From: Patescibacteria group bacterium UBA2196 | GTDB taxonomy: Bacteria; Patescibacteriota; Patescibacteriia; UBA2196 | Assembly (NCBI GenBank): GCA_002328025.1 | Contig: DCVE01000013.1 | Location: 42,579 to 106,578, forward strand | Length of the DNA stretch: 64,000 nucleotides | Direction of reading: 5' to 3' | In this document: piece by piece, positions 1 to 64,000 of the stretch | Layout of the letters: each line of letters opens with the position of its first letter | How positions within the stretch are numbered: position 1 is the first letter of the stretch | Notes under the pieces: generated by a model | Told to the model about the DNA's origin: nothing | The model's input: the letters and a program-made list of their open reading frames with translations, nothing else | The model's database searches: none | Translations under genes and position numbers: made by a program

Positions 1-58
1 AGCAATTGTTTATCATGATTATTATTTTCCGACCACTAAAAATAAAAATCGTTATTTT

Positions 59-406
59 TTGATGGAGAAAAACAGGTTGTATATAATTTTAAAATTTTAT
101 AAACTCAAAACTCTATTGTTAATTTGGCCAATGTTGCTTTTTATGGATTTGGGACAACTTTATTTTGCTTTAAAAAGTGGTTATTTTTGGCAGTGGTTAG
201 AGGTTCATTTTTGGTTTTTAATTAATATAAAATCTTGGCTAAAAGCTCGTAAAAAAATTCAAGTGGCAAGAGAAATTGACGACGTTGAGTTGACAAAGAA
301 TTTTGTCAGTCAAATAAAGTTTCAAGAGGTTAGTAATTTTTTGTTAGACAAAATTGCTAATCCAGTTATGAAATTTTATTGGCAGCAGATTAAAAAATTT
401 ATTTAA
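59..406 (+). CDS. hypothetical protein (possibly partial/edge ORF)
   Basis: ORF track; no recognisable motifs; low-complexity AT-rich. Confidence 0.3.
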   Translation: MMEKNRLYIILKFYKLKTLLLIWPMLLFMDLGQLYFALKSGYFWQWLEVHFWFLINIKSWLKARKKIQVAREIDDVELTKNFVSQIKFQEVSNFLLDKIANPVMKFYWQQIKKFI

Positions 407-413
407 TTTTTTT

Positions 414-1529
414 ATGAAAATAGCTCAAATAACGTGTGTTTATCCGCCTTATGGTGGTGGAATTGGAAAAGTTGCCGCCATGCAAAGCAATGGTTTGTCT
501 GAATATGGTGAAAGCGTGGAGGTGTTTACGCCTGACTTTGGTGGTGAAAAAATAACAGGCAAAAATTTTAAAATTAATTACTTGAAGCCGGTTGTCAAAT
601 ATGGTAACGCGGCTTTTTTGCCGCAACTTTTATGGCGACTAAAAGGTTTTGATACAATAATTTTACATTATCCTTTTTTTGGTACACTAGAAATCTTATG
701 GTTTATAAAAAAAATCGGTTTTTGGAGAGGTAAGATTTTTGTTTATTATCACATGGATTTTATACCAACAAATTTATTTTTGAAGTTTTTTTCTTTACCT
801 AGTCGTATGATTTTAAAATCATTTTTAAAAATGGCCGTCAAAATTATGGTGCAGTCACTTGATTATACGATGCATTCTAAATTAAAAAATTTTTATTTGG
901 CGTATAAAGATAAATTTGTAGAAATAGCTTTGGGAGCTGATTTAAAACCAATAGTTTATAAACAACAACAGATGGTCAATGAAAATTTTATTTTGTTTGT
1001 GGGCGGAATGGATCGGGCGCATTATTTTAAAGGGGTGGATGTTTTATTAAACGCATTTAGCCAATTAGTTTTACAACACCAAAAGATAAAACTGTTTTTA
1101 GTTGGCGATGGTGATTTACGGGCAGAATATGAAAAATTAGCTATGGATTTGGGTTTAACAGAAAAAGTAAAATTTTTTGGCAGAGTAAATGATGTAGAAA
1201 AAGAACAGCTTTATAGTGAATGTGAATTTTTAGTTTTACCGTCGATTAATTCCGGTGAGGCATTTGGTATGGTATTGGTGGAGGCCATGACTTATAACAA
1301 AGCAGTTGTGGCAACGGATTTGTCTGGTGTGCGCATGGTGTGTAAAGACGGAATTAATGGGCTTTTAGCGCGGCCTGGAGATATAAAAGATTTAGCAGAA
1401 AAAATGCAGATACTTTTGGCAGATCAAAAATTACGCAGTAGGTTTGGCGAAGCTGGCAGAAAAATGGTAGAAGAAAAATTTAATTGGAAAGCGCATGTTA
1501 ATAAGTTGGAAGAAATTTTAAATTTTTAA
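414..1529 (+). CDS. glycosyltransferase family 1 (GT4-like)
   Basis: C-terminal GT1 motif EAFGMVLVEAM...; typical 370 aa length. Confidence 0.8.
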   Translation: MKIAQITCVYPPYGGGIGKVAAMQSNGLSEYGESVEVFTPDFGGEKITGKNFKINYLKPVVKYGNAAFLPQLLWRLKGFDTIILHYPFFGTLEILWFIKKIGFWRGKIFVYYHMDFIPTNLFLKFFSLPSRMILKSFLKMAVKIMVQSLDYTMHSKLKNFYLAYKDKFVEIALGADLKPIVYKQQQMVNENFILFVGGMDRAHYFKGVDVLLNAFSQLVLQHQKIKLFLVGDGDLRAEYEKLAMDLGLTEKVKFFGRVNDVEKEQLYSECEFLVLPSINSGEAFGMVLVEAMTYNKAVVATDLSGVRMVCKDGINGLLARPGDIKDLAEKMQILLADQKLRSRFGEAGRKMVEEKFNWKAHVNKLEEILNF

Positions 1530-1532
1530 TTT

Positions 1533-2249
1533 ATGGTTTATATTGTTATTCCAACCTATAATGAAAAAGAAAATATTGAAAAATTGGTACGCGAAATTTG
1601 TAAACAACCAATTAGAGGTCTACGTGTTTTAATTGTGGATGACAATTCTCCCGATGGCACCGGTAAAATAGCCGATAAACTAAGTTTAGAATTACCGGTG
1701 GATGTTTTACATCGTGAAAAAAAACAGGGTTTGGGCGTGGCCTATCGAGCGGGATTTAAATATGCTTTGCAAAAAGGCGCTGATTTTATTTTTGAAATGG
1801 ATGCTGATTTTTCGCATCAGCCTCAAGATTTATCGCGGTTGCTTCTAGAATGTCAAAATGGTGCGGCTTTAGCTATTGGTTCACGAAAGGTTAAGGGCGG
1901 CAAGATTATAGGTTGGAATTTTAAAAGAAAATTATACTCCAACGGTGCCATGTGGCTGGCTAAAATTTTATTAGGTTTAAAAACACGTGATATTACGGCT
2001 GGTTTTCGCTGTTTTCGAGCCGAAACTTTAAAAAAGATAGATTATGAGAATATCCAGAGTAATGGCTATGCTTTCCAAGTAGAAATGGTTTATCGTTTAG
2101 AAAAAGCTGGTCTAAAAATTACAGAAGTGCCAGTCGTTTTTCCAGATCGAGAATTTGGAAAATCAAAGTTGAATAGAAAAGATATAATTGAATTTTTTAG
2201 GAAAGTATTTAAACTTTTTTTGTATCGTATTTGTAAAAATAAAGTATGA
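1533..2249 (+). CDS. GT2 polyprenol-phosphate glycosyltransferase (dolichol-P-mannose synthase-like)
   Basis: N-terminal IVIPTYNE...VDDNSPDGT; DxD-type GT-A fold signature; start is 4 bp after the upstream stop. Confidence 0.8.
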   Translation: MVYIVIPTYNEKENIEKLVREICKQPIRGLRVLIVDDNSPDGTGKIADKLSLELPVDVLHREKKQGLGVAYRAGFKYALQKGADFIFEMDADFSHQPQDLSRLLLECQNGAALAIGSRKVKGGKIIGWNFKRKLYSNGAMWLAKILLGLKTRDITAGFRCFRAETLKKIDYENIQSNGYAFQVEMVYRLEKAGLKITEVPVVFPDREFGKSKLNRKDIIEFFRKVFKLFLYRICKNKV

Positions 2250-3601
2250 ATTATTTATTGAAAAACAAATTTAATATTTTATTTGTAGTATTTTTTTTGT
2301 TGCTCTTTGCTTTTCGTTTACATAATGCTATAAATTTTAATTCTTACTGGGGTTATGATGGTGGAGCGCATTTGGAATACATAAAAACTGCGATGCAAAA
2401 CTGGAGACTGCCGACAATGGCAGAAAACTATTTGGCCTGGCATGAGCCGGGTTTTTATTTTTTAAACGCTTTATTGGGGTGGGCAACGCAACCAATTTGT
2501 CAGGCTAACTTTTTGGGTTGTACAATTAAAATTTTACAAATAATCTCTTCTTTTATAAGTGTTTTTTTAATTTTTTTAGTTTATAAAATAGCACAAAAGT
2601 TTTCAAGTGATAAAAAAGTTTGGCTGGCGTCCGTAATTGGTAGCAGTTTAATTTCGGTGATGACCGAAACGGCCAATTATTTGACCAATGAATTATGGGT
2701 GGCTTTTTTAACACTCTTATTAATTTATTATTTTATTATTTTTTCACAAAAAGGCTGGAACAAAAAAAGAATTATTTTAATGGGCATACTTTCTGGTGTG
2801 GCCTTGTTAATAAAATTGTCGGCAGTTATCTTTGTGTTGGCGCTTTTGATATGGTTTGTTTATAAAGCCTTTTATGAGTGCAAAATTAAATGGTTGTGGT
2901 ATGGCTTATTGTTTTTAGTGGTGGCGGGCGGTATTTATGCGCCGTGGATTTTTTATAAACAAAAACATTTTGGGAATGGTTTGTCTATAAATATTTATGA
3001 AGACCAACTTAATGACAAAGGAATTTTATCTAAAAATTTTTTTTTGCACGTTAGTGGTGAGATATTTAGGCAGCCGTTTTGGATGAGTTCAAAAGATTCT
3101 TTTTTTAGTGTGGTGTTTGCCGATGCTTTTAGCGATTATTATACAATTGCCAATAATGTTGATAAAAATAATTTAAATTTTCCAGCCGACCAGAAAATTT
3201 TGACTGAAAGCGGTAATTTGGTAAGTGTTAAAAAATTTCAATTTTCAATTTTATTGTTATATTTTTCTTTGGTGTTTATTTTTATTTTTGCTGCTGGCGT
3301 GCTAGGATTATTTTGGTATTGGATAAAAAATGGTTTTAGACCGAATGTTAACTTTTTCTTTCTAATTTTTATTGGTGGTTCTTTTTTAGCCCTGGCTTTT
3401 AATGTGTACAAATTTCCGTTTTTGGAGCGCGGAACTTTAAAAGCGAGTTTTATTCTGTCAGTTTGGCCGTTACTCATGATTATCAGCTGGGCCTGGCTGA
3501 GTATGGTTTTAAAAAAATTTAAATTTGAATTTTTATGGTTAGCGGTTTGGTTTTTGATTTTAATTTGGTCAGTTTTTTCTGTGGCTATTAATTGGATATA
3601 A
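2246..3601 (+). CDS. integral membrane GT-C fold glycosyltransferase (ArnT/PMT-like)
   Basis: more than 10 predicted TM helices; sits downstream of the GT2 polyprenol-P sugar synthase, the typical pairing. Confidence 0.6.
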   Translation: MNYLLKNKFNILFVVFFLLLFAFRLHNAINFNSYWGYDGGAHLEYIKTAMQNWRLPTMAENYLAWHEPGFYFLNALLGWATQPICQANFLGCTIKILQIISSFISVFLIFLVYKIAQKFSSDKKVWLASVIGSSLISVMTETANYLTNELWVAFLTLLLIYYFIIFSQKGWNKKRIILMGILSGVALLIKLSAVIFVLALLIWFVYKAFYECKIKWLWYGLLFLVVAGGIYAPWIFYKQKHFGNGLSINIYEDQLNDKGILSKNFFLHVSGEIFRQPFWMSSKDSFFSVVFADAFSDYYTIANNVDKNNLNFPADQKILTESGNLVSVKKFQFSILLLYFSLVFIFIFAAGVLGLFWYWIKNGFRPNVNFFFLIFIGGSFLALAFNVYKFPFLERGTLKASFILSVWPLLMIISWAWLSMVLKKFKFEFLWLAVWFLILIWSVFSVAINWI

Positions 3602-3607
3602 TATTTT

Positions 3608-4792
3608 ATGAAAATTTGTTTAATCAATAATTTATACGATCCCTATACCAAAGGTGGGGCAGAAACAGTGGTAAAAGCTACAGCTGATGGTTTGGTTAAA
3701 AACGGACACACCGTCATGATAATTACCGCCGGTAGAAAAGATGAAACAATTGAGCAAGATATTAAAATTTACCGCATCAGGGCGTGGAATTTTTTTTCTT
3801 TTTTTGACATTGATAAAAAACCAGCTTTTCTGCGTTTAGTGTGGTGGTTTTTTAATATTTTTAATTTAAGTGTTGTTAAAAAAGTTGAAAGAATTTTACA
3901 ACAAGAACACCCAGATTTGGTGCATACGCACAACTTAAGTGGTTTGAGTTTTTTATTACCACGCAGTATTAAAAAATTAAAAATAAAACACATCCATACT
4001 TTGCATGATATTCAATTGGTTTATCCGTCTGGGCAATTAATTTATGATCAAGAAAAGAATTTTATTAACACCTTTTTTTTAAGGGTTTGGTATGAAAAAT
4101 TAGTACGTACGTTGTTTAATTCGCCACAAATAATTATTTCACCTTCGCAGTGGCTGTTAGATTTTTATCTGAAAAAGAATTTTTTTACCCACAGTCAAAA
4201 GGAATTGGTTTTAAACCCAAGCACTCAAATTTTTGATGGTCAACTTAGATTACCAAAAATTAAAGTTGATGAATTTAATTTTTTATATGTGGGCAGGGTG
4301 GAAGAATATAAAGGGATTATGTTATTAATACAAGCTTTTAAAAAAATATCCATGAGTGATAAAAAGGTTTTTTTACACATTGCTGGTACTGGACGCGAAA
4401 TGAAAAAAGCACATAGTTTGGCTGCAGAAAGCGAAAATATTTTTTTCTATGGTCAATTAGAAAGAGAACGTTTGACAGATTTGTACGGACAGGCGCAAGT
4501 TTTGATATTACCAACTTTGACCTATGAAAACGCGCCAACAGTTATTGTGGAAGCTTTTAGCCGTGGTTTGCCTGTTATTGCCTCTAATCTTGGCGGGATT
4601 ATTGAATTAGTACAAGAAGATAAGACGGGTTTTTTGTTTAAACCAGGCGACATTGAGGGTTTGGTAAAAACCATGTTGAATGTTTTAGATAATGACAACC
4701 TAAATAATTTAAGTCAGAATTGTTGGCAACGCGCTAAAAAACATAATTTAGACATGTATATAAAAAGGCTGGAAGAAATTTATTTAAGCTAA
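3608..4792 (+). CDS. glycosyltransferase family 1
   Basis: KICLINNLYDPYTKGGAE N-term; C-term E-x7-E GT1 motif (VIVEAFSRGLPVIAS). Confidence 0.75.
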   Translation: MKICLINNLYDPYTKGGAETVVKATADGLVKNGHTVMIITAGRKDETIEQDIKIYRIRAWNFFSFFDIDKKPAFLRLVWWFFNIFNLSVVKKVERILQQEHPDLVHTHNLSGLSFLLPRSIKKLKIKHIHTLHDIQLVYPSGQLIYDQEKNFINTFFLRVWYEKLVRTLFNSPQIIISPSQWLLDFYLKKNFFTHSQKELVLNPSTQIFDGQLRLPKIKVDEFNFLYVGRVEEYKGIMLLIQAFKKISMSDKKVFLHIAGTGREMKKAHSLAAESENIFFYGQLERERLTDLYGQAQVLILPTLTYENAPTVIVEAFSRGLPVIASNLGGIIELVQEDKTGFLFKPGDIEGLVKTMLNVLDNDNLNNLSQNCWQRAKKHNLDMYIKRLEEIYLS

Positions 4793-4829
4793 TTTGCTTA
4801 GATATTTTTTTTGTGTCATAATGTTTTAT

Positions 4830-5501
4830 ATGTCAGATAATAAAGAAAAAACTCAACAGCTTTTGGAAGAAAAAATTAAAGCCTTAAATGAAGCACCAGA
4901 TTTTAAGGAATATTTTAAATTGACGCGCGACATAAATCGCGAGTTTATTGGTACTTGGGAGTTTATAGAAAAATTTTTGGAGCCCGATCCGATTTTATCT
5001 TATAAATTTTTGATTGAAAGTTTTGGTAAAAAAGCTGAATTAGACAAAGAAAATAATAAATTAGAAAAAGATAAAGAAGAAACGATAGAAAAGTTTACTA
5101 AGCAGGTTTTGGATCTTTTTGAAAAACGTGATTTTGAAAAAACTACGCAGCAGCTTTTTTATGTATTACTGGGTAATGTGATGGAACACGTTGGTCAAGC
5201 CGAAACTGATGTAAATAAATTTAATTTAGAAACTGATCTGTACCCAAAATTAAAAATGCCTTTGTCGTTGGCGTTTTTTATGTTTCAAAATTTGGCCTTT
5301 GGGCCAGTCGCTGCCAAAATTAACACCTTAAGTCCAGAGTATTTAAGAAAATATTGCGCATTGGTTTTGGGTTTGTGGCGGACTGTATTTGAACTGATGG
5401 CCTATGAAAGACACATGGCTAAACATGATAAAGGACACCATGCAACCCACCAACATGATGATATGGTGATAAAAAATGATGCACAAAAGGAGCAAGAGTA
5501 A
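4830..5501 (+). CDS. hypothetical protein, His-rich C-terminus
   Basis: ORF track (start moved to internal MSDNK); charged coiled-coil-like; C-term HDKGHHATHQHDD. Confidence 0.5.
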   Translation: MSDNKEKTQQLLEEKIKALNEAPDFKEYFKLTRDINREFIGTWEFIEKFLEPDPILSYKFLIESFGKKAELDKENNKLEKDKEETIEKFTKQVLDLFEKRDFEKTTQQLFYVLLGNVMEHVGQAETDVNKFNLETDLYPKLKMPLSLAFFMFQNLAFGPVAAKINTLSPEYLRKYCALVLGLWRTVFELMAYERHMAKHDKGHHATHQHDDMVIKNDAQKEQE

Positions 5502-5576
5502 GAATAAATGCAATTAATTTTTTGAATTAACTATTACGGATTAGGAAAATAGATTCACTTTTGGGGTGGATCTTTT

Positions 5577-5605
5577 TTGACAAAAACCTTATTTTTTGTT
5601 AATAT
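5577..5605 (+). promoter_or_regulatory. sigma70-like promoter for rnpB
   Basis: TTGACA-17 nt-TAATAT, placing the TSS about 10 nt upstream of the RNase P RNA 5' end. Confidence 0.45.
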
Positions 5606-5616
5606 AAATATTGTCT

Positions 5617-5990
5617 AAGGGGTGGGTGAGCAATCGCCCTAATATCCGCTAATTGGTGGATTGTTGGGGAGGAAAGTCCGGACGCCACACAAAGGATAGT
5701 TCTGAAACAGAACCGAGCATAAGAAATACAAGAAAAATAAGTTACGATCGTTTTATTTTTCTTGGTCAATTTTAAAACTCCGAGCAAGCGCCACAGAAAA
5801 TAAACCGCCTTGTTAGTTAAAAGACTCACGAGGTAAGGATGAAACCGCGGTGTAAGAGACCACGCGCTTCTATGGTGACATAGATTTGGGTAAGCCTTAT
5901 CCGGCGCAAGTCCCTTTAAAAGGACGCGTTAGATAGATGATTGCATTCCGTTTAGACGGAAACAGAATCCGGCTTATGATCCCACCCTTT
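5617..5990 (+). ncRNA. rnpB: RNase P RNA (bacterial type A)
   Basis: conserved P4 strands GGAGGAAAGTCCGGAC and AACAGAATCCGGCTTA; terminal P1 pairing AAGGGGTGGG/CCCACCCTT; GC-rich in an AT-rich background; no ORF. Confidence 0.85.
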
Positions 5991-6012
5991 GGATATATAA
6001 GAATTTTAATTT

Positions 6013-7404
6013 ATGAAAAAAAATGATTTGACCTTTTCAGCTATTTTGGTGCCTTTGGACTATGTTATGTTGATAGCGGCGGCAACAGCTGCCTATTTTT
6101 TGCGTTATGTTTCATGGATCCAGACAATCAGGCCGGTGATTTTTAATTTGGAATTTAATCAATATTTTAATTATGTGTGTTTAATTGCTGTGGGTTGGTT
6201 AGTTATTTTTATTATTGCCGGGTTGTATCAAATTAAGGGTCCGACAAAAATTTTTGACGAGGTAGGTAAAATTTTTTTGGCTTGTTCAACCGGGATGTTG
6301 GCAGTTATTGTTGGAGCGTTTTTTTCGCGTGAACTTTTTAATTCACGTTTTATTTTGTTGGCAGCTTGGATTTTTTCAATTGTGTTTGTGTTATTAGCCA
6401 GATTAATTGTGCGTTTGGTACAATACATTTTGTTGGGTAAGGGTTTGGGAGTCAGGCGGGTGGTAATGATCGGCGCAAACGATTCAGCAGATGATATCGC
6501 TAAGGAAATGTATAGAAATAAACGTTTGGGATATTTGTTGGTGGCTCGTTTTGATGATTTTAATAATGGCACATCAGAAGAATTAGATAAACTTTATCAA
6601 GCTAATAGATTTGATGAAATTATTCAAGCAGATGCCGGTTTGAGTCGTGAACAAAACATGGCATTGTTAGATTTTGCGGACGAAAAACATTTAGTTTTTA
6701 AGTATGCAGCTGATTTTTTTACTACCCAAAGTCCCAGAGTTGATTTGTATACCATTGCTGGTGTACCAGTTGTAGAGGTAAAGCGCACAGTTTTGGATGG
6801 CTGGGGAAAAATTTTAAAACGCGTTTTTGATATTTTTTTTGCCATACTGTCTTTAATTATTTTAATACCGCTGTTTTTGATTATTGCGTTGCTGGTTAAA
6901 GTTGATTCCGTGGGCTCAGTATTTTATGGACAAAAAAGAGTGGGGGTTAAGGGTCAGACGATTATAATTTGGAAGTTCAGATCAATGATAAAAAACGCTG
7001 ATGCTTTGAAAGATAAATTATTGGTGCACAATGAAAGAAAAGATGGTCCGCTTTTTAAAATAACCGATGATCCGCGCTTAACTCGGGTTGGTAAAATTTT
7101 GCGACAATGGAGTCTTGATGAATTACCGCAATTATGGAATGTTTTGCGTGGCAGCATGAGCCTAGTTGGTCCGCGGCCACACTTACCAAAAGAAGTTCAA
7201 AATTATGAAAAACAGCAGAAGAAATTATTAAATATTAAACCGGGTATAACCGGTTTGGCACAGGTTTCCGGTCGTTCAGATTTAGAGTTTGCGGAAGAAG
7301 CGCGTTTGGATATTTTTTATATTGAAAATTGGTCTTTTTGGCTGGACTTAATTATTTTAATTAAAACTCCGTGGGTAGTTTTAGCCCGCAAAGGAGCAAA
7401 ATAA
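6013..7404 (+). CDS. polyprenyl-phosphate sugar phosphotransferase (WbaP/bacterial sugar transferase family)
   Basis: N-terminal TM helices; C-terminal bacterial sugar transferase domain (KFRSM...[21 protein letters not shown]). Confidence 0.85.
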
Positions 7405-7480
7405 ACTTAAAACAGCCGTGGGGCTATTTTTAGTTGGATTTAAGGTTGTGTTTTGGGTATTAAATTGGTAAGATAAAAAA

Positions 7481-8572
7481 ATGAAAATCGCCCTCATTAA
7501 CGACATGTTGGTTCAAGAAGGCGGGCAAGAAAGAGTGTTGCGCGCTTTGCAAGAGCTTTATCCAGAGAGCCCGACTTTTGTTTTAATTTATGATGAACAA
7601 AAAAAAGCCAAGTATTACAGAGAATCAGATTTAAGGGCTTCTTTTTTACAGCACATGCCAGGTATTAAAACAAAGTATCAATGGTATTTACCACTGATGC
7701 CTATGGCCATAGAAGCACATGATTTAAAAGCTTTTGATGTCATTATTTCTTCCAGCTCATCTTTTGCTAAAGGTGTAATTACTAAACCCGAAACCTCCCA
7801 TATTTGTTATTGTCACACACCAACCAGATATTTGTGGTCTGATTTTAAAGGTTATGTAGAAGACCTACCCTATCCTGGTGTAATTAAGAAATTTTTACCA
7901 TTTTATTTATCTTTTTTGCGTAATTGGGATTGGTCAGCGGCACAACGAGTGGATTATTTTTTGAGTAATTCCAAAAACGTGCAAAGTCGTGTTAAAAAAT
8001 ATTATCAAAAAGATTCGACAATAATTTATCCACCAGTTGAGGTGGAGAAATTTTCTATTGCCAATAAAATTAAAGATTACTATTTAATTGGTGGACGGTT
8101 GGTGCCTTATAAGCGTTATGATGTGGCAATTAAGGCTTTTAATAAATTAGATCTACCACTCAAGGTCTTTGGTACTGGGCCAGAAGCGAATAACCTTAGA
8201 AAGATAGCAAAAAATAATATTGAGTTTTTGGGCGAAGTTACAGATGATGAAAAGATGCAACTATATAGTCAAGCGATAGCTTTTATAAATCCACAAGAAG
8301 AAGATTTTGGTATTACAGCCGTGGAAGCGATGGCAGCCGGTCGTCCGGTAATTGCTTATGAAGCCGGAGGTGCCTTAGAGACAGTTGAGCCAAATTTGAG
8401 TGGAGAATTTTTTGAAGATCAAACTTGGGAAAGTTTGGCTAATACAATCATTCATTTTAAACCAGAGAAATATGATGCACAAAAAATACGTGCGCACGCT
8501 GGACAGTTTAGTAAAGAAAATTTTCAGCGTCAAATGATAGAGTTTGTAGATAAAATTAGTAACAAAAAATAG
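7481..8572 (+). CDS. glycosyltransferase family 1
   Basis: GT1 C-terminal motif EDFGITAVEAMAAGRPVIA. Confidence 0.75.
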   Translation: MKIALINDMLVQEGGQERVLRALQELYPESPTFVLIYDEQKKAKYYRESDLRASFLQHMPGIKTKYQWYLPLMPMAIEAHDLKAFDVIISSSSSFAKGVITKPETSHICYCHTPTRYLWSDFKGYVEDLPYPGVIKKFLPFYLSFLRNWDWSAAQRVDYFLSNSKNVQSRVKKYYQKDSTIIYPPVEVEKFSIANKIKDYYLIGGRLVPYKRYDVAIKAFNKLDLPLKVFGTGPEANNLRKIAKNNIEFLGEVTDDEKMQLYSQAIAFINPQEEDFGITAVEAMAAGRPVIAYEAGGALETVEPNLSGEFFEDQTWESLANTIIHFKPEKYDAQKIRAHAGQFSKENFQRQMIEFVDKISNKK

Positions 8573-8576
8573 AAAA

Positions 8577-8612
8577 ACCCTAAGAATAATAATTTTGAGG
8601 GTTTTTATTATT
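8577..8612. terminator. putative bidirectional intrinsic terminator between convergent genes
   Basis: imperfect hairpin AACCCTAAGA...TTTTGAGGGTT flanked by A- and T-runs. Confidence 0.35.
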
Positions 8613-8628
8613 GTGAGAATGTTTTTTA

Positions 8629-10713
8629 TTAATACTTAAAAATCCAGGCTTTGCCGGCCATAATTTCCCAGCTTTCCTTGGCAGTGTTTTTGCCATCAAT
8701 TACAAGTTTTTTGTAGTTAGTCCAATAATCATTAAAGATTAAATATATGTTTTGAACACCGGTAAGCTGTTTAGCAGAGCTAATAAATTTTGGTTGAATA
8801 CCTTGATAAGTAATGTCAAGATAAATTTGATAAAGCGGGGAAGATGTTGGTAGGGGATAATAAAAGAGATTGTTATAATATTTTTTGAAACCAAATTCTT
8901 GTAAAGCAGCAGCCGCAGTTGATTGATTGGCTAGAACCACATAATTATCAGTGATATTTTTTTGTTCAACAAGTTGAACGGCCTGTAGATCGGCTGTGGA
9001 TACGCCGTAGCCTTTGTTTTTTTCTAGACGGTCATAACGCGGATAAGAAAAATAAAAAATTGAGACAGCAATAAAAGATAGTGTAAAAATTAATAAGCTA
9101 ATTTTTTTTGAATCATATTTTTTATCCAGTTTAAAAACAGTGGCTAGATATAATAAAAATGGTAAAGCAAAAAAATAGGCAGCATGTACAAAGCGCATGG
9201 GGAAAATATTTTGTTCGTAACTAATTACAGCACTAAAGTTTAGGCATTTTAATAATAAGGCGTTAAATAATAAAATAAAAATAAGCCAAGGAAAAATAAA
9301 TATTTTTTTATCAGTTATTACGGAATGGGTTTTATAAAATTTCCAAAAACCAAGGCTGCTGCCCAGAATTACTAATAAAATAAAATATTTTTTTAATAAA
9401 TATGGTGCATGTAAAAAAGAGTAAAAAGATAAATAATTGTCTTGCGCCAGCCATGTTTTTAATAATTCTTGGGGCCCATTAAAGTTAAAAGTTAAGTTAA
9501 AATTGGGTAACAAAAAAGTGGCGCTCAAAAAAATTATTGGCAGGATAAAAAGAAATATAAGCACAGAAAAATTAAAGACAAGCTTTTGCTGTGGGCGTGT
9601 TTTAAGCCAACACAACCAACAGCACATTAAAGCCGGCAGGCCTGCTAATGGGTGTATGGCTGTAATGCTAAGGCCCAAAAACCACAATTGGTTAATTTTG
9701 AGGGTTGCGGAATTCAGATTTATGAAAACTAGCCAGACAAAAACAATTAAAAAAAGATTGGCTAAGTGTTGAGGTGTGGTAACAAAAAACGAAAATAAAG
9801 TTAGAAGGGCAGCAAACAAGGCCAAAATTTGGGCCATTTTTTTTTCGGCCATTAATTTTAAAAAAGCAAAATAAGTAACCAACGGTATTAACAATGCACC
9901 CAAAATCGGTGCTAAAAATTTGTCAATAATAGTCAAATTTATGTATGAAATTTTGGCGATAAAAACCGTTAAACCATATTGGCCAATGTAATAGGGTGTT
10001 TGGGGTAAAACAAAACCTTGCGTAAAAATTATTTTTTCGGCAACGCGATGAATAAAAGGGTCAAAGCCGTAGCCAATTTGGTAGATTATAACTGCGACGG
10101 AGGCACTTAAAAAAATTTGTAAGACCACCAGGATGATATTTTTGGAAGAGGGGAATTTAATAATTTCAAATAGCACAAGAAAAGTGGCCAAAAAATAGAG
10201 CAAAAAGAACGGTGTTGGTAAAACTGTCCACGGTGAAACAAGCGCTTCAGAACTACTGTTTATGATTAAAAAGTAAAAGAGTGCAATAAAGAGACCTGAA
10301 TAAATTAGGTTAAGAAAAAAAATAATTTTTTTACTATCTTTTTTATTATTTTCTTCACTACTAATGGATGCAAACGGTTGAGTTGGTGTGGTTTGATTAG
10401 CCGGCAAAAAAATAGTCGTCACCAGCGGCATTAATAACACCAAAAAAATTGAAAAATTAGTTAGCCCCAGAGTATAATAAAGAATTACACTGGACAAGAT
10501 TATCTCAGCTATTAAAAAGATAAAACCTAAAAAAAATCGAAAATATTTTTTTTGACTAAAAAAAATTCGTTGACCAAAATAAAAGCTAAAAAAATAAAAA
10601 TAAATTAAAGTCAGAAGTCCGCCCACAAACGGATTTTTGAATGCCAGCATATTTAACACCAAGACTAAAATTATGAGCAGAGGTTGGATTAAAAATTTGA
10701 TTTTTTGTGACAT
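8629..10713 (-). CDS. large polytopic membrane protein (putative GT-C-like glycosyltransferase/hypothetical)
   Basis: 694 aa, many TM helices, C-terminal soluble domain. Confidence 0.55.
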   Translation of the reverse strand: MSQKIKFLIQPLLIILVLVLNMLAFKNPFVGGLLTLIYFYFFSFYFGQRIFFSQKKYFRFFLGFIFLIAEIILSSVILYYTLGLTNFSIFLVLLMPLVTTIFLPANQTTPTQPFASISSEENNKKDSKKIIFFLNLIYSGLFIALFYFLIINSSSEALVSPWTVLPTPFFLLYFLATFLVLFEIIKFPSSKNIILVVLQIFLSASVAVIIYQIGYGFDPFIHRVAEKIIFTQGFVLPQTPYYIGQYGLTVFIAKISYINLTIIDKFLAPILGALLIPLVTYFAFLKLMAEKKMAQILALFAALLTLFSFFVTTPQHLANLFLIVFVWLVFINLNSATLKINQLWFLGLSITAIHPLAGLPALMCCWLCWLKTRPQQKLVFNFSVLIFLFILPIIFLSATFLLPNFNLTFNFNGPQELLKTWLAQDNYLSFYSFLHAPYLLKKYFILLVILGSSLGFWKFYKTHSVITDKKIFIFPWLIFILLFNALLLKCLNFSAVISYEQNIFPMRFVHAAYFFALPFLLYLATVFKLDKKYDSKKISLLIFTLSFIAVSIFYFSYPRYDRLEKNKGYGVSTADLQAVQLVEQKNITDNYVVLANQSTAAAALQEFGFKKYYNNLFYYPLPTSSPLYQIYLDITYQGIQPKFISSAKQLTGVQNIYLIFNDYWTNYKKLVIDGKNTAKESWEIMAGKAWIFKY

Positions 10714-10836
10714 ATTTTATATGCTAATGATACTTTAAAAAATCATGAAAGGCAAATAATCATAACCAGTAAAAAGTAATAAATTAAAGAAAAAGAGCCT
10801 TTTTATTTTGTTGAGTTAAAATGTTATAATACAACC

Positions 10837-12522
10837 ATGGAGATATTTAATAAAAACAAAGAAATCGTTGTTTTGTCAATTTTGGCGAGTATTTTTTTTG
10901 TATTTTATTCTTTTTTGCCTTTGGCACAGATTATAAAAAGTGAGGTGCCATTTAGTCAAATTGATTTTAAATTCAATACGCCGGATGAAGTGACTAACTA
11001 TTATTTTACTAAACTTTATTCAAAAACTGGTCAGCTGTATTATGTGGAACCATATAGTTTAATGGCGGGTGGGGTGGTCTTTCCACGTTGGGCTAAGCCA
11101 ATGCAAGAAAAAGTGGTGCCGGGAACTTTTCAGGGATTGATGTTGATTTATGGTGCGTTGGCAAAAGTTTTGAGTACTTGGATAATTCTTTTTTTGACAC
11201 CCTTTTTTGCCGTGTTGGGTGTTGTGTTTTTTTATTTATTGCTTAAATTTTGGTTTGAAAAAAAAACGGCTTTTGTGTCGGCTGTTTTAATGTTTTTATT
11301 TCCTGGCTTTTGGTATTATGCTTCACGTACATTGTTTCATAATGTTTTATTTTTGACCTTGCTCTTGGCGGGACTTTATTTTTTGGTTAATTTATTACAG
11401 ACAGATCCTTTGGGTGAGTACAAATTAAAATCAAAACGTAAATTATTTTTAGCCGTGGCAAGTGGTTTATGTATGGGCGGTGCTTTAATTACACGTTCAT
11501 CAGAGTTTGTGTGGGTGTTTTTAATGGTGGTGGGTATTTTAATTTTTTATCGCAAAAATTTTAAACTTAACTTAAAATATTTAGTCTTGTGTTTTTTATT
11601 TTTTTGTTTATGTGGTGTGCCGGTTTTGCATAACAATAAAATTTTATACGGTTCATACTTGGCTAGTGGCTATTCGCAAATGGTAAGCTCTAATTTGGAA
11701 GATTTAGCGCAAATTAGGCCTATTGGTCTAGTACAAGCGTTATTGTTACCGTTTGGTTTTCACCCACAAGTGATGGTAAACCATGTTTTTGTTAAGTATT
11801 TTTGGCAGCTTTTTTGGCCTTGGGTTTTATTTTTTGTTGGTGGAATGGTTGTATTTTTAAAAAATAAAAAAACTAGTGGACAAAAATTATATTTTTATTT
11901 ATTTTTAGTCACTGGATATTTAATGCCATATTATGGGTCTTGGTTTTTTCAAGATAGTGTTAATCCATACTCAGTTAGTATTGGCTCATCTTATATTCGT
12001 TATTTTTTACCACTATTTATTTTGGCTTTGCCATTTGTTGCTTTGATGTTAATTAAGATTTCTGAGATTATAAAAATTAAAAATAAGAAAGTTGTTTTAG
12101 TCGGTTTAATTTTATTCCTGATTGTTTTGGCTGCTAATTTGGTTTATTTTAGTGGGGAAGAAAATTTGATTGCCATAAAAAACAATCTTTTAATTTATCG
12201 TTTACAAGCTCAAGATGTGGTAAATAAAACCCAACCGAGTGATATAATTTTGATGGATGTTTCTAATGATAAAGTTGTTTTTCCAGAAAGACAACATGTG
12301 GTGGTGCCACAGGGTGGGAACGAACTTTTTATGGTGAGCCGTCTTTTAAAAGTAACAGGGGTTTATTTTTTTTATCGTTCGTCCGAAGTCGATCCAACAT
12401 ATTTGAATCAAACGAAGTTTAATCCTTATAATTTAGAAATTTATGATGGGCAAGAAATTAAGGGTGGAGGAATTTTGTTTAAGGTACAACAAAGGGCAGA
12501 ATATTATGTTTTAAATAAGTAG
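10837..12522 (+). CDS. polytopic membrane protein, GT-C fold glycosyltransferase-like
   Basis: 561 aa with more than 10 TM helices; glycosylation-cluster context. Confidence 0.55.
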   Translation: MEIFNKNKEIVVLSILASIFFVFYSFLPLAQIIKSEVPFSQIDFKFNTPDEVTNYYFTKLYSKTGQLYYVEPYSLMAGGVVFPRWAKPMQEKVVPGTFQGLMLIYGALAKVLSTWIILFLTPFFAVLGVVFFYLLLKFWFEKKTAFVSAVLMFLFPGFWYYASRTLFHNVLFLTLLLAGLYFLVNLLQTDPLGEYKLKSKRKLFLAVASGLCMGGALITRSSEFVWVFLMVVGILIFYRKNFKLNLKYLVLCFLFFCLCGVPVLHNNKILYGSYLASGYSQMVSSNLEDLAQIRPIGLVQALLLPFGFHPQVMVNHVFVKYFWQLFWPWVLFFVGGMVVFLKNKKTSGQKLYFYLFLVTGYLMPYYGSWFFQDSVNPYSVSIGSSYIRYFLPLFILALPFVALMLIKISEIIKIKNKKVVLVGLILFLIVLAANLVYFSGEENLIAIKNNLLIYRLQAQDVVNKTQPSDIILMDVSNDKVVFPERQHVVVPQGGNELFMVSRLLKVTGVYFFYRSSEVDPTYLNQTKFNPYNLEIYDGQEIKGGGILFKVQQRAEYYVLNK

Positions 12523-12532
12523 TTTATTTTTT

Positions 12533-13117
12533 ATGATTGTGCGTCTTGTAAAAATATTTTTAATTTTATTTTTTATTGCACTAACCGTTTGGTTGTTGTG
12601 GTTTGATTTTGTACCAGGTAAAAATTTGGTGGTTAATTATGATTTTTGTACCACAAGTCCCATGCTGACAGAATTTTCTCCCGGTGATAGATTGTGGCCA
12701 GTGGAAAAAACCCAAGAAGGGTGTTGGCAAAAAATGGCCAAGAGCCCAGTTTATTTTGATGTACGCACTCCGCAAGTTTTTAAAACAGCTGAAGTTGAAA
12801 TTAAATATAAAAATTTAGGTGAAGAGAAATTTCAAATTGGACCACAAATTATTAAAAATGAGTGGCAGTGGTTTTTGGTTGATATTTTACCAACCGAACA
12901 AACGGGTGAGTGGCAAGTGGTAAAAATTAATTTTAATTTAGAGAATGTTTATCAAGGAGCGCCAATGATGCGTTGGCTTGTTTCGGCGCCCAACCTTGAA
13001 CAAAATCAACAAAGCATTGTAATCGGTGCTATTAAAATTGTTTTTCAAAAAGATCGATTAAGTTTTGTTAACGTCACAGAACAAATAAAAAATTATCTAA
13101 GGAAAATAAAAAGATAA
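12533..13117 (+). CDS. hypothetical protein, N-terminal TM anchor
   Basis: ORF track; single N-terminal TM helix. Confidence 0.5.
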   Translation: MIVRLVKIFLILFFIALTVWLLWFDFVPGKNLVVNYDFCTTSPMLTEFSPGDRLWPVEKTQEGCWQKMAKSPVYFDVRTPQVFKTAEVEIKYKNLGEEKFQIGPQIIKNEWQWFLVDILPTEQTGEWQVVKINFNLENVYQGAPMMRWLVSAPNLEQNQQSIVIGAIKIVFQKDRLSFVNVTEQIKNYLRKIKR

Positions 13118-13120
13118 AAT

Positions 13121-13300
13121 ATGATGAAAGATTTTTTTCAGGATTTTTTTGTTATTAATATGAGTGCTTTTTTCTTTTTTTTCACTTTAGAATTAATTAA
13201 GGAAGGTTTGGTTTCCAATCACTTTAATTTGAATATAATTTTAGTAGTAATTATTTTTTCTGGCTTTTTGGTGCTCATCTATAATTTAAAAAAAAATTAA
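13121..13300 (+). CDS. possible small membrane protein (59 aa)
   Basis: ATG 4 nt after the upstream stop; one hydrophobic helix; below the ORF-track length cutoff. Confidence 0.25.
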   Translation: MMKDFFQDFFVINMSAFFFFFTLELIKEGLVSNHFNLNIILVVIIFSGFLVLIYNLKKN

Positions 13301-13313
13301 TTAAAAAAATTTT

Positions 13314-13733
13314 ATGTCTGACTGCGTTGTTTGTAAAATTATTAATAAAAAAATTCCCGCGGAAATTATTTATGAAGATGATAAATTCATGGCTTTTTTG
13401 GATGTTCATCCTTCGGCGCCAGGTCACACAATGGTGGTGACTAAAAAGCACGTTTCCACCATGTTTGATTTAGAGACAAACAAGCTTGGTGAGTTATATA
13501 AAAAGGTGTGCGAGATTGCCTTGGCGATAAAAAATTCTGAGATTAAAGCGACGGGTTTTAATATCGGAGTGAATCATTGGAAAACAGCTGGGCAAGAATT
13601 AGAACACCTACATGTGCACATTATTCCCCGTTTTGAAGGCGATGGTGGTGGTGCCATACAGTCAATTGTAAACAATGAAAGTAAAGATAGCTTAAGAGAT
13701 ATAGCAGAAAAAATTATAAGCCAGATTGATTAG
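13314..13733 (+). CDS. HIT family protein (histidine triad hydrolase)
   Basis: HIT motif HLHVHIIPR. Confidence 0.85.
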   Translation: MSDCVVCKIINKKIPAEIIYEDDKFMAFLDVHPSAPGHTMVVTKKHVSTMFDLETNKLGELYKKVCEIALAIKNSEIKATGFNIGVNHWKTAGQELEHLHVHIIPRFEGDGGGAIQSIVNNESKDSLRDIAEKIISQID

Positions 13734-15089
13734 TTATTGTATTTGGCTAACAAAAAGACCTTCGGCGGAATTAAACCAATAAAGATTATTACCCTTACTG
13801 TTAATAAGCAGGCGATCGGCTTTTTTGAATTTAGAGAAACTGGTAGTTTCACGGCGATAGTTAATCATCACTAGTTCATTGATGACCAACTCCTCAGTGG
13901 TGAGATACATGATGTGTGTGGGTATTGGATACCAAAGTACGTCTTTAATTTTTGAACCTAATCGTGTAATGAGTTGTTTAGGATTGTCTTTTTTAGCAGT
14001 TTCCCAAATCCAAATTTCATAAGCATTGCCAAAGAGGAAAGAATCTTGCTCTTGACTCCAAGTAATAAAATTGACGTCCGGAATAATCACCTTTTTGGTG
14101 TTGATTTTTTTTTGTTGTGGATCAAAAACGTAGAGCAGTTGATTTTTTTGATCAATTAAATTTATAATACCTGTTGGTGCGGGATAAATTTGATAATTGT
14201 CAGACCACGGTAATGAGCTGACCGGGATTTCTTTGGTTGGATTTGAAGGTGAAAATAATTTTAACTCTATTGCGTTGTCTCTTTCTTTTAGATAGTAGAT
14301 ATCGCCAGTAGAAATAATTTCAAAATCAATAATGTTGTTATTGGAGATTGTTTTGAGGACGACTTGATTGGGAATGATAATTTTATCAATACCAAAACGA
14401 GACAAACCAAGTAGGGTTAGGGGGTTTTGTGGGTCAAAAACAATTTTTTTGTAATTTTCTGGTGCCCAAGCACTAATATTTAAGGTTTGTTGGTTAGAAA
14501 AATCTACCCAATACCAGACGTTGGATACGTTTTTTATTAGCGCTTGATTACCAGATTCGTTAAGGGTAATAGTATTAATTTCTGTACTGTTTATTTTTAC
14601 ACTTTTTAAAGATCCATCTTCAGCATTAAATAGGAAAAGTTCTTTTTTGTTGCCATTTTCATAGGTGGTGGAAAAAGCTAAATGATTTTTTTGTGAGTTA
14701 GAAAAAATTTTAATTTCGGCTTTTAATAAAATTTCTGTAGCTGGATTAGTTTTGAAAAGACGAATATACTGTGCAAAGGCTGTTTCACCAGGGAAAATAC
14801 GCAGATCTTTGGTCCACGGCAGGTAATCCTGTTTTTTGACCTCAACGTGGTATTCGCCGGGGGTCAGGTTTTTTAGACGAGCGGTGGTTTTTTCAGTTAG
14901 CAGCGTTCCATTGAGATAAATATCCGCAGTGTCAGGCTTTGATTCTAAAAATAAAACCCCGGTTTTTTGCCAGGTTTTTTGTTGCCAATTAAATTTATAA
15001 CCTTGAGCCCAAATCAACACTAGGGGCGCAGTGATAAAAAAGACCAAAAAAAATATAATATAAATAATGCGACGGTGGAAAAGAGTCAT
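13734..15089 (-). CDS. hypothetical membrane-anchored protein with PEGA-like domain
   Basis: N-terminal TM helix; PEGA-like LTPGEYHVEV; beta-rich remainder. Confidence 0.5.
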   Translation of the reverse strand: MTLFHRRIIYIIFFLVFFITAPLVLIWAQGYKFNWQQKTWQKTGVLFLESKPDTADIYLNGTLLTEKTTARLKNLTPGEYHVEVKKQDYLPWTKDLRIFPGETAFAQYIRLFKTNPATEILLKAEIKIFSNSQKNHLAFSTTYENGNKKELFLFNAEDGSLKSVKINSTEINTITLNESGNQALIKNVSNVWYWVDFSNQQTLNISAWAPENYKKIVFDPQNPLTLLGLSRFGIDKIIIPNQVVLKTISNNNIIDFEIISTGDIYYLKERDNAIELKLFSPSNPTKEIPVSSLPWSDNYQIYPAPTGIINLIDQKNQLLYVFDPQQKKINTKKVIIPDVNFITWSQEQDSFLFGNAYEIWIWETAKKDNPKQLITRLGSKIKDVLWYPIPTHIMYLTTEELVINELVMINYRRETTSFSKFKKADRLLINSKGNNLYWFNSAEGLFVSQIQ

Positions 15090-15233
15090 GGTGACTTATA
15101 GATTATTTAGATATTAATTTTAATGTTAACAAAAAACCGTTTAAAAATCAATTTTTTGTTTTTTTAAATTGTGCTATAATAAAAAAGTGCTAAGTTTAAT
15201 AAGCATTTTATTTTTTTATATTATTTATATTAT

Positions 15234-16523
15234 ATGGATTATCCGCAACTACACGATGAGGTTAAACAGTCCAATTCAAAAAAAAGGTGGTTGTTTCGTT
15301 TTATAATTGTTATTTTGGTAGGCGTTATAATTTTTATGGCTTTTGGTTTTGGTCGAACGATTGGTAAACGCACCATTACGACACAGGTGCCTGAAACTTC
15401 AGCCAATACCCAGTTTGGCCAAGTGTTGGACAAAGGACAAATACCAGATTATCTAAAAAAAGATGTCAATTTTGATATTTTTTGGCAGGTGTGGAGTAAA
15501 ATTCAAAATGAATACATTGAGCGACCAGTGCCAGAAACAAAACTTTTCTATGGTGCCATGGTGGGTTTGGTGGCGGCACTGGGAGATCCGTACTCTATGT
15601 TTTTAGAGCCGCAAACTTCAAAGGAATTTCAAGCAGAGTTGCAAGGACACTTCGAAGGTATTGGCGCTGAAATTGCTGTAAAAAGTAATCAACTGACAGT
15701 TGTTTCGCCATTGCCAGAATCGCCAGCTGAAAAAGCTGGACTTAAGGCCGGTGATAAGATCGTTTTAATTGACGATTTAACCACGACTGGTCTTGACGCC
15801 AGTCAGGCAGTGCAAAAAATTCGTGGTCCCAAAGGAACTCAGGTGGTTTTGACCATTGCGCGTGGAGATACTTTGGAACAGAAAAAAATTACCATTATTC
15901 GTGATACAATTAAGATTGTTTCTGCATCGTGGAAAATGGAAGAAAAAAATAGTAAAAAAATTGCTGTCATTAAATTATCAAATTTTAATGAAGACACCGA
16001 TAGTCGTCTAATTACGGCAATTAATGAAATTTTAACCAAAAACCCGCAGGGTATTGTATTAGATTTACGTGGCAACCCCGGTGGTTATATAGATCAAGCC
16101 ATTAGCGTTGGTTCGCATTGGGTGAGTGCTGGAAAAACCATTGTGCTGGAAAAGTTTTTTGATAATAAACAAACACAGCATTTGGCCAATGGACGGGCTG
16201 AATTGAAAAATTATAAAACCGTAGTTTTAATTAACAAAGGTTCAGCTTCAGCTTCGGAAATTGTGGCAGGTGCTCTAAAGGACAATCAACTGGCTACCAT
16301 TGTGGGCGAACAAAGTTTTGGTAAGGGTTCAGTCCAAAATTTGGAAGATTTACCAGATGGTTCGGCGATTAAATTAACTGTTGCGCGATGGCTAACGCCC
16401 AACGGTACAACAATTGATAAACAGGGTATTACGCCTGATGTGGTGGTTGAATTAACTGAACAAGATTTTAATGACAATAAAGATCCGCAGTTGGAAAAGG
16501 CGTTGGATTTATTAACACAATAA
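15234..16523 (+). CDS. ctp: carboxyl-terminal processing protease (S41 family, Ctp)
   Basis: PDZ domain plus S41 signature GSASASEIVAGAL; N-terminal TM anchor. Confidence 0.85.
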   Translation: MDYPQLHDEVKQSNSKKRWLFRFIIVILVGVIIFMAFGFGRTIGKRTITTQVPETSANTQFGQVLDKGQIPDYLKKDVNFDIFWQVWSKIQNEYIERPVPETKLFYGAMVGLVAALGDPYSMFLEPQTSKEFQAELQGHFEGIGAEIAVKSNQLTVVSPLPESPAEKAGLKAGDKIVLIDDLTTTGLDASQAVQKIRGPKGTQVVLTIARGDTLEQKKITIIRDTIKIVSASWKMEEKNSKKIAVIKLSNFNEDTDSRLITAINEILTKNPQGIVLDLRGNPGGYIDQAISVGSHWVSAGKTIVLEKFFDNKQTQHLANGRAELKNYKTVVLINKGSASASEIVAGALKDNQLATIVGEQSFGKGSVQNLEDLPDGSAIKLTVARWLTPNGTTIDKQGITPDVVVELTEQDFNDNKDPQLEKALDLLTQ

Positions 16524-16536
16524 TTTTTTAAAAATT

Positions 16537-16995
16537 ATGAAAGTAATATTTTTACAAGACATAAAAAATGTGGCTAAAAAGAATGATATAAAAGAAGTTA
16601 CTGCTGGTTATGCGTTTAATTTTTTATTACCACAAAAAATGGCTGAAGTGGCGACTGATGAGAAAATTAAACAGGCGCAAATAAATAAACAAAAAAATCA
16701 GACTTATGAGAAAAAAGTTAAAACAAAATTACATAAAGGGGCCGCAAAAATTAATAATCAATTAATTCACATTGAAAAAAAAGCCTCTGACAAGGGACAT
16801 TTGTTTGCGGCGGTGTCAGCCGAAGAAGTGGCTGGAGCCATAAAAAATGAATTGGGTTTAGTTTTTGATTCCAAAGATTTAAAAATTAAAGAACACATAA
16901 AAGAAATTGGTACTCACAATGTTGAGGTGGTTTTGGCCAGTCAAAAAATTTTTTTAAAGATTTTAGTGACCGCCACGATTGAAGCGAAGTCTTAA
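16537..16995 (+). CDS. rplI: 50S ribosomal protein L9
   Basis: MKVIFLQDIKNV...AGYAFNFLLPQ L9 N-domain. Confidence 0.85.
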   Translation: MKVIFLQDIKNVAKKNDIKEVTAGYAFNFLLPQKMAEVATDEKIKQAQINKQKNQTYEKKVKTKLHKGAAKINNQLIHIEKKASDKGHLFAAVSAEEVAGAIKNELGLVFDSKDLKIKEHIKEIGTHNVEVVLASQKIFLKILVTATIEAKS

Positions 16996-17002
16996 AAATT
17001 AT

Positions 17003-17030
17003 TGCCGCATTAAAGCGGCTTTTTAAAATA
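17003..17030 (+). terminator. weak intrinsic terminator after rplI
   Basis: GCCGC-ATTAAA-GCGGC followed by TTTTT. Confidence 0.3.
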
Positions 17031-17037
17031 TTTTTTT

Positions 17038-18678
17038 ATGCAGAAGGTTAAAAAATATATTTTTGTGGTGGGCGGTGTGATGTCGTCGGTTGGCAAGGGC
17101 GTGGCAGCCGCTTCGTTGGCTAAAATTTTACAGTCCAAGGGTTATAGTATTGCCAGCATAAAATGTGATATGTATGTAAATGTGGATGCGGGTACCATTC
17201 GGCCGGCAGAGCATGGCGAGGTTTTTGTGGGCGAAGATGGAGTGGAAGCCGACCAGGATTTGGGTAATTATGAAAGGTTTACAAACCAAACTTGCACGCG
17301 TGATAATTATATCACCACGGGCCAGGTTTATCAGGAAGTTATTCGGCGGGAAAGAAATTTGGAATACGATGGCGAGGATGTCGAGGTGGTGCCGGATATT
17401 CCGAATGAAATAATTAGGCGTATTGAGGTTTGTCAAAGAAAAAACAAAGCCGAGGTGACAGTGGTGGAAATTGGTGGCACAGTTGGCGAATATCAAGTTT
17501 TGTTGTTTTTAGAAGCAGCCAGAATGATGAAAGTAAAAAATCCGGCAGATGTGTTTTTTGTCTTGGTTAGTTATTTACCAACCCCAACGATTTTGGGTGA
17601 ACAAAAATCAAAACCAACACAGTATGCCATTCGGACGCTTAATTCAGCTGGTATTATGCCGGATTTTATTTTATGTCGAGCTGATCGAGCGGTTAAAGAA
17701 AATATCAAAAACACCATCAGCACCGTGTGTAGTTTGCCGCACGAACGTATTATTTCTGCGCCAGATGTTTATTCAATTTATGATGTGCCAATTAATTTTG
17801 AAAAAGAAAATTTGGGTCAGGTGATGTTGCAGACCATGGGTTTAAAAGCCAGAACACAAAAACTTGAAGATTGGAAAAAATTAGCTTCTAAAATAAAAAA
17901 AATAAATAAAAAAGTTACTATTGGCATTGTGGGTAAATATTTTAATTTTAAGTCGTGTCGTGATACTTACATTTCTGTTATTGAGGCCATCAACCACGCA
18001 TGTTGGTTTAATAATGTTAAACCAGAAATTTTATGGTTGGATTCAGAAGAATATGAAAAAAATGATAAAAAATTAAAAGAACTAAAAAATGTTGATGGTA
18101 TTATTGTGCCGGGAGGTTTTGGTCAGCGTGGTACAGAAGGTATGCTTTTAGCAGCTCGTTATGCCAGAGAAAATAAAATTCCATATTTTGGTTTGTGTTT
18201 GGGTATGCAAATTATGACCATTGAATTTTCACGGAATGTTTTAAAATTAAAAAAAGCTAATTCAACTGAACTGGATCTAAATACAACCAACCCAGTTATT
18301 GCAACGATGGAAGAGCAAAAGAAAAATATTGCGGAAAAAAATTATGGTGGCACCATGCGTTTGGGTTCTTATAAAGCCAACCTAGAAATAGATTCCTTAA
18401 GTTATAAGGCTTATGGGGAAAAAATAATTTCTGAACGTCATCGCCATCGGTATGAATTTAATAATTATTATCAACAAAGACTAGAAGCAGCTGGTTTAAA
18501 AGTAACTGGTTTCAATCGTGAGCGGGGATTGGTAGAAATTGTGGAGGTAAAAAATCATCCGTGGATGGTGGGTGTACAGTTTCATCCAGAGTTTAAATCG
18601 CGACCGCTTAATCCGCACCCGTTGTTTAAAGATTTTGTCAAAGCTAGTTTAAAGAGAAAAAATAAAATAAAAAAATAG
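17038..18678 (+). CDS. pyrG: CTP synthase
   Basis: YIFVVGGVMSSVGKG N-term; C-terminal glutamine amidotransferase domain (GLCLGMQ). Confidence 0.9.
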   Translation: MQKVKKYIFVVGGVMSSVGKGVAAASLAKILQSKGYSIASIKCDMYVNVDAGTIRPAEHGEVFVGEDGVEADQDLGNYERFTNQTCTRDNYITTGQVYQEVIRRERNLEYDGEDVEVVPDIPNEIIRRIEVCQRKNKAEVTVVEIGGTVGEYQVLLFLEAARMMKVKNPADVFFVLVSYLPTPTILGEQKSKPTQYAIRTLNSAGIMPDFILCRADRAVKENIKNTISTVCSLPHERIISAPDVYSIYDVPINFEKENLGQVMLQTMGLKARTQKLEDWKKLASKIKKINKKVTIGIVGKYFNFKSCRDTYISVIEAINHACWFNNVKPEILWLDSEEYEKNDKKLKELKNVDGIIVPGGFGQRGTEGMLLAARYARENKIPYFGLCLGMQIMTIEFSRNVLKLKKANSTELDLNTTNPVIATMEEQKKNIAEKNYGGTMRLGSYKANLEIDSLSYKAYGEKIISERHRHRYEFNNYYQQRLEAAGLKVTGFNRERGLVEIVEVKNHPWMVGVQFHPEFKSRPLNPHPLFKDFVKASLKRKNKIKK

Positions 18679-18686
18679 AAAAACAA

Positions 18687-18712
18687 AAGACGGCAAAAAA
18701 ATGAGCCGTCTT
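18687..18712. terminator. bidirectional intrinsic terminator between pyrG (+) and rpmA (-)
   Basis: AAGACGGC-loop-GCCGTCTT 8-bp stem flanked by A-run and T-run. Confidence 0.5.
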
Positions 18713-18734
18713 TTGAAATTTGAACTTTATTTTA

Positions 18735-19010
18735 TTATACTAATATACTAACAAATTTTTTCCACTTAAGCTTGCCAACAAAGGTTGTTTTTTTGCGGCG
18801 ATAAAAATGAACCTTACCAGGTTTAATGGCAAACAAGGTATCGTCTTTACCTTTCATGATGTTTTTACCGGGGTTAAACTTGGTGCCACGTTGGCGAATA
18901 ATAATGGCGCCAGCTTTGGCAATTTCGCCTTCATACAACTTAACACCCAAACGCTTAGAGATTGAATCGCGACCCAACTTTGTTGAGCCCTGTGCTTTTC
19001 TATGTGCCAT
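18735..19010 (-). CDS. rpmA: 50S ribosomal protein L27
   Basis: [16 protein letters not shown]...; stands alone without rplU upstream. Confidence 0.9.
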
Positions 19011-19186
19011 ATAAAATAGAAGCGTTAAAATGCAGTTAAGTGCACTAACGCGGAATTAATATTTGTTTTATTCTAACAAATTATAACTTAAGTGTCAAAT
19101 TGTGGAAACAAAGATTATTGTGTATAATGGAGAATGATAACAGTTGGTTTTAAAATTCAAAATTAAGAATTAAAAATTTTAATTGT

Positions 19187-19600
19187 ATGTATAGTTCAAT
19201 AGTTTTAGAGCATTTTAAAAATCCACATAATCAAGGCGTCATTCTTGATGCTGATGCTGTGGGTCAAGTTGGTAATCCAGTGTGCGGTGATATTATGAAG
19301 TTGTATTTAAAATTTAGCGAAGCTGATAAAGATAAGTCCCTTGAAGAAAGGGTGATTGAAGATATAAAGTTTGAAACACTTGGTTGCGGCGCGGCTATTG
19401 CCTCCACTTCCATGCTGACAGATTTGGCCAAAGGCAAAACTGTGGCCGAGGCTTTAAAAATTACTAAACAAAACGTGGCAGATGCTTTGGGCGGTTTGCC
19501 GGCCGTTAAGATTCATTGTTCAATTTTAGCTACAGAGGCTTTAGAAAAAGCAGTAAAAAATTATTCCGCCAGCCTTGAGCGACCGAGCCCCGCAGTATAG
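19187..19600 (+). CDS. iscU: Fe-S cluster assembly scaffold, NifU/IscU N-domain type
   Basis: PVCGDIMKLY...LGCGAAIAS...IHCSILA conserved Cys ligands; last ~10 codons run into a GC-rich repeat element. Confidence 0.8.
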   Translation: MYSSIVLEHFKNPHNQGVILDADAVGQVGNPVCGDIMKLYLKFSEADKDKSLEERVIEDIKFETLGCGAAIASTSMLTDLAKGKTVAEALKITKQNVADALGGLPAVKIHCSILATEALEKAVKNYSASLERPSPAV

Positions 19601-19710
19601 TGGGACGAGGGAGCCGAAAGGTCTTAAATTTAAATTTATAAATCAATCCCTTAAATGAGCCATGGGATCCCTCGGCTCATAGCGACCAAAAAGGCCGCTC
19701 GGGATAAATT
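19580..19710 (+). repeat. GC-rich repeat element region (includes GATCCCTCG...CTCGGGAT copy at 19666-19705)
   Basis: local GC spike; shares terminal motifs with the in-frame insertion in iscS. Confidence 0.4.
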
Positions 19711-19723
19711 ACAAAAAAACATT

Positions 19724-20161
19724 ATGAAAAATCCTATCATACGCACAATTTATTTGTATCTTTTTGCCCTGGTTGGTTTAGCCATGTTAGTCATTGGGCT
19801 TTCTATGATTATTAATTTGGGTTTAAAGACCTGGATTTTTACCCAAGCTGATAGAGTGGATAATTATATGAGCCAGCCAATGCCTCTTTATTTAAACAAA
19901 GAAATGGCTACGGTTGAAAATTTGCAAGCTTGTCAAGATAAATGTTCATTAACAAACGAACAAAAAACTCAAATTGCTAATTGGTTAGCTGATTATGAAA
20001 ATTGGAAAAATACAGAAAAGAATCGTGATCCTAATTTTTATCAAAAACAAAATCGCCAAAGACAAGCCGCTACAGCTATTTCTTTAATTTTGGTTGGTTT
20101 GCCACTTTGGTTATTTCATTGGAGCGTTATAAAAAAAGATAATAAAGAAAAAGAGGTTTAA
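19724..20161 (+). CDS. hypothetical membrane protein (2 TM)
   Basis: ORF track, start moved to internal MKNPII after the repeat element. Confidence 0.5.
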   Translation: MKNPIIRTIYLYLFALVGLAMLVIGLSMIINLGLKTWIFTQADRVDNYMSQPMPLYLNKEMATVENLQACQDKCSLTNEQKTQIANWLADYENWKNTEKNRDPNFYQKQNRQRQAATAISLILVGLPLWLFHWSVIKKDNKEKEV

Positions 20162-20182
20162 TATAATTAAAAATTTAAAAAT

Positions 20183-20413
20183 ATGAATATACAAGAAAAA
20201 ATACAACAAGAGTTAGATTTAATTCGTCCGCATTTACAAATGGATGGGGGAGATGTGGAGCTGGCGGAATTTGACGAAGCTACGGGTGTGTTGAAATTGC
20301 GTTTGCAAGGGCATTGCGCAGGTTGTCCCATGAGTCAAACAACTTTGCAAGAAGGCATTGGCCGGGCCGTGAAAGAGAAAGTTTCGGAAGTTAAAGAAAT
20401 TGTGGCGGTGTAA
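20183..20413 (+). CDS. Nfu/NifU C-terminal-domain Fe-S cluster carrier
   Basis: CAGCPMSQTTL CxxC motif; 76 aa. Confidence 0.7.
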   Translation: MNIQEKIQQELDLIRPHLQMDGGDVELAEFDEATGVLKLRLQGHCAGCPMSQTTLQEGIGRAVKEKVSEVKEIVAV

Positions 20414-20422
20414 AATAATTTT

Positions 20423-21649
20423 ATGCAAAATATATATTTTGATAATGCAGCCACGACGCCAGTAAATAAAAATGTTTTGGAAGTCATGTTGCCATATTTT
20501 TGTGAAATTTATGGCAACGCTTCATCCTTACACTCATTTGGTCAGGAAGCTTTAAAAGCTGTAGATGAAGCGCGCGCTAAAGTGGCAAATTTTTTAGGCT
20601 GTGAGACCAATGAAATAATTTTTACTTCGGGCGCCACAGAAGCGGATAATTTAGCCATTATGGGCGTGGTTTTTGCTAATAATTATTTAGAAAAAAAAAT
20701 ACACATTATCACCACCGAGTTTGAACATCCAGCAGTTTTGGAAACTTGTAAGTATTTGGAAAAACAGGGTGTAGAGGTGAGTTATGTAAAACCAGGTAGT
20801 GATGGGGTTATAAAAGTGGAAGATATTGAAAAAGAAATCAAAGATAATACAATTTTAATTTCGGTGATGTATGTTAATAATGAAATTGGCACCATTCAGC
20901 CAATTAAAGAAATAGGACAATTGGTGAAAAAAATAAATTCAGAGCGTATTACACGAGATCCCTCGACTTCGTCTTCGCTTCGCTCAGACTCTGCTCGGGA
21001 TGACACACTGCGTCAAATTTATTTTCACACCGATGCGGTGCAAGCAGCTTTGTATTGTGAGATGAATGTCGAAAATTTGGGTGTGGATTTGATGGCAATT
21101 TCTGGTCATAAAATTTATGGACCAAAAGGCATTGGTGTTTTGTATATAAAAAAAGGCACGCGCTTGCAAAAAATTCAACACGGTGGTCATCATGAATTTA
21201 ATAAACGCGCTGGTACTTTAAACACGCCTTTAATGGTTGGAATGGGAAAAGCTGTTGAGTTAATTCAAACTAGAGATTTAAATAAAATTAAATTTTTGCG
21301 GGATTATTTGTGGCAAGAGTTGCAAAAAAACATTGTTGATGTTAGTTTAAATGGTTCTTGGGAAGATAGAACGCCCACTAATCTAAATGTTTCTGTGCAA
21401 GGTGTGGAAGGCGAAGCTTTGTTGTTGGGTTTGGATATGGCGGGAATTGCGATTTCCACTGGCTCGGCCTGTTCTTCTGGTTCTCTTGAACCGTCACATG
21501 TATTAATGTCCATTGGTTTGTCGCACGAGGCGGCGCACGGCAGTTTAAGAATAACTTTGGGTGAAGAAAATACAAAAGAAGAGATTGATTATTTTGTGCA
21601 ACAACTTAAGCAGTTGGCGGAAAAGTTTAGACAGATGGCGCCCAAATAA
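20423..21649 (+). CDS. iscS: cysteine desulfurase (IscS/NifS class V aminotransferase)
   Basis: SGHKIYGPKGIG PLP-lysine region; SSGSLEPSHVL active-site Cys loop; ~15-codon GC-rich in-frame insertion. Confidence 0.9.
   Translation: MQNIYFDNAATTPVNKNVLEVMLPYFCEIYGNASSLHSFGQEALKAVDEARAKVANFLGCETNEIIFTSGATEADNLAIMGVVFANNYLEKKIHIITTEFEHPAVLETCKYLEKQGVEVSYVKPGSDGVIKVEDIEKEIKDNTILISVMYVNNEIGTIQPIKEIGQLVKKINSERITRDPSTSSSLRSDSARDDTLRQIYFHTDAVQAALYCEMNVENLGVDLMAISGHKIYGPKGIGVLYIKKGTRLQKIQHGGHHEFNKRAGTLNTPLMVGMGKAVELIQTRDLNKIKFLRDYLWQELQKNIVDVSLNGSWEDRTPTNLNVSVQGVEGEALLLGLDMAGIAISTGSACSSGSLEPSHVLMSIGLSHEAAHGSLRITLGEENTKEEIDYFVQQLKQLAEKFRQMAPK
20957..21001 (+). repeat. in-frame GC-rich insertion element in iscS (GATCCCTCG...CTTCGCTTCGCTCAG...CTCGGGAT)
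   Basis: inserted relative to the conserved IscS core between EIG..KKI and RQIYFHTDA; GC-rich; terminal imperfect inverted repeat. Confidence 0.5.
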
Positions 21650-21728
21650 ATTTTAAAAATGTTTTTCATATAAAACACGTTTTTTTCAAAACAATAGTGA
21701 GTGTGTCATTTACAGGAGGAACCGGATT

Positions 21729-22736
21729 ATGGATATTCTAATAAGTGCACAACAGATTATAAGGCAGGCTAATTTTGTATTACTTCAGAAGGAGTGGCAA
21801 GAAAAGCTTGGCAGAGAATTTGGTCATGTTTTTTTAGCATATGGAACACAAACAGATGTAGAGTATTTTTGTGTTCATGAGGATTGGTATAAATTTAGAG
21901 ACAAAGGACTTTTTGTTTTGGTTGGGGGAAAAATAACTTCTGGCCAAAATGGAAGAGAGGGTCTCTTGTTGGTCACCGGGCTGGAACCAAAGGAACTTTT
22001 TTTTAATACCAGTCTTTTAAAAAAGGTTTTGCATCAGTGTAAAAGGTATGCCGAAAAAATTAATGCTAAATCGATTGGTTTAGCCGGAATGTTACCTAGT
22101 TTTGTTCAAAGAAAAATACAAAAAAGAGAATTAGATTTGCAAAATGATTTTGGGTCTTTGTTTGTCAAGGGCCTAATGGGGAGCACGTGGTTGGTTTGTA
22201 ATTCCGTTTTAGAGTTGGTAGAACCAAGAACAAAAGTAGCCGTTGTCGGGGTTGGATACCTTGGCGAGTTTGTCGCGGATGTGTTAGAAAGAAGAAATTA
22301 TAAAGTAACAAGATGGGACACAAAAAACACTACTAATAATCTAGATGATCTTAGACAGTGTGAACTTATTATAGGGCTTACACCAAATGGAGATGATTTA
22401 TTTGGGTATGCCGAGTTGATGAAGGGCTCTAATGTTAGGAAAGTTTTATTTGACACTCACCCAGTCCCGTCACAACGCACGGTGGATGTTTTAAACCTGG
22501 CTAATATCAAGGTCTTTAAAGCCATAGCTCGTTCTAATGGGGTTGAAACTAGGCCGGCACTTCCAAATTTTGACAAGAAAGACATGCCTGGTTGTATGGT
22601 GGATGGGTATGTGCGTTCGTCAAAAATCGGTGATAATACGGGTGGCGTGAGTTATGACTGTTTTGATCAAGCCGCAAGTCAACTTGGAATTCAAACTCCG
22701 TTACTTGAGCTCACTCCCGAGCTCGAGTTAGTCTAG
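21729..22736 (+). CDS. hypothetical protein with Rossmann NAD(P)-binding motif
   Basis: VAVVGVGYLGEFV...KVTRWD GxGxxG signature; GC-richer codon usage than neighbours. Confidence 0.5.
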   Translation: MDILISAQQIIRQANFVLLQKEWQEKLGREFGHVFLAYGTQTDVEYFCVHEDWYKFRDKGLFVLVGGKITSGQNGREGLLLVTGLEPKELFFNTSLLKKVLHQCKRYAEKINAKSIGLAGMLPSFVQRKIQKRELDLQNDFGSLFVKGLMGSTWLVCNSVLELVEPRTKVAVVGVGYLGEFVADVLERRNYKVTRWDTKNTTNNLDDLRQCELIIGLTPNGDDLFGYAELMKGSNVRKVLFDTHPVPSQRTVDVLNLANIKVFKAIARSNGVETRPALPNFDKKDMPGCMVDGYVRSSKIGDNTGGVSYDCFDQAASQLGIQTPLLELTPELELV

Positions 22737-22758
22737 TGAGTGCATGTAAAAGTTTTTA

Positions 22759-22800
22759 CGCCGTGACCTTACAATTTACAAACAGGTCACGGTTTTTTAT
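22759..22800 (+). terminator. intrinsic terminator
   Basis: CCGTGACC-16 nt loop-GGTCACGG followed by T6. Confidence 0.5.
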
Positions 22801-22828
22801 TTTTTATAAAAATGATATAATATATTTA

Positions 22829-25063
22829 ATGAATTTTATTTTTGATTACAAAAATATAATTTTGGTTGTTATTGCCCTATGCAATTTGATTTTAGGTTTT
22901 TTTGTTTTGTTTAATGGACTAAAAAGAAATAGAAAAATTAATATTTATTATTTTTTACTAAGCATCGTGGTTTCTTTGTGGGCTTTTGGCATGATTATGT
23001 ATCGAGGTTCGGTTGAGGTGGTAGATAAAATTGTGTGGTGCCGGTGGTTATATGTTTTTGCCACATTTATTCCAACCGCATTTATCTTTTTTTGTTATAA
23101 TTTTTCTGGCCGTGAAATAAAATTTCGCTGGTGGTACAAATTAATAATATTGGTGTTAAATTATGGCGTTGTTTGGATCTCTTTGTGGCCAACGGGCGGT
23201 GTAATTATGGATGTCACAAAAAGAGCTTTTTTTGAGGATCAGATTATTTTTGGTCCGTTGTATATGTTGTACAACATTTATGTACCAGCCATGTTCGCGT
23301 GGGGATTTTGGATTTTATATTACAAATATCGTCAGACGGATGGAATTGCCAAGATGCAAATTAAATATGTTTTTTGGGGAACATTTTTATCTTCAGCCTT
23401 GGGCATGAGTACCAATTTAATTTTACCAACCTTTGATTATTTTGAATTGAATTGGTTGGGGCAGGCTTTAACTTTGGTGATGGTGGGATTTATTGCTTAT
23501 GCCATTATTCGCTATCGCCTGATGGATATTAAGATGGTTTTTTCAAAATCCATTATTTATTTTTTCTTGGTTTTGTTTGTGACCGGATTGTTTAGTTTTT
23601 TTACCCTGTGGACTGGGAGCAGTTTAATTCCGAGCTTAAACATAACTCAAAAAGTTTTATTAACGGTGATGATTTCGTTTATGGTGGTGCTAATAATGGA
23701 TCCATTAAAAAAATTATTAGCTAAAATTACTGATAAAATATTTTTTCGAACCAGAATTGACCACATAAAAGTTATTAAAACACTGACGGATATTATTGCT
23801 TCGGAAATTGATAAACGGGTTTTGATAAACAAATTATGTTTTGGTGCCAGGCAAGAATTGCGCGTGACGGCTTTTAAAATATATTTAAAAAATAAAATTA
23901 GTGGCGTGTTTGGACCGGCTGTGGCCTTGGATAAAAAAGAGAATGCGTTTTCGGTTGCTAGCGGCAAAGCCTTGGAAAAATATTTTAATAAAAACAGGCA
24001 GGTAATATTTGTGGAAGAATTTTTATACGAACATAATTTTTTGGGGCATAAAGACGAATTGTTGGAGCGTAAAAAAAATAAAAAAACAAAAGACGATTTG
24101 GTTTTGATGATTGCGCAGATTGATGCCGAATTAATAGTTCCAATTTTTCATGAAGAAGTTTTAACAGCTTTCTTTGTTGTGGGTAAAAAATTATCAGGTG
24201 AGCAGTTTGATAAGCAAGATTTAAATTTGTTAGATTCGGTGGCCAGTCAGTTTTCATCAGCTTTGGAAAAGGCCGAACTGTATAATCAAGCGCAAAAATT
24301 TAGTCAAAAATTGAAACACGAAGTGGAAAAAGCCACCAGTGACTTAAGGCATGCCAATGAACATTTAAAAAAATTGGATGAAGCAAAAACCGAATTTATT
24401 TCCGTGGCATCGCATCAGTTGCGTACTCCACTTTCTGGAATTAAGGGCTATCTGTCTATGCTAAAAGATGGTGACTTTGGAGTTTTGGAACCGAAAAAGA
24501 AAAAAATTGTCAGTGATGTTTTGGTTAATACCGAGCGTATGGTGCGCTTGGTAAACATTTTTCTCAATATTTCTCGCATTGAATCTGGTCGTTTAAAACT
24601 GGAAAAAACCAAATTTGATATTACAAACATGACCAAAGAAACTTTGCGTGAACTAAAAACCGATGCTGAGAGTAAGGGTCTAAAATTAGAATTTGCTGGC
24701 GTTCAGGAAAAGATAATGGTGAATGCCGACTGCGATAAATTACATGACGTGTTGATGAACTTGGTGGATAACAGTATAAAATATACAGAAAAGGGCGGGG
24801 TGACGGTTGAGTTACATAAAAAGAATGGTTTAGTCAGAGTCATGGTTAGCGATACTGGCATTGGAATTACTAAAGATGACATTGATGGTTTGTTTATCAA
24901 ATTTGGACGGGGTAAAAAAATTGCCCAAATTAATACCGCTGGTTCTGGATTGGGATTATTTATTGCTAAAAAAATAGTTGAACTGCACAATGGAAAAATT
25001 TGGGCAGAATCAGACGGCGAGGGAAAGGGTAGCGCGTTTAGTTTTGAAATTCCGGTTGAGTAG
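22829..25063 (+). CDS. sensor histidine kinase with multi-TM N-terminal sensor domain
   Basis: HisKA H-box SHQLRTPL; HATPase_c N/G boxes (DTGIGI, GSGLGL); start placed after the terminator at MNFIF. Confidence 0.8.
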   Translation: MNFIFDYKNIILVVIALCNLILGFFVLFNGLKRNRKINIYYFLLSIVVSLWAFGMIMYRGSVEVVDKIVWCRWLYVFATFIPTAFIFFCYNFSGREIKFRWWYKLIILVLNYGVVWISLWPTGGVIMDVTKRAFFEDQIIFGPLYMLYNIYVPAMFAWGFWILYYKYRQTDGIAKMQIKYVFWGTFLSSALGMSTNLILPTFDYFELNWLGQALTLVMVGFIAYAIIRYRLMDIKMVFSKSIIYFFLVLFVTGLFSFFTLWTGSSLIPSLNITQKVLLTVMISFMVVLIMDPLKKLLAKITDKIFFRTRIDHIKVIKTLTDIIASEIDKRVLINKLCFGARQELRVTAFKIYLKNKISGVFGPAVALDKKENAFSVASGKALEKYFNKNRQVIFVEEFLYEHNFLGHKDELLERKKNKKTKDDLVLMIAQIDAELIVPIFHEEVLTAFFVVGKKLSGEQFDKQDLNLLDSVASQFSSALEKAELYNQAQKFSQKLKHEVEKATSDLRHANEHLKKLDEAKTEFISVASHQLRTPLSGIKGYLSMLKDGDFGVLEPKKKKIVSDVLVNTERMVRLVNIFLNISRIESGRLKLEKTKFDITNMTKETLRELKTDAESKGLKLEFAGVQEKIMVNADCDKLHDVLMNLVDNSIKYTEKGGVTVELHKKNGLVRVMVSDTGIGITKDDIDGLFIKFGRGKKIAQINTAGSGLGLFIAKKIVELHNGKIWAESDGEGKGSAFSFEIPVE

Positions 25064-25191
25064 CTTATAAAATAAAAGTTTAACTGTTTTTTATATTGAG
25101 AGTGTTGGAATTGAGATTTTATGACTTGCAAACATCAAAATTGGCAGGTTTTTTTATTTGGTTTTTAAAGTATGGTATAATATAAGTAATT

Positions 25192-26193
25192 ATGTTTAGA
25201 CAATCATTGCTTAAAAAAATTAAAAAAAGTGGTTTAATCGGTCGTGGCTGCAATAATTTTTTGGTGGCTGAAAAATGGGAAATGGTAAAGCGTGTAAAAG
25301 GCGCGGAAAAGTTCGTGGTGTGTAATATTTCCGAATCAGAGCCGGGTATATTTAAAGATAAATATATTTTGGAAAAATGGCCACAATTGGTGTTGGATGG
25401 TATTAATTTAGCCATGCATGAAATTAAAGCTAAAAAAGGTTTTGTCTATCTAAATCCACTGTATTATGGTGAATTTCAAGCCAGTCTGGAACAAATAATT
25501 TTAAAAAATAATTATAGTATCGAATTATTTGAGAAGCCCTTGCACGACTATGTGGGTGGAGAAGAAACAGCGGTTTTAAACTCTATGCAAGGTTTGAGAG
25601 TTGAGCCGCGCTTAAAACCACCCTATCCAACCAAAGTTGGTTTTTATGGTGCGCCGACACTAATTCACAACTGTGAAACTTTTTATGCCGTGTCTCTAAC
25701 AAATTCTGGTGTTTATAAAAATACTCGTTTTTATTGTTTGTCTGGTGTTGATAGAGCAAATGATGTAAAAGAATTAGCAACTGATTTAACGGTTCGTGCG
25801 GTTTTACAAGAATTTGATCATACACCAAGCGTTGATTTTTTTTATCAAGTTGGCGGAGGAGCGGCTGGTTTTTGTTATAATTACAAGCAATTGAATCGTA
25901 AATTTGAAGGCTCTCCAGCCATTATTATTTATAAAAACAATGATTCTGAACAGGCAATTGTGATGAAATGGTTGGATTTTTTTCGTAAAGAATCTTGTGG
26001 TCAGTGTGTGCCATGTCGGGAGGGAACTTTTCGTTTGCGTAATTTGATGTATACATATTATCAAGGTGGAAAACTTGATAAAAAAGCTTTTGATGATTTA
26101 ATTTTGTCATTACAAAAAACTAGCTTATGTGCTTTGGGAAGAACTGCTACAAATGCCGTGGTTTCGTATTTTAAAAACGTAAAAGGAATATGA
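25192..26193 (+). CDS. NuoF-like flavoprotein subunit (hydrogenase diaphorase-type, short)
   Basis: GGEETAVLNSMQG (NuoF GEETALL motif); CGQCVPCREG N3 4Fe-4S motif; FMN motif degenerate (GRGCNNF); translationally coupled to hydA. Confidence 0.75.
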   Translation: MFRQSLLKKIKKSGLIGRGCNNFLVAEKWEMVKRVKGAEKFVVCNISESEPGIFKDKYILEKWPQLVLDGINLAMHEIKAKKGFVYLNPLYYGEFQASLEQIILKNNYSIELFEKPLHDYVGGEETAVLNSMQGLRVEPRLKPPYPTKVGFYGAPTLIHNCETFYAVSLTNSGVYKNTRFYCLSGVDRANDVKELATDLTVRAVLQEFDHTPSVDFFYQVGGGAAGFCYNYKQLNRKFEGSPAIIIYKNNDSEQAIVMKWLDFFRKESCGQCVPCREGTFRLRNLMYTYYQGGKLDKKAFDDLILSLQKTSLCALGRTATNAVVSYFKNVKGI

Positions 26194-28139
26194 AAAAAAT
26201 AAAATTTTATATTAATAATAAAGAATATACTGCTTTGGAAAATGATTCTGTTTTGGACGTGGCTTTACGAGAAGGACTAAATGTTCCGCATTTGTGTAAA
26301 CATCCGGATTTGGCCATTAAAGGTAATTGTCGTTTGTGTTTGGTACAAGTGGAAAATAAAGGTGTGGTGACAGCCTGTTCGACTGTGGTGGAAAAAGGGA
26401 TGCAAATTTTTTTAGAAACCGAAGAAGTTAAAAGCTTACGCAAGACAAATTTGGAGCTTATTTTTTCTGAACATCAGGAAAAGTGTGCCACTTGTTTGTA
26501 CCAAGATAATTGTCAAATATTAAAATATGCAGCTGAATTTGGTATAAAAATTTCGCGTTTTGAAGACAGAAAAAAACATTATTCAACCTGGCAGTTTGGT
26601 GATTCCATACGGTTTGATAGTTCTAAATGTATTGATTGTCGAAATTGTGTGGAAGTTTGCGATAAACAAGCCTGTAGTTTTTATGAAATTGCAGAAAGAG
26701 GAGTTGAAACAATCATTAAACCCAAAGGAGAAGTTGGTGGAATTACCTCCCCCCACCCCCTCCTTCTAAAGGAGGGGAGCTTAGATCTGTTAAAAAATGA
26801 TGTAGATAAATTTGATTGTACTTATTGTGGGCAATGTGTGACACATTGTCCGGTGGGAGCAATTAGCGGGGTATCGCATTGGGAGGAAGTTGAAAAATTA
26901 TTAAAAGATCGAGCTGGAAAAATTTTGGTTGTTGAAATTGCTCCGTCTATTCGTGTCTCTATTGGTGAAGAGTTTAATGAACCATACGGTAAGATTGTGA
27001 CTGGGCAATTAGCGGCTTCTATGAAAGCTTTGGGGTTTGATTATGCTTTTGATGTCAATTTGGGTGCCGATTTTACCACTTATGAGGAAGCACAAGAAGT
27101 GGTGGAAATGGTTTTGAATAATAAATCGCGTCCATTATTTACTTCGTGTTGTCCGGCGTGGGTAAAATTTGTTGAATTTTATTATCCGGAATTTATTGCC
27201 CATTTGACTAGTGCTAATTCACCGCACATGTGTTCTGGACCAATTATTAAAACCTATTTTGCCGATTATTTAAAAAAAGATCCACGCGATATTGTGGTGG
27301 TTTCAATTATGCCGTGTACCTCAAAAAAACATGAAATTAATTTAGAGACGCACACCATTGATTTGGGTTGGTGTTTGGAAAGATTGGATTTACCTAACAT
27401 TAAAAATATTTGTCCGGATAGAAAACAACTACAGGGCGTAAAAATAAAAGCCGTGGATTATGTTTTAACCACGCGTGAATACGCCCATCTTTTGCATAAA
27501 CACAAGATTGATTTATCAAAACTTAAAGCAGAAAAATTAGACAAACCTTTGGGCGTCTATTCTGGTGCCGGAGCAATTTATGGCGCGACCGGTGGAGTTA
27601 TGGAATCAGCTCTTAGAAGCGCGGATTATTTTTTCCGAGTCTGGGATGAAACCGATTCATTAAAATCAGTGGTCAAAGGAGAAAATTATAAATTGAAAAA
27701 GAAAAGATTTTCTAAATTATTACAAAGTCGCATTGAGTTTAAAGAAGTGCGTGGTCAAAATGGAATTAAAGAAGCCAGGGTAAAGGTGGGGGGGCGTAAG
27801 TTAAATGTTGCGGTCGTTAATGGTTTGGGTAATGCTAAAAAAATTTTGGATGACCTTAAAGCCGGTAAGGTAAAATATGATTATGTGGAGGTTATGGCCT
27901 GCCCGGGTGGTTGTATTGGTGGTGGTGGTCAGCCCATTCCGACTAATTCAAAAATTAGAGCCCAACGCGCCAACGCAGTTTATGAAATTGATAAAAACTT
28001 AGCCATTCGTACAGCTCACGAAAATCCAAGTCTTTTGGAGGTGTATAATAAATATTTTAAGGGTGATAAAGAAATAATTGAAAAAGTTTTACACAGTAAA
28101 TTTAAGGTTAAACAAAAAACAGGATATACGATAGTATAA
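26190..28139 (+). CDS. hydA: [FeFe] hydrogenase catalytic subunit with N-terminal 2Fe-2S and 4Fe-4S ferredoxin domains
   Basis: H-cluster motifs TSCCPAW (L1), MPCTSKKHE (L2), EVMACPGGCIGGGGQP (L3); CIDCRNCVEVC and CTYCGQCVTHCP ferredoxin motifs. Confidence 0.85.
   Translation: MKKIKFYINNKEYTALENDSVLDVALREGLNVPHLCKHPDLAIKGNCRLCLVQVENKGVVTACSTVVEKGMQIFLETEEVKSLRKTNLELIFSEHQEKCATCLYQDNCQILKYAAEFGIKISRFEDRKKHYSTWQFGDSIRFDSSKCIDCRNCVEVCDKQACSFYEIAERGVETIIKPKGEVGGITSPHPLLLKEGSLDLLKNDVDKFDCTYCGQCVTHCPVGAISGVSHWEEVEKLLKDRAGKILVVEIAPSIRVSIGEEFNEPYGKIVTGQLAASMKALGFDYAFDVNLGADFTTYEEAQEVVEMVLNNKSRPLFTSCCPAWVKFVEFYYPEFIAHLTSANSPHMCSGPIIKTYFADYLKKDPRDIVVVSIMPCTSKKHEINLETHTIDLGWCLERLDLPNIKNICPDRKQLQGVKIKAVDYVLTTREYAHLLHKHKIDLSKLKAEKLDKPLGVYSGAGAIYGATGGVMESALRSADYFFRVWDETDSLKSVVKGENYKLKKKRFSKLLQSRIEFKEVRGQNGIKEARVKVGGRKLNVAVVNGLGNAKKILDDLKAGKVKYDYVEVMACPGGCIGGGGQPIPTNSKIRAQRANAVYEIDKNLAIRTAHENPSLLEVYNKYFKGDKEIIEKVLHSKFKVKQKTGYTIV
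26757..26777 (+). repeat. perfect 9-bp palindrome CCCCTCCTT-CTA-AAGGAGGGG inside hydA (in-frame)
   Basis: seen directly; same element as at 41611-41631 in alaS. Confidence 0.6.
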
Positions 28140-28146
28140 ATTTTAA

Positions 28147-29436
28147 ATGTTTAAGATTATGGCGTACCTAGAATCAATTAAATTTGTTAAAAACAAATCC
28201 GCCGACTGGCGGAATAAAACTGTTTTAGTTCGTTGTGATTTTGATGTGCCTTTAGATGCCGACAAAATTAAAGACGACAGCCGATTAAAAGCGAGTCTTT
28301 TGACAATTAAATTTTTATTAAAAAATAAATGCCAGATAATTTTAATGGGACATTTGGGTCGGCCAAATGGAAAGGTTGTTTTGGAATTAGGTTTAAAGCC
28401 AGTCCAGCAACGTTTGGAAGAATTGTTAAAAACAAAAATTGAATTAGTTAAGTTTGGTGAAATTAGTCCTTCGGTAAAAAATAAACGAGATGAAAAAAAC
28501 AAGATTATAATGTTAGAAAATCTACGTTTTTGGTTGGGTGAAGAAAAGAATGATAAAAATTTTGCACGACAATTGGCGAGTTTGGCTGATATATATGTAA
28601 ATGAAGCGTTTGCTGTGTCGCATCGTGCGTGTGCATCGGTGGATGCCATAAAAAATTATTTACCCAGTTATGCCGGATTTAATTTAACCAAAGAAATTGA
28701 AAAATTGTCACAAGTTTTAAATCGACCACCCAGACCTTTGGTGGCTATTATTGGTGGAGCAAAAATTGAAACCAAACTACCGGTTTTGGATAAATTTTTG
28801 GCTAAAGCTGATTATTTATTGGTGGGTGGGGCGATTGCCAATAATTTTTTTAAAATTTTGAATTATGAAGTCGGCCAGTCTTTGATTGATCGAGAGTATT
28901 TACCAGCAGCTAAAAAATTGTGGCAAAAATCAAAGAGTGGTGCGCTTAATTTTGTGGTAAAGGATAAACAGTTGGTTGTTGATAACGAGCTTATTGGCAG
29001 TAAATTAGATTTAGCAACAATAAAAAATTTACGTCACAAAATAGTTTTACCAATTGACGTGGCAGTTAAAAATTTAAAAACACAAGAAAAAGAAATAAAA
29101 ACACCAAATCAAGTTAATTTAAATGATAAAATTTTGGATATTGGACCGCAAACACTGGAGTTTTATGGACGTATAATAAAAGGCGCTCGTTGTGTTGTTT
29201 GGAATGGACCTATGGGGCAGTTTGAAGCACCAGAATTTGCTTTAGGAACTTTTGGTGTGGCCGAGTTAATTATTAAGTCGCGTGCGCGCGCAGTTATGGG
29301 TGGTGGAGAGACCGAGGAAGCCTTAAAAGGTGTTTTACATAATAAAGAATTACCCAGAAGAATTTTCGTTTCCACTGGTGGCGGGGCGATGTTAGAATTT
29401 TTAGGTGGTAAGAAATTACCGGGACTAGAAAAATAA
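28147..29436 (+). CDS. pgk: phosphoglycerate kinase
   Basis: VLVRCDFDVPLD N-term; GGGA...GG C-terminal motifs. Confidence 0.9.
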   Translation: MFKIMAYLESIKFVKNKSADWRNKTVLVRCDFDVPLDADKIKDDSRLKASLLTIKFLLKNKCQIILMGHLGRPNGKVVLELGLKPVQQRLEELLKTKIELVKFGEISPSVKNKRDEKNKIIMLENLRFWLGEEKNDKNFARQLASLADIYVNEAFAVSHRACASVDAIKNYLPSYAGFNLTKEIEKLSQVLNRPPRPLVAIIGGAKIETKLPVLDKFLAKADYLLVGGAIANNFFKILNYEVGQSLIDREYLPAAKKLWQKSKSGALNFVVKDKQLVVDNELIGSKLDLATIKNLRHKIVLPIDVAVKNLKTQEKEIKTPNQVNLNDKILDIGPQTLEFYGRIIKGARCVVWNGPMGQFEAPEFALGTFGVAELIIKSRARAVMGGGETEEALKGVLHNKELPRRIFVSTGGGAMLEFLGGKKLPGLEK

Positions 29437-29473
29437 ATTTAATCGTTAGTTTAAAATTTAAAAATAAAAATAT

Positions 29474-30757
29474 ATGAAAAAAAATACCATTGCTAAACTT
29501 TATGCGCGCGAGATTCTTGATTCACGTGGCAACCCAACCTTAGAAACAGAAGTAACTTTGGATTGTGGTTTAAAGGCCAAAGCCAGCGTACCAGCTGGCG
29601 CGTCAATTGGCGAACACGAAGCTGTTGAACTGCGCGATATGGATAAAAAAAGATATGGCGGTCAGGGTGTTTTAAAAGCCGTTGAAAATGTGAATAAAAA
29701 AATAGCCAAAAAAGTTTTTGGTTTGGAAATTTTAAAACAACAAGAAATTGATCGCGCCATGCTTAAACTGGATGGTACCAGTGGTAAAGCATATTTGGGT
29801 GCCAATGCTATTTTGTCAGTTTCTTTGGCATGTGCCAGGGCCGGGGCTTTGATGGAAAATTTAGAACTTTATGCTTATCTAAGAAAAATTTATCAACTAC
29901 CAACAACCAGTCGTCAGTTGCCGGTGCCAATGTTTAATATTTTTAATGGTGGTAAACATGCGGATACAAATTTGAATTTGCAGGAATTTATGATTGTGCC
30001 GTTTGGAATAAAAGGTTTGGGTGAGCAGGTGAGAGCTGGCGCCGAAATTTTTCATGCTTTGGGTGAGGTGTTACGCAGTAACTATTTTGATACTGATGTG
30101 GGCAATGAGGGCGGCTATGCGCCGAACCTAGATTCAACCGTGCAAGCGTTTGACATGATTATGGAAGCGATTGACAAAGCGGGTTATCACGCCGGCAATC
30201 AGGTGGGTTTGGCTTTGGATGTGGGTGCTTCAGAACTTTATGATCCGCAAAAAAGATTATATGTTTTTGACCTTGATGATCATTATTTTATTACTGATCA
30301 ATTAATTTCTTTGTACCGTGATTGGGCACATAAGTATCCAATTTTTTCCATTGAAGACGGATTGGCAGAAAACGATTGGGAGGGGTGGGAAGATTTAACC
30401 AATGAATTTAAACGTTTTAAACCCCTAGCTTCCAGACAAAAAATGTTTTTGGTGGGTGATGATCTTTTTACGACTAACTCGGAAAGATTAAAAGCTGGGA
30501 TAAAGCGCGGTGTGGGTAACGCGGTTATTTTAAAACCCAATCAAATTGGAACTTTGTCAGAGAGTGTGGAATTTGCTAAAATAGCTCAAGCTGCCGGTTA
30601 TACCATTGTGACTTCGCATCGCTCTGGCGAGACAACAGATGATTTTGTGGCTGATTTAGCGGTGGCTTTAAATTCTGATTTTGTAAAATTTGGTTCACTG
30701 GCACGTGGAGAAAGGGTGGTAAAATATAATCGTTTAATGGAGATAGAAAATAAATAG
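29474..30757 (+). CDS. eno: enolase
   Basis: AREILDSRGNPT N-term; SHRSGETTD motif. Confidence 0.9.
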   Translation: MKKNTIAKLYAREILDSRGNPTLETEVTLDCGLKAKASVPAGASIGEHEAVELRDMDKKRYGGQGVLKAVENVNKKIAKKVFGLEILKQQEIDRAMLKLDGTSGKAYLGANAILSVSLACARAGALMENLELYAYLRKIYQLPTTSRQLPVPMFNIFNGGKHADTNLNLQEFMIVPFGIKGLGEQVRAGAEIFHALGEVLRSNYFDTDVGNEGGYAPNLDSTVQAFDMIMEAIDKAGYHAGNQVGLALDVGASELYDPQKRLYVFDLDDHYFITDQLISLYRDWAHKYPIFSIEDGLAENDWEGWEDLTNEFKRFKPLASRQKMFLVGDDLFTTNSERLKAGIKRGVGNAVILKPNQIGTLSESVEFAKIAQAAGYTIVTSHRSGETTDDFVADLAVALNSDFVKFGSLARGERVVKYNRLMEIENK

Positions 30758-30764
30758 AGGATAT

Positions 30765-32384
30765 ATGTCGCATAAAAATTTAAAACAATTCAAACAAAGT
30801 CCGCTAGTGATGGTAATTTTAGATGGCTGGGGAATTAATAAGGCCTATAACGGGAATGCCATTACTGGGGCTAGTGTACCAGTATTTGATACACTCTGGA
30901 AAAATTATCCACACACGGAGTTGTGTGCCTCTGGCAGGTGTGTGGGCTTGCCAGCCATGCAGGATGGTAATTCAGAAGCTGGTCATTTTAATTTGGGTGC
31001 GGGTCGAATTGTTGATCAAGATACTCTGATGGTTTCTAAGGCTATTAGCAGTGGACTTTTTTTTAAAAATCCAGCCCTTAAAGCCAGTCTTAAACATTTA
31101 AAAAGAACTGGTGGTAGTTTGCATTTAATGGGATTGCTATCAGGTTGGCAATCGGCGCACGCGGATCCAGATCATCTTTTGGCATTGCTGACATTTTATC
31201 GCCAAGAAGGTGTAAAGGAAATTTTTTTACATCTTTTTACTGACGGTCGTGATTCTTATCGTTTTGGTGCGTTAGATTTTTTAAAAAAGATAAGAAAAGA
31301 AATGCGTGGTGGTGAAAAAATTGCTACAATTTGTGGTCGTTATTATGCCATGGATAGAAAAAAACAATGGGATCGTATAGAAAAGACATATCAGGCCATA
31401 GTTGCAGGTAAAGCTGTATATTATTCCAAAACAGCTGAAGAAGCCATTAAGCAGGCTTATGATCGTGGTGAGAGTGATGAATTTATTGTGCCAACCGTGA
31501 TGGTTACTGGTGGTAAATGTGATAGTAAGGGTGTGTGTACGGGTGGTAAACCAATTACGGAAATTAAAAACGGTGATGCTGTAGTTTTTTTTAACCTAAG
31601 ATCTGATCGCGCCAGAGAGCTAACTAAGACTTTTGTACAAGCGGATTTTAATAAGATGAATGTGGGGTCTTTTGTACGTACTCGGATTTTGAAAGATTTA
31701 TTGTTTGTTTCCATGACTGATTTTGGACCTGATTTAGACAGTATCTTAACTGCTTTTCCGTCGCAAAATTTAAAAAATACATTACCCATGGTTTTGGCTG
31801 ATATGCGACAACTGTATATTGCGGAAAATGAAAAATACGCCCATGTAACATATTTTTTTAATGGTGGTTATGCTGATCCACTGAATGGTGAAGATAGAAT
31901 AATGATTCCGTCGTTAGATGTATCATCATATGATTTACAACCAGAAATGTCAGCTTTGAAGATCACTGAAAAAGTTGTGAGTGATTTGAAAAATAATAAA
32001 TATGATTTTATTTTAGTTAATTTTGCCAATCCAGATATGGTGGGGCACACTGGTAATTTGGCTGCCGGTATTAAGGCTTGTGAAACAGTGGATACTTGTG
32101 TGGGTAAGATTTTAAAAATTTTGACAGAAAAAGAAGGTATTTTATTAGTGACGGCAGATCATGGTAATGTGGAAGAAATGATTGATGAAAAAACAGGCAA
32201 GATAGACACCCAGCATTCTTCTTTCCCTGTACCGTTTATTATTGCTGACAAAAGAATAAAAAATATAAAAAATTATAAGTTAAAAAATAAAGGTATTTTG
32301 GCCAATGTGGCGCCGACAATTTTAGATTTATTGGGTAAAACGAAACCCAGAGAGATGACAGAAACCTCACTTATAGTTCATTAA
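30765..32384 (+). CDS. gpmI: 2,3-bisphosphoglycerate-independent phosphoglycerate mutase (copy 1)
   Basis: MVILDGWG...GNSEAGH (catalytic Ser); ADHGN C-terminal metal site. Confidence 0.85.
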   Translation: MSHKNLKQFKQSPLVMVILDGWGINKAYNGNAITGASVPVFDTLWKNYPHTELCASGRCVGLPAMQDGNSEAGHFNLGAGRIVDQDTLMVSKAISSGLFFKNPALKASLKHLKRTGGSLHLMGLLSGWQSAHADPDHLLALLTFYRQEGVKEIFLHLFTDGRDSYRFGALDFLKKIRKEMRGGEKIATICGRYYAMDRKKQWDRIEKTYQAIVAGKAVYYSKTAEEAIKQAYDRGESDEFIVPTVMVTGGKCDSKGVCTGGKPITEIKNGDAVVFFNLRSDRARELTKTFVQADFNKMNVGSFVRTRILKDLLFVSMTDFGPDLDSILTAFPSQNLKNTLPMVLADMRQLYIAENEKYAHVTYFFNGGYADPLNGEDRIMIPSLDVSSYDLQPEMSALKITEKVVSDLKNNKYDFILVNFANPDMVGHTGNLAAGIKACETVDTCVGKILKILTEKEGILLVTADHGNVEEMIDEKTGKIDTQHSSFPVPFIIADKRIKNIKNYKLKNKGILANVAPTILDLLGKTKPREMTETSLIVH

Positions 32385-32395
32385 TTTTAATTTTT

Positions 32396-33994
32396 ATGCA
32401 TGTAGATAATAATTTAAAAGATACAAGACCCAAACCGGTGATGCTTGTAATTTTGGATGGTTGGGGTGTGGCGCCAGCTTTAATTAGTAATGCTATTACG
32501 CAGGCTAAAACACCCAATTTTAATAAATACGTGCAACAGTATTTTAGTACGACCTTGCAAGCTTCAGGTGAAGCGGTGGGTTTGCCGTTTGGTGAAATGG
32601 GTAATTCCGAGGTCGGTCATTTAAATATTGGTGCTGGCAAAATTGTATTTCAAGAATTACCACGCATAAATAAAGCTATTTTGGAAGGCAAATTTTTTGA
32701 AAATTCAATTTTAATTAAAGCTTGTTTAGCCGCTAAAAAAAATAAAAGTACTTTGCATATAGTTGGTTTAATCTCAACTGGTGGGGTGCATGCTTCAGTA
32801 GATCATCTTTATGCGTTGTTGGAGCTTGCTAAAAAACAACAGCTAAAAAATGTTTTTGTACATGCTATTTTGGATGGACGTGATATGGGTTATAATTCTG
32901 GTTTAGATTTATTGCGTCAGGTGAAAAAAAAAATGCAGGAGATTGGCGTAGGTAAAATTGCCACAGTGTGCGGTCGTTTTTGGGCCATGGATCGTGATAA
33001 CCATTGGGAACGTATAAGTGAAGCCTACCAGGCCATGGTTTATGGAATGGCAGAATTTAAGGGCGAGGATATCTTTGAAATTATACAAACAGCATATGAA
33101 GGTGGGGTTTATGATGAAGAATTAAAACCAATAGTGTGTTTGGACACAATTGCTCAACCTTTGGCCACAATTAAAGATAAAGATGCGGTGATATTTTTTA
33201 ATTTTCGTGCTGATCGTGCTAGAGAATTGACGCGTGCTTTTGTGTTGCCGGGTTTTGAAAAATTTAGGCGTGTGGAGTATCTAGCCAATTTATATTTTGT
33301 GACCATGACACAATATGAAAAACAATTACCTGTGGATGTGGCTTTTCCACCCGAGCATATTACTATGCCGCTGGCAAAAGTTTTAAGTGGACAGGGTTTG
33401 AAACAGTTACACATAGCCGAGACTGAAAAATACGCGCACGTAACATGTTTTTTTAACGGCGGCTTAGAAGAGACGTTGCCGGGTGAATATAGAATTTTAG
33501 TTCCATCACCGCGAGTGGAAAGTTATGCTGAAAAACCAGAAATGTCCGCTGGCGAAATAAAAAACAATTTAATTAAGGAAATCGCTAACAATAAGTTTGA
33601 TTTTATAGTTGTTAATTTTGCCAATCCGGATATGGTCAGTCATACAGGTGATCAAAAAGCTACTGTCAAAGCTTTGGAAAAAGTTGATAAATGTGTGGGT
33701 GAAATTGTGGAGGCGGTTTTAGCTTATGGCGGCGTGACTTTAATAACCGCAGACCATGGTAACGCCGAGTGTTTGGTGAATGATAAAACTGGTGAAATTA
33801 ATAAAGAACACTCTACCGCCCCAGTGCCTTTTTTAATTGTTGGGCAGGCCTTCAAAAGTCAATATATTGGTGAAGAAACAGTGGATTTGACATTACTAAC
33901 ACCTTCAGGGGTGTTGGCCGATATCGCGCCGACCATTTTAAAAATTATGCAAATTGAACAACCTAAAGAAATGACCGGTAGAAGTTTAATTTAG
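32396..33994 (+). CDS. gpmI: 2,3-bisphosphoglycerate-independent phosphoglycerate mutase (copy 2, tandem paralog)
   Basis: LVILDGWG...GNSEVGH; ADHGN; clearly homologous to copy 1 but divergent. Confidence 0.85.
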   Translation: MHVDNNLKDTRPKPVMLVILDGWGVAPALISNAITQAKTPNFNKYVQQYFSTTLQASGEAVGLPFGEMGNSEVGHLNIGAGKIVFQELPRINKAILEGKFFENSILIKACLAAKKNKSTLHIVGLISTGGVHASVDHLYALLELAKKQQLKNVFVHAILDGRDMGYNSGLDLLRQVKKKMQEIGVGKIATVCGRFWAMDRDNHWERISEAYQAMVYGMAEFKGEDIFEIIQTAYEGGVYDEELKPIVCLDTIAQPLATIKDKDAVIFFNFRADRARELTRAFVLPGFEKFRRVEYLANLYFVTMTQYEKQLPVDVAFPPEHITMPLAKVLSGQGLKQLHIAETEKYAHVTCFFNGGLEETLPGEYRILVPSPRVESYAEKPEMSAGEIKNNLIKEIANNKFDFIVVNFANPDMVSHTGDQKATVKALEKVDKCVGEIVEAVLAYGGVTLITADHGNAECLVNDKTGEINKEHSTAPVPFLIVGQAFKSQYIGEETVDLTLLTPSGVLADIAPTILKIMQIEQPKEMTGRSLI

Positions 33995-34011
33995 AATTTA
34001 AATTATTTGAT

Positions 34012-34872
34012 ATGCCCGAACTACCAGAGGTGGAAACAATAAAATTAGATCTGTACAAGCTGATTGTTAATAGAAAAATTGTGGCAGTCGAAGTCAGTTT
34101 GCTCAAACAGATAAAAAATCCTTTGAAGTATTTTTTAAAAAATATTGTTGGTGTCAAAATTAAACAAATCAAACGGCGAGCTAAAAATTTATTTTTGGAG
34201 TTGGATAATGGGTATTTTTTGGTTTTTCACCTTAAAATGACTGGTCAATTAATTTATCGTTCAAAAAAAGGTTGGCTGGCTGGTGGCGGGCATTCCATTA
34301 GACAAGATTTAAAAAAATTGCCGAATAAATATTCACATGTTATATTTACTTTTGAAAATGGTGCTAGGTTGTTTTTTAACGACATGCGCCAGTTTGGGTG
34401 GGTAAAATTAGTTGATAAAAAAGAATTGGAACAAATGTTTAAAAAAATAGGTCCTGAGCCATTGGACAAGGGTTTAACAGCTGATAAATTTATGGCATTG
34501 CTGGTTAAGAAAAAAACAGCCATAAAATCGTTGTTAATGGAGCAGGACTTTGTGGCTGGGGTTGGTAATATCTATGCCTCAGAAGCCTGCTTTTGTGCTG
34601 GCATTGCACCAATCCGACAGGCAAATTCTTTAAGCCCCAGCGAAGCAAAAAAATTATTATTATGTTTAAAGAAGATTCTAAGGTTGGCTATTGAAAAAAA
34701 GGGCACTTCGGTGGTTGACTATGTGGATGCTTTTGGTGAACGGGGGCAGATGTCAAGGTTTTTAAAAGTTTATGGTCGTGTTAGTCAGCCATGTCTTAAA
34801 TGTGGTATACCTTTAAAAATCATGAGGCAGGCTCAACGCACAACAGTGTTTTGCTCTCATTGTCAAAAATAA
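34012..34872 (+). CDS. mutM: formamidopyrimidine-DNA glycosylase
   Basis: MPELPEVET N-terminal catalytic Pro; C-terminal CxxC...CxxC zinc finger. Confidence 0.85.
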   Translation: MPELPEVETIKLDLYKLIVNRKIVAVEVSLLKQIKNPLKYFLKNIVGVKIKQIKRRAKNLFLELDNGYFLVFHLKMTGQLIYRSKKGWLAGGGHSIRQDLKKLPNKYSHVIFTFENGARLFFNDMRQFGWVKLVDKKELEQMFKKIGPEPLDKGLTADKFMALLVKKKTAIKSLLMEQDFVAGVGNIYASEACFCAGIAPIRQANSLSPSEAKKLLLCLKKILRLAIEKKGTSVVDYVDAFGERGQMSRFLKVYGRVSQPCLKCGIPLKIMRQAQRTTVFCSHCQK

Positions 34873-34890
34873 TTTTTTATTGTTTAATTT

Positions 34891-35442
34891 ATGTGGTTTT
34901 TAGGTTTTGATTATAAAATTTTTACGGTCATTAATTCTTTAGCTGGTAAATATCACTGGCTGGATTTAGTCGCCATTATTTGTGCCAAGTATTTAGTTTT
35001 TGTAATTTTTGGCGCGGCACTGGGTTGGTGGATTAGTTTGCATAAATCTAAGGCGACTTCTGCTTGGCCAGTTCAAGGTAAAAAGAAATGGTTGGCTTTG
35101 GGTCATTTGGGCTTGACCGCGGTGGGTGTTTATTTAATAAATAATTTAATAGCCTTAATTCATTTTCGCGAGCGACCTTTTTTACACGAAGGTGTCAAAC
35201 AGATGGTTAATCCAATGTCAGAGAAATCTTTTCCCTCTGATCATGCAGCAGCTTCTTTTGCTGTGGCCGCAGTGATATTTTTTTATAATAAAGCTTTGGG
35301 CGGTTTTTTATTTGTTTTGGCAATTTTGGTAGGCTTAGGTAGAATTTATACCGGTGTGCATTACCCCTTGGATGTTTTGGGTGGAGCGGTGGTGGGTATT
35401 TTAGCCGCTGTTATTATTAAGATGGTTTTGAAGAGAAAATAA
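34891..35442 (+). CDS. PAP2 family phosphatase (undecaprenyl-diphosphatase-like)
   Basis: PAP2 motifs SFPSDHAAASFA and GVHYPLDVLGG. Confidence 0.75.
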   Translation: MWFLGFDYKIFTVINSLAGKYHWLDLVAIICAKYLVFVIFGAALGWWISLHKSKATSAWPVQGKKKWLALGHLGLTAVGVYLINNLIALIHFRERPFLHEGVKQMVNPMSEKSFPSDHAAASFAVAAVIFFYNKALGGFLFVLAILVGLGRIYTGVHYPLDVLGGAVVGILAAVIIKMVLKRK

Positions 35443-35461
35443 AAATTAAATTTTTTTCAAC

Positions 35462-35493
35462 AAAAACAGATTTAGGGTCTGTTTTTGTTTTTT
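35462..35493 (+). terminator. intrinsic terminator
   Basis: AAACAGA-TTTAGGG-TCTGTTT followed by T-run. Confidence 0.5.
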
Positions 35494-35494
35494 T

Positions 35495-35580
35495 GGTGGA
35501 TAAGTGGTGGTTGTTGATTGGGTAAAATTGGTATATAATAGTAGTAGAGTGGTGCAAAGTGGGATAAAGTGGATAACTAT
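35495..35580 (+). promoter_or_regulatory. mraZ promoter with phased GTGG direct repeats (putative MraZ operator)
   Basis: TTGTTG-17-TATAAT (35511-35539); GTGG at 35549, 35559, 35569 (exact 10-bp phasing) plus 35496 and 35504. Confidence 0.5.
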
Positions 35581-35593
35581 TAAATTCTAAATT

Positions 35594-36025
35594 ATGTTTA
35601 TTGGCGAGTACCAACATAATCTCGACGATAAAAATCGTCTAGCCATACCCGCCAAATTTCGGTTGAGTTTAAAGCAGGGTGCATATGTAACCAGAGGATT
35701 TGATAATTGTCTATTTTTATTAACAACCAAAGAGTGGCAAAAATTGGTGGACAAATTGGCAGCTTTACCAATTGGTAAAGCCGAGGCCAGAGGTTTTTCA
35801 CGTATTATGTTGGCAGGTGCCATGGATGTTAAACCAGACAACTTGGGACGGATTTTAATTCCGGATTATTTAAAAAAATATGCGGGCATTGATAAGAAAG
35901 TAATAGTGGCGGGATTAAACAGTCGTTTAGAAATTTGGGATGAAAATAAGTGGCAGACCTATAAAACACAGATTGAAAAACAGGCTGATAAATTGGCTGA
36001 GACGATGGGGGAGATGGGAATTTAA
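35594..36025 (+). CDS. mraZ: transcriptional regulator MraZ
   Basis: MFIGEYQHNLDDKNRLAIPAKFR; two DxxxR repeats. Confidence 0.9.
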   Translation: MFIGEYQHNLDDKNRLAIPAKFRLSLKQGAYVTRGFDNCLFLLTTKEWQKLVDKLAALPIGKAEARGFSRIMLAGAMDVKPDNLGRILIPDYLKKYAGIDKKVIVAGLNSRLEIWDENKWQTYKTQIEKQADKLAETMGEMGI

Positions 36026-36054
36026 TATTATTAATTTTAAAAAAGCAAGGCACA

Positions 36055-36939
36055 ATGTCAGTTCATATTCCAGTTTTAGTTAAAGAAGTTTTGGAATACT
36101 TAAATCCGCAAGCGGGGCAAAAATTTATTGATGCTACTTTGGGTGGTGGCGGACATACACAGGAAATTTTGCAACGGATTGGAGCAAATGGAAAAATATT
36201 AGCCTTGGATGCTGACTGTGGAGCGGTTGAAAAAGGTATAAAATTATTTTCTGGTAAGAATTTAAGTATAGTCAATGCTAATTTTGGAAATCTAAAAGAA
36301 GTAGCTGAAAAATATGGTTTTTTGCAGGTGGATGGAATTTTGGCCGATTTGGGATTATCTTCAGATCAGCTGGAAAATTCAGGTCGTGGTTTTACTTTTC
36401 AAAAAGATGAACCGTTGGATATGCGTTTTGACACAGGATTGGAGATCAGCGCGGCTGATATTCTCAATTTTTATAGTCAGGATGAATTAAAGATTATTTT
36501 TGAAAATTATGGCGAATATCGTTTGGCAGGTCAGCTAGCCGTTCAGATTAGAAAAATTAGAAAGAAAAAGCCCTTTAAAACAACGTTTGATTTAGTGGAA
36601 GCGGTTCGTCAGGTACAGACTTATCAAGGACGTGGCAGGATTCATCCAGCTACGTTGGTATTTCAAGCTTTGCGGGTAGCGGTTAATCAAGAATTGGAAG
36701 TTTTGGCCAATTTTTTGCCGCAAGCCATTGATTTGTTGGTATCTGGCGGTCGTTTGGCAGTCATAGCTTTTCAGGGCGCGGAAGACAGGATGGTGAAAGT
36801 TTTTTTTCGGACTAATGCAAGAAAAGAAAATCCAAATTTAAAAATTTTAACTAAAAAGCCAATTATGCCGACCTTTGATGAAATAAAAAATAATCTTCGT
36901 GGTCGCAGTGCAAAGCTACGTGTGGTGGAGAAAATATAA
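36055..36939 (+). CDS. rsmH: 16S rRNA (cytosine1402-N4)-methyltransferase
   Basis: DATLGGGGH SAM motif; dcw position after mraZ. Confidence 0.9.
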   Translation: MSVHIPVLVKEVLEYLNPQAGQKFIDATLGGGGHTQEILQRIGANGKILALDADCGAVEKGIKLFSGKNLSIVNANFGNLKEVAEKYGFLQVDGILADLGLSSDQLENSGRGFTFQKDEPLDMRFDTGLEISAADILNFYSQDELKIIFENYGEYRLAGQLAVQIRKIRKKKPFKTTFDLVEAVRQVQTYQGRGRIHPATLVFQALRVAVNQELEVLANFLPQAIDLLVSGGRLAVIAFQGAEDRMVKVFFRTNARKENPNLKILTKKPIMPTFDEIKNNLRGRSAKLRVVEKI

Positions 36940-36969
36940 TTTTAATATTACAAAATAAAAATAAAAATT

Positions 36970-37341
36970 ATGTCTAAATATTTCTCTTTGTGTGCCAGAC
37001 GGGAAAAAAATATTAAAACCAAGCAAACCACGAAAGATAGAACCAAGAGAGTGGTTAATCTTTTTAATGTGGGGCGTGTTTTTTTGGTAATTTCTATTGT
37101 TGGTTTGGCGGGATTGTATGTTTTTTCAGTCAATAATGATTCGGCTAAGGGTTTTGAATTATCACGTTTGGAAAACCAACAAAAGATTTTGATGGAACAA
37201 AATAAACAAATGGAAGACAAGTTACAACAATCAAAATCATTAGTCAAGGTACAAGAGAAGGTGAGTGTTTTAAATATGGTGAATGTCGAGGCAATTGAAT
37301 ATTTACAATTGGACAATAATACCGTTGCTTTAGCCAAATAA
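36970..37341 (+). CDS. ftsL: FtsL-like cell division protein (TM plus coiled coil)
   Basis: single TM and coiled-coil between rsmH and ftsI. Confidence 0.5.
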   Translation: MSKYFSLCARREKNIKTKQTTKDRTKRVVNLFNVGRVFLVISIVGLAGLYVFSVNNDSAKGFELSRLENQQKILMEQNKQMEDKLQQSKSLVKVQEKVSVLNMVNVEAIEYLQLDNNTVALAK

Positions 37342-37352
37342 TTTATAATGTC

Positions 37353-39101
37353 ATGACACGGTTTCGCGGTTCGACAAAAAACAACGAAGAGCGTGCGGGG
37401 AGCACTGCCAGAATAAAATTCATAGCCGTGCTCTTTTTAGTTTTAGCGGCTGTTTTTTTGGCTCGACTTTTTTATTTACAAGTTTTTAAACATAATGTAT
37501 ATAAAAAACTGGCCACAGCCCAACATGAAAACACACAAAAACTTTTGCCGGCCCGTGGCATGATTTATGCCACTGATAAGGATGGACGTGATTTTTGTAT
37601 TGCTGATAATCAGGATTTGTATTTATTGTTTGCAGTGCCAGTTGAAATTGAAAATGCCAGTGAGACAGTGGACAAAATTATTACGGTTTTAAGCCTTGAG
37701 CAAAAAGAAAAAGATAAAATTTTAGCTCAATTAAAAAAAAATAACGATCCTTATGAACCATTAAAACACTATTTAAATGAAGAAGAAAAAGATAAACTGA
37801 AAGATTTAAATATTACGGGTTTGGGTTTTTCACGAGAGACCAAGAGATATTATCCAGAGGGAGATGTGTTTGCCCATCTGAATGGTTTTGTCGGTTTTAG
37901 TGAAGACAAAACAGTTGGACAGTATGGTCTAGAGGAATATTTTGAATCCGAACTAAAGGGCAAAAATGGGATTTTAAAATCAGAGACCGACCCAGCTGGA
38001 CGTTTAATTGCTGTGGGTGAATATGATATGACACCAGCGGAAGATGGAGCAAACCTATATCTTAATATTGATCTGGCGATGCAATTTAAAGCTTGTGAAA
38101 CTTTAAAAAAAGCTGTAAAAAATTATGAAGCACAGGGTGGAGTAGTAATTATTCAAAATCCCAATGATGGTGCTATTTTGGCTTTGTGTGTGGAGCCAAG
38201 CTTTGATCCAAATAATTATGGTCAGGTTAAAAATGTTAATTTTTTTATCAACCAAGCCGTTAGTTCTTTATATGAACCGGGTTCAATTTTTAAACCAATT
38301 ACCATGGCAGCAGCTTTGGATACTTTAAGCGTGGAGCCTGATACGACCTATGAAGACAAGGGGTTTTTAATATATGGTAAAGATAAAATTACCAACGCCA
38401 TGGATAAAAAATACGGGGTGGTTAATATGACACAGGTTTTGGAAAATTCAATAAACACTGGTGCGGTTTTTGTGGCAATTGCGGCAGGTCGAGAAAATAT
38501 GAAAAAATATGTCAGTGATTTTGGTTTTGGCACACACTTAGGAATTGATTTACCCAGAGAAGCTAAGGGCGACATAAGTTCATTAGATAGAAAAAGCGAG
38601 ATATATTTGGCCACTGCATCTTTTGGACAAGGTGTTGCAGTGACACCGCTACAAATGGTAAATGCTTTTTCTGCTATTGCTAATGGTGGTATGTTGTATA
38701 AACCATGGGTGGTAAAAAAAATAGTTAAGGTTAATGGGGAAATTGAGGAATTCAAAGCCCAACAGATTCGGCGGGTTATTAGTTCAAAAAGCGCCAATGT
38801 GTTAAGGGCTATGCTAGTTTCAGTGGTTAAAAACAGTCATTCGGGCGTGGCAAAAATTCCAGGCTATTTTGTAGCTGGTAAGACTGGTACGGCACAAATT
38901 CCGGCCAAAAGTGGGGGGTATTTAAATGCTTATAACCATTCTTTTGTGGGTTTTGCTCCGGCCACTAAGCCCAGATTTACGTTGTTTGTTAAAATTACTA
39001 ATCCGGCTAAGGGCGCCTTTGCTGAATCCACAGCCGGGCCGGTGTTTGCGGAAGTTATGAGATATCTGTTAAACTATTATCAAGTTCCAACTGATGAATA
39101 A
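37353..39101 (+). CDS. ftsI: penicillin-binding protein (FtsI/PBP2-type transpeptidase)
   Basis: SIFK (SxxK), SIN (SxN), KTGT motifs; N-terminal TM. Confidence 0.85.
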   Translation: MTRFRGSTKNNEERAGSTARIKFIAVLFLVLAAVFLARLFYLQVFKHNVYKKLATAQHENTQKLLPARGMIYATDKDGRDFCIADNQDLYLLFAVPVEIENASETVDKIITVLSLEQKEKDKILAQLKKNNDPYEPLKHYLNEEEKDKLKDLNITGLGFSRETKRYYPEGDVFAHLNGFVGFSEDKTVGQYGLEEYFESELKGKNGILKSETDPAGRLIAVGEYDMTPAEDGANLYLNIDLAMQFKACETLKKAVKNYEAQGGVVIIQNPNDGAILALCVEPSFDPNNYGQVKNVNFFINQAVSSLYEPGSIFKPITMAAALDTLSVEPDTTYEDKGFLIYGKDKITNAMDKKYGVVNMTQVLENSINTGAVFVAIAAGRENMKKYVSDFGFGTHLGIDLPREAKGDISSLDRKSEIYLATASFGQGVAVTPLQMVNAFSAIANGGMLYKPWVVKKIVKVNGEIEEFKAQQIRRVISSKSANVLRAMLVSVVKNSHSGVAKIPGYFVAGKTGTAQIPAKSGGYLNAYNHSFVGFAPATKPRFTLFVKITNPAKGAFAESTAGPVFAEVMRYLLNYYQVPTDE

Positions 39102-39116
39102 AAATAATTTTAAAAT

Positions 39117-40400
39117 ATGTCTTTTTTGAAAGAAATTATTGATAATCTTTTAGCCTTTATGGCGCGTAAGATTATTAAAAAATATAAACCAAAGATTATT
39201 GGTATTACTGGCAGTTTTGGTAAAACCTCAACCAAAGAAGCTGTTTTTCATGTATTAAAAAATAGTTATAGGGTTAGAAGCAACATCAAAAACTATAACA
39301 CGGAAATTGGTTTACCTTTGACCATTATTGATGCCCATGCTGGTGGAAAAAACCCTTTAGTTTGGTTGGCAATTTTTATTCAAGCAAGCTGGCTTTTACT
39401 TTTTAGGGATAAAAATTATCCCAAGGTTTTGATTTTAGAAATGGGTGCGGATCATCCGGGTGATATAGGACACCTTATAACCATCGCACCATGCGATATT
39501 GCAGTGGTGACGACGGTTGGTGAGACGCATCTGGAATTTTTTGGAGACATAGATAATGTCAAAGCAGAAAAAGAAGTTATAGTCACACATTTAAATTCTA
39601 AAGCGGTGGCCATTTTAAACCACGATGATGAGTTGGTATGGGACATGCGGCGATCTACGCGAGCCAAAATTTTATCTTTTGGTTTTGTGGATCAGGCAGA
39701 TTTTAGAGCCAGTGGTTTAATTTATGCAGAAGATGAGGCGGGACAATTTTCTCATTTGAGTTTTAAAATTTTTTATCAAGGTAAAACAGTTTTAGTTAAT
39801 ACAAGACATTGCATGGCCAGGTCGCATGTCTGTGCTTTTTTGGCTGGTGTGGCTGTGGGCGTGGCTGGTGGCCTTGATTTTAATGAAGCAGTAAATAAAT
39901 TAGAGGATTTTAAGCCACCAAAGGGTAGAATGAATTTGATTGCTGGGATAAAAGGAACAAAAATTATTGATGATACCTATAATTCTTCTCCCCAAGCGGC
40001 TGTGTCAGCCTTGGAAGTTTTAAAACAGTTACCAGCACTTGGCAGAAAAATTGCTGTTCTGGGTGATATGTTGGAATTGGGCGTGGCGTCGGAAACCTTA
40101 CACGAGATGGTGGGGGTTAAGGCTGGAGAAATAAAATTAGATTTGCTAATAACTTTTGGTGAACGAGCGCGCGCAATAGGACATGGCGCAAAAGAAGCCG
40201 GTTTGGCAATAAATAATATATTTAGTTTTACAGATCAAGAGCAAGCCGGTCGTTTTGTACAGGATAAAATTGTGACCAATGATTTAATTTTGGTTAAGGG
40301 TTCACAGGGTATGCGCATGGAAAAAATAGTCAAAGAAATCATGGCCGAACCTTTGTTGGCCAGTCAGCTTTTAGTGCGACAAGAAGATGAATGGATTTAA
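39117..40400 (+). CDS. murF: UDP-N-acetylmuramoyl-tripeptide--D-alanyl-D-alanine ligase
   Basis: GITGSFGKTSTKE P-loop; DDTYNSSPQAA (MurF DDSYNANP-type motif). Confidence 0.8.
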   Translation: MSFLKEIIDNLLAFMARKIIKKYKPKIIGITGSFGKTSTKEAVFHVLKNSYRVRSNIKNYNTEIGLPLTIIDAHAGGKNPLVWLAIFIQASWLLLFRDKNYPKVLILEMGADHPGDIGHLITIAPCDIAVVTTVGETHLEFFGDIDNVKAEKEVIVTHLNSKAVAILNHDDELVWDMRRSTRAKILSFGFVDQADFRASGLIYAEDEAGQFSHLSFKIFYQGKTVLVNTRHCMARSHVCAFLAGVAVGVAGGLDFNEAVNKLEDFKPPKGRMNLIAGIKGTKIIDDTYNSSPQAAVSALEVLKQLPALGRKIAVLGDMLELGVASETLHEMVGVKAGEIKLDLLITFGERARAIGHGAKEAGLAINNIFSFTDQEQAGRFVQDKIVTNDLILVKGSQGMRMEKIVKEIMAEPLLASQLLVRQEDEWI

Positions 40401-40403
40401 AAT

Positions 40404-40431
40404 TTGACAAGTTTTTTAGAATCATTATAAT
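40404..40431 (+). promoter_or_regulatory. sigma70-like promoter
   Basis: TTGACA-16-TATAAT immediately after the murF stop. Confidence 0.45.
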
Positions 40432-40526
40432 GAAAATTGAAAAATATATTATATAAAATTTTTAAGTTTGCTTTTGATATTTTTTGAGATATAAAAAAAC
40501 AAAAAGTAAACTCGTCAAAAAAGTCT

Positions 40527-40665
40527 TATGAAAGAATGTAAATATTGCGGCATGCCACTTAATGACAATGCGCAAGAAAACGTTTGTGACTTTTGTGCGA
40601 ATGACGATGGTAAAGAAATGTTGGCGGTAAATGTGGAAGAGGAAGATTTGGCCGAAGAATTTTAG
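40527..40665 (+). pseudogene. small CxxC...CxxC zinc-ribbon-like ORF interrupted by a 1-nt frameshift (A-run at 40560-40562)
   Basis: frame 0 gives MKECKYCGMPLK*; a +1 shift continues ...NDNAQENVCDFCANDDGKEMLAVNVEEEDLAEEF* ending 9 nt before a strong terminator; bracketed by promoter and terminator. Confidence 0.3.
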
Positions 40666-40676
40666 TCAGGATTTTG

Positions 40677-40710
40677 AAAAGCCCTTTATTTTAGTAAAGG
40701 GCTTTTATGT
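40677..40710 (+). terminator. intrinsic terminator
   Basis: AAAGCCCTTTA-TTTTAG-TAAAGGGCTTT followed by a T-rich run. Confidence 0.55.
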
Positions 40711-40765
40711 TTGCTTTATTGATTTTTTTTTGTTAAAATAGTCAATAGAAAGGGATGATTTTAGT

Positions 40766-42751
40766 ATGACTTCCAAAGAATTGCGTCAAAGATATATTGA
40801 GTTTTTTAAAAAAAATGGGCATGTAGAAATTCCCAGTGCTTCTTTGATTCCGGAAAATGACCCTTCTATTCTTTTTACCACTGCTGGTATGAGTCCACTC
40901 GTGCCATTTCTTTTAGGTGAAAAACATCCGGCTGGCAATAAATTAGTTAATTCGCAAAAATGTATTAGAACAGGTGACATTGATGGTGTTGGTGATGCTT
41001 GCCACCATACTTTTTTTGAAATGTTGGGTCATTGGAGTTTGAATGATTATTTTAAAACTGAAGCCATTGAATTGACTTATAAATTTATTACTGAAGATTT
41101 AAAAATAGATCAAAAATATCTGGCCGTTTCTGTTTTTGTTGGAGATAATGATGCGCCGTTTGATGCCGAAAGTTATCAAAAATGGCAAGAGCTGGGTTTT
41201 TCTGAAAAAAGAATTACTAAATTACCCAAAAAAGATAATTGGTGGGAATTGCCTGGAAATTCTGGGCCGTGTGGGCCAGATACAGAAATGTTTTATTGGA
41301 CTGGGGACAAAAATTCTGTGCCAGAAGTTTTTGATCCGCAAAATAAAAATTGGGTAGAAATTGGCAATGATGTTTTGATGCAATATGAAAAAATTGGCGA
41401 AAACAAATATCAACCTGCCAAACAAAAAAATATTGATAATGGCACAGGTTTGGAAAGACTTTTAGCAGTTATGAACGGTCTTGATGATAATTATCAAACA
41501 GATTTATTTTTACCAATAATTGAGGAAATTGAAAAGTTAAGCGGGAAAAAATATACCCCTCTGTCCGCAGTAGCGGACTCCTCCCCTTATCAAGGGGAGG
41601 ATAAGAACATCCCCTCCTTTCTAAGGAGGGGCCTCACGACGGAGTCGGAGGGGGAGATAAAATCAATGCGTATTATCGCCGACCATTTGCGCGCGGCCAC
41701 TTTTATCATGGCTGATCCGGCTGGTATTGCGCCTTCAAACACAGATCAAGGCTATGTGGTTAGAAAGTTAATTCGTCGAGCTATTCGTCATGGTAAATTA
41801 ATTGGCATTGATCAGAATTTTTGTGTTGAAATTGCTGAAGTAGTAATTAATAATATGCAGGATATTTATGCAGAACTAGAAACTAATAAAAAATTTGTTT
41901 TAGATAATATAAATTTAGAAGAAGAAAAATTTAGAAAAACATTGCAAGACGGAGAAAAGAAATTAAATAAAATTTTTGATAAGGTTGAAATATTTGAAGA
42001 AATGGAGGAAGGTGACAAACTAGAAACTTATAATTTTGCTGATTACAGTGGTTTAGGTAAAGACTTTTTTGTCTTATCTTCCGAATATGGTTATCCTTTG
42101 GAATTAAGTTTAGAAGCTTTGGATGAAAAAAAAGAGAGATTAGGTGATGGTAAAATACCAAAAGAGGAAAAAGAAAAAATACAACGGAAATTTGATGATT
42201 TTAAAGAAAAAGTGATTAAAAGTTATAATATTGAAATGCAAAAACATCAAGATCTTTCGCGCACTGCCAGCGCTGGCAAATTTAAAGGTGGCTTAGCCAA
42301 TCAAAGCGAAATGGCTGTTAAATACCATACTGTTTCGCATTTATTATTGCAAGCTTTAAGAATGGTCTTGGGCGAACATGTTTTTCAAAAAGGTTCTAAC
42401 ATTACCGACGAAAGATTGCGTTCAGATTTTTCTCATGGGGGAAAAATGACACCAGAACAAATTGTCCAAGTTGAAAACATAGTTAATGAACAAATACAAA
42501 AAAATTTAACAGTCGAATGTAATGAAATGAGTTTAGATGAAGCTAAAAATCAAGGCGCCATGGGAGTTTTTGCCAATAAATATGGTGAGCGAGTTAAGGT
42601 ATACACAGTTGGCGATGACCATTTTTGTTTTTCTAAAGAAATTTGTGGCGGACCACATGTAAAGAATACTGGCGAATTAGGCCATTTAAAAATAATAAAA
42701 GAGGAGGCCAGTTCAGCGGGCGTCAGAAGAATTAAAGCAATTTTAGAATAA
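40766..42751 (+). CDS. alaS: alanine--tRNA ligase (short form: catalytic plus editing domains, no C-Ala domain)
   Basis: class II motifs (FTTAGM, HHTFFEMLGHWS); editing-domain HxxxH / CGGPHV; only 661 aa; ~100-nt GC-rich palindromic insertion. Confidence 0.85.
   Translation: MTSKELRQRYIEFFKKNGHVEIPSASLIPENDPSILFTTAGMSPLVPFLLGEKHPAGNKLVNSQKCIRTGDIDGVGDACHHTFFEMLGHWSLNDYFKTEAIELTYKFITEDLKIDQKYLAVSVFVGDNDAPFDAESYQKWQELGFSEKRITKLPKKDNWWELPGNSGPCGPDTEMFYWTGDKNSVPEVFDPQNKNWVEIGNDVLMQYEKIGENKYQPAKQKNIDNGTGLERLLAVMNGLDDNYQTDLFLPIIEEIEKLSGKKYTPLSAVADSSPYQGEDKNIPSFLRRGLTTESEGEIKSMRIIADHLRAATFIMADPAGIAPSNTDQGYVVRKLIRRAIRHGKLIGIDQNFCVEIAEVVINNMQDIYAELETNKKFVLDNINLEEEKFRKTLQDGEKKLNKIFDKVEIFEEMEEGDKLETYNFADYSGLGKDFFVLSSEYGYPLELSLEALDEKKERLGDGKIPKEEKEKIQRKFDDFKEKVIKSYNIEMQKHQDLSRTASAGKFKGGLANQSEMAVKYHTVSHLLLQALRMVLGEHVFQKGSNITDERLRSDFSHGGKMTPEQIVQVENIVNEQIQKNLTVECNEMSLDEAKNQGAMGVFANKYGERVKVYTVGDDHFCFSKEICGGPHVKNTGELGHLKIIKEEASSAGVRRIKAILE
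41560..41660 (+). repeat. GC-rich palindromic insertion in alaS (hairpins at 41564-41577, 41580-41600, 41611-41631)
   Basis: CCTCCCCTT-ATC-AAGGGGAGG and CCCCTCCTT-TCT-AAGGAGGGG perfect 9-bp stems; in-frame (…SAVADSSPYQGEDKNIPSFLRRGLTTESEGEIKS…). Confidence 0.55.
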
Positions 42752-42761
42752 ATTTAAAAAT

Positions 42762-43970
42762 ATGGATTTTAAAAATATACACCCACAAAATAGTTATCGC
42801 ACTTTTACTCCAGCACCAACACCTCCAAGACGGTGGAAAAAAAAGTTGGCTTTTTTGGTTTTTTTGGCAGCGGTATTTTATGTTCTATTTGTATATATTT
42901 TACCAAGTGTAGAAGTGACAGTTTTTTTATCAGCGGAAAATTTTGATAAAGAATATGATATAACTTTGGATCAAAACGTAAGTGGTGAGGTAACGGCTGG
43001 GAATGTTTTTCCAGCTAAGTTTTATCAAGTTTCTGGTGAAGATCGGGGTAACTTTAAGGCCACAGGACAAAAAAATACCGGTGATAAAGCCAGTGGTAAT
43101 GTTACTTTTTATAATTTTACTGGACGCTCACAACCAGTTACCAAAGAAATGGAGCTTAAACACAGTTCTGGTCAGATTTATTTTTTAAAAAATGAATTGA
43201 CTATTCCAGCCGCTCAAATTTCTGATCTGGGAGAAATAGTCGCTGGCAAGATTATTGGTGAGATTGAAGCCCAAGAGGCTGGTGAAGTTTACAATCAAAA
43301 ACCAGGTCGGGTGGTCATTCCCATTGTGGCCAATGAAATTCAGGATAAAATTTATGGTGAAACAGATGACTTGGGTGGCGGAACATCAAAAATTACTCAG
43401 GTTGTTTCACAGGAAGATTTAAACAACGCGCAAATTGATTTATCTAATAGACTGTCACCTAAATTAAAAGATAAAATTAAAAATCAAATTAAAAAAGACA
43501 GTGAGATAATGCGCAACGAATTAACGATCTTGGAGATAGATAATGTGGATAAAAGCACTGAAATTAATAAGGAAGTGTCTGACTTTGAAATGAAAATTAA
43601 TGCGACACTTAAGGCCTTGGTTTATGATGAAGTGGTATTAAAAAAATACTTGAAATCTAAAATACTTTTGGATTTACCAGATAATAAGATGGTGGCTGAA
43701 GACGATTTAGGACAATTGGAAATTACAGTCAAGGAGATGGATCTGGCTTTGGGGGTGGTAAAAATTAAGGTTAGGGCGCAACATAAAGTTTTACCCAAGA
43801 CGGATGTAAGCGTTATCAAGGACAGTATAAAAGGCTTAAAAGAGCAGGATGCGCGTCGTTATGTGTTAAGTTTGCCGAACGTGCGCGATGCGCGGTTTGT
43901 GTTCACTTATAATTTACTTGACAAAATACCCAATAATTTGAATAAAATTAAGATAAAGGTTGGAAATTAA
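42762..43970 (+). CDS. hypothetical protein, N-terminal TM anchor
   Basis: ORF track; Pro-rich N-term then TM, then soluble domain. Confidence 0.5.
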   Translation: MDFKNIHPQNSYRTFTPAPTPPRRWKKKLAFLVFLAAVFYVLFVYILPSVEVTVFLSAENFDKEYDITLDQNVSGEVTAGNVFPAKFYQVSGEDRGNFKATGQKNTGDKASGNVTFYNFTGRSQPVTKEMELKHSSGQIYFLKNELTIPAAQISDLGEIVAGKIIGEIEAQEAGEVYNQKPGRVVIPIVANEIQDKIYGETDDLGGGTSKITQVVSQEDLNNAQIDLSNRLSPKLKDKIKNQIKKDSEIMRNELTILEIDNVDKSTEINKEVSDFEMKINATLKALVYDEVVLKKYLKSKILLDLPDNKMVAEDDLGQLEITVKEMDLALGVVKIKVRAQHKVLPKTDVSVIKDSIKGLKEQDARRYVLSLPNVRDARFVFTYNLLDKIPNNLNKIKIKVGN

Positions 43971-43977
43971 AGCCCTC

Positions 43978-44006
43978 TTGACAGATATTTAACCATACTT
44001 TATAAT
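43978..44006 (+). promoter_or_regulatory. consensus sigma70 promoter of the infA-ribosomal protein operon
   Basis: TTGACA-17-TATAAT; ~125-nt 5' UTR. Confidence 0.55.
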
Positions 44007-44134
44007 AAAACTATATTAAAAAGCTAACTAACAATGGAATATTTATCTAAACTATCAAGAATTGTGAGTAATTCTAATTTTTAGAGTTATCTCATATTTT
44101 TTTATGCTTTGGATAAAAATAGACTAATAAAATA

Positions 44135-44491
44135 ATGTCAGAAAACACACTTAGTCAAAACGTTAATAATCAAGTTGATGAAACGCCAGAAATCCCGGCG
44201 GCAGAAGTTTTGCCGGTTGTTGAACCTAATCAGGTTCAAAATCAGACACCCCAAGATAGTTTTAATAATTTTAAAGTTAACAAAAAGGGTTTTATTGAGG
44301 TGGACGGTGAGGTGATAGAAACCTTGCCCAGTATTACCTTTAGGGTGCGTTTGGAAAATAATTATCAAGTGGTGGCCAGATTATCCGGTCGCATGCGGAT
44401 GAATAAAATTATGCTTTTGCCGGGTGATAAAGTTAAAGTGGAACTAACACTCTACGATTTGACAAAAGGCAGAATAACTTATCGTTATTAA
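44135..44491 (+). CDS. infA: translation initiation factor IF-1 with ~45 aa N-terminal extension
   Basis: S1-like core [22 protein letters not shown]...KGRITYRY. Confidence 0.8.
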
Positions 44492-44497
44492 ATTTTT

Positions 44498-44614
44498 ATG
44501 AAGGTAAAATCTTCGGTTAAAAAAATTTGTAAAGATTGTCAAACTGTACGTCGTAAAAACAGAGTTTTTGTGGTGTGCAAAAAAAATCCTAAACACAAAC
44601 AAAGACAGGGTTAA
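44498..44614 (+). CDS. rpmJ: 50S ribosomal protein L36
   Basis: [38 protein letters not shown] (38 aa); found manually, below the ORF-track cutoff. Confidence 0.85.
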
Positions 44615-44626
44615 TTATATTTTTTT

Positions 44627-45016
44627 ATGGCTAGAATTGCCGGTATCAATTTACCTAATGATAAGAAAGTTGAATACGCCTTGCCGTATCTTTATGGCAT
44701 TGGTTTAACAATTTCAAAGAAAATTTTAAAGGAATTAAAAATTGATGACAACAAACGAGTCAAAGATCTTTCTGAAGAGGAGGTTAATTCTTTGCGGGTG
44801 GAAATTGAAAAAAAATATCGCGTGGAAGGTGAGCTACGCCGTGAAGTAATTTCTAATATCAAAAGATTAAAAGAAATTAATTCTTATCGTGGTTCAAGAC
44901 ACGCCAAGAATTTACCAGCCAGAGGTCAACGCACCAAAACCAATTGCCGGACCGTCAAAGGTAATGTGCGCAAAACCATGGGTTCGGGTCGCAAAACTTC
45001 GGCGCAGAAAACCTAA
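44627..45016 (+). CDS. rpsM: 30S ribosomal protein S13
   Basis: [10 protein letters not shown]. Confidence 0.9.
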
Positions 45017-45047
45017 TTAGTATACTTATTTAATAAATATCAATACA

Positions 45048-45587
45048 ATGTCTACTGATGATAATAAAATTATAACTGATGAATTAGCTCAGCCAAAAGA
45101 TTCTATCAATGAGGTTGATTTAGAACAGGTGGCTCAAGATGGGGACGTGGCTGTTGAGGTTGTTGATGATAATGGAATTGTAGAAGAAAAAACCGTTGTT
45201 ACCAAAGGGAGAAAAAAGAAAAAGAAAGAACCTTTTTTGCGTGGTGGACGTGGTCAAATTCATATTAAATCATCTTATAACAACACCATTGTTACCATTA
45301 CTGATTTAAATGGTTCGGTTTTAGCTTGGTCTTCAGCTGGTAAGTGTGGTTTTAAGGGTCCTAAAAAATCAACACCATACGCGGCTGGTGTGATTGTTAA
45401 ATCTTTGGTTGATAAAATTAAAGCTTTGGGCATTAAAGAAACTGACGTCGAAGTTAAAGGTGTTGGTATGGGTCGTGAGGCAGCGGTGCGCGCTTTGGGC
45501 GCAAATGGCGTGCAGGTGGTGTCAGTAAAAGATGTAACACCGGTCAAACACGGTGGTGTAAGATCAAAACGTCCCAGAAGAGTTTAA
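45048..45587 (+). CDS. rpsK: 30S ribosomal protein S11 (N-terminal acidic extension)
   Basis: GQIHIKSSYNNTIVTITDLNG core. Confidence 0.9.
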   Translation: MSTDDNKIITDELAQPKDSINEVDLEQVAQDGDVAVEVVDDNGIVEEKTVVTKGRKKKKKEPFLRGGRGQIHIKSSYNNTIVTITDLNGSVLAWSSAGKCGFKGPKKSTPYAAGVIVKSLVDKIKALGIKETDVEVKGVGMGREAAVRALGANGVQVVSVKDVTPVKHGGVRSKRPRRV

Positions 45588-45613
45588 TTATTTTGTGATT
45601 TAATTTTTTATTT

Positions 45614-46246
45614 ATGTCTCATTTTTCTGGTGCACAATGCAAAAGATGTCGTAGATTGGGAGTCAAGCTTTGCTCTAAAGGCGAGCGTGGTTTGGGTTCT
45701 AAATGTGCTTTGGCCAGAAGAAATTATCCACCTGGTGTGCATGGTCCAAAGGGTTATGGTCGAATTAGCGATTATGGTTTGCATTTGCAAGAAAAACAAA
45801 AATTAAGAGTGATTTACGGAATTATGGAAAAACAGTTGCGTAAGTATTTTGAGGAAGCCAAAAGAGAAAAAACCAACACCGGTTTTAAATTATTAGAATT
45901 ATTAGAAAGACGTTTTGATAATATTATTTATCGTTTAGGTTTGGCATCTTCCAGACGTCAGGCTAGGCAGATGGTGGGGCATAATCATTTTAAAGTTAAT
46001 GGCAAAAAAATGAATATTCCCTCTTACACAGTCAAAAGAGGCGATGTAATTAGTATTGCCAAAGAAAAATCTTTAACCAAGGGTCAAATTGCCGAGAACA
46101 TAAAGACAATGGCCAAAAAAGAAATTCCAGTTTGGTTATTTTGGGATGAACAAAATAAAAAAGGCCAAGTTGTCGAATTACCGCAAAATAATGATTTGGA
46201 TGTTGGTGTGGACACCCGTTTAATTGTGGAATTTTATTCACGCTAA
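45614..46246 (+). CDS. rpsD: 30S ribosomal protein S4
   Basis: CxxC zinc motif near N-terminus; S4 domain. Confidence 0.9.
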   Translation: MSHFSGAQCKRCRRLGVKLCSKGERGLGSKCALARRNYPPGVHGPKGYGRISDYGLHLQEKQKLRVIYGIMEKQLRKYFEEAKREKTNTGFKLLELLERRFDNIIYRLGLASSRRQARQMVGHNHFKVNGKKMNIPSYTVKRGDVISIAKEKSLTKGQIAENIKTMAKKEIPVWLFWDEQNKKGQVVELPQNNDLDVGVDTRLIVEFYSR

Positions 46247-46269
46247 ATTTATAAAATAAATATAAATAT

Positions 46270-47109
46270 ATGGAAAACATCCCATTGGCAAAAAAAATAA
46301 CTTTTCATCCTGATACGGAAAACTATGCCAAAAACAAAGGTTATTTTACTATTGAACCGCTGTTTCCCGGTTATGGTTTAACTTTGGGTAATGTTTTAAG
46401 ACGAGTGTTGCTATCATCTTTATCAGGCGCGGCCATTGTGGCGGTTAAAATTAATGGTGTTAGTCATGAATTTTCCACAATTGATTGGATCAAAGAGGAT
46501 GTCTTGGATATTATTTTAAATTTAAAACAGATTAGAATTAAGGTTGGTCCAGAGGTGGATTTTCCGCTCAAATTAACTTTGAGCGTCAAGGGTCAAAAAG
46601 AAGTTACGGCCGGTGATTTTGAAAAAATGGCCGGACTTGAAGTTATTAATACAGATCAAAAAATTGCCACCCTAACCGACCACGCGGCACGTTTAGAAAT
46701 GGAAGTTTATGTGGATTATGGTCGGGGTTATTTACCAACCGAAGCCAGAGAAAATAAAAATTATGAAATTAACACTATGATGGTGGATGCAATTTTTACA
46801 CCCATAAAAAGAGTTGGTTATGATATTGAAAATGTGCGTGTTTTGCAGATGACCAACTGGGATAAATTAATTTTAAAAATTGAAACTGACGGTACCATAA
46901 CCTGTGAAGACGCGTTTAAACAGGCGGTCAACATTATCTTGGAACAATTTTCTGGTTTATTAAATAAAGAAATAGCTGAGGATAATCACAAAAAAACAGT
47001 TGAAGCGCAAGCCCCAGACATGGTTGAAGATGAATCAGTGGATGACAACGAGTCAGATTCTGAAGAAAAGCCTAAAAAAAGAGGTAAAAAAAAGAAAGAT
47101 GAAGTTTAA
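46270..47109 (+). CDS. rpoA: DNA-directed RNA polymerase subunit alpha (NTD only; acidic/basic tail replaces alpha-CTD)
   Basis: alpha-NTD conserved; 279 aa; C-terminus ...DESVDDNESDSEEKPKKRGKKKKDEV with no helix-hairpin-helix. Confidence 0.8.
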   Translation: MENIPLAKKITFHPDTENYAKNKGYFTIEPLFPGYGLTLGNVLRRVLLSSLSGAAIVAVKINGVSHEFSTIDWIKEDVLDIILNLKQIRIKVGPEVDFPLKLTLSVKGQKEVTAGDFEKMAGLEVINTDQKIATLTDHAARLEMEVYVDYGRGYLPTEARENKNYEINTMMVDAIFTPIKRVGYDIENVRVLQMTNWDKLILKIETDGTITCEDAFKQAVNIILEQFSGLLNKEIAEDNHKKTVEAQAPDMVEDESVDDNESDSEEKPKKRGKKKKDEV

Positions 47110-47134
47110 TATAAAATTTAGTTAAAGAATTAAT

Positions 47135-47485
47135 ATGCGACACCAAAACAGTCAAAAAACACTGGATAGAAAAAGTGGTCCGCGCACAGCTTTGTTAAAA
47201 GGTTTGGCGCAGAGTTTAATTTTGTATGAAAAAATTCAAACCACCGAAGCCAAAGCCAAGGTTATAAAACCAGTGGTGGAAAAAATGATTACGCGCGCCA
47301 AGGTTGATTCATTGCACAATCGGCGTGAATTGATGAAGTTTTTACCAACCCAAAATGCAGTCAGAAAAATATTTGATGTTTTGGGCCCACGTTTTAAAGA
47401 ACGTAAGGGCGGTTATTTAAGAATTACTAAATTAGGTGCGCGTCAGGGTGATGCCGCACAAATGGCACAAATAGAATTTGTATAA
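47135..47485 (+). CDS. rplQ: 50S ribosomal protein L17
   Basis: MRHQNSQKTLDRKSGPR. Confidence 0.9.
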   Translation: MRHQNSQKTLDRKSGPRTALLKGLAQSLILYEKIQTTEAKAKVIKPVVEKMITRAKVDSLHNRRELMKFLPTQNAVRKIFDVLGPRFKERKGGYLRITKLGARQGDAAQMAQIEFV

Positions 47486-47490
47486 AATAT

Positions 47491-47838
47491 ATGGCAGAAA
47501 ACATTTACACAATTGATGCAACCAATAAAGCCGTGGGACGTTTGGCGACAGAAATCGCTATAATTTTGCGTGGTAAAAACAAGCCCACCTTTGCTCCCAA
47601 CATGGAAAGTGATAACATGGTAGTGGTTAAGAATATAAAGTTTTTGAAATTTACTGGTAAAAAATTACAGCAAAAGGTTTACAAACACCACACCAACTAT
47701 CCGGGTCATCTAAGAAGTATCAAGATGTCTGATATTCAAAAAGAAAACCCAGCCAAAGTTTTAGAAATGGCAGTTTTACGTATGTTACCTGCAGTAAAAT
47801 TTAGAAAAAAAATGATGCAGAAATTGAGTTTTGAATAA
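47491..47838 (+). CDS. rplM: 50S ribosomal protein L13 (short)
   Basis: ATNKAVGRLATEIA...GKNKPTF. Confidence 0.85.
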   Translation: MAENIYTIDATNKAVGRLATEIAIILRGKNKPTFAPNMESDNMVVVKNIKFLKFTGKKLQQKVYKHHTNYPGHLRSIKMSDIQKENPAKVLEMAVLRMLPAVKFRKKMMQKLSFE

Positions 47839-47857
47839 TTAAAAGTAAGCAATAAAT

Positions 47858-48271
47858 ATGTCAGAAAATAAATTAACTACAAAAGAATATTTTCAAGGTT
47901 TGGGTCGCCGCAAAGCAGCCATTGCTCAAGTTAGACTATATGCAGAAGGCACAGGCGAAACAACCATTAACGGTAAACAGGCTGATGTGTTTTTTCCTTA
48001 TTTTGAATTTAAAGATCAGGCTTTTTCTCCACTCAAAATTTTAGGTTTGGAAAAAAAGTTTGATATGTCAGTTAAAGTTGCGGGTGGCGGTTATAGAGGT
48101 CAGGCTGAAGCAATTAAATTGGGGGTGGCCAGAGCTTTGGTGGTTTTTAATGAAGAGAACAAAAAAGTTTTACGTGCCAGCGGATTTTTAAGTCGTGACC
48201 CCAGAATTAAAGAACGTAAGAAGCCGGGCTTGAAGCGCGCACGTCGTGCGCCACAGTGGGCAAAACGTTAA
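47858..48271 (+). CDS. rpsI: 30S ribosomal protein S9
   Basis: GLGRRKAAIAQVRL...C-terminal KRARRAPQWAKR. Confidence 0.9.
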   Translation: MSENKLTTKEYFQGLGRRKAAIAQVRLYAEGTGETTINGKQADVFFPYFEFKDQAFSPLKILGLEKKFDMSVKVAGGGYRGQAEAIKLGVARALVVFNEENKKVLRASGFLSRDPRIKERKKPGLKRARRAPQWAKR

Positions 48272-48296
48272 TTTATTGGTTTATATACTTTTTAAA

Positions 48297-48322
48297 AGCC
48301 CTGTTGTGTACAGGGTTTTTAT
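48297..48322 (+). terminator. intrinsic terminator ending the ribosomal operon
   Basis: CCCTGT-TGTGT-ACAGGG followed by T5. Confidence 0.5.
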
Positions 48323-48324
48323 AT

Positions 48325-48353
48325 TTGACATTTTTATTAAACTGTGTTATAAT
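48325..48353 (+). promoter_or_regulatory. consensus sigma70 promoter (extended -10) driving the GC-rich island
   Basis: TTGACA-17-TGtTATAAT. Confidence 0.5.
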
Positions 48354-48402
48354 ATATTTAGCTAATATAAACAAAAATTCCTTTAAAATGAGTTGAGAGG
48401 AG

Positions 48403-49585
48403 GTGATTTCTTTGTCTCGTCAGATGAATTGCATTCAGTGGGTTCTGGTAGTTTTGGTGGTTGGATTGTTTATCTTTAACCACCGGGAAGTTATCGTAAA
48501 GCAGTACCGTGATAACACGCCCGTATTGACGAGCGAAGAAATCACGGAATTGGAAAACAATGTGGAAAAAGTATATGCCACGGCCAAAGAAAAAATAGAT
48601 GCCGAGACATATACACCGCTGGATTGGCAGCGGGATATCTATTTTTTAAAGTTAAAAATTATTCGTACCATGGGGGGGCACGTACAGCTCTGGGAGCTAT
48701 CGTTTCTATGAGCTGGCTGAAGAAGCCTATCAGTATACCATTGATAGGTATTACACCCCCAAGAGTGATGATCCAAAAAGAACATTGTTTTTTCAGCAAG
48801 AGGTTAACAATGCTCAGGCTCAAGTCATGGCGGAAAACAATGAAAGGGTTGACTGGGCTAAAATATTTAGCCAGCTTCATCTGTTCATGCTGGCTTTTCT
48901 GCCATATTCTTTGCTGATCGTCCTTATTCGCCGTTCAGCAAGATATAAATTATGGCAGATATATTCGGCCGGAGATATCGTCTGGGTCATAATTGCGATT
49001 GGCTTGAGCGTTTTTGGGGCCATCGCTTACCGCCCCGACAATTTCATCCAGAAGCGCGTTGATTCGCAACTGCAAATCTGGAAGGAAAGAATCGGTGCAA
49101 GAGGTTGGCGTTTGGCTTTGGCGTATTTGGTGGCGATTGTTATTTCTTTGGCCACTTTATTTCGCCCGGCCAAATCGCAGGCCCAGACAGTAGTCGAGAC
49201 CAAGATTGTTAGTATGGTCCCAGCTGCCACCATCGCCAATCAACAGGAAGAATCCGACGAGCAGCAAGTTTTTTTCCCAGAAAAGATCGTCGGATTTTTG
49301 CGGAGATTTTTTGAAGAAATTATGAAGGGGATTGAGACTGTTGTTTACAGTTTATTTTCTCTTCTTATTATCCATTTTTTTTCTCCTCCGCTAGAGTTTG
49401 TCTGGGGGATGTGGGCCAGGCCACCAGATGATATTCGTCTTTGGACGATCCGAGCCCTTGGTTCTCGCGCTCCTGCGAATTTTGTTCAATTTAATTCACG
49501 AATTAATTGGACAAAAAACAAAGGAGTTTATCATGAGAACCAAAATTGTAGTTTTTATAATCTTGGCGCTTTTTGCTGTAGCTAG
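48403..49585 (+). pseudogene. polytopic membrane protein gene split by a frameshift at a G7 tract (48670-48676); GC-rich island
   Basis: frame 1 ORF 48403-48711 and frame 2 ORF (open from 48656 to 49585) join across GGGGGGG; both halves carry TM helices; the intermediate ORF 48624-48917 is an out-of-frame artefact. Confidence 0.45.
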
Positions 49586-50132
49586 CGCCAAAGACCCGTC
49601 CAACACTGTGAAGTTTAATGTCGCCACAAGCGGCGGTAAAAACAGTGTTTCGGTAATTGTTTTCCATCTACGGGAAAATACTGGTTTTTTAAGTATTATT
49701 CCTCAGAACGGGATTCAAGCCGGGGTTGGACCAAATTTTTGGATAAACACGCGAGGAGTTAAGGGCTGTCTTTTTACCCCCTTGGCTCTTTGCTCTGTGC
49801 AGGACGATCAAGAAGGAATCGGGGTAGGCGAGGTAAGACTTTGGAACATCTTTTTGGCCTCAAGCGGGTCAGTAAAGGTAAGTTCATTGTCTTATTATTC
49901 CTGGCCTTTGATTCAATCCAAAACCAGGAGTTTTTATACAAAAGACCAGGTTACTTTTAGTAATTTTGGTCTGCGGATTGAGAGCGCTTGGCTTAAAGAT
50001 TGGTCCAACTTGGTCGGACCTGTATATCAATTTAACATCCATCCCAAGTTGAACATGCTTTTCTTCTTAAACCTGAATAAGGAAGTTAAAGAAAAGCGTT
50101 CACTGAAGATGGAGATGAGTGTTAGTTTCTAA
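49533..50132 (+). CDS. secreted beta-rich protein with signal peptide and C-terminal aromatic beta-signal-like motif
   Basis: RBS AAAGGAG 7 nt upstream; signal peptide MRTKIVVFIILALFAVASA; C-terminal ...LKMEMSVSF (alternating hydrophobics, terminal Phe); ~180 aa. Confidence 0.5.
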   Translation: MRTKIVVFIILALFAVASAKDPSNTVKFNVATSGGKNSVSVIVFHLRENTGFLSIIPQNGIQAGVGPNFWINTRGVKGCLFTPLALCSVQDDQEGIGVGEVRLWNIFLASSGSVKVSSLSYYSWPLIQSKTRSFYTKDQVTFSNFGLRIESAWLKDWSNLVGPVYQFNIHPKLNMLFFLNLNKEVKEKRSLKMEMSVSF

Positions 50133-50138
50133 TCAATT

Positions 50139-50170
50139 GCGGGTCGCCGAAAGGACGACCCGTTTTTTAT
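50139..50170 (+). terminator. intrinsic terminator closing the GC-rich island
   Basis: CGGGTCG-CCGAAAGGA-CGACCCG followed by T6. Confidence 0.6.
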
Positions 50171-50212
50171 TTTTGTAAAATTGGTATTTTTTTGCTATAA
50201 TCCATATAAAAT

Positions 50213-51691
50213 ATGGTGGCACAAAAAACCTTAACTCAAAATGCGACCTATTACACCGGAGCGCTAATATTACAAAAGATTTTAGCGTTTGTTTATTTTA
50301 CTTTTTTAGCGCGCGGACTTGGAGTAGAAGATTTGGGCAAATACAGTTTTGCCTTTTCTTTTACCACTATTTTTAGCGTGTTTGTGGATGTGGGTTTAAA
50401 TTCTGTTTTGACCCGCGAGATTGCCAAGGATAGAAATAAAACCCAAGAAATTTTGGCCAATGTTTTGGGGGTAAAAACAGTTTTAAGTTTTTTCACCTAT
50501 GCATTGATTGTGGCTTTGGTAAATTTTATGGGCTATCCAGAGTTGACCAAAAATTTGGTATATTTGACCGGCTTAATTATGTTGTTGGATACTTTTTCTG
50601 CCACTTTTTGGGGTGTGCTGCGAGGTAATCAAAATTTAAAATATGAAAGCATTGGCATAGTTTTATTTCAATTTTTGGTGGTGGGCATGGGCATGGTTTT
50701 GTTGGCGGCTGGCGTCGGGGTGGTGCCACAGGTGTTGGCAGTCGTGGTTGGCAGTTCATTTTTATTTGTTTATTCTTTTTTAGAAATGCGTCGTCGCCTA
50801 CATGTGCCGTTTAAAATTAGTTGGAATAAAAAATTGGTAAAAGAATTGTTAAAAATTTCTATACCTTTTGCTTTAACAGGAATTTTAGCGCGTCTTAATA
50901 CGCAGGTGGACACCATTTTTTTATCAAAGGTTGGTTGTGCCACGCAAGCTGTGTGTGATTCAAATGTGGGTATTTATTCGGTGGCGACCAAAATTACTTT
51001 AGCTTTGCATTTTATTCCTTTGGCCTTTGTAGCCGCGCTTTTTCCGGCTTTTTCTGAATATTATGCCACTAATAAAGAAAAATTGGCGCGCACTTTTGAA
51101 AAATCAATGCGTTATTTGATGTTGGTTAGTATCCCCATGGCGTTGGGAATTTTGGTCTTGGCGTCAGATTTCGTGCCAAAAGTTTTTGGAGTCGAATATG
51201 CGGCCGCGGTGTTACCTTTGCAAATTTTAATGGTTTCTTTGGTTTTTTTATTTTTAACTTTTCCAGTTGGTTCACTGTTAAACGCAACTTCCAGGCAAAT
51301 TGATAATACCAAGCAAATTGCCATTGCCGCGCTTATTAATTTTTTATTAAATTTATTTTTAGTTCCCAAGATGACCTATGTTGGCGGTGCTTTGTCTTCA
51401 TTAATTAGCACTTTGGTCTTATTTTATCTGGGTATAAGGATTTCTAATCAGGTTTTGAATTATGATAAAAAATATTTATTAAAAAGTTTTTTTCTGTGTT
51501 TGGTGGCGGGTCTGCTGATGAGCTTGGTTTTGTGGCTGTTGCTGTTTAAGATTAATTTTATAATTTTAATTGCTTTGGGCGTTGTAATTTATTTTGTTTT
51601 ATTATTATTTTTTAAGGTTTTGACAAAAGACGATATTAATGAAATACTGCTGTCTTTGAAACTAAAAAAGTCATTTTATGACAAAGGATAA
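50213..51691 (+). CDS. polysaccharide/O-antigen flippase (Wzx, MOP superfamily)
   Basis: 12-14 TM helices; polysaccharide biosynthesis protein pattern; preceded by TTGTAA-17-TGcTATAAT promoter. Confidence 0.8.
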   Translation: MVAQKTLTQNATYYTGALILQKILAFVYFTFLARGLGVEDLGKYSFAFSFTTIFSVFVDVGLNSVLTREIAKDRNKTQEILANVLGVKTVLSFFTYALIVALVNFMGYPELTKNLVYLTGLIMLLDTFSATFWGVLRGNQNLKYESIGIVLFQFLVVGMGMVLLAAGVGVVPQVLAVVVGSSFLFVYSFLEMRRRLHVPFKISWNKKLVKELLKISIPFALTGILARLNTQVDTIFLSKVGCATQAVCDSNVGIYSVATKITLALHFIPLAFVAALFPAFSEYYATNKEKLARTFEKSMRYLMLVSIPMALGILVLASDFVPKVFGVEYAAAVLPLQILMVSLVFLFLTFPVGSLLNATSRQIDNTKQIAIAALINFLLNLFLVPKMTYVGGALSSLISTLVLFYLGIRISNQVLNYDKKYLLKSFFLCLVAGLLMSLVLWLLLFKINFIILIALGVVIYFVLLLFFKVLTKDDINEILLSLKLKKSFYDKG

Positions 51692-52748
51692 AACACTATT
51701 AGTCACTTTGGATTTTCCTCCGCTTCTCGGCGGTGTAGCAAATTATTATTTTGAACGGGTGAAAGCAATGTCAAAAGATGAGATTGTGGTTTTGGTTGAT
51801 GAATTAAAAACTGAGGGTTTAAAACTGGAAATGGGAGCAAAAATTTATCGTTTTAAGTTTTTGCAGCGATTTATTTGGCCGCATTGGTTATTTTTAATTT
51901 GGTATATTTATAAAATAGTAAAAAAAGAAAAAATAAATAAAATTTGGGTCGGGCAAGTTTTGCCAGTTGGCACGGCCGTGTGGGTGGTGAGTAAAATTTT
52001 AAATATTCCATATTTTGTTTCATGTCATGGCAATGACCTACTTAGGGCTAAAAAAAATAAGCGCAAATTTAAATTAGCCAAGAAAATTTTAGCTGACGCT
52101 GAATTTGTGGAAGCCAATACGGAATTTACTAAAAATATTTTAGTTAACGATTTTGAAATTTCAGCAGAAAGAATAAAAATTGTTTACCCAATTAATACTT
52201 TAAAAAAGGCAATGGTGGATTTACAAAAAGTGGGGGAGTTAAAGGAAAAATATAATTTAAAAGATAAAAAAGTTTTATTAACTGTGGGGCGTCTGGTGGA
52301 ATCCAAAGGCATTGATTTAGTTTTGCAAGCTTTGCCAAAAGTTTGGCAAAGTGTGCCAAACCTGGTTTATTTAGTTATTGGCGATGGACCAGATAAAAAC
52401 AGATTAATGCAAATTGTTAATAAATTGCCGCAGAATATAAAACCAAATATTGTCTTTGTTGGTGCAGTACCATATCTTGAACTGCCAAATTATTATGCCT
52501 TGGCGAGTGCCTTTATTTTAACTCCGCGTTCCACCCCTCTCATTTATAAGGAGAGGAAGGGAGAGGTAAACACAGATACAGAGAGTTTTGGGGTGGTTTA
52601 TTTGGAGGCTCAAGAGTTTGGTTTGCCAGTTGTGGCTGGCAAGGTGGGTGGAGCTTTAGAAATTGCTAAAAATTATAACCAAATGCATTTAATTGATTCT
52701 GAAAATAATAATGAAATTATTGAGAAGATAATAGAAATAATAAAATAA
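51678..52748 (+). CDS. glycosyltransferase family 1 with in-frame palindromic insertion before the E-x7-E motif
   Basis: ESFGVVYLEAQEFGLPVVAG GT1 motif; insertion RSTPLIYKERKGEVNTDT encoded by 52534-52580. Confidence 0.75.
   Translation: MTKDKTLLVTLDFPPLLGGVANYYFERVKAMSKDEIVVLVDELKTEGLKLEMGAKIYRFKFLQRFIWPHWLFLIWYIYKIVKKEKINKIWVGQVLPVGTAVWVVSKILNIPYFVSCHGNDLLRAKKNKRKFKLAKKILADAEFVEANTEFTKNILVNDFEISAERIKIVYPINTLKKAMVDLQKVGELKEKYNLKDKKVLLTVGRLVESKGIDLVLQALPKVWQSVPNLVYLVIGDGPDKNRLMQIVNKLPQNIKPNIVFVGAVPYLELPNYYALASAFILTPRSTPLIYKERKGEVNTDTESFGVVYLEAQEFGLPVVAGKVGGALEIAKNYNQMHLIDSENNNEIIEKIIEIIK
52534..52580 (+). repeat. GC-rich palindromic in-frame insertion in GT1 gene (CCCTCTC-loop-GAGAGG...)
   Basis: CCTCTC/GAGAGG inverted repeat with 9-nt loop; GC spike inside an AT-rich gene. 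Confidence 0.4.
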
Positions 52749-52754
52749 AAAAAA

Positions 52755-52776
52755 ACGGCGACCTGGCGATCGCCGT
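52755..52776. terminator. bidirectional hairpin terminator between convergent genes
   Basis: ACGGCGA-CCTGGCGA-TCGCCGT flanked by A-run and T/A-run. Confidence 0.45.
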
Positions 52777-52793
52777 AACGCAAAAAATGTAGA

Positions 52794-52985
52794 CTAAAAA
52801 ACCAGCTCGAAGAGGTCCAAGAACTGGTCTTCTAATCTTGAAGCGGTCGTGTTTTTAACACCAACACCAAGGTGGCGATAGTAAACCTTTTTGGTGTTTA
52901 CGTTAAAATGTTGGACGATGACATGTAGGTCTGGTCGCACTCCAATGCCCTTACCTACAAATAGATCACCCTTGGAAATAATCAC
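52794..52985 (-). CDS. small hypothetical protein (63 aa)
   Basis: ORF track; GC-richer than surroundings; no recognisable family. Confidence 0.35.
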   Translation of the reverse strand: MIISKGDLFVGKGIGVRPDLHVIVQHFNVNTKKVYYRHLGVGVKNTTASRLEDQFLDLFELVF

Positions 52986-53039
52986 AATTCCTCCTTGTGG
53001 ATATGAATATTTTTTTATATTATACGCTATTTAAAAATT

Positions 53040-53759
53040 ATGTCAAGACTATCTGTTATCATTCCGGTTTATAATAATGCAAAAAATTTGTTAAAGTGTC
53101 TGCAAAGTTTGCAACAGCAGACAATTTTTGGTTTGTGGCCACAACAGGTGGAAATAATAGTTGTGGATGATGGAAGTATTTCTCCAATTGTCATTCCAGA
53201 TTTTATTCTGGATGATAAAATAAAAACATATCACATTGCACACGCGGGTGCAGCCAAGGCCAGAAATTTTGGTTTTGCCAAATCCACTGGCCAATATATT
53301 TTTTTCTGTGACAGCGATGTGGTTTTTTTAAAAAATAATGCTTTAGAAAAAATGCTAGCCATGTTGGAAACACACACAGACAAAGGATATTGTTATGCAG
53401 CTTTTAAATATGGTTTAAAAACTTTTCCTCTTTTTCCATTTGACGCAGAAAAATTAAAACACAATAATTATATTTCCACCATGACTTTGGTTCGTCGTAG
53501 CGCTTTAGAAAAATTAGTTTTTCCCAATTTGCCTTTTGACGAAGCTTTAAAAAGATTTCAGGACTGGGATTTGTGGCTGGCTTTATTGGAAAAAGGGGAG
53601 ACAGGTGTTTTTTTAGATGAAGTTTTGTGGCAGGCGCAGGTTGGCGGTTCCATGAGCAAGTGGTTGCCAAAAATATTTTATAAATTATTTAAAAATAATT
53701 TAAAGGTGCAAGAGTATCAAAAAGCCAAAGCAACGATGGAAAAGAAATATGGTTTATAA
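53040..53759 (+). CDS. glycosyltransferase family 2
   Basis: LSVIIPVYNNAKNL...IIVVDDGS GT-A N-terminus; DSD motif. Confidence 0.75.
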   Translation: MSRLSVIIPVYNNAKNLLKCLQSLQQQTIFGLWPQQVEIIVVDDGSISPIVIPDFILDDKIKTYHIAHAGAAKARNFGFAKSTGQYIFFCDSDVVFLKNNALEKMLAMLETHTDKGYCYAAFKYGLKTFPLFPFDAEKLKHNNYISTMTLVRRSALEKLVFPNLPFDEALKRFQDWDLWLALLEKGETGVFLDEVLWQAQVGGSMSKWLPKIFYKLFKNNLKVQEYQKAKATMEKKYGL

Positions 53760-53819
53760 AATTAGATTATTTTTTTTGGCTAACGTTAAATGAAATTATG
53801 GCTTAAAAACTTTATTTAC

Positions 53820-53848
53820 TTGACTTTTTTAAAATCTTTAAATATAAT
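53820..53848 (+). promoter_or_regulatory. consensus sigma70 promoter for the candidate ncRNA
   Basis: TTGACT-17-TATAAT. Confidence 0.45.
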
Positions 53849-53854
53849 AATTAT

Positions 53855-54224
53855 GCAAGGTCTTGGAGCGACCTTTGCACATTGCAGGGCTTTTTAACAC
53901 AAAACGGGAGGATGGGAATGCAACTCAAATTTGAAATATGAGTTACATAGAGGTCGACTGCCTGAAATAAAGTTTCAAGGACGCGGGAAACTGCGATCCG
54001 AAACTTCAGGTGGTTTTTCCTCACCCGGCGACATTTCAGGGGATTTTTAATCCCCTCCCTCACACCCATACCACACCGAAAAGTCTCATTGAGACGCTAA
54101 GCTCACGGCACTATTGAGAGCACAGCGTTTTCATACATACGGACCTAGTAAGTTTCTGTGGGTCGGGTTGATTTTAAGGGCTAGAACTCTGCTGTACCTC
54201 GGTACACAGTTCAGCCCTTTTTTT
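53855..54224 (+). ncRNA. candidate structured non-coding RNA of unknown class (~370 nt)
   Basis: bracketed by a consensus promoter and a strong terminator (GGGCT.GAACT...AGTTC.AGCCC plus T7 at 54178-54224); GC ~48% in a 30% GC genome; only tiny ORFs; 5' hairpin AAGGTC/GACCTT; internal GGGGATTTTTAATCCCC hairpin. Confidence 0.35.
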
Positions 54225-54325
54225 ATTTGCTTTATATTGTTTTTTCTTTTAAAATTAGAGTGTATTTTGGGTTATTTGTTGGTTGGCCAGCGATATATAT
54301 TTAATAGTTAATTATTCATCTTTTT

Positions 54326-54397
54326 GCCCCCATCGTCTAATGGTTAGGACACATGGTTCTCAGCCATGTAATTGGGGTTCGATTCCCCATAGGGGTA
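54326..54397 (+). tRNA. tRNA-Glu (anticodon CUC)
   Basis: cloverleaf by eye: D-stem GTCT/GGAC; anticodon stem CATGG/CCATG with loop TTCTCAG; T-arm TGGGG-TTCGATT-CCCCA; acceptor has one C-A mismatch and a G-U pair; CCA not encoded. Confidence 0.65.
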
Positions 54398-54452
54398 AGA
54401 AGATGAATAGTTAATTGGGTGGTGTGAATTTTATTATCCGTGAATATTATTT

Positions 54453-55586
54453 ATGAGAAAGAAATTACCTTTTTTGCAAGCCATTGCAGTTTTGGTGGGC
54501 ACCACAGTCGGCGCTGGAATTTTGGGTTTGCCGTATGTTTTTGCGCAGGCTGGTTTTTGGACTGGCTTTTTGGTTTTAGTTGTGGTTGGCTTGGCCATGC
54601 TGTGTTTAAATTTAATGTTTGGTGAAATTGTTTTAAGAACAAGCGGTCAGCATCAAATTTCGGGTTATGTGGAAAAATATTTAGGCAAATTTTGGAAAAG
54701 ATTTGTGTCCGTATTTTTAGCCATAACTTTGTTTGGCGCTTTGCTGGCTTATTTTGTGGCCATTGGTCAGGCCTTGGCTGCCATTATTGGCGGACCAGCT
54801 TTGATGTTTAGTTTATTATTTTATGTTGTTTTTGCCGCTTTGGTTTTTAAAGGTGTGGGCGTGATTAAAAATGCAGAATTTATCTTGGGCTGTCTGGTGT
54901 GGTTGGTGTTTTTTGTGTTAATTATTTTTTCGTGGCCGCACGTAAAAACCAGTCACATAACCGTTTTTAATTTTAAAAATATCCTGGCGCCTTTGGGGGT
55001 GTTGTTGTTTGCTTATTCGGGTAGTATTTCTATTCCAGCCATGAAAGAAATTTTGGTGGGTAAAGAAAAATTATTTAAAAAAGCAATTCTAATTGGAGTT
55101 TTAATCCCGGGGATTTTTTATGCCATTTTTTCTTGGGCTGTAGTTGGCGCGACTGGCCTTAATACAAGCGAAGTTGCCACCATTGGTTTGGGCCAACTAG
55201 TTGGACCTTTTATTTTGGTCGTCGGAAATATTTTTGCTTGTTTAACCATGAGCACGGGATTTTTGGCTGTTGGTTTAACACTAAAAGGAATGTTTAATTA
55301 TGACTATAAAATAAAACATTTTTGGGCCTGGCTTTTGACTATGGCTGTGCCATTGGTGATTTATTTTTTAGGTTTACATGATTTTATTAACATTCTCGGT
55401 TTGGCTGGCGCCCTTGGTTTTGGTGTGGAGGGCGTGGTTTACGTGTTAACATTTTGGTATGCGCGTAAAAAAAGTGAACGTCAGCCAGAATATGTTTTGT
55501 CAACTGTTTTTGCTGTTATGGCCTCATTTTTTTTATTTTTAGTTTTTGGCAGTGGATTATTTTATACTTTAACTAATATTTTTTAA
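54453..55586 (+). CDS. amino acid permease (aromatic amino acid/TyrP-Mtr-like family)
   Basis: 11 TM helices; N-terminal VGTTVGAGILGLPY motif. Confidence 0.65.
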   Translation: MRKKLPFLQAIAVLVGTTVGAGILGLPYVFAQAGFWTGFLVLVVVGLAMLCLNLMFGEIVLRTSGQHQISGYVEKYLGKFWKRFVSVFLAITLFGALLAYFVAIGQALAAIIGGPALMFSLLFYVVFAALVFKGVGVIKNAEFILGCLVWLVFFVLIIFSWPHVKTSHITVFNFKNILAPLGVLLFAYSGSISIPAMKEILVGKEKLFKKAILIGVLIPGIFYAIFSWAVVGATGLNTSEVATIGLGQLVGPFILVVGNIFACLTMSTGFLAVGLTLKGMFNYDYKIKHFWAWLLTMAVPLVIYFLGLHDFINILGLAGALGFGVEGVVYVLTFWYARKKSERQPEYVLSTVFAVMASFFLFLVFGSGLFYTLTNIF

Positions 55587-55595
55587 TTTTATTAT

Positions 55596-56264
55596 ATGTC
55601 AAAAGTTGTTTTTGATATTGAAACCCGTGGTTTTGAGGGTGATGAGTTGGATCCAATTATAAAAGAAAACCTGCTCAAAAACGTTGTTACAGAAGAAGAA
55701 CAAGTAGATGTTTTGGCACGCAGCGGACTTTTGCCAATTAGCGGGGAAGTGGTGGCGATTGCCATGTTAAATCCAGACACCAACAAGGGTAAAATTTATT
55801 TTCAGGCGCCGGAATTGGAAAATAAAAATTATGAGCAGAATGGGGTGGAATTTATAGTGGCGACAGAAAAAGAAATTTTAGAAAAATTTTGGTTGGATAT
55901 AAAATTTTATGATCAAATCATAACCTATAACGGTCGTGGTTTTGATGTGCCGTTTATTATTTTTCGTTCCATTGCTTTGGGGATCAAACCAACCAAAAAT
56001 TTAATGCCATATCGTTACAGTTCAAAGGACCATTTTGATATTTTGGATCAATTAACTTTTTATGGCGCGTTTAGAAAATTTTCTTTGGAAGTTTTGTGTC
56101 GTGCGTTTGGGATAAAAAATCCCAAAGAAGAAGGCGTGTCTGGCCTGGCTATTAATGATTTGTTTAAAAGCAAAGACTATCAAACCATTGCCGAATATTG
56201 CATGCGTGATGTGGTGGCGACCAAAGATTTGTACGAAAAAGTGAAATCTTTTATAGAAATTTAA
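55596..56264 (+). CDS. DnaQ-fold 3'-5' exonuclease related to PolB exonuclease domain
   Basis: Exo I FDIET, Exo II YNGRGFDVPF, Exo III YCMRD motifs. Confidence 0.7.
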   Translation: MSKVVFDIETRGFEGDELDPIIKENLLKNVVTEEEQVDVLARSGLLPISGEVVAIAMLNPDTNKGKIYFQAPELENKNYEQNGVEFIVATEKEILEKFWLDIKFYDQIITYNGRGFDVPFIIFRSIALGIKPTKNLMPYRYSSKDHFDILDQLTFYGAFRKFSLEVLCRAFGIKNPKEEGVSGLAINDLFKSKDYQTIAEYCMRDVVATKDLYEKVKSFIEI

Positions 56265-56268
56265 AATT

Positions 56269-57357
56269 ATGAAAATTTTATTTGCTGGCGGCGGAACCAT
56301 GGGTTCGGTATCACCACTGCTGGCTATGGGTCAAAAAATTAAAACAGAACTTAATCAGCGCAATCAAGTTGCGGAATTTTTGTGGTTGGGAACCAAAAAC
56401 GGGCCCGAGAGGGAAGTGGTAGAAAAAAATAATATACGATTTTTGGTCATAGCGGCCGGCAAATTGCGACGTTATTTTGATTGGCGTAATGTGTTGGATG
56501 GTTTTAATATTTTTATGGCTATGTGGCAAAGTTTTTTTATTTTAATAAAATTTCGGCCGCAAGTTATTTTAACAGCTGGTTCTTTTGTGGCTGTGCCAGT
56601 GGCGGTGGTGGGTTGGATTTTGGGCATCCCAGTTTTTGTGCACCAGCAAGATGTTGAGTTTGGTTTGGCTAATAAAATTATGGCTTTTTTTGCCAAGAAA
56701 ATTACCGTGGCTTTGGAAAAATCTAGATGTGATTTTCCAGCTAGGAAAACATTTTTGGTTGGAAATCCTATTCGTCAATTTTCAAATAAATTTCAAATTT
56801 TAAATCTAAAATTTCAAAACACCTTGCCAACCATTTTAATTCTTGGTGGCGGAACCGGGGCTTTAGCTGTTAATGAACTGGTTTGGAATTCTTTAGAAGA
56901 ATTAACAAAATTTTGTAATATAATTCATGTAACTGGAAAATACAAAGCAATTAATAATGAGTCTGAAATTACCTGCCTTGCCGGTAGGCAGGTGAATTAT
57001 AAAGAAAATTATAAATCTTTTGAATTTTTAAATGAAGAAATGTTTGAAGTCATGCAAAATTCTGAACTGGTAATTTCTCGTGCTGGCATGGGTTTTTTAA
57101 CCGAGCTAGCATATTTTAGTAAGCCAACCATTATTATCCCGATGCCCAAGACGCACCAAGAAGCCAATGCAAAATATTTTGACGCTAAAAATGCGGGCGT
57201 ATATTTGCGACAGACAGAATTGACACCAAAAATTTTTGTGACGGAAATACACACTCTGTTAGATGATGAAAATAAGAAAAAAGATATGGGGAAAAATATG
57301 CATAATATTTTTATTGATTATAGTGGAGAAAAATTTTTGGCAGAAATTTTAAATTAA
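56269..57357 (+). CDS. murG: undecaprenyldiphospho-muramoylpentapeptide beta-N-acetylglucosaminyltransferase
   Basis: MKILFAGGGTMGSVSPLLA; GGGTGA C-terminal motif; GT28 architecture. Confidence 0.85.
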   Translation: MKILFAGGGTMGSVSPLLAMGQKIKTELNQRNQVAEFLWLGTKNGPEREVVEKNNIRFLVIAAGKLRRYFDWRNVLDGFNIFMAMWQSFFILIKFRPQVILTAGSFVAVPVAVVGWILGIPVFVHQQDVEFGLANKIMAFFAKKITVALEKSRCDFPARKTFLVGNPIRQFSNKFQILNLKFQNTLPTILILGGGTGALAVNELVWNSLEELTKFCNIIHVTGKYKAINNESEITCLAGRQVNYKENYKSFEFLNEEMFEVMQNSELVISRAGMGFLTELAYFSKPTIIIPMPKTHQEANAKYFDAKNAGVYLRQTELTPKIFVTEIHTLLDDENKKKDMGKNMHNIFIDYSGEKFLAEILN

Positions 57358-57361
57358 AATT

Positions 57362-58792
57362 ATGTTAGAACAAGAATTACTTAAAAAATTATTCCAACAA
57401 CATTTTAATGAAGAAGCCTTGGAAATAAAAGCTCTAAAAGGCGATGGCTCGGATCGCACTGTTTATCGTCTAACCAGTCAAAATAATACAGCCATTGGTG
57501 TGCATGGTAAAAATCGTAAAGAAAACGAAGCTTTTATTTCTTTTTCCAAAACACTGGCCGCACAAAAAATAAATGTGCCAGAAATTTATCTTTCAGATTT
57601 AGATCAGCATGTTTATTTAGAAGAAGATTTGGGTGATGAACTTTTGTTTACTTGGTTGGATAAAATTAGAAAAGAACAAAACAGTTTTAGTCCAGAGATA
57701 ATTGAAATGTATAAAAAGGTTTTAACGATTTTACCAACCATGCAAGCTGTGGCTGGACAAAAAATCAATTATGGATTGTGTTATCAGCACATAGAATTTG
57801 CGCACGAATCCATGTTGTGGGATATGCATTATTTTAAGTGGAATTTTTTAAATTTATTTTATAAAGATAATATTGATAATGAATTGTTGGAAAAAGATTT
57901 TAATGCTTTGGCCGATGTTTTAATACAGGAAGACAGAAATTTTTTTATGTACCGTGATTTTCAGTCAAGAAATATCATGCTAAAAAATAACGAACCATAT
58001 TTTATAGATTATCAATCTGGCCGGCGTGGCGCTTTGCAATATGATTTAGCCTCTTTGTTGTATGATGCCAAAGCTAAAATTCCACAAGAAACCAGAGAGG
58101 AGTTGTTAAATTTTTATTTGGGCGAGGTTAATAAGATCATCAAAGTTGAACCCGAAAGATTTAAAAAATATTTTTATGGTTTTGTCTTAATTCGTATTAT
58201 GCAGGCTTTGGGCGCGTATGGTTTTTTAGGTATTGTTAAAAATAAACCAAATTTTTTAAGCAGTATTCCTTTGGCCATTGAAAATTTAAAAACTATACAA
58301 AAACAGTGTTCTTTTTTGGCCGATTTACCCAGTCTAAATAAAATTATTAGTAGATTGTGTGAAATAGATAGTTGGCAAGAAAGCATGCCAGAAAATAAAA
58401 AATTAACTGTAAAGATATTTAGTTTTGGTTTTAAATATCCAGAACGCCCATTGGACGAAGCGGGTAATGGTGGGGGATTTGTTTTTGATTGTCGTGGTTT
58501 GGCCAACCCTTTTTGGGAAGAAAAATTAAAAAAATTAAGCGGTTTGGATGATGATATTAAGATTTTTTTAGATAGCAAAGAAAGAGTGCGGAATTTTTTA
58601 TTGCATGTTTACGAGTTGATAGATTTAACGATTTTAAGCTATCAAACCAAAGGTTACACAGATTTAATGGTTTCTTTTGGTTGCACTGGTGGTTTGCATC
58701 GTTCGGTTTATTGTGCAGAAAGATTAGCTGAGCATTTAAAAAACAAGGGTATTAAAGTTAGCGTAGAACATTTAGCTTTAAAAAATTTATGA
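57362..58792 (+). CDS. APH-fold sugar kinase (AmgK-like) fused to a RapZ C-terminal-like domain
   Basis: kinase motifs YRDFQSRNIML / IDYQ; C-terminal ~140 aa aligns by eye with the RapZ CTD (FSFGFKYP...FVFDCRGLANPFW...FGCTGGLHRSVY vs RapZ ESFGFKHGIP...YVFDVRFLPNPHW...IGCTGGKHRSVY). Confidence 0.6.
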   Translation: MLEQELLKKLFQQHFNEEALEIKALKGDGSDRTVYRLTSQNNTAIGVHGKNRKENEAFISFSKTLAAQKINVPEIYLSDLDQHVYLEEDLGDELLFTWLDKIRKEQNSFSPEIIEMYKKVLTILPTMQAVAGQKINYGLCYQHIEFAHESMLWDMHYFKWNFLNLFYKDNIDNELLEKDFNALADVLIQEDRNFFMYRDFQSRNIMLKNNEPYFIDYQSGRRGALQYDLASLLYDAKAKIPQETREELLNFYLGEVNKIIKVEPERFKKYFYGFVLIRIMQALGAYGFLGIVKNKPNFLSSIPLAIENLKTIQKQCSFLADLPSLNKIISRLCEIDSWQESMPENKKLTVKIFSFGFKYPERPLDEAGNGGGFVFDCRGLANPFWEEKLKKLSGLDDDIKIFLDSKERVRNFLLHVYELIDLTILSYQTKGYTDLMVSFGCTGGLHRSVYCAERLAEHLKNKGIKVSVEHLALKNL

Positions 58793-59526
58793 AAGCTTTG
58801 ATTTTGGCTGCCGGTTTCGGTACTCGGCTTAGACCTTTGACCGACACGATACCCAAGCCTTTGGTTCAAATTGGTTCTCTAACTTTTTTAGAGAGAGCGA
58901 TTAATTATTTAAAAAATTTTGGTGTTCAAGAAATAGCCATCAACAGTCATTATTTGGCTGAAAAATTGGAAAATTTTATTAAACAAAAAAAAGATTGGGG
59001 CGTGCCAATAAAAATATTTTTTGAACCAGAAATATCGGGTGTTGGTGGTGCTATAAAAAATGCAGCCAATTTTTTAAAAGATTCTGATCCTTTCATTGTT
59101 TTTAATGCTGATATTTTGACAGATATTGATTTAAATTTAGCTTTCAATTTTTTTAAAAAAAGTCAAAGTTTGGCAACTTTATTAGTTAATAATAGAAAAA
59201 CACAAAGACCTCTTTTGGTTGATAAAAATAATTATTTGGTGGGGCATTTGGATAAAACAACAAAGGTTCAAAAATTGGCCGTGACTAATTACGAAAAACC
59301 TTTAAAGGAAGTTGGTTTTACAGGTATACATATTGTTTCGCCAAAAATTTTTGATTTAATGCCCAAAAGCGCTAAATTTAGCGTAGTGGATTTTTATTTA
59401 GATTTGGTTATCCAGGCACATTTAATTAATGTTTTAGAATTTAATGAGGCTTATTGGCAAGATGTGGGAACTTTTGAGCGTTTAAAACAGACAGAAGCAG
59501 ACATCAGAAGTGGTAAAATAAAATAA
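58789..59526 (+). CDS. sugar-1-phosphate nucleotidyltransferase (MurU-like)
   Basis: MKALILAAGFGTRLRPLT nucleotidyltransferase motif; overlaps the upstream kinase gene by 4 nt. Confidence 0.7.
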   Translation: MKALILAAGFGTRLRPLTDTIPKPLVQIGSLTFLERAINYLKNFGVQEIAINSHYLAEKLENFIKQKKDWGVPIKIFFEPEISGVGGAIKNAANFLKDSDPFIVFNADILTDIDLNLAFNFFKKSQSLATLLVNNRKTQRPLLVDKNNYLVGHLDKTTKVQKLAVTNYEKPLKEVGFTGIHIVSPKIFDLMPKSAKFSVVDFYLDLVIQAHLINVLEFNEAYWQDVGTFERLKQTEADIRSGKIK

Positions 59527-59559
59527 TTTATTTAATCCAGTGATTAATAAAAAAGATAA

Positions 59560-59592
59560 TTCTCGGTGCTTTTTAGCACAGAGTTTTTAGTT
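59560..59592 (+). terminator. weak intrinsic terminator
   Basis: CTCGGTGC-TTTTTA-GCACAGAG followed by T5; then TTGACT-17-TAAGAT promoter for mreB. Confidence 0.35.
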
Positions 59593-59654
59593 GGTCGTAT
59601 TTTTGACTTAATCGGGCATAATTGGTAAGATTGAGTTGATTTTAAGTAGTTTTT

Positions 59655-60662
59655 ATGTTTATAAAAAAGATTGCCATTGACTTGGGTACAACTTACACCT
59701 TAGTTTTTTTACCTGGCAAGGGCATTATTATTAATGAACCTTCGGTGGTGGCTTATAGCACCAGTGATAAAAAAGTTTTGGCAGTTGGTGATGAAGCTAA
59801 AGAAATGTTGGGACGCACTCCTGATACTATTATGGCTGCGCGACCGTTAAAGGATGGTGTAATTGCTGATTATAAAACCACGGAAGCCATGTTAAGATAT
59901 TTTATTAACAAAGCGCTGGGTGGTGTGCGTTTATTTCGACCAGAAGTGATGGTGGCGGTACCGGCCGGCATTACATCCACCGAAAAAAGGGCTGTAGTTG
60001 ACGCTACGCTGTCGGCAGGCGCAAAAGCGGCTTATATTATAAAAGAACCGATTGCGGCCGCTATTGGGGCCAATGTGCCGATTGGTTCAGCTTCTGGACA
60101 CATGATTGTGGATATGGGTGGTGGAACCTCAGAAGTGGCAGTTATTTCTCTGGGTGGTATTGTGGCCAACACTTCGGTGCGTATTGGTGGTAATAAAATT
60201 GACGCGGCTATTCAAGAATTTATTCGACGCAAATATAATTTGGCAATTGGTGAGCGCACAGCTGAAGACATAAAAATTCAAGTTGGTTCAGCATTATTTT
60301 TGGATAAACCTTTAAAAATGGAAGCCAAGGGCCGTGACATGATTTCGGGTTTACCGCGCATGATAGAAGTTACATCCAATGATGTGACCGAAGCAGTGCA
60401 AGATGAATTGATTGGTATTGTGGGCGCGGTCAAAGACGTTTTGTATAAAACTCCACCTGAACTTTCGGCTGATGTGATGGACAAGGGCATGGTGCTTTCT
60501 GGTGGCACATCACTTTTAAGAAATATGGATAAACTGTTGTCTCAAGCTACAGGTATTCCGGCTTATAATGCCGAAGATGGATTGTTGTGCGTGGCCAAGG
60601 GAACTGGCATTGCTTTAGATAATTTGGAGGCTTATAAACGTAGTATTTTGGCAACCAAATAA
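59655..60662 (+). CDS. mreB: rod shape-determining protein MreB
   Basis: IDLGTTYTLV, DMGGGTSEVAV actin-fold motifs. Confidence 0.9.
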   Translation: MFIKKIAIDLGTTYTLVFLPGKGIIINEPSVVAYSTSDKKVLAVGDEAKEMLGRTPDTIMAARPLKDGVIADYKTTEAMLRYFINKALGGVRLFRPEVMVAVPAGITSTEKRAVVDATLSAGAKAAYIIKEPIAAAIGANVPIGSASGHMIVDMGGGTSEVAVISLGGIVANTSVRIGGNKIDAAIQEFIRRKYNLAIGERTAEDIKIQVGSALFLDKPLKMEAKGRDMISGLPRMIEVTSNDVTEAVQDELIGIVGAVKDVLYKTPPELSADVMDKGMVLSGGTSLLRNMDKLLSQATGIPAYNAEDGLLCVAKGTGIALDNLEAYKRSILATK

Positions 60663-60670
60663 AACTATTT

Positions 60671-61768
60671 ATGAAAATTTTAATTGTCCATGATCGTTTT
60701 ATGTTTCGCGGTGGTGCCGAACGTTTAGTTTTGATTATGGCTAAAGCTTTGCAGGCTGATTTGATGACTGAATTTTGGATAGACGGCGAAACATTTGAAC
60801 GGGCTGAAGCGCCCGGTAAGCTGTTTGTTTTGGATAAAGGTAATCCAGCTTATGAGGTTTTACGATATTTTCGTGCACAATTTAATTTTTTATTTAAGAC
60901 CAGAAAAATTGTTCGTCGGTATGACGTGGTGATTTTTTCTGGTAATAATTGTTTGATTGCAAATTGGCATTTAAAAAGAAATCAAAAAAGATTTATTTAT
61001 TGCCATTCGCCAGTCAGACATGTTTTTGATTTGTATAAAAAATTTCGTGCTCAAAGGCCGGAACTGTGGAAAAAAATTATTTATTATGACATTGGCGCCT
61101 GGGGTATCCGATTAATTTATTGGTTTAATTTAATGTCTTTTAAAAAAGTTATTGCTAATTCAAAAAATACTCAGGCGCGTCTGTGGAAATATTGCCGAAA
61201 AAAATCTGAGGTTATTTGGCCGCCCATTCAAACTAACAAATTCAAATGGATTTCCTGTGGCGATTATTATTTATCTTTTGCGCGAGTTGATAAATTAAAA
61301 AGAGTGGGGGACATTGTTAAAGCTTTTCAAAAAATGCCAAATAAAAAATTGGTTGTTTGCTCAGCTGGCGATGATTTTGAAAATGTAAAAAGTTTAGCTA
61401 GAGGTTTTAATAATATTGAAATTAGGGGCTGGCAAAGCGACGAAGAACTTAGGTTGCTCATTGGTAATTGTATTGCCACGCTTTATATTCCTATTGATGA
61501 AGATTTTGGTATGACGCCTTTGGAGGCGATGTCGGCCGGCAAACCTTGCATCGGAGTTTTTGATGGGGGATTAAAGGAAACCATTGTTGATGAAAAAACC
61601 GGTAAGTTTATAACGGCAGATTATATACTTGATGATATTATTAAAGTTGTAGAATGGCTATCACCAGAGCAAGCTTTAAAAATGCGTGCGAATTGTGAAA
61701 CTCAAGCTGAAAAGTTTAGCGAAGATAAATTTATAGACAAGATACAAAAAGTAATTAGTGAATTATAA
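60671..61768 (+). CDS. glycosyltransferase family 1
   Basis: EDFGMTPLEAMSAGKPCIGV motif. Confidence 0.75.
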   Translation: MKILIVHDRFMFRGGAERLVLIMAKALQADLMTEFWIDGETFERAEAPGKLFVLDKGNPAYEVLRYFRAQFNFLFKTRKIVRRYDVVIFSGNNCLIANWHLKRNQKRFIYCHSPVRHVFDLYKKFRAQRPELWKKIIYYDIGAWGIRLIYWFNLMSFKKVIANSKNTQARLWKYCRKKSEVIWPPIQTNKFKWISCGDYYLSFARVDKLKRVGDIVKAFQKMPNKKLVVCSAGDDFENVKSLARGFNNIEIRGWQSDEELRLLIGNCIATLYIPIDEDFGMTPLEAMSAGKPCIGVFDGGLKETIVDEKTGKFITADYILDDIIKVVEWLSPEQALKMRANCETQAEKFSEDKFIDKIQKVISEL

Positions 61769-61905
61769 ACTTATAATTGGTAATTATCGTATTGGCATCA
61801 TCCAAAGTTACGATAGCAATTTGGGCGGAGGCTTTTTAAAAAAGCCGTAACCAGATATGCGCTGTTATCTGGTGTTTTATTTTTAAATTTCCCCCCTTCC
61901 TTATT

Positions 61906-62569
61906 TTATTTTATCAACAGCATCGTATTGAATCTGTAATGGTTTATTTTATCCTCTAACACTCCGGCTCTTTGGTCGACTAGTTTCAAAGGTTTCAATA
62001 CGGATTTAAGTTCAAACATGGAGTATGCTTTTGAATAATGCCCGTTTTGAATCTTATATTTCTTGCCCTTAAAGAGACCTGGTAGCGATTCATCAAATTC
62101 AGAAAAAATGGTATACCCCATGGCTTTTAATAGCACCCTTTACATTTTCCAAATAAGTCTTTTTATATTGACTTCTGATGTGATCCAAAACGCTCCAATC
62201 AATAACGATATCGAAAGCCCCTAGGTCTTTTAAAATATTTTTTACCGTGAGATCGGCAATTTTCAAATGCACTTTTTTGTCACCCCTGAATCTTTTTCGA
62301 CAAAGTTTTATGGCCTCTTTGGAAAAATCAACCCCCCAAACTTCAAATCCGAGTTTGCGAAAATATTCCATATGTCTTCCGTCGCCGCATCCGACATCCA
62401 AAATCCTCTTGGCAGAAGTATTTTTTGCTAGCTTATTTTTCTTGACAATATCAACCACGGATCTGCTCGGCGCGTATTCCCAGCTAAATTTTCGCTCGCG
62501 CCGTTTCTCATTGTTCGAAAAAGCTTTTCTGTAAAATGCCAGCTCATTTATTAAATGTTCCTTTTTCAT
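61906..62569 (-). pseudogene. class I SAM-dependent methyltransferase, frameshifted at a C4/G4 run (~62119-62122)
   Basis: ILDVGCGDGRHMEYF SAM motif in ORF 62099-62569; MTase C-terminus (..YTIFSEFDESLPGLF..) continues in ORF 61906-62136 in another frame. Confidence 0.55.
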
Positions 62570-62772
62570 TTTTTGTAAAAAATATTTTAATAAATAGAAA
62601 AAAAGGGGGGGATTTAAAAATATAATTTTACTTAATGGCGGAGACTATGGGAAGTTTGGTGGCGGTATAATTTGCGTCCAAGCACTCACCGCCAACAAAT
62701 TTGGGTGAATGACTGAGCGAAGCGAAGGAGTGAACTTCATGGTTTCTGTTAGCTGATGTTGGGCTGTTTTTT

Positions 62773-63387
62773 TTAATTAAGCTTTAATGTTGGTTCAACA
62801 ACATCTCTTATTTCTTGGCATCCAATTGCTTTGCCCGAGCCATCATCAAAGCCACTCCCGCAAGAATTTACAAAGAGGAGCCAACGGCTATTAAGCTTTG
62901 TTGGGTAGGCGTCTCCGCCTGCAGCGCAAATGTCAAAATCTTTCTTGAATTGGTCGAGTGAAGTGTATTCAGCTTTGTTGGGCAGAAGCGTTACGACAAA
63001 AGTGTCAGATTCTTGACTTGCACCAGTGTACTTGAAGTTATAGACGGTTTTGGTTGCACCGCTGAATTTTGAAACCAAGCTGTTAAAATAACTTGCCGTC
63101 CGTTCATTACCACATTCTTGAGCCATTGAAACCAGTTGGTCAGCGGTGTAACCAAATGGTGCTGTTGTTTTGGAAACAGAAGCGGAGACGCCACTTGTTG
63201 AATAAGCGAGAGGTTCCTTTGGATCCTCTTTGTCTGCAGTTGTTGTCTTGGTTGTGTCAGTTGTTATATTAGCGACTTCTTCTTGAATAACCTTGTTTTG
63301 TTGCCACCAATAAATTCCACCACCGACAACAACTGCGGTGACGAGGATGGCGAGGGCGATTGCCCACACATTGCTTTTTGATTCCAT
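62773..63387 (-). CDS. membrane-anchored Cys-containing extracellular protein (hypothetical)
   Basis: N-terminal TM anchor; Thr/Lys-rich linker; 6 Cys; GC ~45%. Confidence 0.5.
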   Translation of the reverse strand: MESKSNVWAIALAILVTAVVVGGGIYWWQQNKVIQEEVANITTDTTKTTTADKEDPKEPLAYSTSGVSASVSKTTAPFGYTADQLVSMAQECGNERTASYFNSLVSKFSGATKTVYNFKYTGASQESDTFVVTLLPNKAEYTSLDQFKKDFDICAAGGDAYPTKLNSRWLLFVNSCGSGFDDGSGKAIGCQEIRDVVEPTLKLN

Positions 63388-63737
63388 AGTGATTTGGGTT
63401 AATTAGTAAATAAATTATATGTTAAGTGTTTGGATAAAAACAGCCCAATTTCCGCACAACGTTTGCTTGTATGCGATGTTTTGCACCGATTCAAGCGGTA
63501 ATTACTTTCAGTTTAGCAGATTTGTTTTTAGATTTGAAGACTTTGTATTATCGCCATTCAGAGGTGCAAAATATGGGTGGAGTAAAAATGACATTCCATA
63601 AAATTACAAAGAGTCATTTTTACGGAACCGCATACAAGCTGTTAAACGATGTAATTAAAAATCAATTCCTTATTATTCTTTTGCCAAGACACTTTTTTGG
63701 TTTTTCAAATGTAATGAATTTTATTTTTTTCGTTTTT

Positions 63738-63780
63738 GGCTTTCGACAAGAGGGGATTAAGGGGTGAATTGTCGAAAGCC
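63738..63780. repeat. perfect 12-bp inverted repeat GGCTTTCGACAA...TTGTCGAAAGCC with 19-nt G-rich loop
   Basis: seen directly; lies between a partial minus-strand gene and the next minus gene; no adjacent U-run in either orientation. Confidence 0.4.
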
Positions 63781-63791
63781 AAAAACACCTT

Positions 63792-64000
63792 TTATTCTTC
63801 AAGTAATCTGTTTATTGTTTTTGGCCATTCCGCTAATGATTTATCTGTTAGTAAAGCAATTAATTCTTGACTGTCCATTTTTCTTTTTTTGCGAAACAAC
63901 CTAAAACTCTCAACAGCATTCGATATTATTTTCTTATACTTATTCTCAAAAAGTTCTCTAAGTGTATTTTGATATAATTCATCATCTTTCTTTGGTTCAA
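63792..64000 (-). CDS. partial CDS (C-terminal end; continues beyond window edge)
   Basis: open minus-strand frame from the window end to stop at 63792-63794 (...MDSQELIALLTDKSLAEWPKTINRLLEE*); not in the ORF track because it is incomplete. Confidence 0.4.
   Translation of the reverse strand, partial: EPKKDDELYQNTLRELFENKYKKIISNAVESFRLFRKKRKMDSQELIALLTDKSLAEWPKTINRLLEE

Follow-up and report, generated by a model that had tools for sequence, protein, structure and literature searches.

Positions 41554-41659 of the window, the 64,000-nucleotide stretch of Patescibacteria DNA analysed here, probably hold a tail-to-tail pair of non-coding triplex-type DNA repeats, inserted in frame in a permissive surface loop encoded by alaS and passively translated with the gene. 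Judged from its sequence, the insert would consist of two composite elements, A and B, in each of which a pyrimidine/purine hairpin is combined with a spacer hairpin and a mirror box. Together with a single element in hydA, these are the only three copies found in the window. The features concerned are the following:

40766-42751, plus strand: alaS, host gene of the insert, an open reading frame for a short Patescibacteria-type alanine--tRNA ligase of 661 aa.
41554-41562, minus strand: putative third-strand (mirror) box of element A, AGAGGGGTA on the minus strand, 8/9 to the mirror rule GGWGGGGWW for the purine arm AAGGGGAGG.
41563-41578, minus strand: spacer hairpin of element A, GTCCGC-AGTA-GCGGAC, which folds between the box and the main hairpin.
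41579-41601, minus strand: main hairpin of element A, TCCTCCCCTT-ATC-AAGGGGAGGA, a pyrimidine arm and a purine arm in a perfect 10-bp stem with a 3-nt loop.
41602-41610, plus strand: 9-nt linker TAAGAACAT between elements A and B, from the alignment with insert-free orthologues.
41611-41631, plus strand: main hairpin of element B, CCCCTCCTT-TCT-AAGGAGGGG, the canonical family stem, a perfect 9 bp with a 3-nt loop.
41632-41650, plus strand: spacer hairpin of element B, CCTCaCGAC-GGA-GTCGGAG, which folds.
41651-41659, plus strand: putative third-strand (mirror) box of element B, GGGGAGATA, 8/9 to GGGGWGGWW.
26744-26777, minus strand: complete single element in hydA, CCCCTCCTT-TAG-AAGGAGGGG-GTGG-GGGGAGGTA on the minus strand, with its main hairpin at 26757-26777.

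Read through, 41554-41659 gives TACCCCTCT GTCCGC-AGTA-GCGGAC TCCTCCCCTT-ATC-AAGGGGAGGA TAAGAACAT CCCCTCCTT-TCT-AAGGAGGGG CCTCaCGAC-GGA-GTCGGAG GGGGAGATA, about 105 nt in all. The connectors, of 16 nt in element A and 19 nt in element B, both fold as closed hairpins, and the fold is closed by pairing of the two outer boxes, which complement each other (CCCCTC...GAGGGG). This closing stem with its four hairpins suggested a tRNA-like cloverleaf, which was dismissed since Rfam gave no family for the insert, either in a permissive search of 41300-41900 or in a gathering-threshold search of the whole window. The 9-nt linker probably holds remnants of the native loop (..GEDKN..), to be compared with 'GEDKEQTK' in the insert-free P0028. 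A previous sequence-only reading had counted three consecutive hairpins in this region. Its two main ones stand, with perfect stems, but the small CGAC-GGA-GTCG brings the count to four, and these group into two composite elements; its first hairpin exists with other boundaries, the stem being GTCCGC-AGTA-GCGGAC, of 6 bp.

The GC-rich palindromic character recognized by the same reading is confirmed by the stems, by a local GC content of 55-56% vs 35% window-wide, and by shuffling. When all 64 kb were scanned for perfect stems with a minimum of 7 bp and of 5 G/C pairs, only the three hairpins and two unrelated ones came up. None of 100 dinucleotide-preserving shuffles of the window contained a match to either hairpin pattern, even with 2 mismatches allowed, which excludes a chance origin. 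The predicted fold of the insert amounts to -59 kcal/mol as RNA (z = -5.9) and to -33 kcal/mol as DNA (z = -7.0), values that no shuffle equalled.

Homologues of the window AlaS are annotated as alanine--tRNA ligases of Patescibacteria, Kuenenbacteria and Falkowbacteria, and its Pfam domains are tRNA-synt_2c at residues 5-501 and tRNA_SAD at residues 610-656. The insert adds about 28 in-frame codons relative to orthologues: in the protein alignment (A1), 'GKKY' and 'SMRIIADH' are separated by 36 aa here vs about 7 aa in many orthologues. Query residues 265-299 match a loop of 7 residues (259-265) in the A. aeolicus AlaRS 1RIQ, and the insert is missing from solved AlaRS structures. The multiple orthologue alignment and the 1RIQ comparison agree on a real in-frame indel inside alaS, as had been proposed, and the translation quoted for it was correct. 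Its assignment to the region between the catalytic and editing domains has to be abandoned: the insert lies inside tRNA-synt_2c, the synthetase core domain, directly after the motif-3 helix and where the tRNA-recognition helical subdomain begins, and tRNA_SAD is the only editing-related Pfam match. In the AlphaFold2 model, residues 269-292 have a pLDDT below 50 and 10-residue blocks of the flanking helices average about 90-95; the insert is predicted to be a disordered surface loop.

The hydA element is 34 nt long, has loops of 3 nt and 4 nt, and its box GGGGAGGTA matches the mirror rule at 9/9 positions. It is translated as ..TSPHPLLLKEGS.. at a site whose sequence is hypervariable in HydA orthologues, the more distant of which have an empty site. 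Compared with this copy, the third alaS hairpin of the earlier reading does share the same 9-bp stem and differs in the loop alone (TCT vs CTA). All three window hairpins lie within open reading frames with Pfam support on either side. The common stem is read as PLLLKEG in hydA vs PSFLRRG in alaS, and these different reading frames indicate that the repeat family acts at the DNA level.

A scan of 185,579 species genomes for CCCCTCCTT-N3-AAGGAGGGG found at least 145 copies of this canonical hairpin in at least 120 genome loci, spread over many bacterial phyla, and the identical stem is also present in viral contigs (50 copies in 28 contigs). Among the matches listed, GGGG[T/A]GG lies within 45 nt of the canonical hairpin in 120 of 145. 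The hairpin-to-box spacing in these matches is mostly 2-7 nt (mode 3), the remainder being 12-34 nt and mostly spanning a self-contained stem-loop. Of 58 family spacers 10-40 nt long, 49 fold with 4 bp or more, mostly as end-to-end stem-loops of diverse sequence; locus L032 has a spacer near-identical to that of element B, tgcctcgacggagtcgggc, followed by GGGGTGGTT. Identical elements in other phyla are mostly intergenic and in both orientations among the matches listed. In Patescibacteria, in-frame copies flanked on either side by Pfam domains occur in MgsA, Lgt, a beta-CASP RNase, TsaE, UDP-glucose dehydrogenase and MnmA, and the stem reads PLLxKEG (hydA, L170), PSxxRRG (alaS, L043) or PPxxGGG (L056) according to the frame. 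A metagenome scan for the spacer hairpin plus stem of element A gave 3 matches, two of them in alaS orthologues and the third an unrelated GC-rich sequence matching by chance. Since only alaS orthologues in that metagenome collection carry it, element A could date from an old insertion passed on vertically instead of being DNA that still moves. The idea of a mobile or repeat family was thus right as to the repeat family, given the same stem in different frames and the occurrence of the motif in many genomes, but not as to a local or RPE one: the family is pan-bacterial and of the BoxC/PIT/TM kind.

In this family the box varies together with the stem. Among the family loci listed, 190 of the 229 pyrimidine/purine hairpins carry their own mirror box, vs 62 of 215 for a non-reversed control box, and the matrix of stem class against box class is diagonal. 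Stems of the GGGGAGG class have their own box at a frequency of 0.80 and the canonical one at 0.20; for GAGAGGG stems these values are 1.00 vs 0.00. The same rule fits the stem AAGGAGAGGG with the box GGGTGAGGT at L171, and L170, which has AACCACCCC together with a spacer hairpin. Positions of A in the purine arm are mirrored by T or A in the box, and such covariation appears to be that expected for an intrastrand purine-motif triplex. A G-quadruplex made of the purine arm and the box was set aside on this ground, the A/T positions covarying in mirror order.

All three window hairpins possess the pyrimidine and complementary purine blocks of at least 8 nt with a short loop that characterize purine-type triplexes, and a third block of G and T/A that mirrors the purine block with at most 1 mismatch (9/9 in hydA, 8/9 in elements A and B). 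Published triplex finders limit the second loop to 1-6 nt (ITxF) or 0-10 nt (Hoyne et al. 2000) (PMC4666352); the 4 nt of hydA are within these limits, and the 16 and 19 nt of the alaS elements are beyond both. Their closed-hairpin connectors may be geometrically equivalent to a short loop, this variant being common across the family. With imperfect boxes (8/9) and long connectors, the alaS copies may consequently form a triplex no longer, or may never have done so.

According to the model we propose, the pyrimidine and purine arms would pair into a perfect hairpin, followed by a short connector (a small spacer hairpin in alaS, 3 nt in most family members) and by a 9-nt G/T(A) box that would be the mirror image of the purine arm. 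This architecture would correspond to a class I/II intrastrand purine-motif triplex (G.G-C, T.A-T and A.A-T triplets), in which, in single-stranded DNA, the third strand would fold back antiparallel onto the purine arm. We infer this fold for CCCCTCCTT-type elements from the covariation combined with the published CD and NMR data on TM_ECO. The arms may persist in coding DNA because pure-pyrimidine and pure-purine blocks exclude stop codons on either strand. When all six frames were inspected, only the arms and boxes were free of stops throughout, the full 105 nt being open only in the alaS frame. The arms would encode Pro/Ser/Leu and Lys/Glu/Gly/Arg, which may suit a flexible loop. Perfect stems may owe their maintenance to processes on the DNA, be it selection for the structure or correction templated by the hairpin, and not to protein function; the elements presumably give AlaRS no function.

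The family and the insertion could also be as described with a box that is not a third strand, the element being a REP-like hairpin and the box a protein-binding or recombination site or part of a G-quadruplex. We consider this unlikely, even though the purine arm and box contain four G-runs, REP-like GTAG palindromes occupy the same alaS site at L003 and L004, and spacer hairpins of up to 34 nt fall outside published triplex definitions. The tracking of A by T or A in mirror order is predicted by reverse-Hoogsteen pairing, but not by a G-quadruplex or a fixed protein site. Moreover, the connector measures about 3 nt or else folds into a closed stem-loop that returns the box to the hairpin base, and an in vitro triplex is documented for TM_ECO, whose architecture is the same (PMC4666352).

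BoxC/PIT/TM_ECO repeats (Bachellier, 1990s; Hoyne et al. 2000), shown by CD and NMR to be class II purine-motif intrastrand triplexes, are abundant in bacteria and linked to local genome instability (Holder et al. 2015, PMC4666352). In common with the window elements, they combine, within a single strand, complementary pyrimidine and purine arms with a G/T(A) mirror block (class II; class I on the opposite strand). They also share with the family a connector loop of about 3 nt, multiple and highly conserved copies, frequent inverted pairs and residence in locally variable regions. On the other hand, the stems here are CCCCTCCTT / AAGGAGGGG / GGGGTGGTT and CCTCCCCTT / AAGGGGAGG / GGTGGGGT, unlike those of TM_ECO. 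Neither CCCCTCCTT nor CCTCCCCTT fits the TM_ECO/BoxC sensu stricto consensus CCCTCNCCC N3-6 GGGNGAGGG N3 GGGNGAGGG, and they represent a different sequence subfamily. Copies of the TM_ECO type (CCCTCTCCC / GGGAGAGGG / GGGTGAGGG) share loci with the CCCCTCCTT type. TM_ECO is reported to be always intergenic and not on phages (PMC4666352), whereas the family described here sits in frame in conserved genes and in the 28 viral contigs, and all three window copies are inside open reading frames. Also unlike TM_ECO, many family copies, including both alaS elements, have a spacer hairpin of 12-34 nt in place of loop 2. Finally, the range of the family extends far beyond Proteobacteria and Cyanobacteria, in contrast to that of BoxC/PIT/TM_ECO.

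The window elements resemble Rickettsia palindromic elements (RPE) in that they sit in frame within coding genes, where the protein fold tolerates them. Ogata et al. are said to have reported RPE in 2000 as selfish palindromic repeats, in frame in coding genes, essential ones included, of a small AT-rich genome and at fold-compatible surface positions. RPE measure 100-150 bp, are known only as Rickettsia sequence families and are not known to have a pyrimidine/purine arm or mirror-box architecture. The elements here, units of 34-50 nt found across the bacterial domain and, in the window, in a Patescibacteria host, are set apart from them by size and architecture. The insert had been called typical of tolerated RPE-like insertions in an inter-domain linker; the tolerated loop is borne out, in analogy with the Rickettsia situation, while RPE identity and the inter-domain position are not. 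Yeast mitochondrial GC clusters and cyanobacterial small dispersed repeats may be a further parallel, as short GC-rich hairpins dispersed in AT-rich genomes, occasionally in frame in genes and nested within each other. Their sequences and hosts are unrelated to those here, and no triplex-type third block is known for them. REP/BIME and GTAG-tagged palindromic repeats (Di Nocera et al. 2013, PMC3733652) are 20-40 bp GC-rich hairpins in high copy, often in inverted pairs. Classic REPs are extragenic by definition, whereas the window elements are intragenic, without terminal GTAG/CGTC tag and with a mirror box.

The alaS loop itself is differently occupied in related lineages. Both A and B are present in the window, L001 and L127, and A alone in L005 and L129. 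L170 carries a canonical element with a different spacer, L171 an element with a CCCTCTCCTT stem, L003 and L004 a GTAG-type palindrome TTTTGTAGAGACGCAA-GATT-TTGCGTCTCTACAAAA, and L006 an empty site. The same loop holds at least four other elements in related lineages. Wherever the main hairpin of element A occurs (window, L001, L005, L127 and L129), its spacer hairpin accompanies it. The main stem is identical in L001 and has its loop-closing pair changed from T-A to A-T in L005 and L129, and the mirror box is conserved in L001 and more decayed in L005. Independent occupancy of one site by different elements, from which mobility may be deduced, points to repeated insertion and replacement in a tolerant loop. 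The window, L001, L003 and L004 have pairwise identities of 79-83% with no clear tree, and for these four one gain of the A+B pair followed by simple vertical descent could apply. As a full account, a single vertical gain fails on the different elements in L170 and L171. Comparison of filled and empty sites revealed no target-site duplication: the closest site lacking an insert, L006, has diverged by 25%, and codons of the native loop overlap the edges of the insert.

At the nucleotide level, the insert is better conserved than the synonymous sites of its host gene. Between the window and L001, identity is 91.7% for the insert vs 79.2% for the gene, and at third positions 33/36 vs 64% (p = 2e-4). 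Third positions of the insert are 79% identical between the window and L005, vs 45% for the gene (p = 3e-3), and those of the palindrome of L003 and L004 are identical at 19/19, vs 70% (p = 1e-3). This conservation could also stem from recent recombination between lineages.

An mRNA-level role seems improbable. Under it, a stable multi-hairpin with two SD-like purine arms (AAGGAGG) would make ribosomes slow down or pause, control the translation of alaS or lend stability to the transcript, and be retained on that account, in keeping with the strong predicted RNA fold (z = -5.9), with stems that are kept while loops vary, and with purine arms that match the SD consensus and pyrimidine arms the anti-SD. 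Yet Rfam contains no matching family, no ATG, GTG or TTG stands at a usable distance downstream of the SD-like arms, and orthologues do without the insert or have unrelated elements at the site. Identical elements are, besides, mostly intergenic in either orientation in other phyla, and also found in phages. At the RNA level the conserved box would be unexplained, because purine-motif triplexes reportedly do not form in RNA (PMC4666352).

We give still less credit to an adaptive, lineage-specific AlaRS protein loop, touching for example tRNA or a partner, with incidental palindromy. Although the frame is kept, P0003/P0004 resemble the window in the amino-acid sequence of the insert, and the site opens the tRNA-recognition helical subdomain, the loop is either hypervariable or missing among close relatives, is predicted to be disordered, and is encoded by DNA that is read in other frames in other genes. 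Third codon positions, better conserved here than elsewhere in the gene, indicate a constraint on DNA rather than on protein. It is hardly credible that the insert is an artefact of assembly, a chimera or a GC-rich palindrome due to chance: the assembly is of metagenome type and hairpins are generally known to cause misassembly, but the exact protein is on 4 contigs from several sources, the same insert is found in the independent assemblies L001, L002 and L127, and the shuffles gave zero matches.

Concerning in-frame triplex or palindromic insertions in Patescibacteria, nothing relevant was found in the open-access literature. The kind of element favoured here, the triplex-type repeat, is already known; as far as we could find, its in-frame residence in conserved genes, mainly of Patescibacteria, and its spacer-hairpin form are undescribed. 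We know of no function or spreading mechanism assigned to intrastrand-triplex repeats since BoxC. Repeats described as strictly intergenic are now found translated in alaS, hydA, mnmA, tsaE, lgt, mgsA and others, mainly in Patescibacteria, and a non-B-DNA repeat class is thereby tied to protein-loop evolution. The elements may be a simple source for some unexplained insertions in candidate-phyla proteins. In a broader and rather speculative scenario, triplex-type hairpin elements might be an active class of mobile DNA across bacteria, possibly phage-borne, whose pure arms would allow them to insert into coding DNA. They might then be a major recurrent source of lineage-specific loops in essential proteins of gene-dense Patescibacteria, with loops such as those of alaS and hydA as hotspots of turnover where elements are inserted, replaced and excised. 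Sites that are filled, empty or replaced provide natural material for studying element movement. For annotation, the database peptides PLLxKEG, PSxxRRG and NHP...GVV would be footprints of a DNA element, not protein motifs; the tryptic peptides predicted from the alaS insert region are YTPLSAVADSSPYQGEDK and NIPSFLR.

The segment 41554-41659, within the alaS reading frame (661 aa, 40766-42751), reads in order TACCCCTCT / GTCCGC-AGTA-GCGGAC / TCCTCCCCTT-ATC-AAGGGGAGGA / TAAGAACAT / CCCCTCCTT-TCT-AAGGAGGGG / CCTCaCGAC-GGA-GTCGGAG / GGGGAGATA. Both long hairpins have stems without mismatch, and either pattern occurred 0 times in 100 dinucleotide-preserving shuffles. A third hairpin, with a 9-bp stem identical to the alaS copy, lies at 26757-26777 within the [FeFe]-hydrogenase gene (hydA), and the 64 kb contain just two strong GC hairpins besides these three. 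GC content reaches 55-56% versus 35% in the window, and the segment folds at -59 kcal/mol as RNA (z = -5.9 versus shuffles) and with z = -7.0 versus shuffles as DNA. These properties therefore confirm the GC-rich palindromic segment described by the sequence-only reading. The three hairpins that it named are present, but the first is really a 6-bp stem, GTCCGC/GCGGAC, and a fourth, CGAC-GGA-GTCG, had been overlooked. Two further perfect GC-containing hairpins of another type, without pyrimidine/purine arms, were noted at 56971-56993 and 52755-52776 (ACCTGCCT-TGCCGGT-AGGCAGGT and ACGGCGA-CCTGGCGA-TCGCCGT). Rfam matches above gathering score, over the whole window, are limited to:

5618-5992, +, bacterial RNase P RNA class A (169.6 bits)
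54326-54397, +, tRNA

The canonical hairpin family is not local to this window or lineage. Searching one genome per species with the pattern CCCCTCCTT-N3-AAGGAGGGG, we found at least 145 copies in at least 120 loci, with hosts among the matches listed belonging to Bacteroidota, Nitrospirota, Acidobacteriota, Gammaproteobacteria (including Thiomargarita), Chlamydiota, Planctomycetota and Patescibacteria. A third conserved block, GGGG[T/A]GG, stands on one side at 45 nt or less in 120 of 145 copies among the matches listed. Its distance from the hairpin base is, again among these matches, mostly 2-7 nt (mode 3), and otherwise 12-34 nt, gaps mostly spanned by a self-contained stem-loop. In 49/58 listed cases, spacers of 10-40 nt form folds of four or more base pairs (mean MFE -4.5 versus -1.4 kcal/mol for shuffles), with diverse sequences such as T-GGCGC-GAA-GCGCC and T-G-CAGCCG-CTT-CGGCTG-AC.

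Read as a mirror image, with A becoming T or A, the purine arm 5'-AAGGAGGGG-3' gives exactly the box 5'-GGGGTGGTT-3', and the box covaries with the stem sequence:

Purine arms and the boxes found with them
AAGGGGAGG, box GGTGGGGT
GGGAGAGGG, box GGGTGAGGG
AAAGGGGGA, box AGGGGGATTT
AAGGGGGAGA, box AGAGGGGGTT
AAGGAGGAG, box GAGGTGGTT

Their own mirror box accompanies 190/229 pyrimidine/purine hairpins, versus 62/215 for a non-reversed control box. The matrix of stem class against box class is diagonal: GGGGAGG stems carry their own box at a frequency of 0.80 and the canonical one at 0.20, and GAGAGGG stems at 1.00 and 0.00. Judged by sequence, the pyrimidine arm, the purine arm and a G/T strand running antiparallel to the latter are arranged as in an intramolecular purine-motif triplex, with predicted triplets G.G-C, T.A-T and A.A-T. 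A Thiomargarita MAG (L075:5892-7312) has 7 canonical copies inside 1.5 kb, including a head-to-tail array of period 41 nt (CCCCTCCTTACCAAGGAGGGGTTGGGGGTGGTTAAGTTCCT). On a Nitrospirales chromosome (L046:5211-6260) a longer unit of ~275 nt is repeated four times, each including two triplex-type elements that differ from one another: TCCCCCTTT/AAAGGGGGA with AGGGGGATTT, and CCCCTCTTT/AAAGAGGGG.

Parsed accordingly, the window copies form three elements:

26744-26777, -, hydA element, CCCCTCCTT-TAG-AAGGAGGGG-GTGG-GGGGAGGTA
41611-41631, +, element B main hairpin
41632-41650, +, element B spacer hairpin
41651-41659, +, element B box GGGGAGATA (mirror fit 8/9)
41579-41601, -, element A main hairpin
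41563-41578, -, element A spacer hairpin
41554-41562, -, element A box AGAGGGGTA, on the complement (mirror fit 8/9)

The hydA element is complete: its loops are short and 9/9 mirror positions match. Element B is almost identical to one in another locus, L032 (spacer tgcctcgacggagtcgggc, then GGGGTGGTT). The first two hairpins of the earlier description are one element, A, which is why they always occur together (window and compared loci L001, L005, L127 and L129). A and B are joined tail to tail by a 9-nt linker, and their outer boxes pair together, giving the closing stem of the predicted alaS fold; such box-outside dimers also occur in L053, L063, L089 and L121.

This architecture, derived independently, matches that of E. 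coli BoxC, re-described as a 'potential intrastrand triplex' (PIT; Hoyne et al. 2000) and later as TM_ECO, a purine-motif intrastrand triplex of class II whose consensus is CCCTCNCCC N3-6 GGGNGAGGG N3 GGGNGAGGG (Holder et al. 2015, PMC4666352). The elements are thus of an already known kind, the BoxC/PIT/TM intrastrand-triplex repeats. TM_ECO forms a triplex in vitro by CD and NMR, is abundant in many bacteria and is linked to locally variable genome regions; according to the same paper, RNA does not form purine-motif triplexes (PMC4666352). TM_ECO-like copies are present in the same fetched loci as the canonical type, but the stems belong to different subfamilies, and the triplex fold of the CCCCTCCTT subfamily is putative. 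In E. coli TM_ECO is always intergenic and unassociated with transposons, phages or plasmids (PMC4666352), whereas the elements here also lie in frame inside genes, and canonical hairpins occur 50 times across 28 IMG/VR viral contigs (box in 47/50; up to six copies on one 23.6-kb contig). Viral copies could offer a way for the elements to pass from host to host. On viral contigs L142, L143 and L166 mirror boxes often flank the hairpin on both sides (CCACCCCtat-hairpin-aaaaaGGGGAGGTT), so that both strands could form the purine-type fold. What appears to be new is the CCCCTCCTT and CCTCCCCTT subfamilies, which are very widely distributed, the variant in which a spacer hairpin takes the place of loop 2, the presence on viral contigs and, above all, the repeated occurrence of copies in frame within conserved genes, even essential ones, here mainly of Patescibacteria, with hotspot turnover.

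The source organism belongs to the Patescibacteria (CPR), and AlaS homologues are labelled Kuenenbacteria, Falkowbacteria or Patescibacteria. With 26 orthologues aligned, a comparison with relatives that had been suggested earlier, the stretch from 'LSGKKY' to 'SMRIIADH' holds 36 residues in the window AlaS versus ~7 in many others. The A. aeolicus structure 1RIQ matches in two pieces (query 2-264 and 300-492), and residues 265-299 are therefore equivalent to only 7 structural residues, 259-265. In the AlphaFold2 model residues 269-292 have pLDDT <50, and the flanking helices 249-259 and 293-316 lie in blocks with mean pLDDT ~90-95. The alaS segment is genuinely inserted, in frame, into a loop that tolerates it. 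The core proposal, a DNA repeat family inserted in frame where the protein tolerates it, as RPE insertions are, is upheld; its placement between the catalytic and editing domains does not hold, the site being inside Pfam tRNA-synt_2c (5-501), directly after the motif-3 helix, with tRNA_SAD only at 610-656.

Further in-frame copies, each flanked on both sides by Pfam matches, were found in the fetched loci, among which intragenic copies are recurrent in Patescibacteria:

MgsA/RarA, L043
Lgt, L047
beta-CASP RNase, L055
TsaE, L056
UDP-glucose dehydrogenase, L106
MnmA, L005, three hairpins
GT2 glycosyltransferase, L095, labelled Nitrospinota

In these proteins the stem is read in all three frames (PLLxKEG, PSxxRRG, PPxxGGG). 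In phyla other than Patescibacteria, copies among the matches listed lie mostly in short non-coding stretches. We infer that coding DNA may tolerate the arms because pure C/T or pure A/G blocks cannot hold stop codons on either strand; the residues encoded are Pro/Ser/Leu/Phe and Lys/Glu/Gly/Arg. Freedom from stops does not extend to loops and spacers, and the full alaS insert is open in its used frame only. The longest stop-free frame through one canonical copy (L014) has 2265 codons.

The content of the alaS loop varies among related lineages:

window, L001, L002, L127: elements A and B
L005, L129 (Kuenenbacteria-like, ~60% AlaS identity): element A alone
L170: canonical element with another spacer hairpin, AACCACCCC..TGCCCC-TGC-GGGGCA..CCCCTCCTT-GAA-AAGGAGGGG
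L171: element with CCCTCTCCTT stem and box GGGTGAGGT, mirror rule again obeyed
L003, L004: 36-nt GTAG...CTAC palindrome, whose clean removal restores the 7-residue native linker
L006: no insert

Inserts start mostly 0-2 nt from the Tyr codon of 'KKY'; L005 and L129 have extra residues after 'KKY', ahead of element A. The palindrome at L003:4827-4862 and L004:1145-1176, with a 16-bp stem (TTTTGTAGAGACGCAA-GATT-TTGCGTCTCTACAAAA, translated ..VETQDFASLQ..), shares its GTAG/CTAC ends with the GTAG-tagged REP superfamily. L171 also bears intergenic triplex-type elements immediately upstream and downstream of alaS, besides the in-frame one (9871-9893, 11954-11974 and 12047-12067 in all). The hydA site is likewise an insertion hotspot, distant orthologues having no insert and closer ones different peptide footprints. 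It corresponds to the loop between two ferredoxin-type clusters (window 26700-26800), and orthologues P0121-P0152 show the unrelated footprints CHPELVSGS...KQVRHD and IPAKAGTP...DPRFREDD, which resemble translated copies of other palindromic repeat families of wide occurrence.

In three pairwise comparisons, synonymous sites of the host gene change faster than the inserts:

window vs L001: nucleotide identity 91.7% (insert), 79.2% (gene); third positions 33/36 (insert), 64% (gene); p 2e-4
window vs L005: third positions 15/19 (insert), 45% (gene); p 3e-3
L003 vs L004: third positions 19/19 (insert), 70% (gene); p 1e-3

None of the ~10 insert differences between window and L001 falls in the two long stems, and one loop is altered (TCT to TAG); in element A of L005 the loop-closing pair T-A is swapped to A-T. 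This conservation indicates either nucleotide-level constraint or shared ancestry more recent than that of the gene, and gives no sign of protein-level selection. Any continuing function of the alaS copies as elements is putative. The spacer-plus-stem of element A was not found outside alaS in a scan of the metagenome collection, which argues against its present-day mobility.

A second variable AlaS region (window 41970-42250, residues ~403-490, KIFDKVEIFEEMEEGDKLETYNFADYSGLGKDFF...KIPKEEKEKIQRKFDDFKEK) is present in the window and in orthologues P0002, P0006 and P0068, and replaced by a short linker in P0003, P0004 and others, a patchy occurrence at odds with overall similarity. In the AT-rich spacer upstream of alaS, a 45-aa ORF (40528-40665, +) with two CxxC pairs (MKECKYCGMPLNDNAQENVCDFCANDDGKEMLAVNVEEEDLAEEF) probably encodes a small zinc-ribbon protein; it is conserved in L001 apart from a single substitution, and ORFs of the same 45-aa length are called in L003 and L171 at comparable places upstream.

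Follow-up and report, generated by a model that had tools for sequence, protein, structure and literature searches.

[quoted passage not shown] The CTD-less alpha appears to be lineage-wide and to have arisen via several independent losses, and the short charged tail that replaces the CTD appears to be an AT-hook in the surrounding clade, with the window's own copy being an apparently decayed form of it. We take the most likely role of the window's tail to be that of a tethered, low-specificity contact to AT-rich upstream DNA, which would partially substitute for the interaction of the alpha-CTD with UP elements, and put the probability of this at about one half.

What is it that such an enzyme would be doing without? 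The alpha-CTD serves in UP-element recognition and in class I activator docking, and Spx, NusA and others also interact with it. The AT-hook, by comparison, is a short motif that binds in a groove of DNA and is seldom met in bacteria. Loss of the CTD is known in outline; its replacement by a conserved acidic linker and AT-hook appears to be undescribed in the literature searched, where there was no paper joining AT-hook either to Patescibacteria or to ‘Candidate Phyla Radiation’, nor any joining alpha subunit, C-terminal domain, RNA polymerase and Patescibacteria. RNA polymerase, promoters and transcription factors go unmentioned in a recent perspective on the unexplored biology of Patescibacteria, and databases annotate all of the CTD-less proteins considered below plainly as ‘DNA-directed RNA polymerase subunit alpha’.

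The rpoA gene and its product

The coding sequence occupies 46270..47109 on the + strand, starts with ATG and specifies 279 amino acids before its stop codon, with an alpha-NTD, then a disordered charged tail, and no alpha-CTD. Translation of the ORF gives ...DESVDDNESDSEEKPKKRGKKKKDEV as its C-terminal end; the terminal residues are also given as ...SDSEEKPKKRGKKKKDEV, which agrees with the initial annotation. Residues 1–232 (46270..46965, + strand) form the NTD, the dimerisation and beta/beta' assembly platform, in which Pfam recognizes the Rpb3/RpoA dimerisation domain PF01193 at residues 29–227 (E=2.2e-21) and the insert domain PF01000 at residues 59–177 (E=2.9e-31). The protein passes the cut-offs of two NCBIfam rpoA equivalogs, scoring 281.4 bits with NF003519 (cut-off 277) and 258.9 bits with TIGR02027 (cut-off 227.8), with both profiles reaching only positions ~13–231 of their 298–320. 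The Pfam results and this NCBIfam coverage bear out the initial annotation in its description of the gene as encoding an alpha-NTD and a charged tail only. Solved alpha subunits also match residues ~15–235 only, corresponding to residues 15–234 of E. coli alpha, and an AlphaFold2 (AF2) model based on a 50-sequence alignment has pLDDT values mostly above 90 at residues ~20–230. As R45, L48 and K86 are the same as in E. coli alpha and the NTD is 90% identical to that of the sister genome, P0002, we infer that the window alpha would join the alpha2-beta-beta' core.

The gene has the order rpsD-rpoA-rplQ, the conserved operon position of bacterial rpoA, and is part of an operon, infA-rpmJ-rpsM-rpsK-rpsD-rpoA-rplQ-rplM-rpsI by Pfam labels (44135..48271, + strand), whose synteny is kept in the sister genome. 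Two other members of the operon, rpsK and infA, also bear charged low-complexity extensions; the N-terminal K-run of rpsK is the usual basic S11 N-terminus plus an added acidic extension.

Absence of an alpha-CTD

The prediction of the initial annotation that a domain search would find no RNA_pol_A_CTD was correct, since that Pfam family (PF03118) is absent from the window RpoA even at E<=10. A custom CTD HMM was made from 15 CPR alpha-CTDs together with the E. coli CTD; at E<=1e-3 it detects a CTD in 15 of 120 homologs, in 47 of 80 loci and in E. coli alpha, and on the window rpoA ORF it gives E=12. When applied to the six-frame translation of the 64-kb window it found no CTD, the best value being E=0.8, and hence no separate ORF for one, the eventuality against which the initial annotation had itself cautioned. 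The surroundings of 33 other CTD-less rpoA genes, 196 kb in all, likewise yielded none, with nothing better than E=0.3, and the alternative reading frames of the tail region hold no CTD-like sequence. Between the rpoA stop codon and the start of rplQ (47135) there are 25 nt, which leaves no space for a frameshifted CTD.

Could a helix-hairpin-helix (HHH) protein resembling the alpha-CTD nevertheless be encoded elsewhere in the genome and act in trans? The contig bearing rpoA is 281 kb and the CTD search covered 64 kb of sequence, so there is room for one, but the blank searches of the window and of the surroundings of the 33 other loci speak against it, a split CTD would be untethered from the polymerase, and the conserved C-terminal hook described below favours replacement over relocation, all of which makes relocation very improbable. 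Still less credence, indeed next to none, can be given to the gene being an artefact, whether of misassembly, of a sequencing frameshift in an A-run or as a pseudogene. Suspicion might be raised by the A7 and A8 homopolymer runs in the tail-coding DNA and by a neighbouring gene (48403–49585) that carries a frameshift in comparison with the sister genome. Against this, the same rpoA ORF is present, identically, in at least 3 independent assemblies (SRR943330, SRR942941 and SRR943332); the sister gene (P0002, locus L084), at 84% identity, is of equal length and keeps the position of the stop codon, its tail being changed by substitutions with no indel; the architecture is common to more than 100 homologs; the NTD is strongly conserved; and rplQ follows within the 25 nt already mentioned. 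A frameshift or truncation of rpoA, of which the initial annotation had seen no sign, is ruled out by the independent assemblies, the indel-free sister gene and the short gap to rplQ.

Distribution of CTD loss among relatives

Comparison with rpoA of related CPR genomes, as the initial annotation had advised, places the window gene in plentiful company. Among the 120 best homologs of window RpoA, the CTD is absent from 105 (237–303 aa) and present in 15, which are ~310 aa long and Doudnabacteria-like. Among 80 loci from GTDB species representatives, which do not include the window's own species and where the best match to window RpoA has 63% identity, rpoA is CTD-less in 33 and CTD-bearing in 47. 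The labels of the CTD-less genomes include Kuenen-, Veblen-, Uhr- and Falkowbacteria with some Moranbacteria and Paceibacterota, and those of the CTD-bearing ones include Doudna-, Nomura-, Lloyd-, Azam-, Zambryski- and Saccharibacteria; under the labels Moranbacteria and Paceibacterota both kinds occur. In a set of 150 representatives (50% identity) a CTD is present in 83; of the 67 without one, ~45 are CTD-less alphas with a charged tail, and the remainder have obvious fragments and frameshifted models among them.

How often has the domain gone? By parsimony on bootstrapped neighbour-joining (NJ) trees of the NTD there were at least 8 gains or losses of the CTD in 60/60 replicates, and the median number of state changes was 12 versus 37 for shuffled states, a count that is inflated, the tree being of a single protein, from a 200-column alignment and weakly resolved. 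One single loss is untenable with at least 8 changes in each of the 60 bootstrap trees, and the CTD has therefore been lost more than once.

AT-hooks in the tails of CTD-less alphas

An exact R-G-R-P is present in the tails of 56 of the 105 CTD-less homologs, and in 7 of the 33 CTD-less loci within the GTDB set of 80. In the 56 homologs the consensus of the hook is EEKPKKRGRPKK, or, written out, E-E-K-P-K-K-R-G-R-P-K-K-x-E, and its flanks are nearly as constant as its core, with K at both −1 and −2 in 50/56, K/R at +4 in 54/56 and K at +5 in 55/56. From RGRP to the C-terminus there are 2–11 residues (mode 4). The linker ahead of the hook is 21–64 residues long in these relatives, 31% Glu, and otherwise unalignable and hypervariable. 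Pfam AT_hook (PF02178) aligns to the relatives' tails at precisely this motif, through profile positions 1–11 of 13 with 6.9–15.8 bits; an isolated tail scores 15.8 bits and P0058 11.8 bits, and none reaches the gathering threshold of 17.4, as is to be expected of a lone 13-residue motif. The codons used for the hook vary (AGG/AGA/CGC/CGA/CGT for Arg, GGT/GGA/GGC/GGG for Gly, CCT/CCC/CCA for Pro) over genomes of 33–54% GC, and since the hook is retained despite this synonymous turnover it is conserved at the protein level.

Might the motif be a general protein appendage in these genomes? This can be ruled out for the 80 operon loci, in whose + strand ORFs of at least 60 aa (~167,000 residues) K-flanked RGRP is confined to the alpha C-terminus, the remaining RGRP matches belonging to spurious out-of-frame ORFs in GC-rich genomes.

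More broadly, a basic patch lies within the last 20 residues of 101 of 138 CTD-less alphas versus 3 of 62 CTD-bearing ones. The CTD-less alphas that group with CTD-bearing Paceibacteria-like ones have K-rich ends with no RGRP, and such ends in apparently independent CTD-less lineages suggest convergence. In 23 of these 105 the tail is acidic only or is nearly absent or very short, the nearest relative in GTDB (locus L004) being one such case, and a basic end is therefore dispensable in some lineages. Overall the tails are segregated polyampholytes with medians of 31% D+E and 31% K+R and a net charge near zero; that of the hook class is +1 and that of the window tail −5.

The decayed hook of the window

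The tail of the window alpha comprises ~47 residues and is disordered, with AF2 pLDDT values of 44–56 from residue 231 onward and below 50 at residues 239–265. Its acidic linker, residues 233–266 (46966..47067, + strand), has 14 D/E versus 3 K/R, and is followed by a basic C-terminal patch, KPKKRGKKKKDEV, residues 267–279 (47068..47106, + strand), which we regard as a decayed AT-hook. Two features of an AT-hook are retained: K/R residues flank the core on both sides (KPKK-RGK-KKK) and the patch lies within a disordered segment. The core itself is R-G-K-K (in KPKKRGKKKK) versus RGRP, so that the GRP tripeptide is gone, and Pfam AT_hook has no match to the window tail at E<=10, let alone one at 17.4 bits.

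The path of decay can be traced through close relatives. In the NTD tree the window clusters with P0002, which has RGRK, and with P0003–P0010, which have canonical RGRP. The Pro-to-Lys change in the core is common to the window and P0002; K273 (AAA, 47086–47088), which takes the place of the second Arg in RGRP, is one AGA-to-AAA transition from the sister's Arg. The end of the window tail thus appears to be a recently decayed AT-hook, having passed from RGRP via RGRK to RGKK. Between window and sister, 10/13 residues of the basic end are identical (77%) versus 16/34 of the linker (47%), where acidity is retained, and the basic end is therefore still the more constrained even though the GRP core has been lost. 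An honest description of the window motif is ‘AT-hook-derived basic patch’. The proposal in the initial annotation that the charged tail might act as a surrogate nucleic-acid contact hence fares differently in the two settings: it gains from the conserved AT-hook in which the relatives' tails end, and is weakened for the window by the degenerate core and the lack of an AT_hook match.

Promoters and gene content of the window

A predicted promoter with a perfect TTGACA-N17-TATAAT lies at 43978..44006 (+ strand), beginning 8 nt past the preceding stop codon, and its position suggests that it serves the infA-to-rpsI operon. In the window as a whole there are 4 perfect TTGACA-N16-18-TATAAT sequences versus 0.07 expected, with the preceding CDS directly adjoining 2 of them; confident intergenic promoters number only ~6. 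Across the genomes compared, perfect promoters occur 10 times per 179 kb near CTD-less rpoA versus 4 times per 261 kb near CTD-bearing rpoA (p ~0.03), a 3.7x higher density that is no more than suggestive in view of the low counts and the relatedness of the genomes. Near-consensus promoters may, then, be a second compensation for loss of the CTD. Several of the window's intergenic regions have a GC content of 15–28% and contain W-tracts as long as 34 nt, so putative DNA targets for the tail are plentiful.

The rest of the window encodes glycosyltransferases, glycolysis genes, an [FeFe]-hydrogenase, a dcw cluster that includes mraZ, alaS and a histidine kinase. The presence of MraZ and of the kinase, which is of the 7TM type, may be set beside the near-absence of transcription factors in such genomes, which the initial annotation had thought loss of the CTD to fit. 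There is no sigma factor, other RNAP subunit or CTD-like protein among the remaining window genes.

What might the tail do?

Two tails per RNAP would emerge from the alpha-NTD on the upstream side of the enzyme, at the usual exit point of the CTD linker, and a disordered linker of ~35–45 residues with a hook or basic patch at its end could, in two copies per enzyme, extend to the same upstream DNA. The tail would then be a low-specificity stand-in for the contact between alpha-CTD and UP element, with the loss of activator docking presumably left uncompensated. The window's decayed hook would probably bind electrostatically with little AT preference, and promoter strength seems to depend on core hexamers that are close to perfect. 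Possible roles of the acidic linker are those of a spacer or, in the manner of HMGA and CarD, of an intramolecular mask over the basic end. The statement in the initial annotation that loss of the CTD means no UP-element recognition goes too far, since AT-rich upstream DNA could still be read by an AT-hook or basic patch; it retains some force for the window, with its degenerate RGK core.

Is it necessary to invoke DNA at all? A linker left behind on deletion of the CTD during genome reduction could have drifted to E/K-rich low complexity and have no DNA role, with the polymerase lacking upstream contacts and strong core promoters sufficing. The 23 of 105 CTD-less homologs that are acidic-only or almost tail-less would sit well with this, as would the hypervariable linker (only 47% identical between sisters), the degeneracy of the window's hook core, the charged low-complexity extensions on rpsK and infA, the enrichment of perfect consensus promoters, and the ability of E. 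coli alpha-NTD alone to support assembly and basal transcription (PMC8321222); in addition, the abundance of E and K can partly be put down to the purine-rich, low-complexity DNA of an AT-rich genome. Drift, however, does not explain why 56 of 105 homologs have a K/R-flanked RGRP at a constant spacing to the C-terminus, preserved while synonymous codons changed and at a genomic GC of up to 54%, nor does it account for the excess of basic terminal patches in CTD-less over CTD-bearing alphas (101/138 versus 3/62) or for the conservation of the basic end at 77% against 47% for the linker. For the clade, the conserved hook and the basic patch specific to CTD-less alphas speak against a relic with no DNA role, yet such a relic is quite possible for the window's decayed copy; as a general account we think it unlikely, although it is the leading alternative. 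Extended AT-hooks are able to bind RNA, and the tail could act beyond promoter DNA altogether, with its basic end binding RNA or a partner or with its acidic part being a nucleic-acid mimic. [quoted passage not shown] However, the conserved element is the basic hook and there is no conserved acidic motif, and a delta-like polyanion is hard to reconcile with tails that are near-neutral polyampholytes, the net charge of delta being −47; we rate roles of this type as rather improbable.

The preferred reading, a tethered contact to AT-rich upstream DNA, can be extended from the window to the group. Conceivably, in much of the Patescibacteria the core RNAP bears an AT-hook, the alpha-CTD having repeatedly been swapped for an acidic linker and basic patch, though this is advanced only tentatively. 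The hook, which is the form of the patch in one large clade, would read the same AT-rich DNA as the alpha-CTD, a folded domain that reads UP elements through the minor groove, and so be a convergent minimal ‘UP-element reader’, with the acidic linker as an autoinhibitory mask, and the window gene would be a decaying member of the series in which the hook core became dispensable once promoters were near consensus.

Whatever the tail proves to do, a major bacterial radiation that repeatedly goes without an alpha-CTD is a natural experiment on the minimal bacterial RNAP. If the tail contacts upstream DNA, then a disordered motif of ~10 residues can replace a folded domain, with the same groove and base preference, and the few AT-hooks listed for bacteria (CarD, WhiB7) would be joined by one in a core subunit. 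There is a practical bearing too on promoter prediction for CPR genomes and on heterologous expression, where UP-like effects and activator dependence should differ.

Comparison with known systems

The classical counterpart is the E. coli alpha(1–235) truncation (Igarashi and Ishihama 1991, cited in PMC10243135 and PMC8321222; alpha-NTD structure, PDB 1BDF). Truncated alpha assembles RNAP and gives basal transcription, with no UP-activated or class I-activated transcription (PMC8321222). The window alpha resembles it in comprising the domain for dimerisation and beta/beta' assembly; unlike the laboratory truncation, its state is natural and lineage-wide, and goes with a charged tail that is conserved and bipartite. 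Among reduced genomes, those of the extreme endosymbionts Hodgkinia and Tremblaya have been described as having lost the alpha-CTD naturally, one sentence of the same source adding Parcubacteria and Euglena plastids, and loss of UP-element recognition is likewise inferred there (PMC8321222). The work to which that source turns for Parcubacteria, Nelson and Stegen 2015 (PMC4508563), has a main text without RNA polymerase. For the alphas of Hodgkinia, Tremblaya and Euglena plastids the picture is one of erosion with no replacement motif described (PMC8321222), whereas here a hook or basic patch accompanies the loss.

The eponymous hooks of HMGA (PF02178) have a P-R-G-R-P core with K/R flanks, are disordered when free and are accompanied by an acidic segment (PMC4482583), with all of which the KPKKRGRPKK of the window's relatives agrees. 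HMGA differs in having three hooks and an acidic tail C-terminal to them, and the window copy differs from it further by being without the GRP core. Firmicutes delta (RpoE), like the CTD-less alphas, is an RNAP subunit with a disordered, highly charged tail (PMC7749165); there is no homology, and the delta tail is a strong polyanion where the alpha tails are near neutral.

There are also bacterial hooks that are tethered to RNAP. In the mycobacteria the AT-hook of WhiB7 lies in the minor groove of DNA immediately upstream of the −35 element, at an AT-rich motif, as seen by cryo-EM, and it is held on the holoenzyme via sigma-A region 4 and activates transcription (PMC10243135; PMC8786299), which is structural proof that a hook tethered to RNAP can work there. 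WhiB7 is a regulated Fe-S transcription factor whose hook recognizes a specific motif at certain promoters, whereas alpha is a core subunit. The HMGA-like domain of Myxococcus xanthus CarD is disordered, has an acidic segment and then RGRP AT-hooks, and is tethered to RNAP; its hooks bind AT-rich minor groove upstream of promoters, the likeness that we propose for the alpha tail. CarD is a separate factor on RNAP beta, with four hooks in ~140 residues, and the alpha tail is a single fused hook, two per enzyme. In place of the multiple RGRP repeats that follow the acidic segment in the HMGA-like domain of CarD the window tail has one decayed basic motif, and the resemblance to CarD is functional, without family membership. 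Together WhiB7 and CarD provide the precedent that an RNAP-tethered hook can work upstream of a promoter.

Promoters and the surroundings of the rpoA operon

Perfect matches to the sigma-70 consensus, TTGACA-N16/17-TATAAT, number four in the window against a chance expectation of 0.07, and lie on the forward strand at 40404-40431, 43978-44006 and 48325-48353 and on the reverse at 53019-53046. All four are intergenic and at operon heads; two start just 4-8 nt beyond the preceding stop codon, and one is preceded by a terminator hairpin. Among 80 related loci the density of such promoters is higher around rpoA genes whose product lacks the alpha C-terminal domain (CTD) than around those whose product has it (p about 0.03), the contrast being one of small counts from related genomes.

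The promoter at 48325 is directed into a stretch 3' of rpsI (48403-49585) that is without a clean ORF. It corresponds, with a frameshift, to a membrane-like protein of 391 aa with no Pfam family, whose gene is intact in the sister genome (L084:5140-6315). Residues 1-92 of that protein are matched in one reading frame and residues 85-391 in a second; the frameshift may be programmed, or may reflect a sequencing error or decay to a pseudogene. Immediately 5' of the rpoA operon promoter is a Pfam-less ORF of 402 aa (42762-43970), which the sister genome (L084) has conserved at the corresponding place.

Within the operon, S11 (rpsK, 45048-45587) has its N-terminus extended by ~60 aa, an acidic part being followed by ...TKGRKKKKKEPF, and an extension of similar acidic-then-K-run type is present in the related locus L004. 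The S11 extension is no RGRP hook, the AT-hook core at the alpha C-terminus of many CTD-less relatives. The N-terminal extension of IF1 (infA, 44135-44491), ~45 aa, is rich in N/Q/E/P.

Other genes and RNAs

Immediately 3' of pgk and eno are tandem paralogues for cofactor-independent phosphoglycerate mutase, of 539 aa (30765-32384) and 532 aa (32396-33994). At 22736-25063 is a 775-aa 7TM-receptor histidine kinase, which combines HisKA_7TM, GAF, HisKA and HATPase domains and lacks a recognisable response regulator beside it; after it, at 25192-28139, come a NuoF-like flavoprotein and a 649-aa [FeFe]-hydrogenase. Bacterial class A RNase P RNA is at 5618-5992 (+; 169.6 bits), and the window's sole tRNA, tRNA-Glu(CTC), at 54325-54398 (+) with an 11/12 promoter upstream at 53820. 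Further Pfam-less ORFs are of 694 aa (8629-10713, -) and 335 aa (21729-22736).

Possible fused alpha subunits and an apparent domain loss

Three database proteins from outside the window, P0121, P0122 and P0123, have two alpha N-terminal domains (NTDs) per polypeptide. The internal duplication in P0121 is exact, and its double NTD is probably an assembly artefact. In P0122 (NTD-NTD-CTD) and P0123 (NTD-CTD-NTD-CTD) the halves have diverged, and this sequence divergence suggests that some uncultured bacteria have genuine covalently fused alpha 'dimers'.

Apparently alaS (40766-42751) encodes a further core information-processing protein with domain loss: its product has the catalytic domain and the tRNA_SAD editing domain, the latter ending at residue 656, and the C-terminal C-Ala/DHHA1 domain is apparently missing, the length being only 661 aa where a typical bacterial AlaRS has ~870 aa.

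Follow-up and report, generated by a model that had tools for sequence, protein, structure and literature searches.

A candidate cell-envelope operon with a predicted porin-like beta-barrel between rpsI and the Wzx gene of a Patescibacteria group bacterium

The 64-kb stretch of DNA analysed here (the window, 64,000 nucleotides) was found to contain a cassette of two genes, AB and C, between the ribosomal protein gene rpsI and the gene of a Wzx flippase. The locus contained the following features.

47858-48271, plus strand: rpsI (S9 gene), upstream neighbour of the cassette
48297..48322, plus strand: rpsI intrinsic terminator, hairpin CCCTGT/ACAGGG extended by A-U pairs, then a U-run
48325..48353, plus strand: sigma-70-type promoter of the cassette, TTGACA, 17 nt, TGTTATAAT (extended -10)
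48354..48402, plus strand: 5' leader with the Shine-Dalgarno sequence GGAGG (48399-48403) at its end, as read from the sequence
48403..48711, plus strand: AB 5' fragment, frame 1 (ORF list, three-frame translation)
48672..48678, plus strand: G7 homopolymer, +1-base frameshift site that splits AB (comparison with the intact gene of relative L010)
48680 (about)..49585, plus strand: AB 3' part, frame 2 (translation, alignments A2 and A5, hydropathy scan)
49520..49535, plus strand: translation start signals of gene C within the AB 3' end (Shine-Dalgarno sequence AAAGGAG, ATG)
49533..50132, plus strand: gene C, 199-aa precursor with a Sec signal peptide at residues 1-19
50139..50170, plus strand: intrinsic terminator of the cassette, hairpin then U-run
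48389..50103, plus strand: segment missing from the sister genomes L022-L026 (BLASTN break-points, intergenic sequences, gene tables)
50173..50201, plus strand: separate promoter-like site for the Wzx gene, TTGTAA-17-TGCTATAAT, scan 10/12 plus TG; context, outside the cassette
50213-51691: Wzx flippase gene (Pfam Polysacc_synt, E 1.4e-38)

The cassette was organised as a self-contained two-gene transcription unit, as the sequence-only reading had proposed, with a consensus promoter, two genes that overlap and a terminator on either side. The TTGACA-17-TGnTATAAT promoter claimed at 48325-48353 scored 12 of 12 consensus matches, in addition to the TG extension. It was the same in L010, and the deletion-scar genomes L022 and L024 kept it with one change in the -10 element (TATCAT). 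Both claimed terminators were borne out by folding, the rpsI terminator (48290-48328) giving -15.6 kcal/mol (z -5.4) and the cassette terminator (50134-50176) giving -18.1 kcal/mol (z -4.2). The rpsI terminator was kept in L010 and L022, and the cassette terminator in L010 and the scar genomes. An Rfam scan of the 5' leader gave no family match.

The region 48297-50170 contained 42.2% GC against 35.4% for the window as a whole (windows of this length had an sd of 2.3%). No stretch of the same length was richer in GC, the value being reached by only 0.6% of the windows, and the highest-GC windows were all located at about 47500-49500, over the island. In 300-bp windows, the GC of the flanks ranged between 29 and 41%, and the island was at 50% only in 48950-49249. 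The jump in GC claimed earlier exists, but a step from 27-30% to 50% was an overstatement of the measured 35% and 42%. The codon composition was indeed foreign-looking, with GC3 of 0.50 in the A part, 0.45 in the B part and 0.44 in C, against 0.305±0.035 (maximum 0.368) in the 51 other genes of the window. The excess was found in GC3 (z = 3.9-5.6), GC1 and GC2 being normal, and it was equally high in L010. In synonymous-site composition, the cassette resembled a horizontally acquired island.

AB was present as two pieces in different frames (48403-48711 and ~48680-49585), joined across the G7 run. The 5' fragment, with candidate starts at GTG 48403, TTG 48412 and ATG 48424, codes for an N-terminal TM helix and for the first part of a helical ectodomain, after which the frameshift leads to a premature stop. 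The 3' part supplied the remainder of the ectodomain and a C-terminal region, as well as three TM helices that were strongly hydrophobic (residues about 150-168, 182-200 and 228-246); at this part, public annotations hold a 252-aa ORF only (P0006). The frameshift-corrected AB aligned end to end and collinearly with intact homologues of 385-391 aa, and its residues 1-85 aligned with the intact homologues P0005, P0007 and P0009. The conserved core, given by the invariant alignment columns, was YRPxNFxQK..D..L..W...G..GWRL.LAY...RP.K. The product was thus polytopic, as had been stated earlier, but the gene was not a simple ORF, the frameshift at G7 having been missed. Against Pfam and NCBIfam, AB matched no family, and only sub-threshold noise was obtained (DUF1542, Imm17, MprF). 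The AF2 model of AB was poor (pLDDT 55).

A role for AB as a polysaccharide co-polymerase (Wzz/Wzc) was considered owing to the Wzx neighbour and the layout of a helical ectodomain between TM segments. It was rejected, as no Wzz/PCP profile matched and AB contained at least four TM helices with a short ectodomain of ~120 aa, whereas in Wzz/PCP proteins two TM helices flank a long periplasmic coiled-coil domain.

The window contained one extra base at G7 compared with the intact gene of L010 (ATGGGGGGGCACG vs ATGGGTGGA-AAG), and the same G7 was found in the independent assembly L007 (SRR943333). Full-length AB is probably not made in the source genome. C has a ribosome-binding site of its own, from which it may still be translated. 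The G7 tract could instead be a reversible phase-variation switch, working by slipped-strand mispairing, or be bypassed in expression, so that AB would not be dead. The position of a homopolymer near the start of a surface-module coding sequence, the agreement of two assemblies on G7 and a dN/dS of AB that is still 0.22 speak for such a switch. We consider it unlikely, since the intact relative had no homopolymer at the site (GGGTGGA), the tract length did not vary between the two assemblies, and the whole cassette was deleted in sister lineages, which fits decay.

The last 53 nt of AB overlap gene C. The overlap was also 53 nt in L001-L005 and L010, and 50 nt in L030. The location of the Shine-Dalgarno sequence and ATG of C inside the AB 3' end indicates translational coupling. 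In remote homologues of 354-468 aa, the C domain formed the C-terminus and was preceded by TM helices and by a site resembling AxA. Of the fused homologues, P0012, P0015, P0019 and P0020 sit on contigs too short for a taxonomic placement. Profile-profile comparison of AB with the N-terminal region of the fused proteins (hhalign) was not significant (probability <1%), and hmmsearch found a weak collinear match to P0020 only. The presence of a similar membrane region and the barrel as one polypeptide in remote homologues supports a physical and functional link between AB and C.

Gene C encodes a protein of 199 aa with the signal peptide MRTKIVVFIILALFAVASA|KD, cleaved at ...AVASA|KDP (A-S-A|K), and a mature part of ~180 aa ending in LKMEMSVSF. 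The signal-peptide protein with a beta-signal-like tail described by the sequence-only reading was therefore recovered. The terminal F was conserved in 13 of 14 family members. Residues 1, 3, 5, 7 and 9 of the tail were hydrophobic and the alternation was conserved, with the Gly of the canonical motif missing; C thus combined a Sec signal peptide with a C-terminal beta-signal, as is found in outer-membrane proteins (OMPs). No family was found for C in Pfam and NCBIfam at E up to 1, and the C profile (alignment A3) gave nothing meaningful against PDB sequences. Scans of AB, C and the fused homologues against Pfam, NCBIfam, PHROGs and PADLOC gave nothing above threshold.

The structure search suggested earlier returned an outer-membrane-type beta-barrel as the predicted fold of C. 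The AF2 model, which rests on an alignment of 14 sequences, had a pLDDT of 87 and a pTM of 0.78, with 130 of 199 residues at pLDDT >= 90. DSSP assigned 13 strand segments, giving a strand number of 12-13, and the strands mostly had one hydrophobic face, the other being polar or charged. In Foldseek, C matched KdgM and a designed 12-strand barrel, both with TM 0.6, and all of the significant structural neighbours were transmembrane barrels. C is thus predicted to fold as a porin-like beta-barrel, small and 12-stranded, whose lumen is polar; the model is a closed antiparallel transmembrane barrel. The assignment to the 8-stranded OmpX/OmpW class did not hold, as the best matches were 12-stranded and 8-stranded proteins were absent from the top matches. 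A fold search of BFVD with C returned generic phage OMP-like barrels only, at low TM-score, and gave no sign of a phage origin. Gene C had a dN/dS of 0.09 and AB one of 0.22, dS being close to that of the flanks.

Could C instead be a soluble or wall-associated secreted protein of all-beta fold, with a meander that AlphaFold closes into a barrel by default and AB as an unrelated neighbouring membrane protein? The shallow alignment of 14 sequences, the odd DSSP count of 13 segments, the lack of a sequence match to OMP families and the expectation of no outer membrane in CPR are in its favour. We regard it as rather improbable in view of the confidence of the model (130 of 199 residues), structural neighbours that are all transmembrane barrels, the two-faced strands, the conserved hydrophobic pattern of the C-terminus, and the ties of C to a membrane protein by gene overlap and gene fusions.

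Among known barrels, C was compared with the KdgM/NanC group of small 12-stranded outer-membrane porins (PDB 4pr7, 4fqe, 2wjr, 8xua), to which it had 8-12% identity and no Pfam match. KdgM and NanC are found in Proteobacteria and are never coupled to a membrane protein in this way, whereas C occurs in Patescibacteria and is co-translated with a polytopic membrane protein or, in remote homologues, fused to one. The 12-stranded beta-domains of autotransporters and intimin/invasin (BrkA 3qq2, Hbp 3aeh, intimin 5g26) differ in that C has no passenger and no pore-traversing helix; the N-terminal part here consists of alpha-helical TM segments, which could not pass through a barrel, and Pfam Autotransporter did not match C. 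With the 8-stranded barrels of the OmpX/OmpW/OmpA type, C shares the signal peptide, the aromatic C-terminus and the form of a small outer-membrane-type barrel, but the OmpX/OmpW-size class contains eight transmembrane strands and the C model 12-13.

Homologues of AB and C were very rare, with roughly two dozen members, and a metagenome scan with AB found two loci only. The two informatively named records were Patescibacteria (one Ca. Kuenenbacteria and one 'Patescibacteria group'), and two AB-bearing MAGs were labelled 'uncultured Gammaproteobacteria'. The distant locus L016 shared the L17-L13-S9-AB-barrel...Wzx synteny with the window; its Wzx and S9 were 64-67% identical to those of the window and its L17 ~77% by tblastx. 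The CPR-like genomic setting presumed from the sequence was in this way supported. L001/L012 carried the genes at a native GC of about 42%, and L005 and L011 at a native 33-36%, where the GC3 of AB/C was 0.29-0.37. The sequence-only reading, which had argued for horizontal acquisition or a chimera, had itself counted relatives with native GC as evidence against this. Their presence indicates that any transfer would have taken place between Patescibacteria and not from a diderm.

Comparison of relatives showed that parts of the cassette were replaced as blocks. L030 and L012 were 90% identical until ~25 nt before the AB stop, shared nothing across the barrel gene, and were alike again from 24 nt past the barrel stop. 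L030 and L001 shared the C-terminal half of AB and C, but not the N-terminal half of AB. The AB partner proteins in L012, L014 and L016 had no detectable homology to the C family in hhalign, and those of L014 and L016 gave nothing meaningful against PDB sequences. Only sub-threshold matches to OMP families were found for the partner proteins (Porin_4, E 0.04; Phenol_MetA_deg, E 0.02; Lom, E 0.015). Among close relatives, the cassette was intact in one (L010), frameshifted in the window and deleted in others. The barrel gene and the AB ectodomain were swapped in blocks between backgrounds that were otherwise nearly identical, and in its behaviour the module is like a surface-exposed contingency locus. 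It resembles the variable surface-protein and phage-receptor loci of diderms in the exact replacement of a barrel gene between 90%-identical backgrounds, in the swapped ectodomain, and in the loss of the cassette from close strains by deletion and homopolymer frameshift; the analogy is one of behaviour only.

L010, which comes from a different sequencing run and sample, contained both junctions of the cassette, with 87.6% identity across 44000-52007. L006-L009 reproduced C and the Wzx junction. L022-L026 kept the promoter and leader at the left-hand end and, at the right-hand end, the terminator together with the final 29 nt of C; these remnants mark a deletion scar. No flanking direct or inverted repeats were found at the cassette, nor any integrase, tRNA boundary or mobility gene, and no paralogues of the cassette were found elsewhere in the 64-kb window. 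The insertion signature of a genomic island was absent, the cassette-less relatives being scarred and without an empty site. The dS of the cassette against L010 matched that of the flanks. An inserted island, as proposed earlier, therefore has the wrong polarity at the timescale of close relatives, and the proposed chimeric assembly is excluded by L010 and by the junction sequences kept on both sides in L022-L026. From these comparisons, the island is neither a recent insertion nor a mis-assembly.

The origin of the cassette can be explained in several ways. The joining of a ~1.8 kb fragment of another organism into the contig has next to no probability; it has the compositional step only on its side, and is refuted by L010 with both junctions, by L006-L009 with the C-Wzx junction (L007 also with G7), and by the promoter, C tail and terminator retained in L022-L026. 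A recent island from a diderm donor, which would make C and AB an ordinary small outer-membrane protein and an inner-membrane gene placed between rpsI and wzx, is in keeping with the GC3 far above the genome background, with a unit that has its own promoter and terminators, and with the predicted OMP-type fold and C-terminal Phe of C. However, the loci with an informative name or synteny were all Patescibacterial, the family had about two dozen members among billions of proteins, none with a Pfam OMP domain, and no integrase, tRNA, direct-repeat or inverted-repeat boundaries were present. The identical junctions of L010 with dS equal to the flanks, the deletion scar in place of an empty site, and the rpsI...AB-barrel...wzx order in the distant L016 also speak against such a donor. 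This origin, very unlikely in our judgement, is on the sequence comparisons largely refuted.

A cassette that was always vertical, with a high GC3 due to gene-specific selection or mutation (expression codon choice, mRNA structure), agrees with the position beside wzx common to L005 and L016 and with the dS similar to the flanks. The anomaly was also equally strong in L010, and hence old and stable. Against vertical descent, ribosomal-protein and other genes of the window never exceeded a GC3 of 0.368, the same genes had a native GC3 of 0.29-0.37 in L005 and L011, and block exchange of cassette parts between lineages was directly seen; we hold it to be improbable. The GC excess seems best explained by the import of an allele from a Patescibacterial lineage of ~42% GC, the donor being judged by composition only, and this import would predate the split of the lineages of the window, L010 and L022.

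Taken as a whole, we lean towards the reading that the locus is a rare accessory cell-envelope operon of Patescibacteria, encoding the polytopic AB and a coupled, Sec-exported, 12-stranded porin-like C. One promoter would drive both genes. AB would be a polytopic protein of the cytoplasmic membrane, anchored at its N-terminus and carrying an ectodomain of ~120 aa that is helical; besides the anchor, it would have at least three TM helices, together with the conserved core. C would be translationally coupled to AB, exported by Sec and folded into the predicted barrel. The barrel may act as a channel, or as an anchor, within a lipid layer that lies beyond the cytoplasmic membrane. This layer might belong to the cell itself, as an outer layer so far unrecognised, or it might be a host cell's envelope, and AB could be a dedicated partner of C for tethering or assembly.

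Beta-barrels of the outer-membrane type are seen as a hallmark of the diderm envelope and of assembly that depends on BAM. In the literature, including present-day models of how envelopes evolved, CPR are treated as monoderm, and they are taken to be without porins; our search of the literature turned up no OMP-like barrels reported from Patescibacteria or Parcubacteria. A porin-like barrel is unexpected in bacteria thought to have no outer membrane. For the source genome the message is more modest, that of an island that is real, old and partly broken. The locus is a clear example of the exchange and decay of surface modules within CPR populations, and a conserved, selected barrel gene in CPR, coupled or fused to a helical membrane protein, raises the questions of the barrel's location, of its insertion without BAM, and of whether epibiotic CPR cells use it where they meet their hosts. 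We tentatively suggest, as a possibility well short of the operon reading, that some Patescibacteria, a lineage regarded as monoderm and lacking BAM, make genuine OMP-type transmembrane barrels by means of a dedicated cytoplasmic-membrane partner, which in remote homologues is fused to the barrel. Such barrels would lie in an outer layer of lipid so far unrecognised, or in the outer membrane of the cell to which the epibiont attaches, and would serve as a channel for nutrients or attachment. If this is true, the exchange of barrel and ectodomain modules would be the mark of an arms race against hosts or phages.

The cassette between rpsI, the gene of ribosomal protein S9, and the Wzx flippase gene wzx (48297-50170) contained a promoter, TTGACA-17-TGnTATAAT, at 48325-48353, which matched the consensus at 12 of 12 positions. 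The two terminators folded at -15.6 and -18.1 kcal/mol, and 0 shuffles were equally stable; the consensus promoter and the strong terminators at both ends, as described in the sequence-only reading, were borne out. Three-frame translation found the membrane-protein gene AB to be split between two frames, 1 (48403-48711) and 2 (about 48680-49585), with a G7 run (48672-48678) at the join. Once joined, AB had about 386 aa and aligned end to end with intact homologues of 385-391 aa. Compared with the intact AB of L010, a close relative from a different sample, the window was longer by a single base, precisely at the G-run, and the G7 was identical in the independent assembly L007. The start of gene C (49533-50132, 199 aa) overlapped the 3' end of AB by 53 nt, and the Shine-Dalgarno sequence of C lay within the AB coding sequence. 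Relatives kept this overlap, at 53 nt for L001-L005 and L010 and at 50 nt for L030, which indicates that C is translationally coupled to AB. Upstream of the ATG, and still inside AB, the frame of C also stayed open over about 45 codons (49398-49532, + strand; 8968-9108 in L012), which may be a simple consequence of AB coding constraints. Between the window and L010, dN/dS was 0.22 in AB and 0.09 in C, and dS was 0.55 and 0.36, respectively, inside the flanking-gene range of 0.2-0.95. From the low dN/dS and the flank-like dS, AB and C are genuine genes under selection which diverged along with their neighbours, and the AB frameshift is recent.

The AB protein began with a TM helix and a helical domain (about 120 aa), the latter being the sole confidently modelled part. 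Three helices of strong hydrophobicity followed (residues 150-168, 182-200, and 228-246), and then the highly conserved core YRPxNFxQK..D..L..W...G..GWRL.LAY...RP.K; the C-terminal third beyond this core was poorly modelled. No known family was matched by AB in the sequence-family libraries searched. C found no match in any sequence library searched, and 1.84 billion representative proteins, searched exhaustively with a profile, yielded only 12 hits. The AlphaFold2 model of C, built from a 14-sequence alignment, was a confident all-beta meander (pLDDT 87, pTM 0.78), and its listed structural hits aligned 158-174 of the approximately 180 mature residues at 6-11% identity.

Structural hits to the model of C, with the value of each
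BrkA beta-domain, 15.5
VhGalP, 15.5
KdgM, 15.3
NanC, 14.9
FapF, 14.8
Intimin, 14.5
COG4313 channel, 14.5
Hbp, 14.4

Foldseek was in agreement: for both KdgM and a designed barrel of 12 strands the TM was about 0.6. Most strands of C had one hydrophobic face and an opposite polar or charged face. The model and the hits support the OMP barrel guessed earlier as the predicted fold class of C; the 8-stranded OmpX/OmpW size class did not hold, since the best hits are 12-stranded, and the model points to a 12-stranded barrel, with the caveat that DSSP gave 13 strand segments. The proposed signal peptide and beta-signal-like tail were both recovered: the signal peptide ended in A-S-A before K, and the tail contained hydrophobics at positions 1, 3, 5, 7, and 9 and a terminal Phe nearly invariant in the family. 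A crude beta-signal filter on the window ORFs was passed, besides C, only by an amino-acid permease and a 694-aa protein (8629-10713, - strand) with a hydrophobic N-terminal segment, the tail ...AGKAWIFKY, and no PHROG match.

The AB/C family was found to be very rare in database searches. Record titles were informative for two loci: L012, a Candidatus Kuenenbacteria MAG, and L016, a 'Patescibacteria group' MAG. The gene order L17-L13-S9-AB-beta protein...Wzx was common to L016 and the window, with Wzx and S9 64-67% identical and L17 about 77% identical by tblastx, which places the window in Patescibacteria and agrees with the CPR-like setting read from the sequence. AB was also found in two MAGs of about 33% GC titled 'uncultured Gammaproteobacteria' (L014 and L013, the latter being the same locus as L011; 8001-12200), a label which looks doubtful. 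Over the whole protein their AB was 41-43% identical to that of the window, with a closer N-terminus (first 76-85 residues, about 46-51% by tblastx). After AB came a beta-rich partner (259-270 aa), a thioredoxin-like/DsbD-like membrane protein (394-396 aa), and a secreted protein rich in Cys (306-312 aa). The low-GC relative L005 contained a GIY-YIG endonuclease gene (563-835) directly upstream of the cassette and a 207-aa gene of unknown kind (3048-3671) between the barrel gene and wzx.

Block exchange of cassette parts was seen directly. Upstream of the barrel gene, AB included, L030 and L012 were 90% identical; over the barrel gene itself, about 590 bp, they had nothing in common, and identity returned 24 nt past its stop. 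L030 and L001 shared the C-terminal half of AB and C, but not the N-terminal half of AB. The barrel partners of L012, L014, and L016 were signal-peptide, beta-rich proteins ending in Phe (L012, L016) or ...YFQ (L014); no homology to C was detectable in them, and sub-threshold matches to OMP families were the only hints of affinity. The L016 partner (3374-4246) was a 290-aa protein which ended in ...GVLFQQEF and weakly matched Porin_4 (E 0.04) and Lom (E 0.015); a radical-SAM gene (4322-5212) lay between it and wzx. In remote homologues, the C domain formed the C-terminal half of 354-468-aa proteins, so that the barrel is physically linked to a helical membrane anchor. The N-terminal half contained an N-terminal TM helix, a helical region, more TM helices, and an AxA-like site directly before the barrel; homology of this anchor to AB was not demonstrable.

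A chimeric assembly and a recent insertion had both been considered for the cassette. L010 was 87.6% identical to the window over 44000-52007, with the same promoter, junctions, and terminator; as it comes from a different sample, a chimeric assembly is excluded. In five other close relatives with flanks about 89% identical (L022-L026), wzx directly followed rpsI, and the intergenic region retained the promoter of the cassette, its leader as far as window position 48388, the final 29 nt of C (encoding ...LKMEMSVSF*), and the terminator. This region is a deletion scar spanning window 48389-50103; together with the junctions shared with L010, it makes the cassette older than the split of these lineages, and a recent insertion is not upheld. 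No repeats or mobility genes were found at the cassette, and no paralogues in the window. The cassette was intact in one lineage, frameshifted in one, and deleted in one.

The cassette was the highest-GC stretch, with 42.2% GC against 35.4% in the 64-kb window (about 2.9 sd, top among windows of equal length); only 0.6% of windows were as GC-rich, and the highest-GC windows all lay over it. The jump from 27-30% to about 50% GC reported earlier was overstated, as the flanks ranged from 29 to 41% in 300-bp windows and 50% was attained only at 48950-49249. The anomaly was located at synonymous sites: GC3 was 0.44-0.50 against 0.305±0.035 (maximum 0.368) in 51 other genes (z 3.9-5.6), bearing out a foreign codon composition, and GC1 and GC2 were normal. 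L010 had the same GC3 excess. The GC3 of related cassettes was native both in L001 and L012, whose genomes have about 42% GC, and in the low-GC genomes L005 and L011, and the allele of the window and L010 looks like the 42%-GC type. We infer that it was imported by module exchange from a higher-GC Patescibacterial lineage, rather than by transfer from a diderm. The observation of the sequence-only reading was partly confirmed and its interpretation partly supported.

The glycosyltransferase after wzx was variable (window 51678-52748, + strand; L010 11269-12408; L022 9758-11011), with 356 aa in the window, where it overlapped wzx, 379 aa in L010, and 414-417 aa in L022-L026. Window and L010 copies were 75% identical in aa (dN/dS 0.25), with a fragmented nucleotide alignment; in L024-L026, an additional HTH_3 gene of 61 aa (L024 4220-4405) separated the glycosyltransferase from wzx. 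Between alaS and infA, a 402-aa hypothetical protein (42762-43970, + strand), conserved in L010 and L022, where it had no precomputed Pfam domain, matched PHROG 6 'baseplate wedge subunit' (E 1.4e-8, residues 81-201). Rfam and ARAGORN matched only a bacterial class A RNase P RNA (5618-5992, + strand, 169.6 bits) and a tRNA-Glu (CTC) (54325-54398, + strand) over the 64-kb window.

Patescibacteria are treated as monoderm in the literature, in which no published description of such a barrel in this lineage was found. By sequence, C is a new family; its predicted fold is a known one, the lineage is unexpected, and the partner or fusion is unprecedented. This key claim is surprising and can be tested, but structure prediction is its basis, and the copy in this genome is defective. 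One promoter drives the coupled pair, in which AB would be a cytoplasmic-membrane protein and C a Sec-exported, porin-like barrel that may act as a channel. AB may act by tethering the barrel, or by assembling it, in a lipid layer that lies beyond the cytoplasmic membrane and is either the cell's own or a host cell's. The exchange of parts, the frameshift, and the deletion fit a dispensable, surface-exposed module under diversifying selection.

Follow-up and report, generated by a model that had tools for sequence, protein, structure and literature searches.

A one-base expansion of a guanine tract as the probable cause of a split membrane-protein gene in a Patescibacteria lineage

The 64,000-nt stretch of DNA that we have analyzed (the window; Patescibacteria group bacterium UBA2196, contig DCVE01000013.1) contains a gene for a predicted membrane protein that is broken into two reading frames at a run of seven G residues (G7). 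The likely explanation is a recent slippage frameshift, from G6 to G7, that silenced a lineage-specific gene. Among the possibilities raised for this locus by a previous sequence-only reading, a pseudogene fits the data best, i.e., intact single-ORF orthologues span the break, the homology resumes in another frame and the G7 is reproducible. In public records the locus appears as hypothetical proteins of 102 and 252 aa without any relation to each other, where there should be one disrupted gene of ca. 390 codons.

The tract is located at 48672-48678, in the context ...CGTACC ATG GGG GGG CAC GTA.... The sequence-only reading was right about its presence but had placed it at 48670-48676, two bases too far to the left, the AT of the ATG having been counted in. 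Frame 1 (ORF 48403/48412-48711) ends with ...KLKIIRTMGGHVQLWELSFL* at a TGA stop (48709-48711). Frame 2, preceded by a TAA at 48653-48655, is open from 48656 to the stop at 49583-49585 and reads PWGGTYSSGSYRFYELAEEAYQYTIDRYYTPK.... Their overlap is limited to 56 nt (48656-48711) and includes the tract; the chance that one of three G7 runs per 64 kb hits a given 56-nt stretch is ca. 0.3%. That both frames cross at the G7, as proposed before, was thus borne out by the position of the tract and by the homology to the relative P0001, which changes frame there. On the other hand, such runs were said to be essentially absent from the rest of the window, and we found two more, at 27788-27794 and 62605-62611. 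The total of three does not represent an enrichment (5.1 ± 2.8 expected from dinucleotide-preserving shuffles). Three ORFs had been assigned to a single gene, and this holds for 48403-48711 and 48785-49585, because homologues made of a single ORF span the junction, but not for 48624-48917. The latter is in frame 3 (48624 mod 3 = 0, the halves of the gene being in frames 1 and 2), has no tblastn homology and is a chance ORF.

The effect of tract length was computed by translation. A G6 version would give a product of 393 aa, G7 one of 102 aa, G8 one of 171 aa (in frame 3) and G9 one of 394 aa, so that the length of the tract sets the frame and, with it, whether the product is full-length or truncated. 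With G6 (ATG GGG GGC ACG TAC, or MGGTY) an ORF of 390/393 aa is restored, with ...TMGGTYSSGSYR as the peptide at the junction; the truncated product from G7 ends in ...TMGGHVQLWELSFL. Translation with one G removed, which had been suggested as a check, gave a 393-aa protein that could be aligned from end to end with intact homologues of 385-392 aa.

Evidence that the two pieces were one gene comes from these homologues. They cover 97-100% of the G6-restored protein (79% identity for P0001, 66% for P0002 and P0003, 59% for P0005), and the intact ones align across the junction without gaps. A profile search of 1.84 billion representatives retrieved 15 family members, mostly single ORFs of ca. 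360-400 aa that span the break. When P0001 was compared to the window by tblastn, its residues 1-92 were found in frame 1 (48403-48678, up to MGG), and frame 2, from 48656 on, gave residues 85-391. The relatives include one Candidatus Kuenenbacteria MAG, and another is labelled Patescibacteria. In the closest one (L001) the DNA is 87% identical over 8.6 kb, the gene is syntenic, after rpsI, and intact. The only gap in the alignment is one base located exactly at the tract, where the window reads ATGGGGGGGCACG and L001 ATGGGTGGA-AAG. Other relatives have ATGGGTGGC or ATGGGCGGC at this site (Gly-Gly as GGTGGC or GGCGGC), the general pattern being ATG GGT/GGC GGA/GGC, without a homopolymer. The Gly codons were interrupted, or there was no tract at this site, in L001, L002, L003, L004, L006 and L011. 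In the orthologue DNA examined, no G or C run of at least six was found within the gene, with the exception of a C6 in L001 and a G7 in the distant homologue L017. Scans of genome and metagenome contigs matched two relatives and provided no further copies of the tract.

The family is modular. The N-terminal half of P0006 is unrelated, P0024 shares only the C-terminal ca. 90 residues, and in P0020 the N-terminal ca. 250 residues of the family are joined to a different C-terminal part. This part of P0020 (526 aa, examined as protein sequence) is beta-rich and similar to the protein encoded downstream of the family member in L018, with the shared pattern GFGQV(K/R)(F/Y)D...IPK(V/A)R(I/V)(S/F)LKGPVE(T/S)G; P0020 has the appearance of a fusion between the partner genes. 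In addition, positions 49038-50132 of the window, which comprise the 3' half of the membrane-protein gene and the downstream gene for a 199-aa protein, are 80.7% identical in DNA to L006:5602-6702 and L012:4083-5183, from a non-syntenic organism. In that organism the unit is found after a FemAB gene instead of rpsI, with an unrelated 5' half of the membrane-protein gene, and in L004 it is preceded by a GIY-YIG gene. From these comparisons the family looks like a mosaic in which the C-terminal module is conserved and the N-terminal one varies.

The surroundings of the gene are described in Table 1. The first terminator separates the ribosomal-protein operon from what can be read as a two-gene unit, composed of a promoter, a membrane protein with five predicted transmembrane (TM) segments, an overlapping secreted protein of 199 aa (P0010) and a terminator, apparently found only in Kuenenbacteria-like Patescibacteria. 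The predicted promoter would drive both genes. The likely start of the first gene is TTG 48412, the one used by the Logan gene call and equivalent to the MSR(Q/P)MN with which the homologues P0002 and P0003 begin; it is favoured over GTG 48403 because the latter overlaps the ribosome-binding site. The first start codons available in frame 2, TTG 48785 and ATG 48827, are not preceded by any SD-like motif or ribosome-binding site, although a clear SD is missing as well at several real genes nearby. The public annotation gives the 5' fragment as a protein of 102/99 aa (P0007, P0008, P0009) and the 3' part as a 252-aa protein starting at ATG 48827 (P0004). The gene of P0010 begins within the membrane-protein gene, overlapping its last 52 nt, and was found 3' of it in every relative examined.

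Table 1. Features of the two-gene unit and its borders (positions in the window).
Feature	Position	Strand	Remarks
rpsI (S9)	47858-48271		Upstream of the terminator at 48293..48321
Intrinsic terminator after rpsI	48293..48321	+	12-bp stem then U-run, -15.6 kcal/mol, z = -3.3
Predicted sigma-70-type promoter	48325..48353	+	TTGACA, 17 nt, TG-extended TATAAT; 12/12 consensus matches
Ribosome-binding site GGAGG	48399..48403	+	8 nt upstream of likely start TTG 48412
5' gene fragment, frame 1	48412..48711	+	TM1, predicted helices 1-2, then 10 out-of-frame residues HVQLWELSFL and TGA
Chance ORF, frame 3, 97 aa	48624..48917	+	Frame that a G8 allele would read
3' gene part, frame 2	48656..49585	+	Helices 3-4, four further predicted TM segments, conserved C-terminal region
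G7 homopolymer, one extra base	48672..48678	+	Frame 1 to frame 2
Downstream partner gene, 199-aa signal-peptide protein P0010	49534..50132	+	Own AAAGGAG ribosome-binding site
Intrinsic terminator closing the unit	50139..50169	+	GC-rich hairpin then TTTTTT, z = -3.3

The GC content of the unit (48400-50150) is 42-50%, compared with a mean of 35% for the window. As the unit is syntenic in the closest relative, it has not been inserted recently in this lineage. A phage or mobile origin was considered and rejected, since no relatives were found in viral contigs and there was no PHROG match. The GC content (0.42-0.50 vs. 0.35), the high conservation and the poor structural model also led us to consider a structured RNA in place of a protein. 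This candidate was rejected too, since Rfam gave no meaningful match in E-value mode. Variation at the third codon position dominates along the gene, which is a protein-coding pattern of substitution.

The hydropathy scan placed TM1 at residues ca. 12-30 and the other TM segments at ca. 157-175, 189-207, 236-254 and 312-330. For the product we found no significant family match, only sub-threshold ones in Pfam and none in NCBIfam, PHROGs or PDB. An AF2 model built on the family alignment was poor overall (mean pLDDT 50.5), with a confident part at residues ca. 45-145 that consists of four helices. In the model, the frameshift is predicted to fall in the loop of residues 91-98, between helices 2 and 3 of this only confidently modelled domain. 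The partner P0010 appears rich in beta-strands and ends in ...MSVSF; it had no match in Pfam, NCBIfam or PHROGs. The P0010 of the window and that of L001 are at least 90% identical, and the membrane proteins only 79%.

The gene carries no sign of decay beyond the tract. Compared to L001, the dN/dS was 0.23 for codons 1-92, 0.15 for codons 92-141 (the part that is upstream of any start codon) and 0.24 for codons 141-393. In a parsimony branch test the ratio of synonymous to nonsynonymous changes was 28:39 in the branch of the window vs. 36:41 in that of the intact L001 (Fisher p = 0.62). Neither approach gave a signal of relaxed selection, and the restored frame had no further stops, indicating that the lesion is young. 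The lesion is recent, or the gene is still in use; the same lack of relaxed selection is to be expected of a gene that is used and either switched reversibly or rescued by slippage.

The most probable course of events starts from the ancestral Gly-Gly codons ATG GGY GGC suggested by the alignment. A synonymous mutation in the first Gly codon, to GGG, would have created a G6 run, and slippage during replication would then have added one more G. Translation would now end at 48711, after ca. 92 native residues; this point corresponds to the loop that joins helices 2 and 3 in the predicted four-helix domain, and the truncated product would keep TM1 and half of this domain. The remaining ca. 300 codons, including four TM segments, are probably silent, since they have no start codon with a ribosome-binding site. 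The gene of P0010 retains its own ribosome-binding site and would lose the translational coupling to the upstream gene. The G7 could in principle revert to G6. The gene is part of a very small module of membrane protein plus secreted protein of Patescibacteria, and three of the lineages examined carry a broken copy, which suggests that it is dispensable or has been repeatedly selected against.

It is unlikely, but has some points in its favour, that the DNA is G7 and low-level expression of the gene persists, the frame being partly restored by slippage of the RNA polymerase or by +1 slippage of the ribosome on GGG GGG. A +1 shift on G GGG GGG re-pairs perfectly and would give MGGTY as from G6, GGG is the rarest Gly codon here (10% of the Gly codons) and the downstream frame is fully kept. 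However, the relatives do not share this site, and it is therefore not a programmed signal: in the homologues, which consist of one ORF each, neither the slippery run nor the layout in two frames is conserved. Besides, we saw no prominent stimulatory element; the hairpin located at 48685-48715 has z = -1.9 and no obvious conserved role. Rescue by transcriptional slippage has been documented with longer runs of A/T (about nine residues at least), and for efficient +1 frameshifting the A site has to be stalled, e.g., by a stop codon or a very rare codon. Two other ways of decoding the locus were discarded. Frameshifting by -1 at the heptamer G GGG GGG, with the hairpin that follows it, would enter frame 3, without homology and with a hairpin of only z = -1.9, and readthrough of the TGA at 48709 by an alternative genetic code would soon meet TGA, TGA and TGA TAG in frame 1, while the homology switches to frame 2.

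The sequence-only reading had put forward a phase-variable switch, in which the tract would slip at a high rate between G6 (ON) and G7 (OFF) and reversibly control an operon for a membrane or surface protein. We consider a true contingency locus of this kind improbable. The translations do agree with it (full-length ORF with G6, truncation with G7), the product is a predicted membrane protein paired with a predicted secreted one, the downstream part has no sign of decay and, in addition, the homologue in L017 is independently split at a different G7 and would also need G6 to be ON. But the tract is missing from all the orthologues examined at the DNA level, and G7 runs are not enriched in the window. 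Only the G7 allele was seen, in every assembly of this population that covers the tract, and exact look-ups of the G6, G8 and G9 products (three or four alternative starts each) retrieved none of them among ca. 15 billion public proteins. The tract is also shorter than the cut-off of G≥9 that was used in a survey of the Neisseria phasome (PMC5953494). Furthermore, a review has stressed that hypermutable repeat numbers should be ones not expected from genome composition alone (PMC11868660), and this tract does not exceed that expectation. Finally, the third disrupted member of the family (L018) is broken without a homopolymer, which fits recurrent loss better than switching.

The two other disrupted members can be described as follows. 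L017 (positions 673-679; Logan SRR22388067, a single contig of 1159 bp) encodes a distant homologue, P0018 (151 aa), split at a different G7 around residue 150. The junction reads ...GAT TGG TCC AGG GGG GGT TAA and the homology to the family resumes in the +1 frame; with one G removed, the protein aligns to P0005 without gaps. A homology search with this G6-restored protein gave no matches, and missed its own fragment too. This second G7 is the only hint for a switch, resting on one short contig, and could hint at a recurrent use of G tracts. In L018 (positions 953-962; GCA_040961635.1, contig JBFOMZ010000025.1) the protein P0019 (279 aa) is frameshifted at the junction GGTGTTAAAC, which contains no long homopolymer, and P0016 matches over residues 1-256 in one frame and over 261-402 in a different one. 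This could be either real decay or an indel error of long reads. Altogether, the disrupted lineages are 3 of roughly 16, suggesting that the gene is dispensable and has been lost repeatedly.

Decidedly doubtful is the more specific idea of a young working on/off switch, i.e., that this orphan family of envelope operons repeatedly evolves short poly-G tracts (at residue 92 in the window and ca. 150 in L017), both of them seen in the OFF state. If this were true, the tracts would toggle the membrane protein together with its secreted partner, and to our knowledge no contingency locus would have been described before in the Candidate Phyla Radiation. In a full-text search of the literature, we found no paper on homopolymeric phase variation in Patescibacteria. 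Mixtures of G6 and G7, if shown, would make this locus a first candidate for phase variation in that group; otherwise it is an ordinary young pseudogene.

That the G7 is an error of sequencing or assembly, the true genome having G6 and an intact gene, is very unlikely. Homopolymers are the classic sites of indel errors, the downstream frame is perfectly preserved, and the read sets all come from one project, possibly one platform and maybe one DNA preparation. Against an artefact, G7 was read in the DNA of the JGI assembly 3300001580, whose 62-kb contig matches the window without mismatch over the region compared, and in the Logan contigs of SRR943331, SRR943333 and SRR943334, three of the five matching runs (the others being SRR943329 and SRR943330) and those in which the tract is covered. 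The read sets are not mere copies of each other, since one Logan contig has a SNP at 48124. The ends of the Logan contigs (48526, 48729, 48768, 48846, 49490 and 49504) are not clustered within one k-mer of the tract, so there is no hint of a length bubble. The 280,980-bp contig at NCBI/ENA carries P0004 and P0007, and apparently also reads G7, given that the 102-aa product arises only from this allele. Illumina sequencing rarely produces consensus indels at 7-mers. The JGI assembly is listed as an Illumina assembly from Suncor tailings pond 6 (PMC5029510), and SRR943333 represents raw data of the same Suncor tailings pond sample (PMC5389517). As a control, the G7 at 27788-27794 (GTG GGG GGG CGT) is in frame within a conserved gene, a 649-aa [FeFe]-hydrogenase ORF with matching Pfam domains on both sides, and the remainder of the window is densely filled with long intact ORFs. 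Therefore, the frameshift is very probably real, and the consensus error that had been allowed for before is made unlikely by the JGI assembly, by the contigs of three Illumina runs and by the G7-specific protein in the NCBI/ENA contigs.

A tolerated split, with the pieces working as separate polypeptides and no pseudogene at all, would agree with the modularity of the family (P0006, P0024, P0020) and with the annotation of both pieces as CDS in public records, but we find it hardly credible, because the 3' piece has no start or ribosome-binding site until 48785 or 48827, so that codons 92-141 would be lost, the break is mid-way in the only confidently predicted domain and the layout in two ORFs at this position occurs in no relative.

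Elsewhere in the window, at 61906-62569 on the minus strand, the 156-aa ORF of a SAM-dependent methyltransferase overlaps with a second one of 76 aa that follows it in a different frame. When both were joined at the GGGG/TTTTTT region, the match to Methyltransf_23 was extended from profile positions 15-97 to 15-151 and the score from 45.5 to 54.2 bits, so that this is probably a second split gene. The G7 at 62605-62611 (C7 on the minus strand) is intergenic, 36 nt upstream of the ATG of the methyltransferase, and is followed by a T7; it is likely located in the promoter or 5' leader of that gene.

Among known systems, slippage is used in prfB-type +1 frameshifting and in the rescue of poly-A tracts in endosymbionts, dnaX and IS elements. 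The locus described here is similar to prfB-type frameshifting and transcriptional-slippage rescue in that a full-length product needs a change of frame at a slippery homopolymer. It differs in that the site is not conserved and lacks an in-frame stop or hungry codon as well as an SD-like stimulator upstream, and the run is a G7 rather than a long A/T run. With the poly-G/C contingency loci of Campylobacter, Neisseria and Haemophilus (Moxon's "localized hypermutation"; PMC11868660) it shares a poly-G within the 5' part of an envelope-protein gene and a tract length that, in the computed translation, sets it ON (G6) or OFF (G7). However, the tract has seven residues instead of the at least nine of the survey cut-off (PMC5953494), is neither conserved in orthologues nor over-represented and has no length polymorphism across assemblies. 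Furthermore, the organism is a free-living or episymbiotic Patescibacterium of an oil-sands tailings pond and not a host-adapted pathogen. The likeness to frameshift pseudogenes produced by homopolymer slippage is closer to the reading that we prefer: a one-base mononucleotide expansion disrupts an ORF that close relatives have intact, the homology goes on in the other frame and different assemblies reproduce the lesion. Here, in contrast, secondary lesions and relaxed selection have not yet followed, and the tract itself appears to be new, derived from a synonymous change in a Gly codon.
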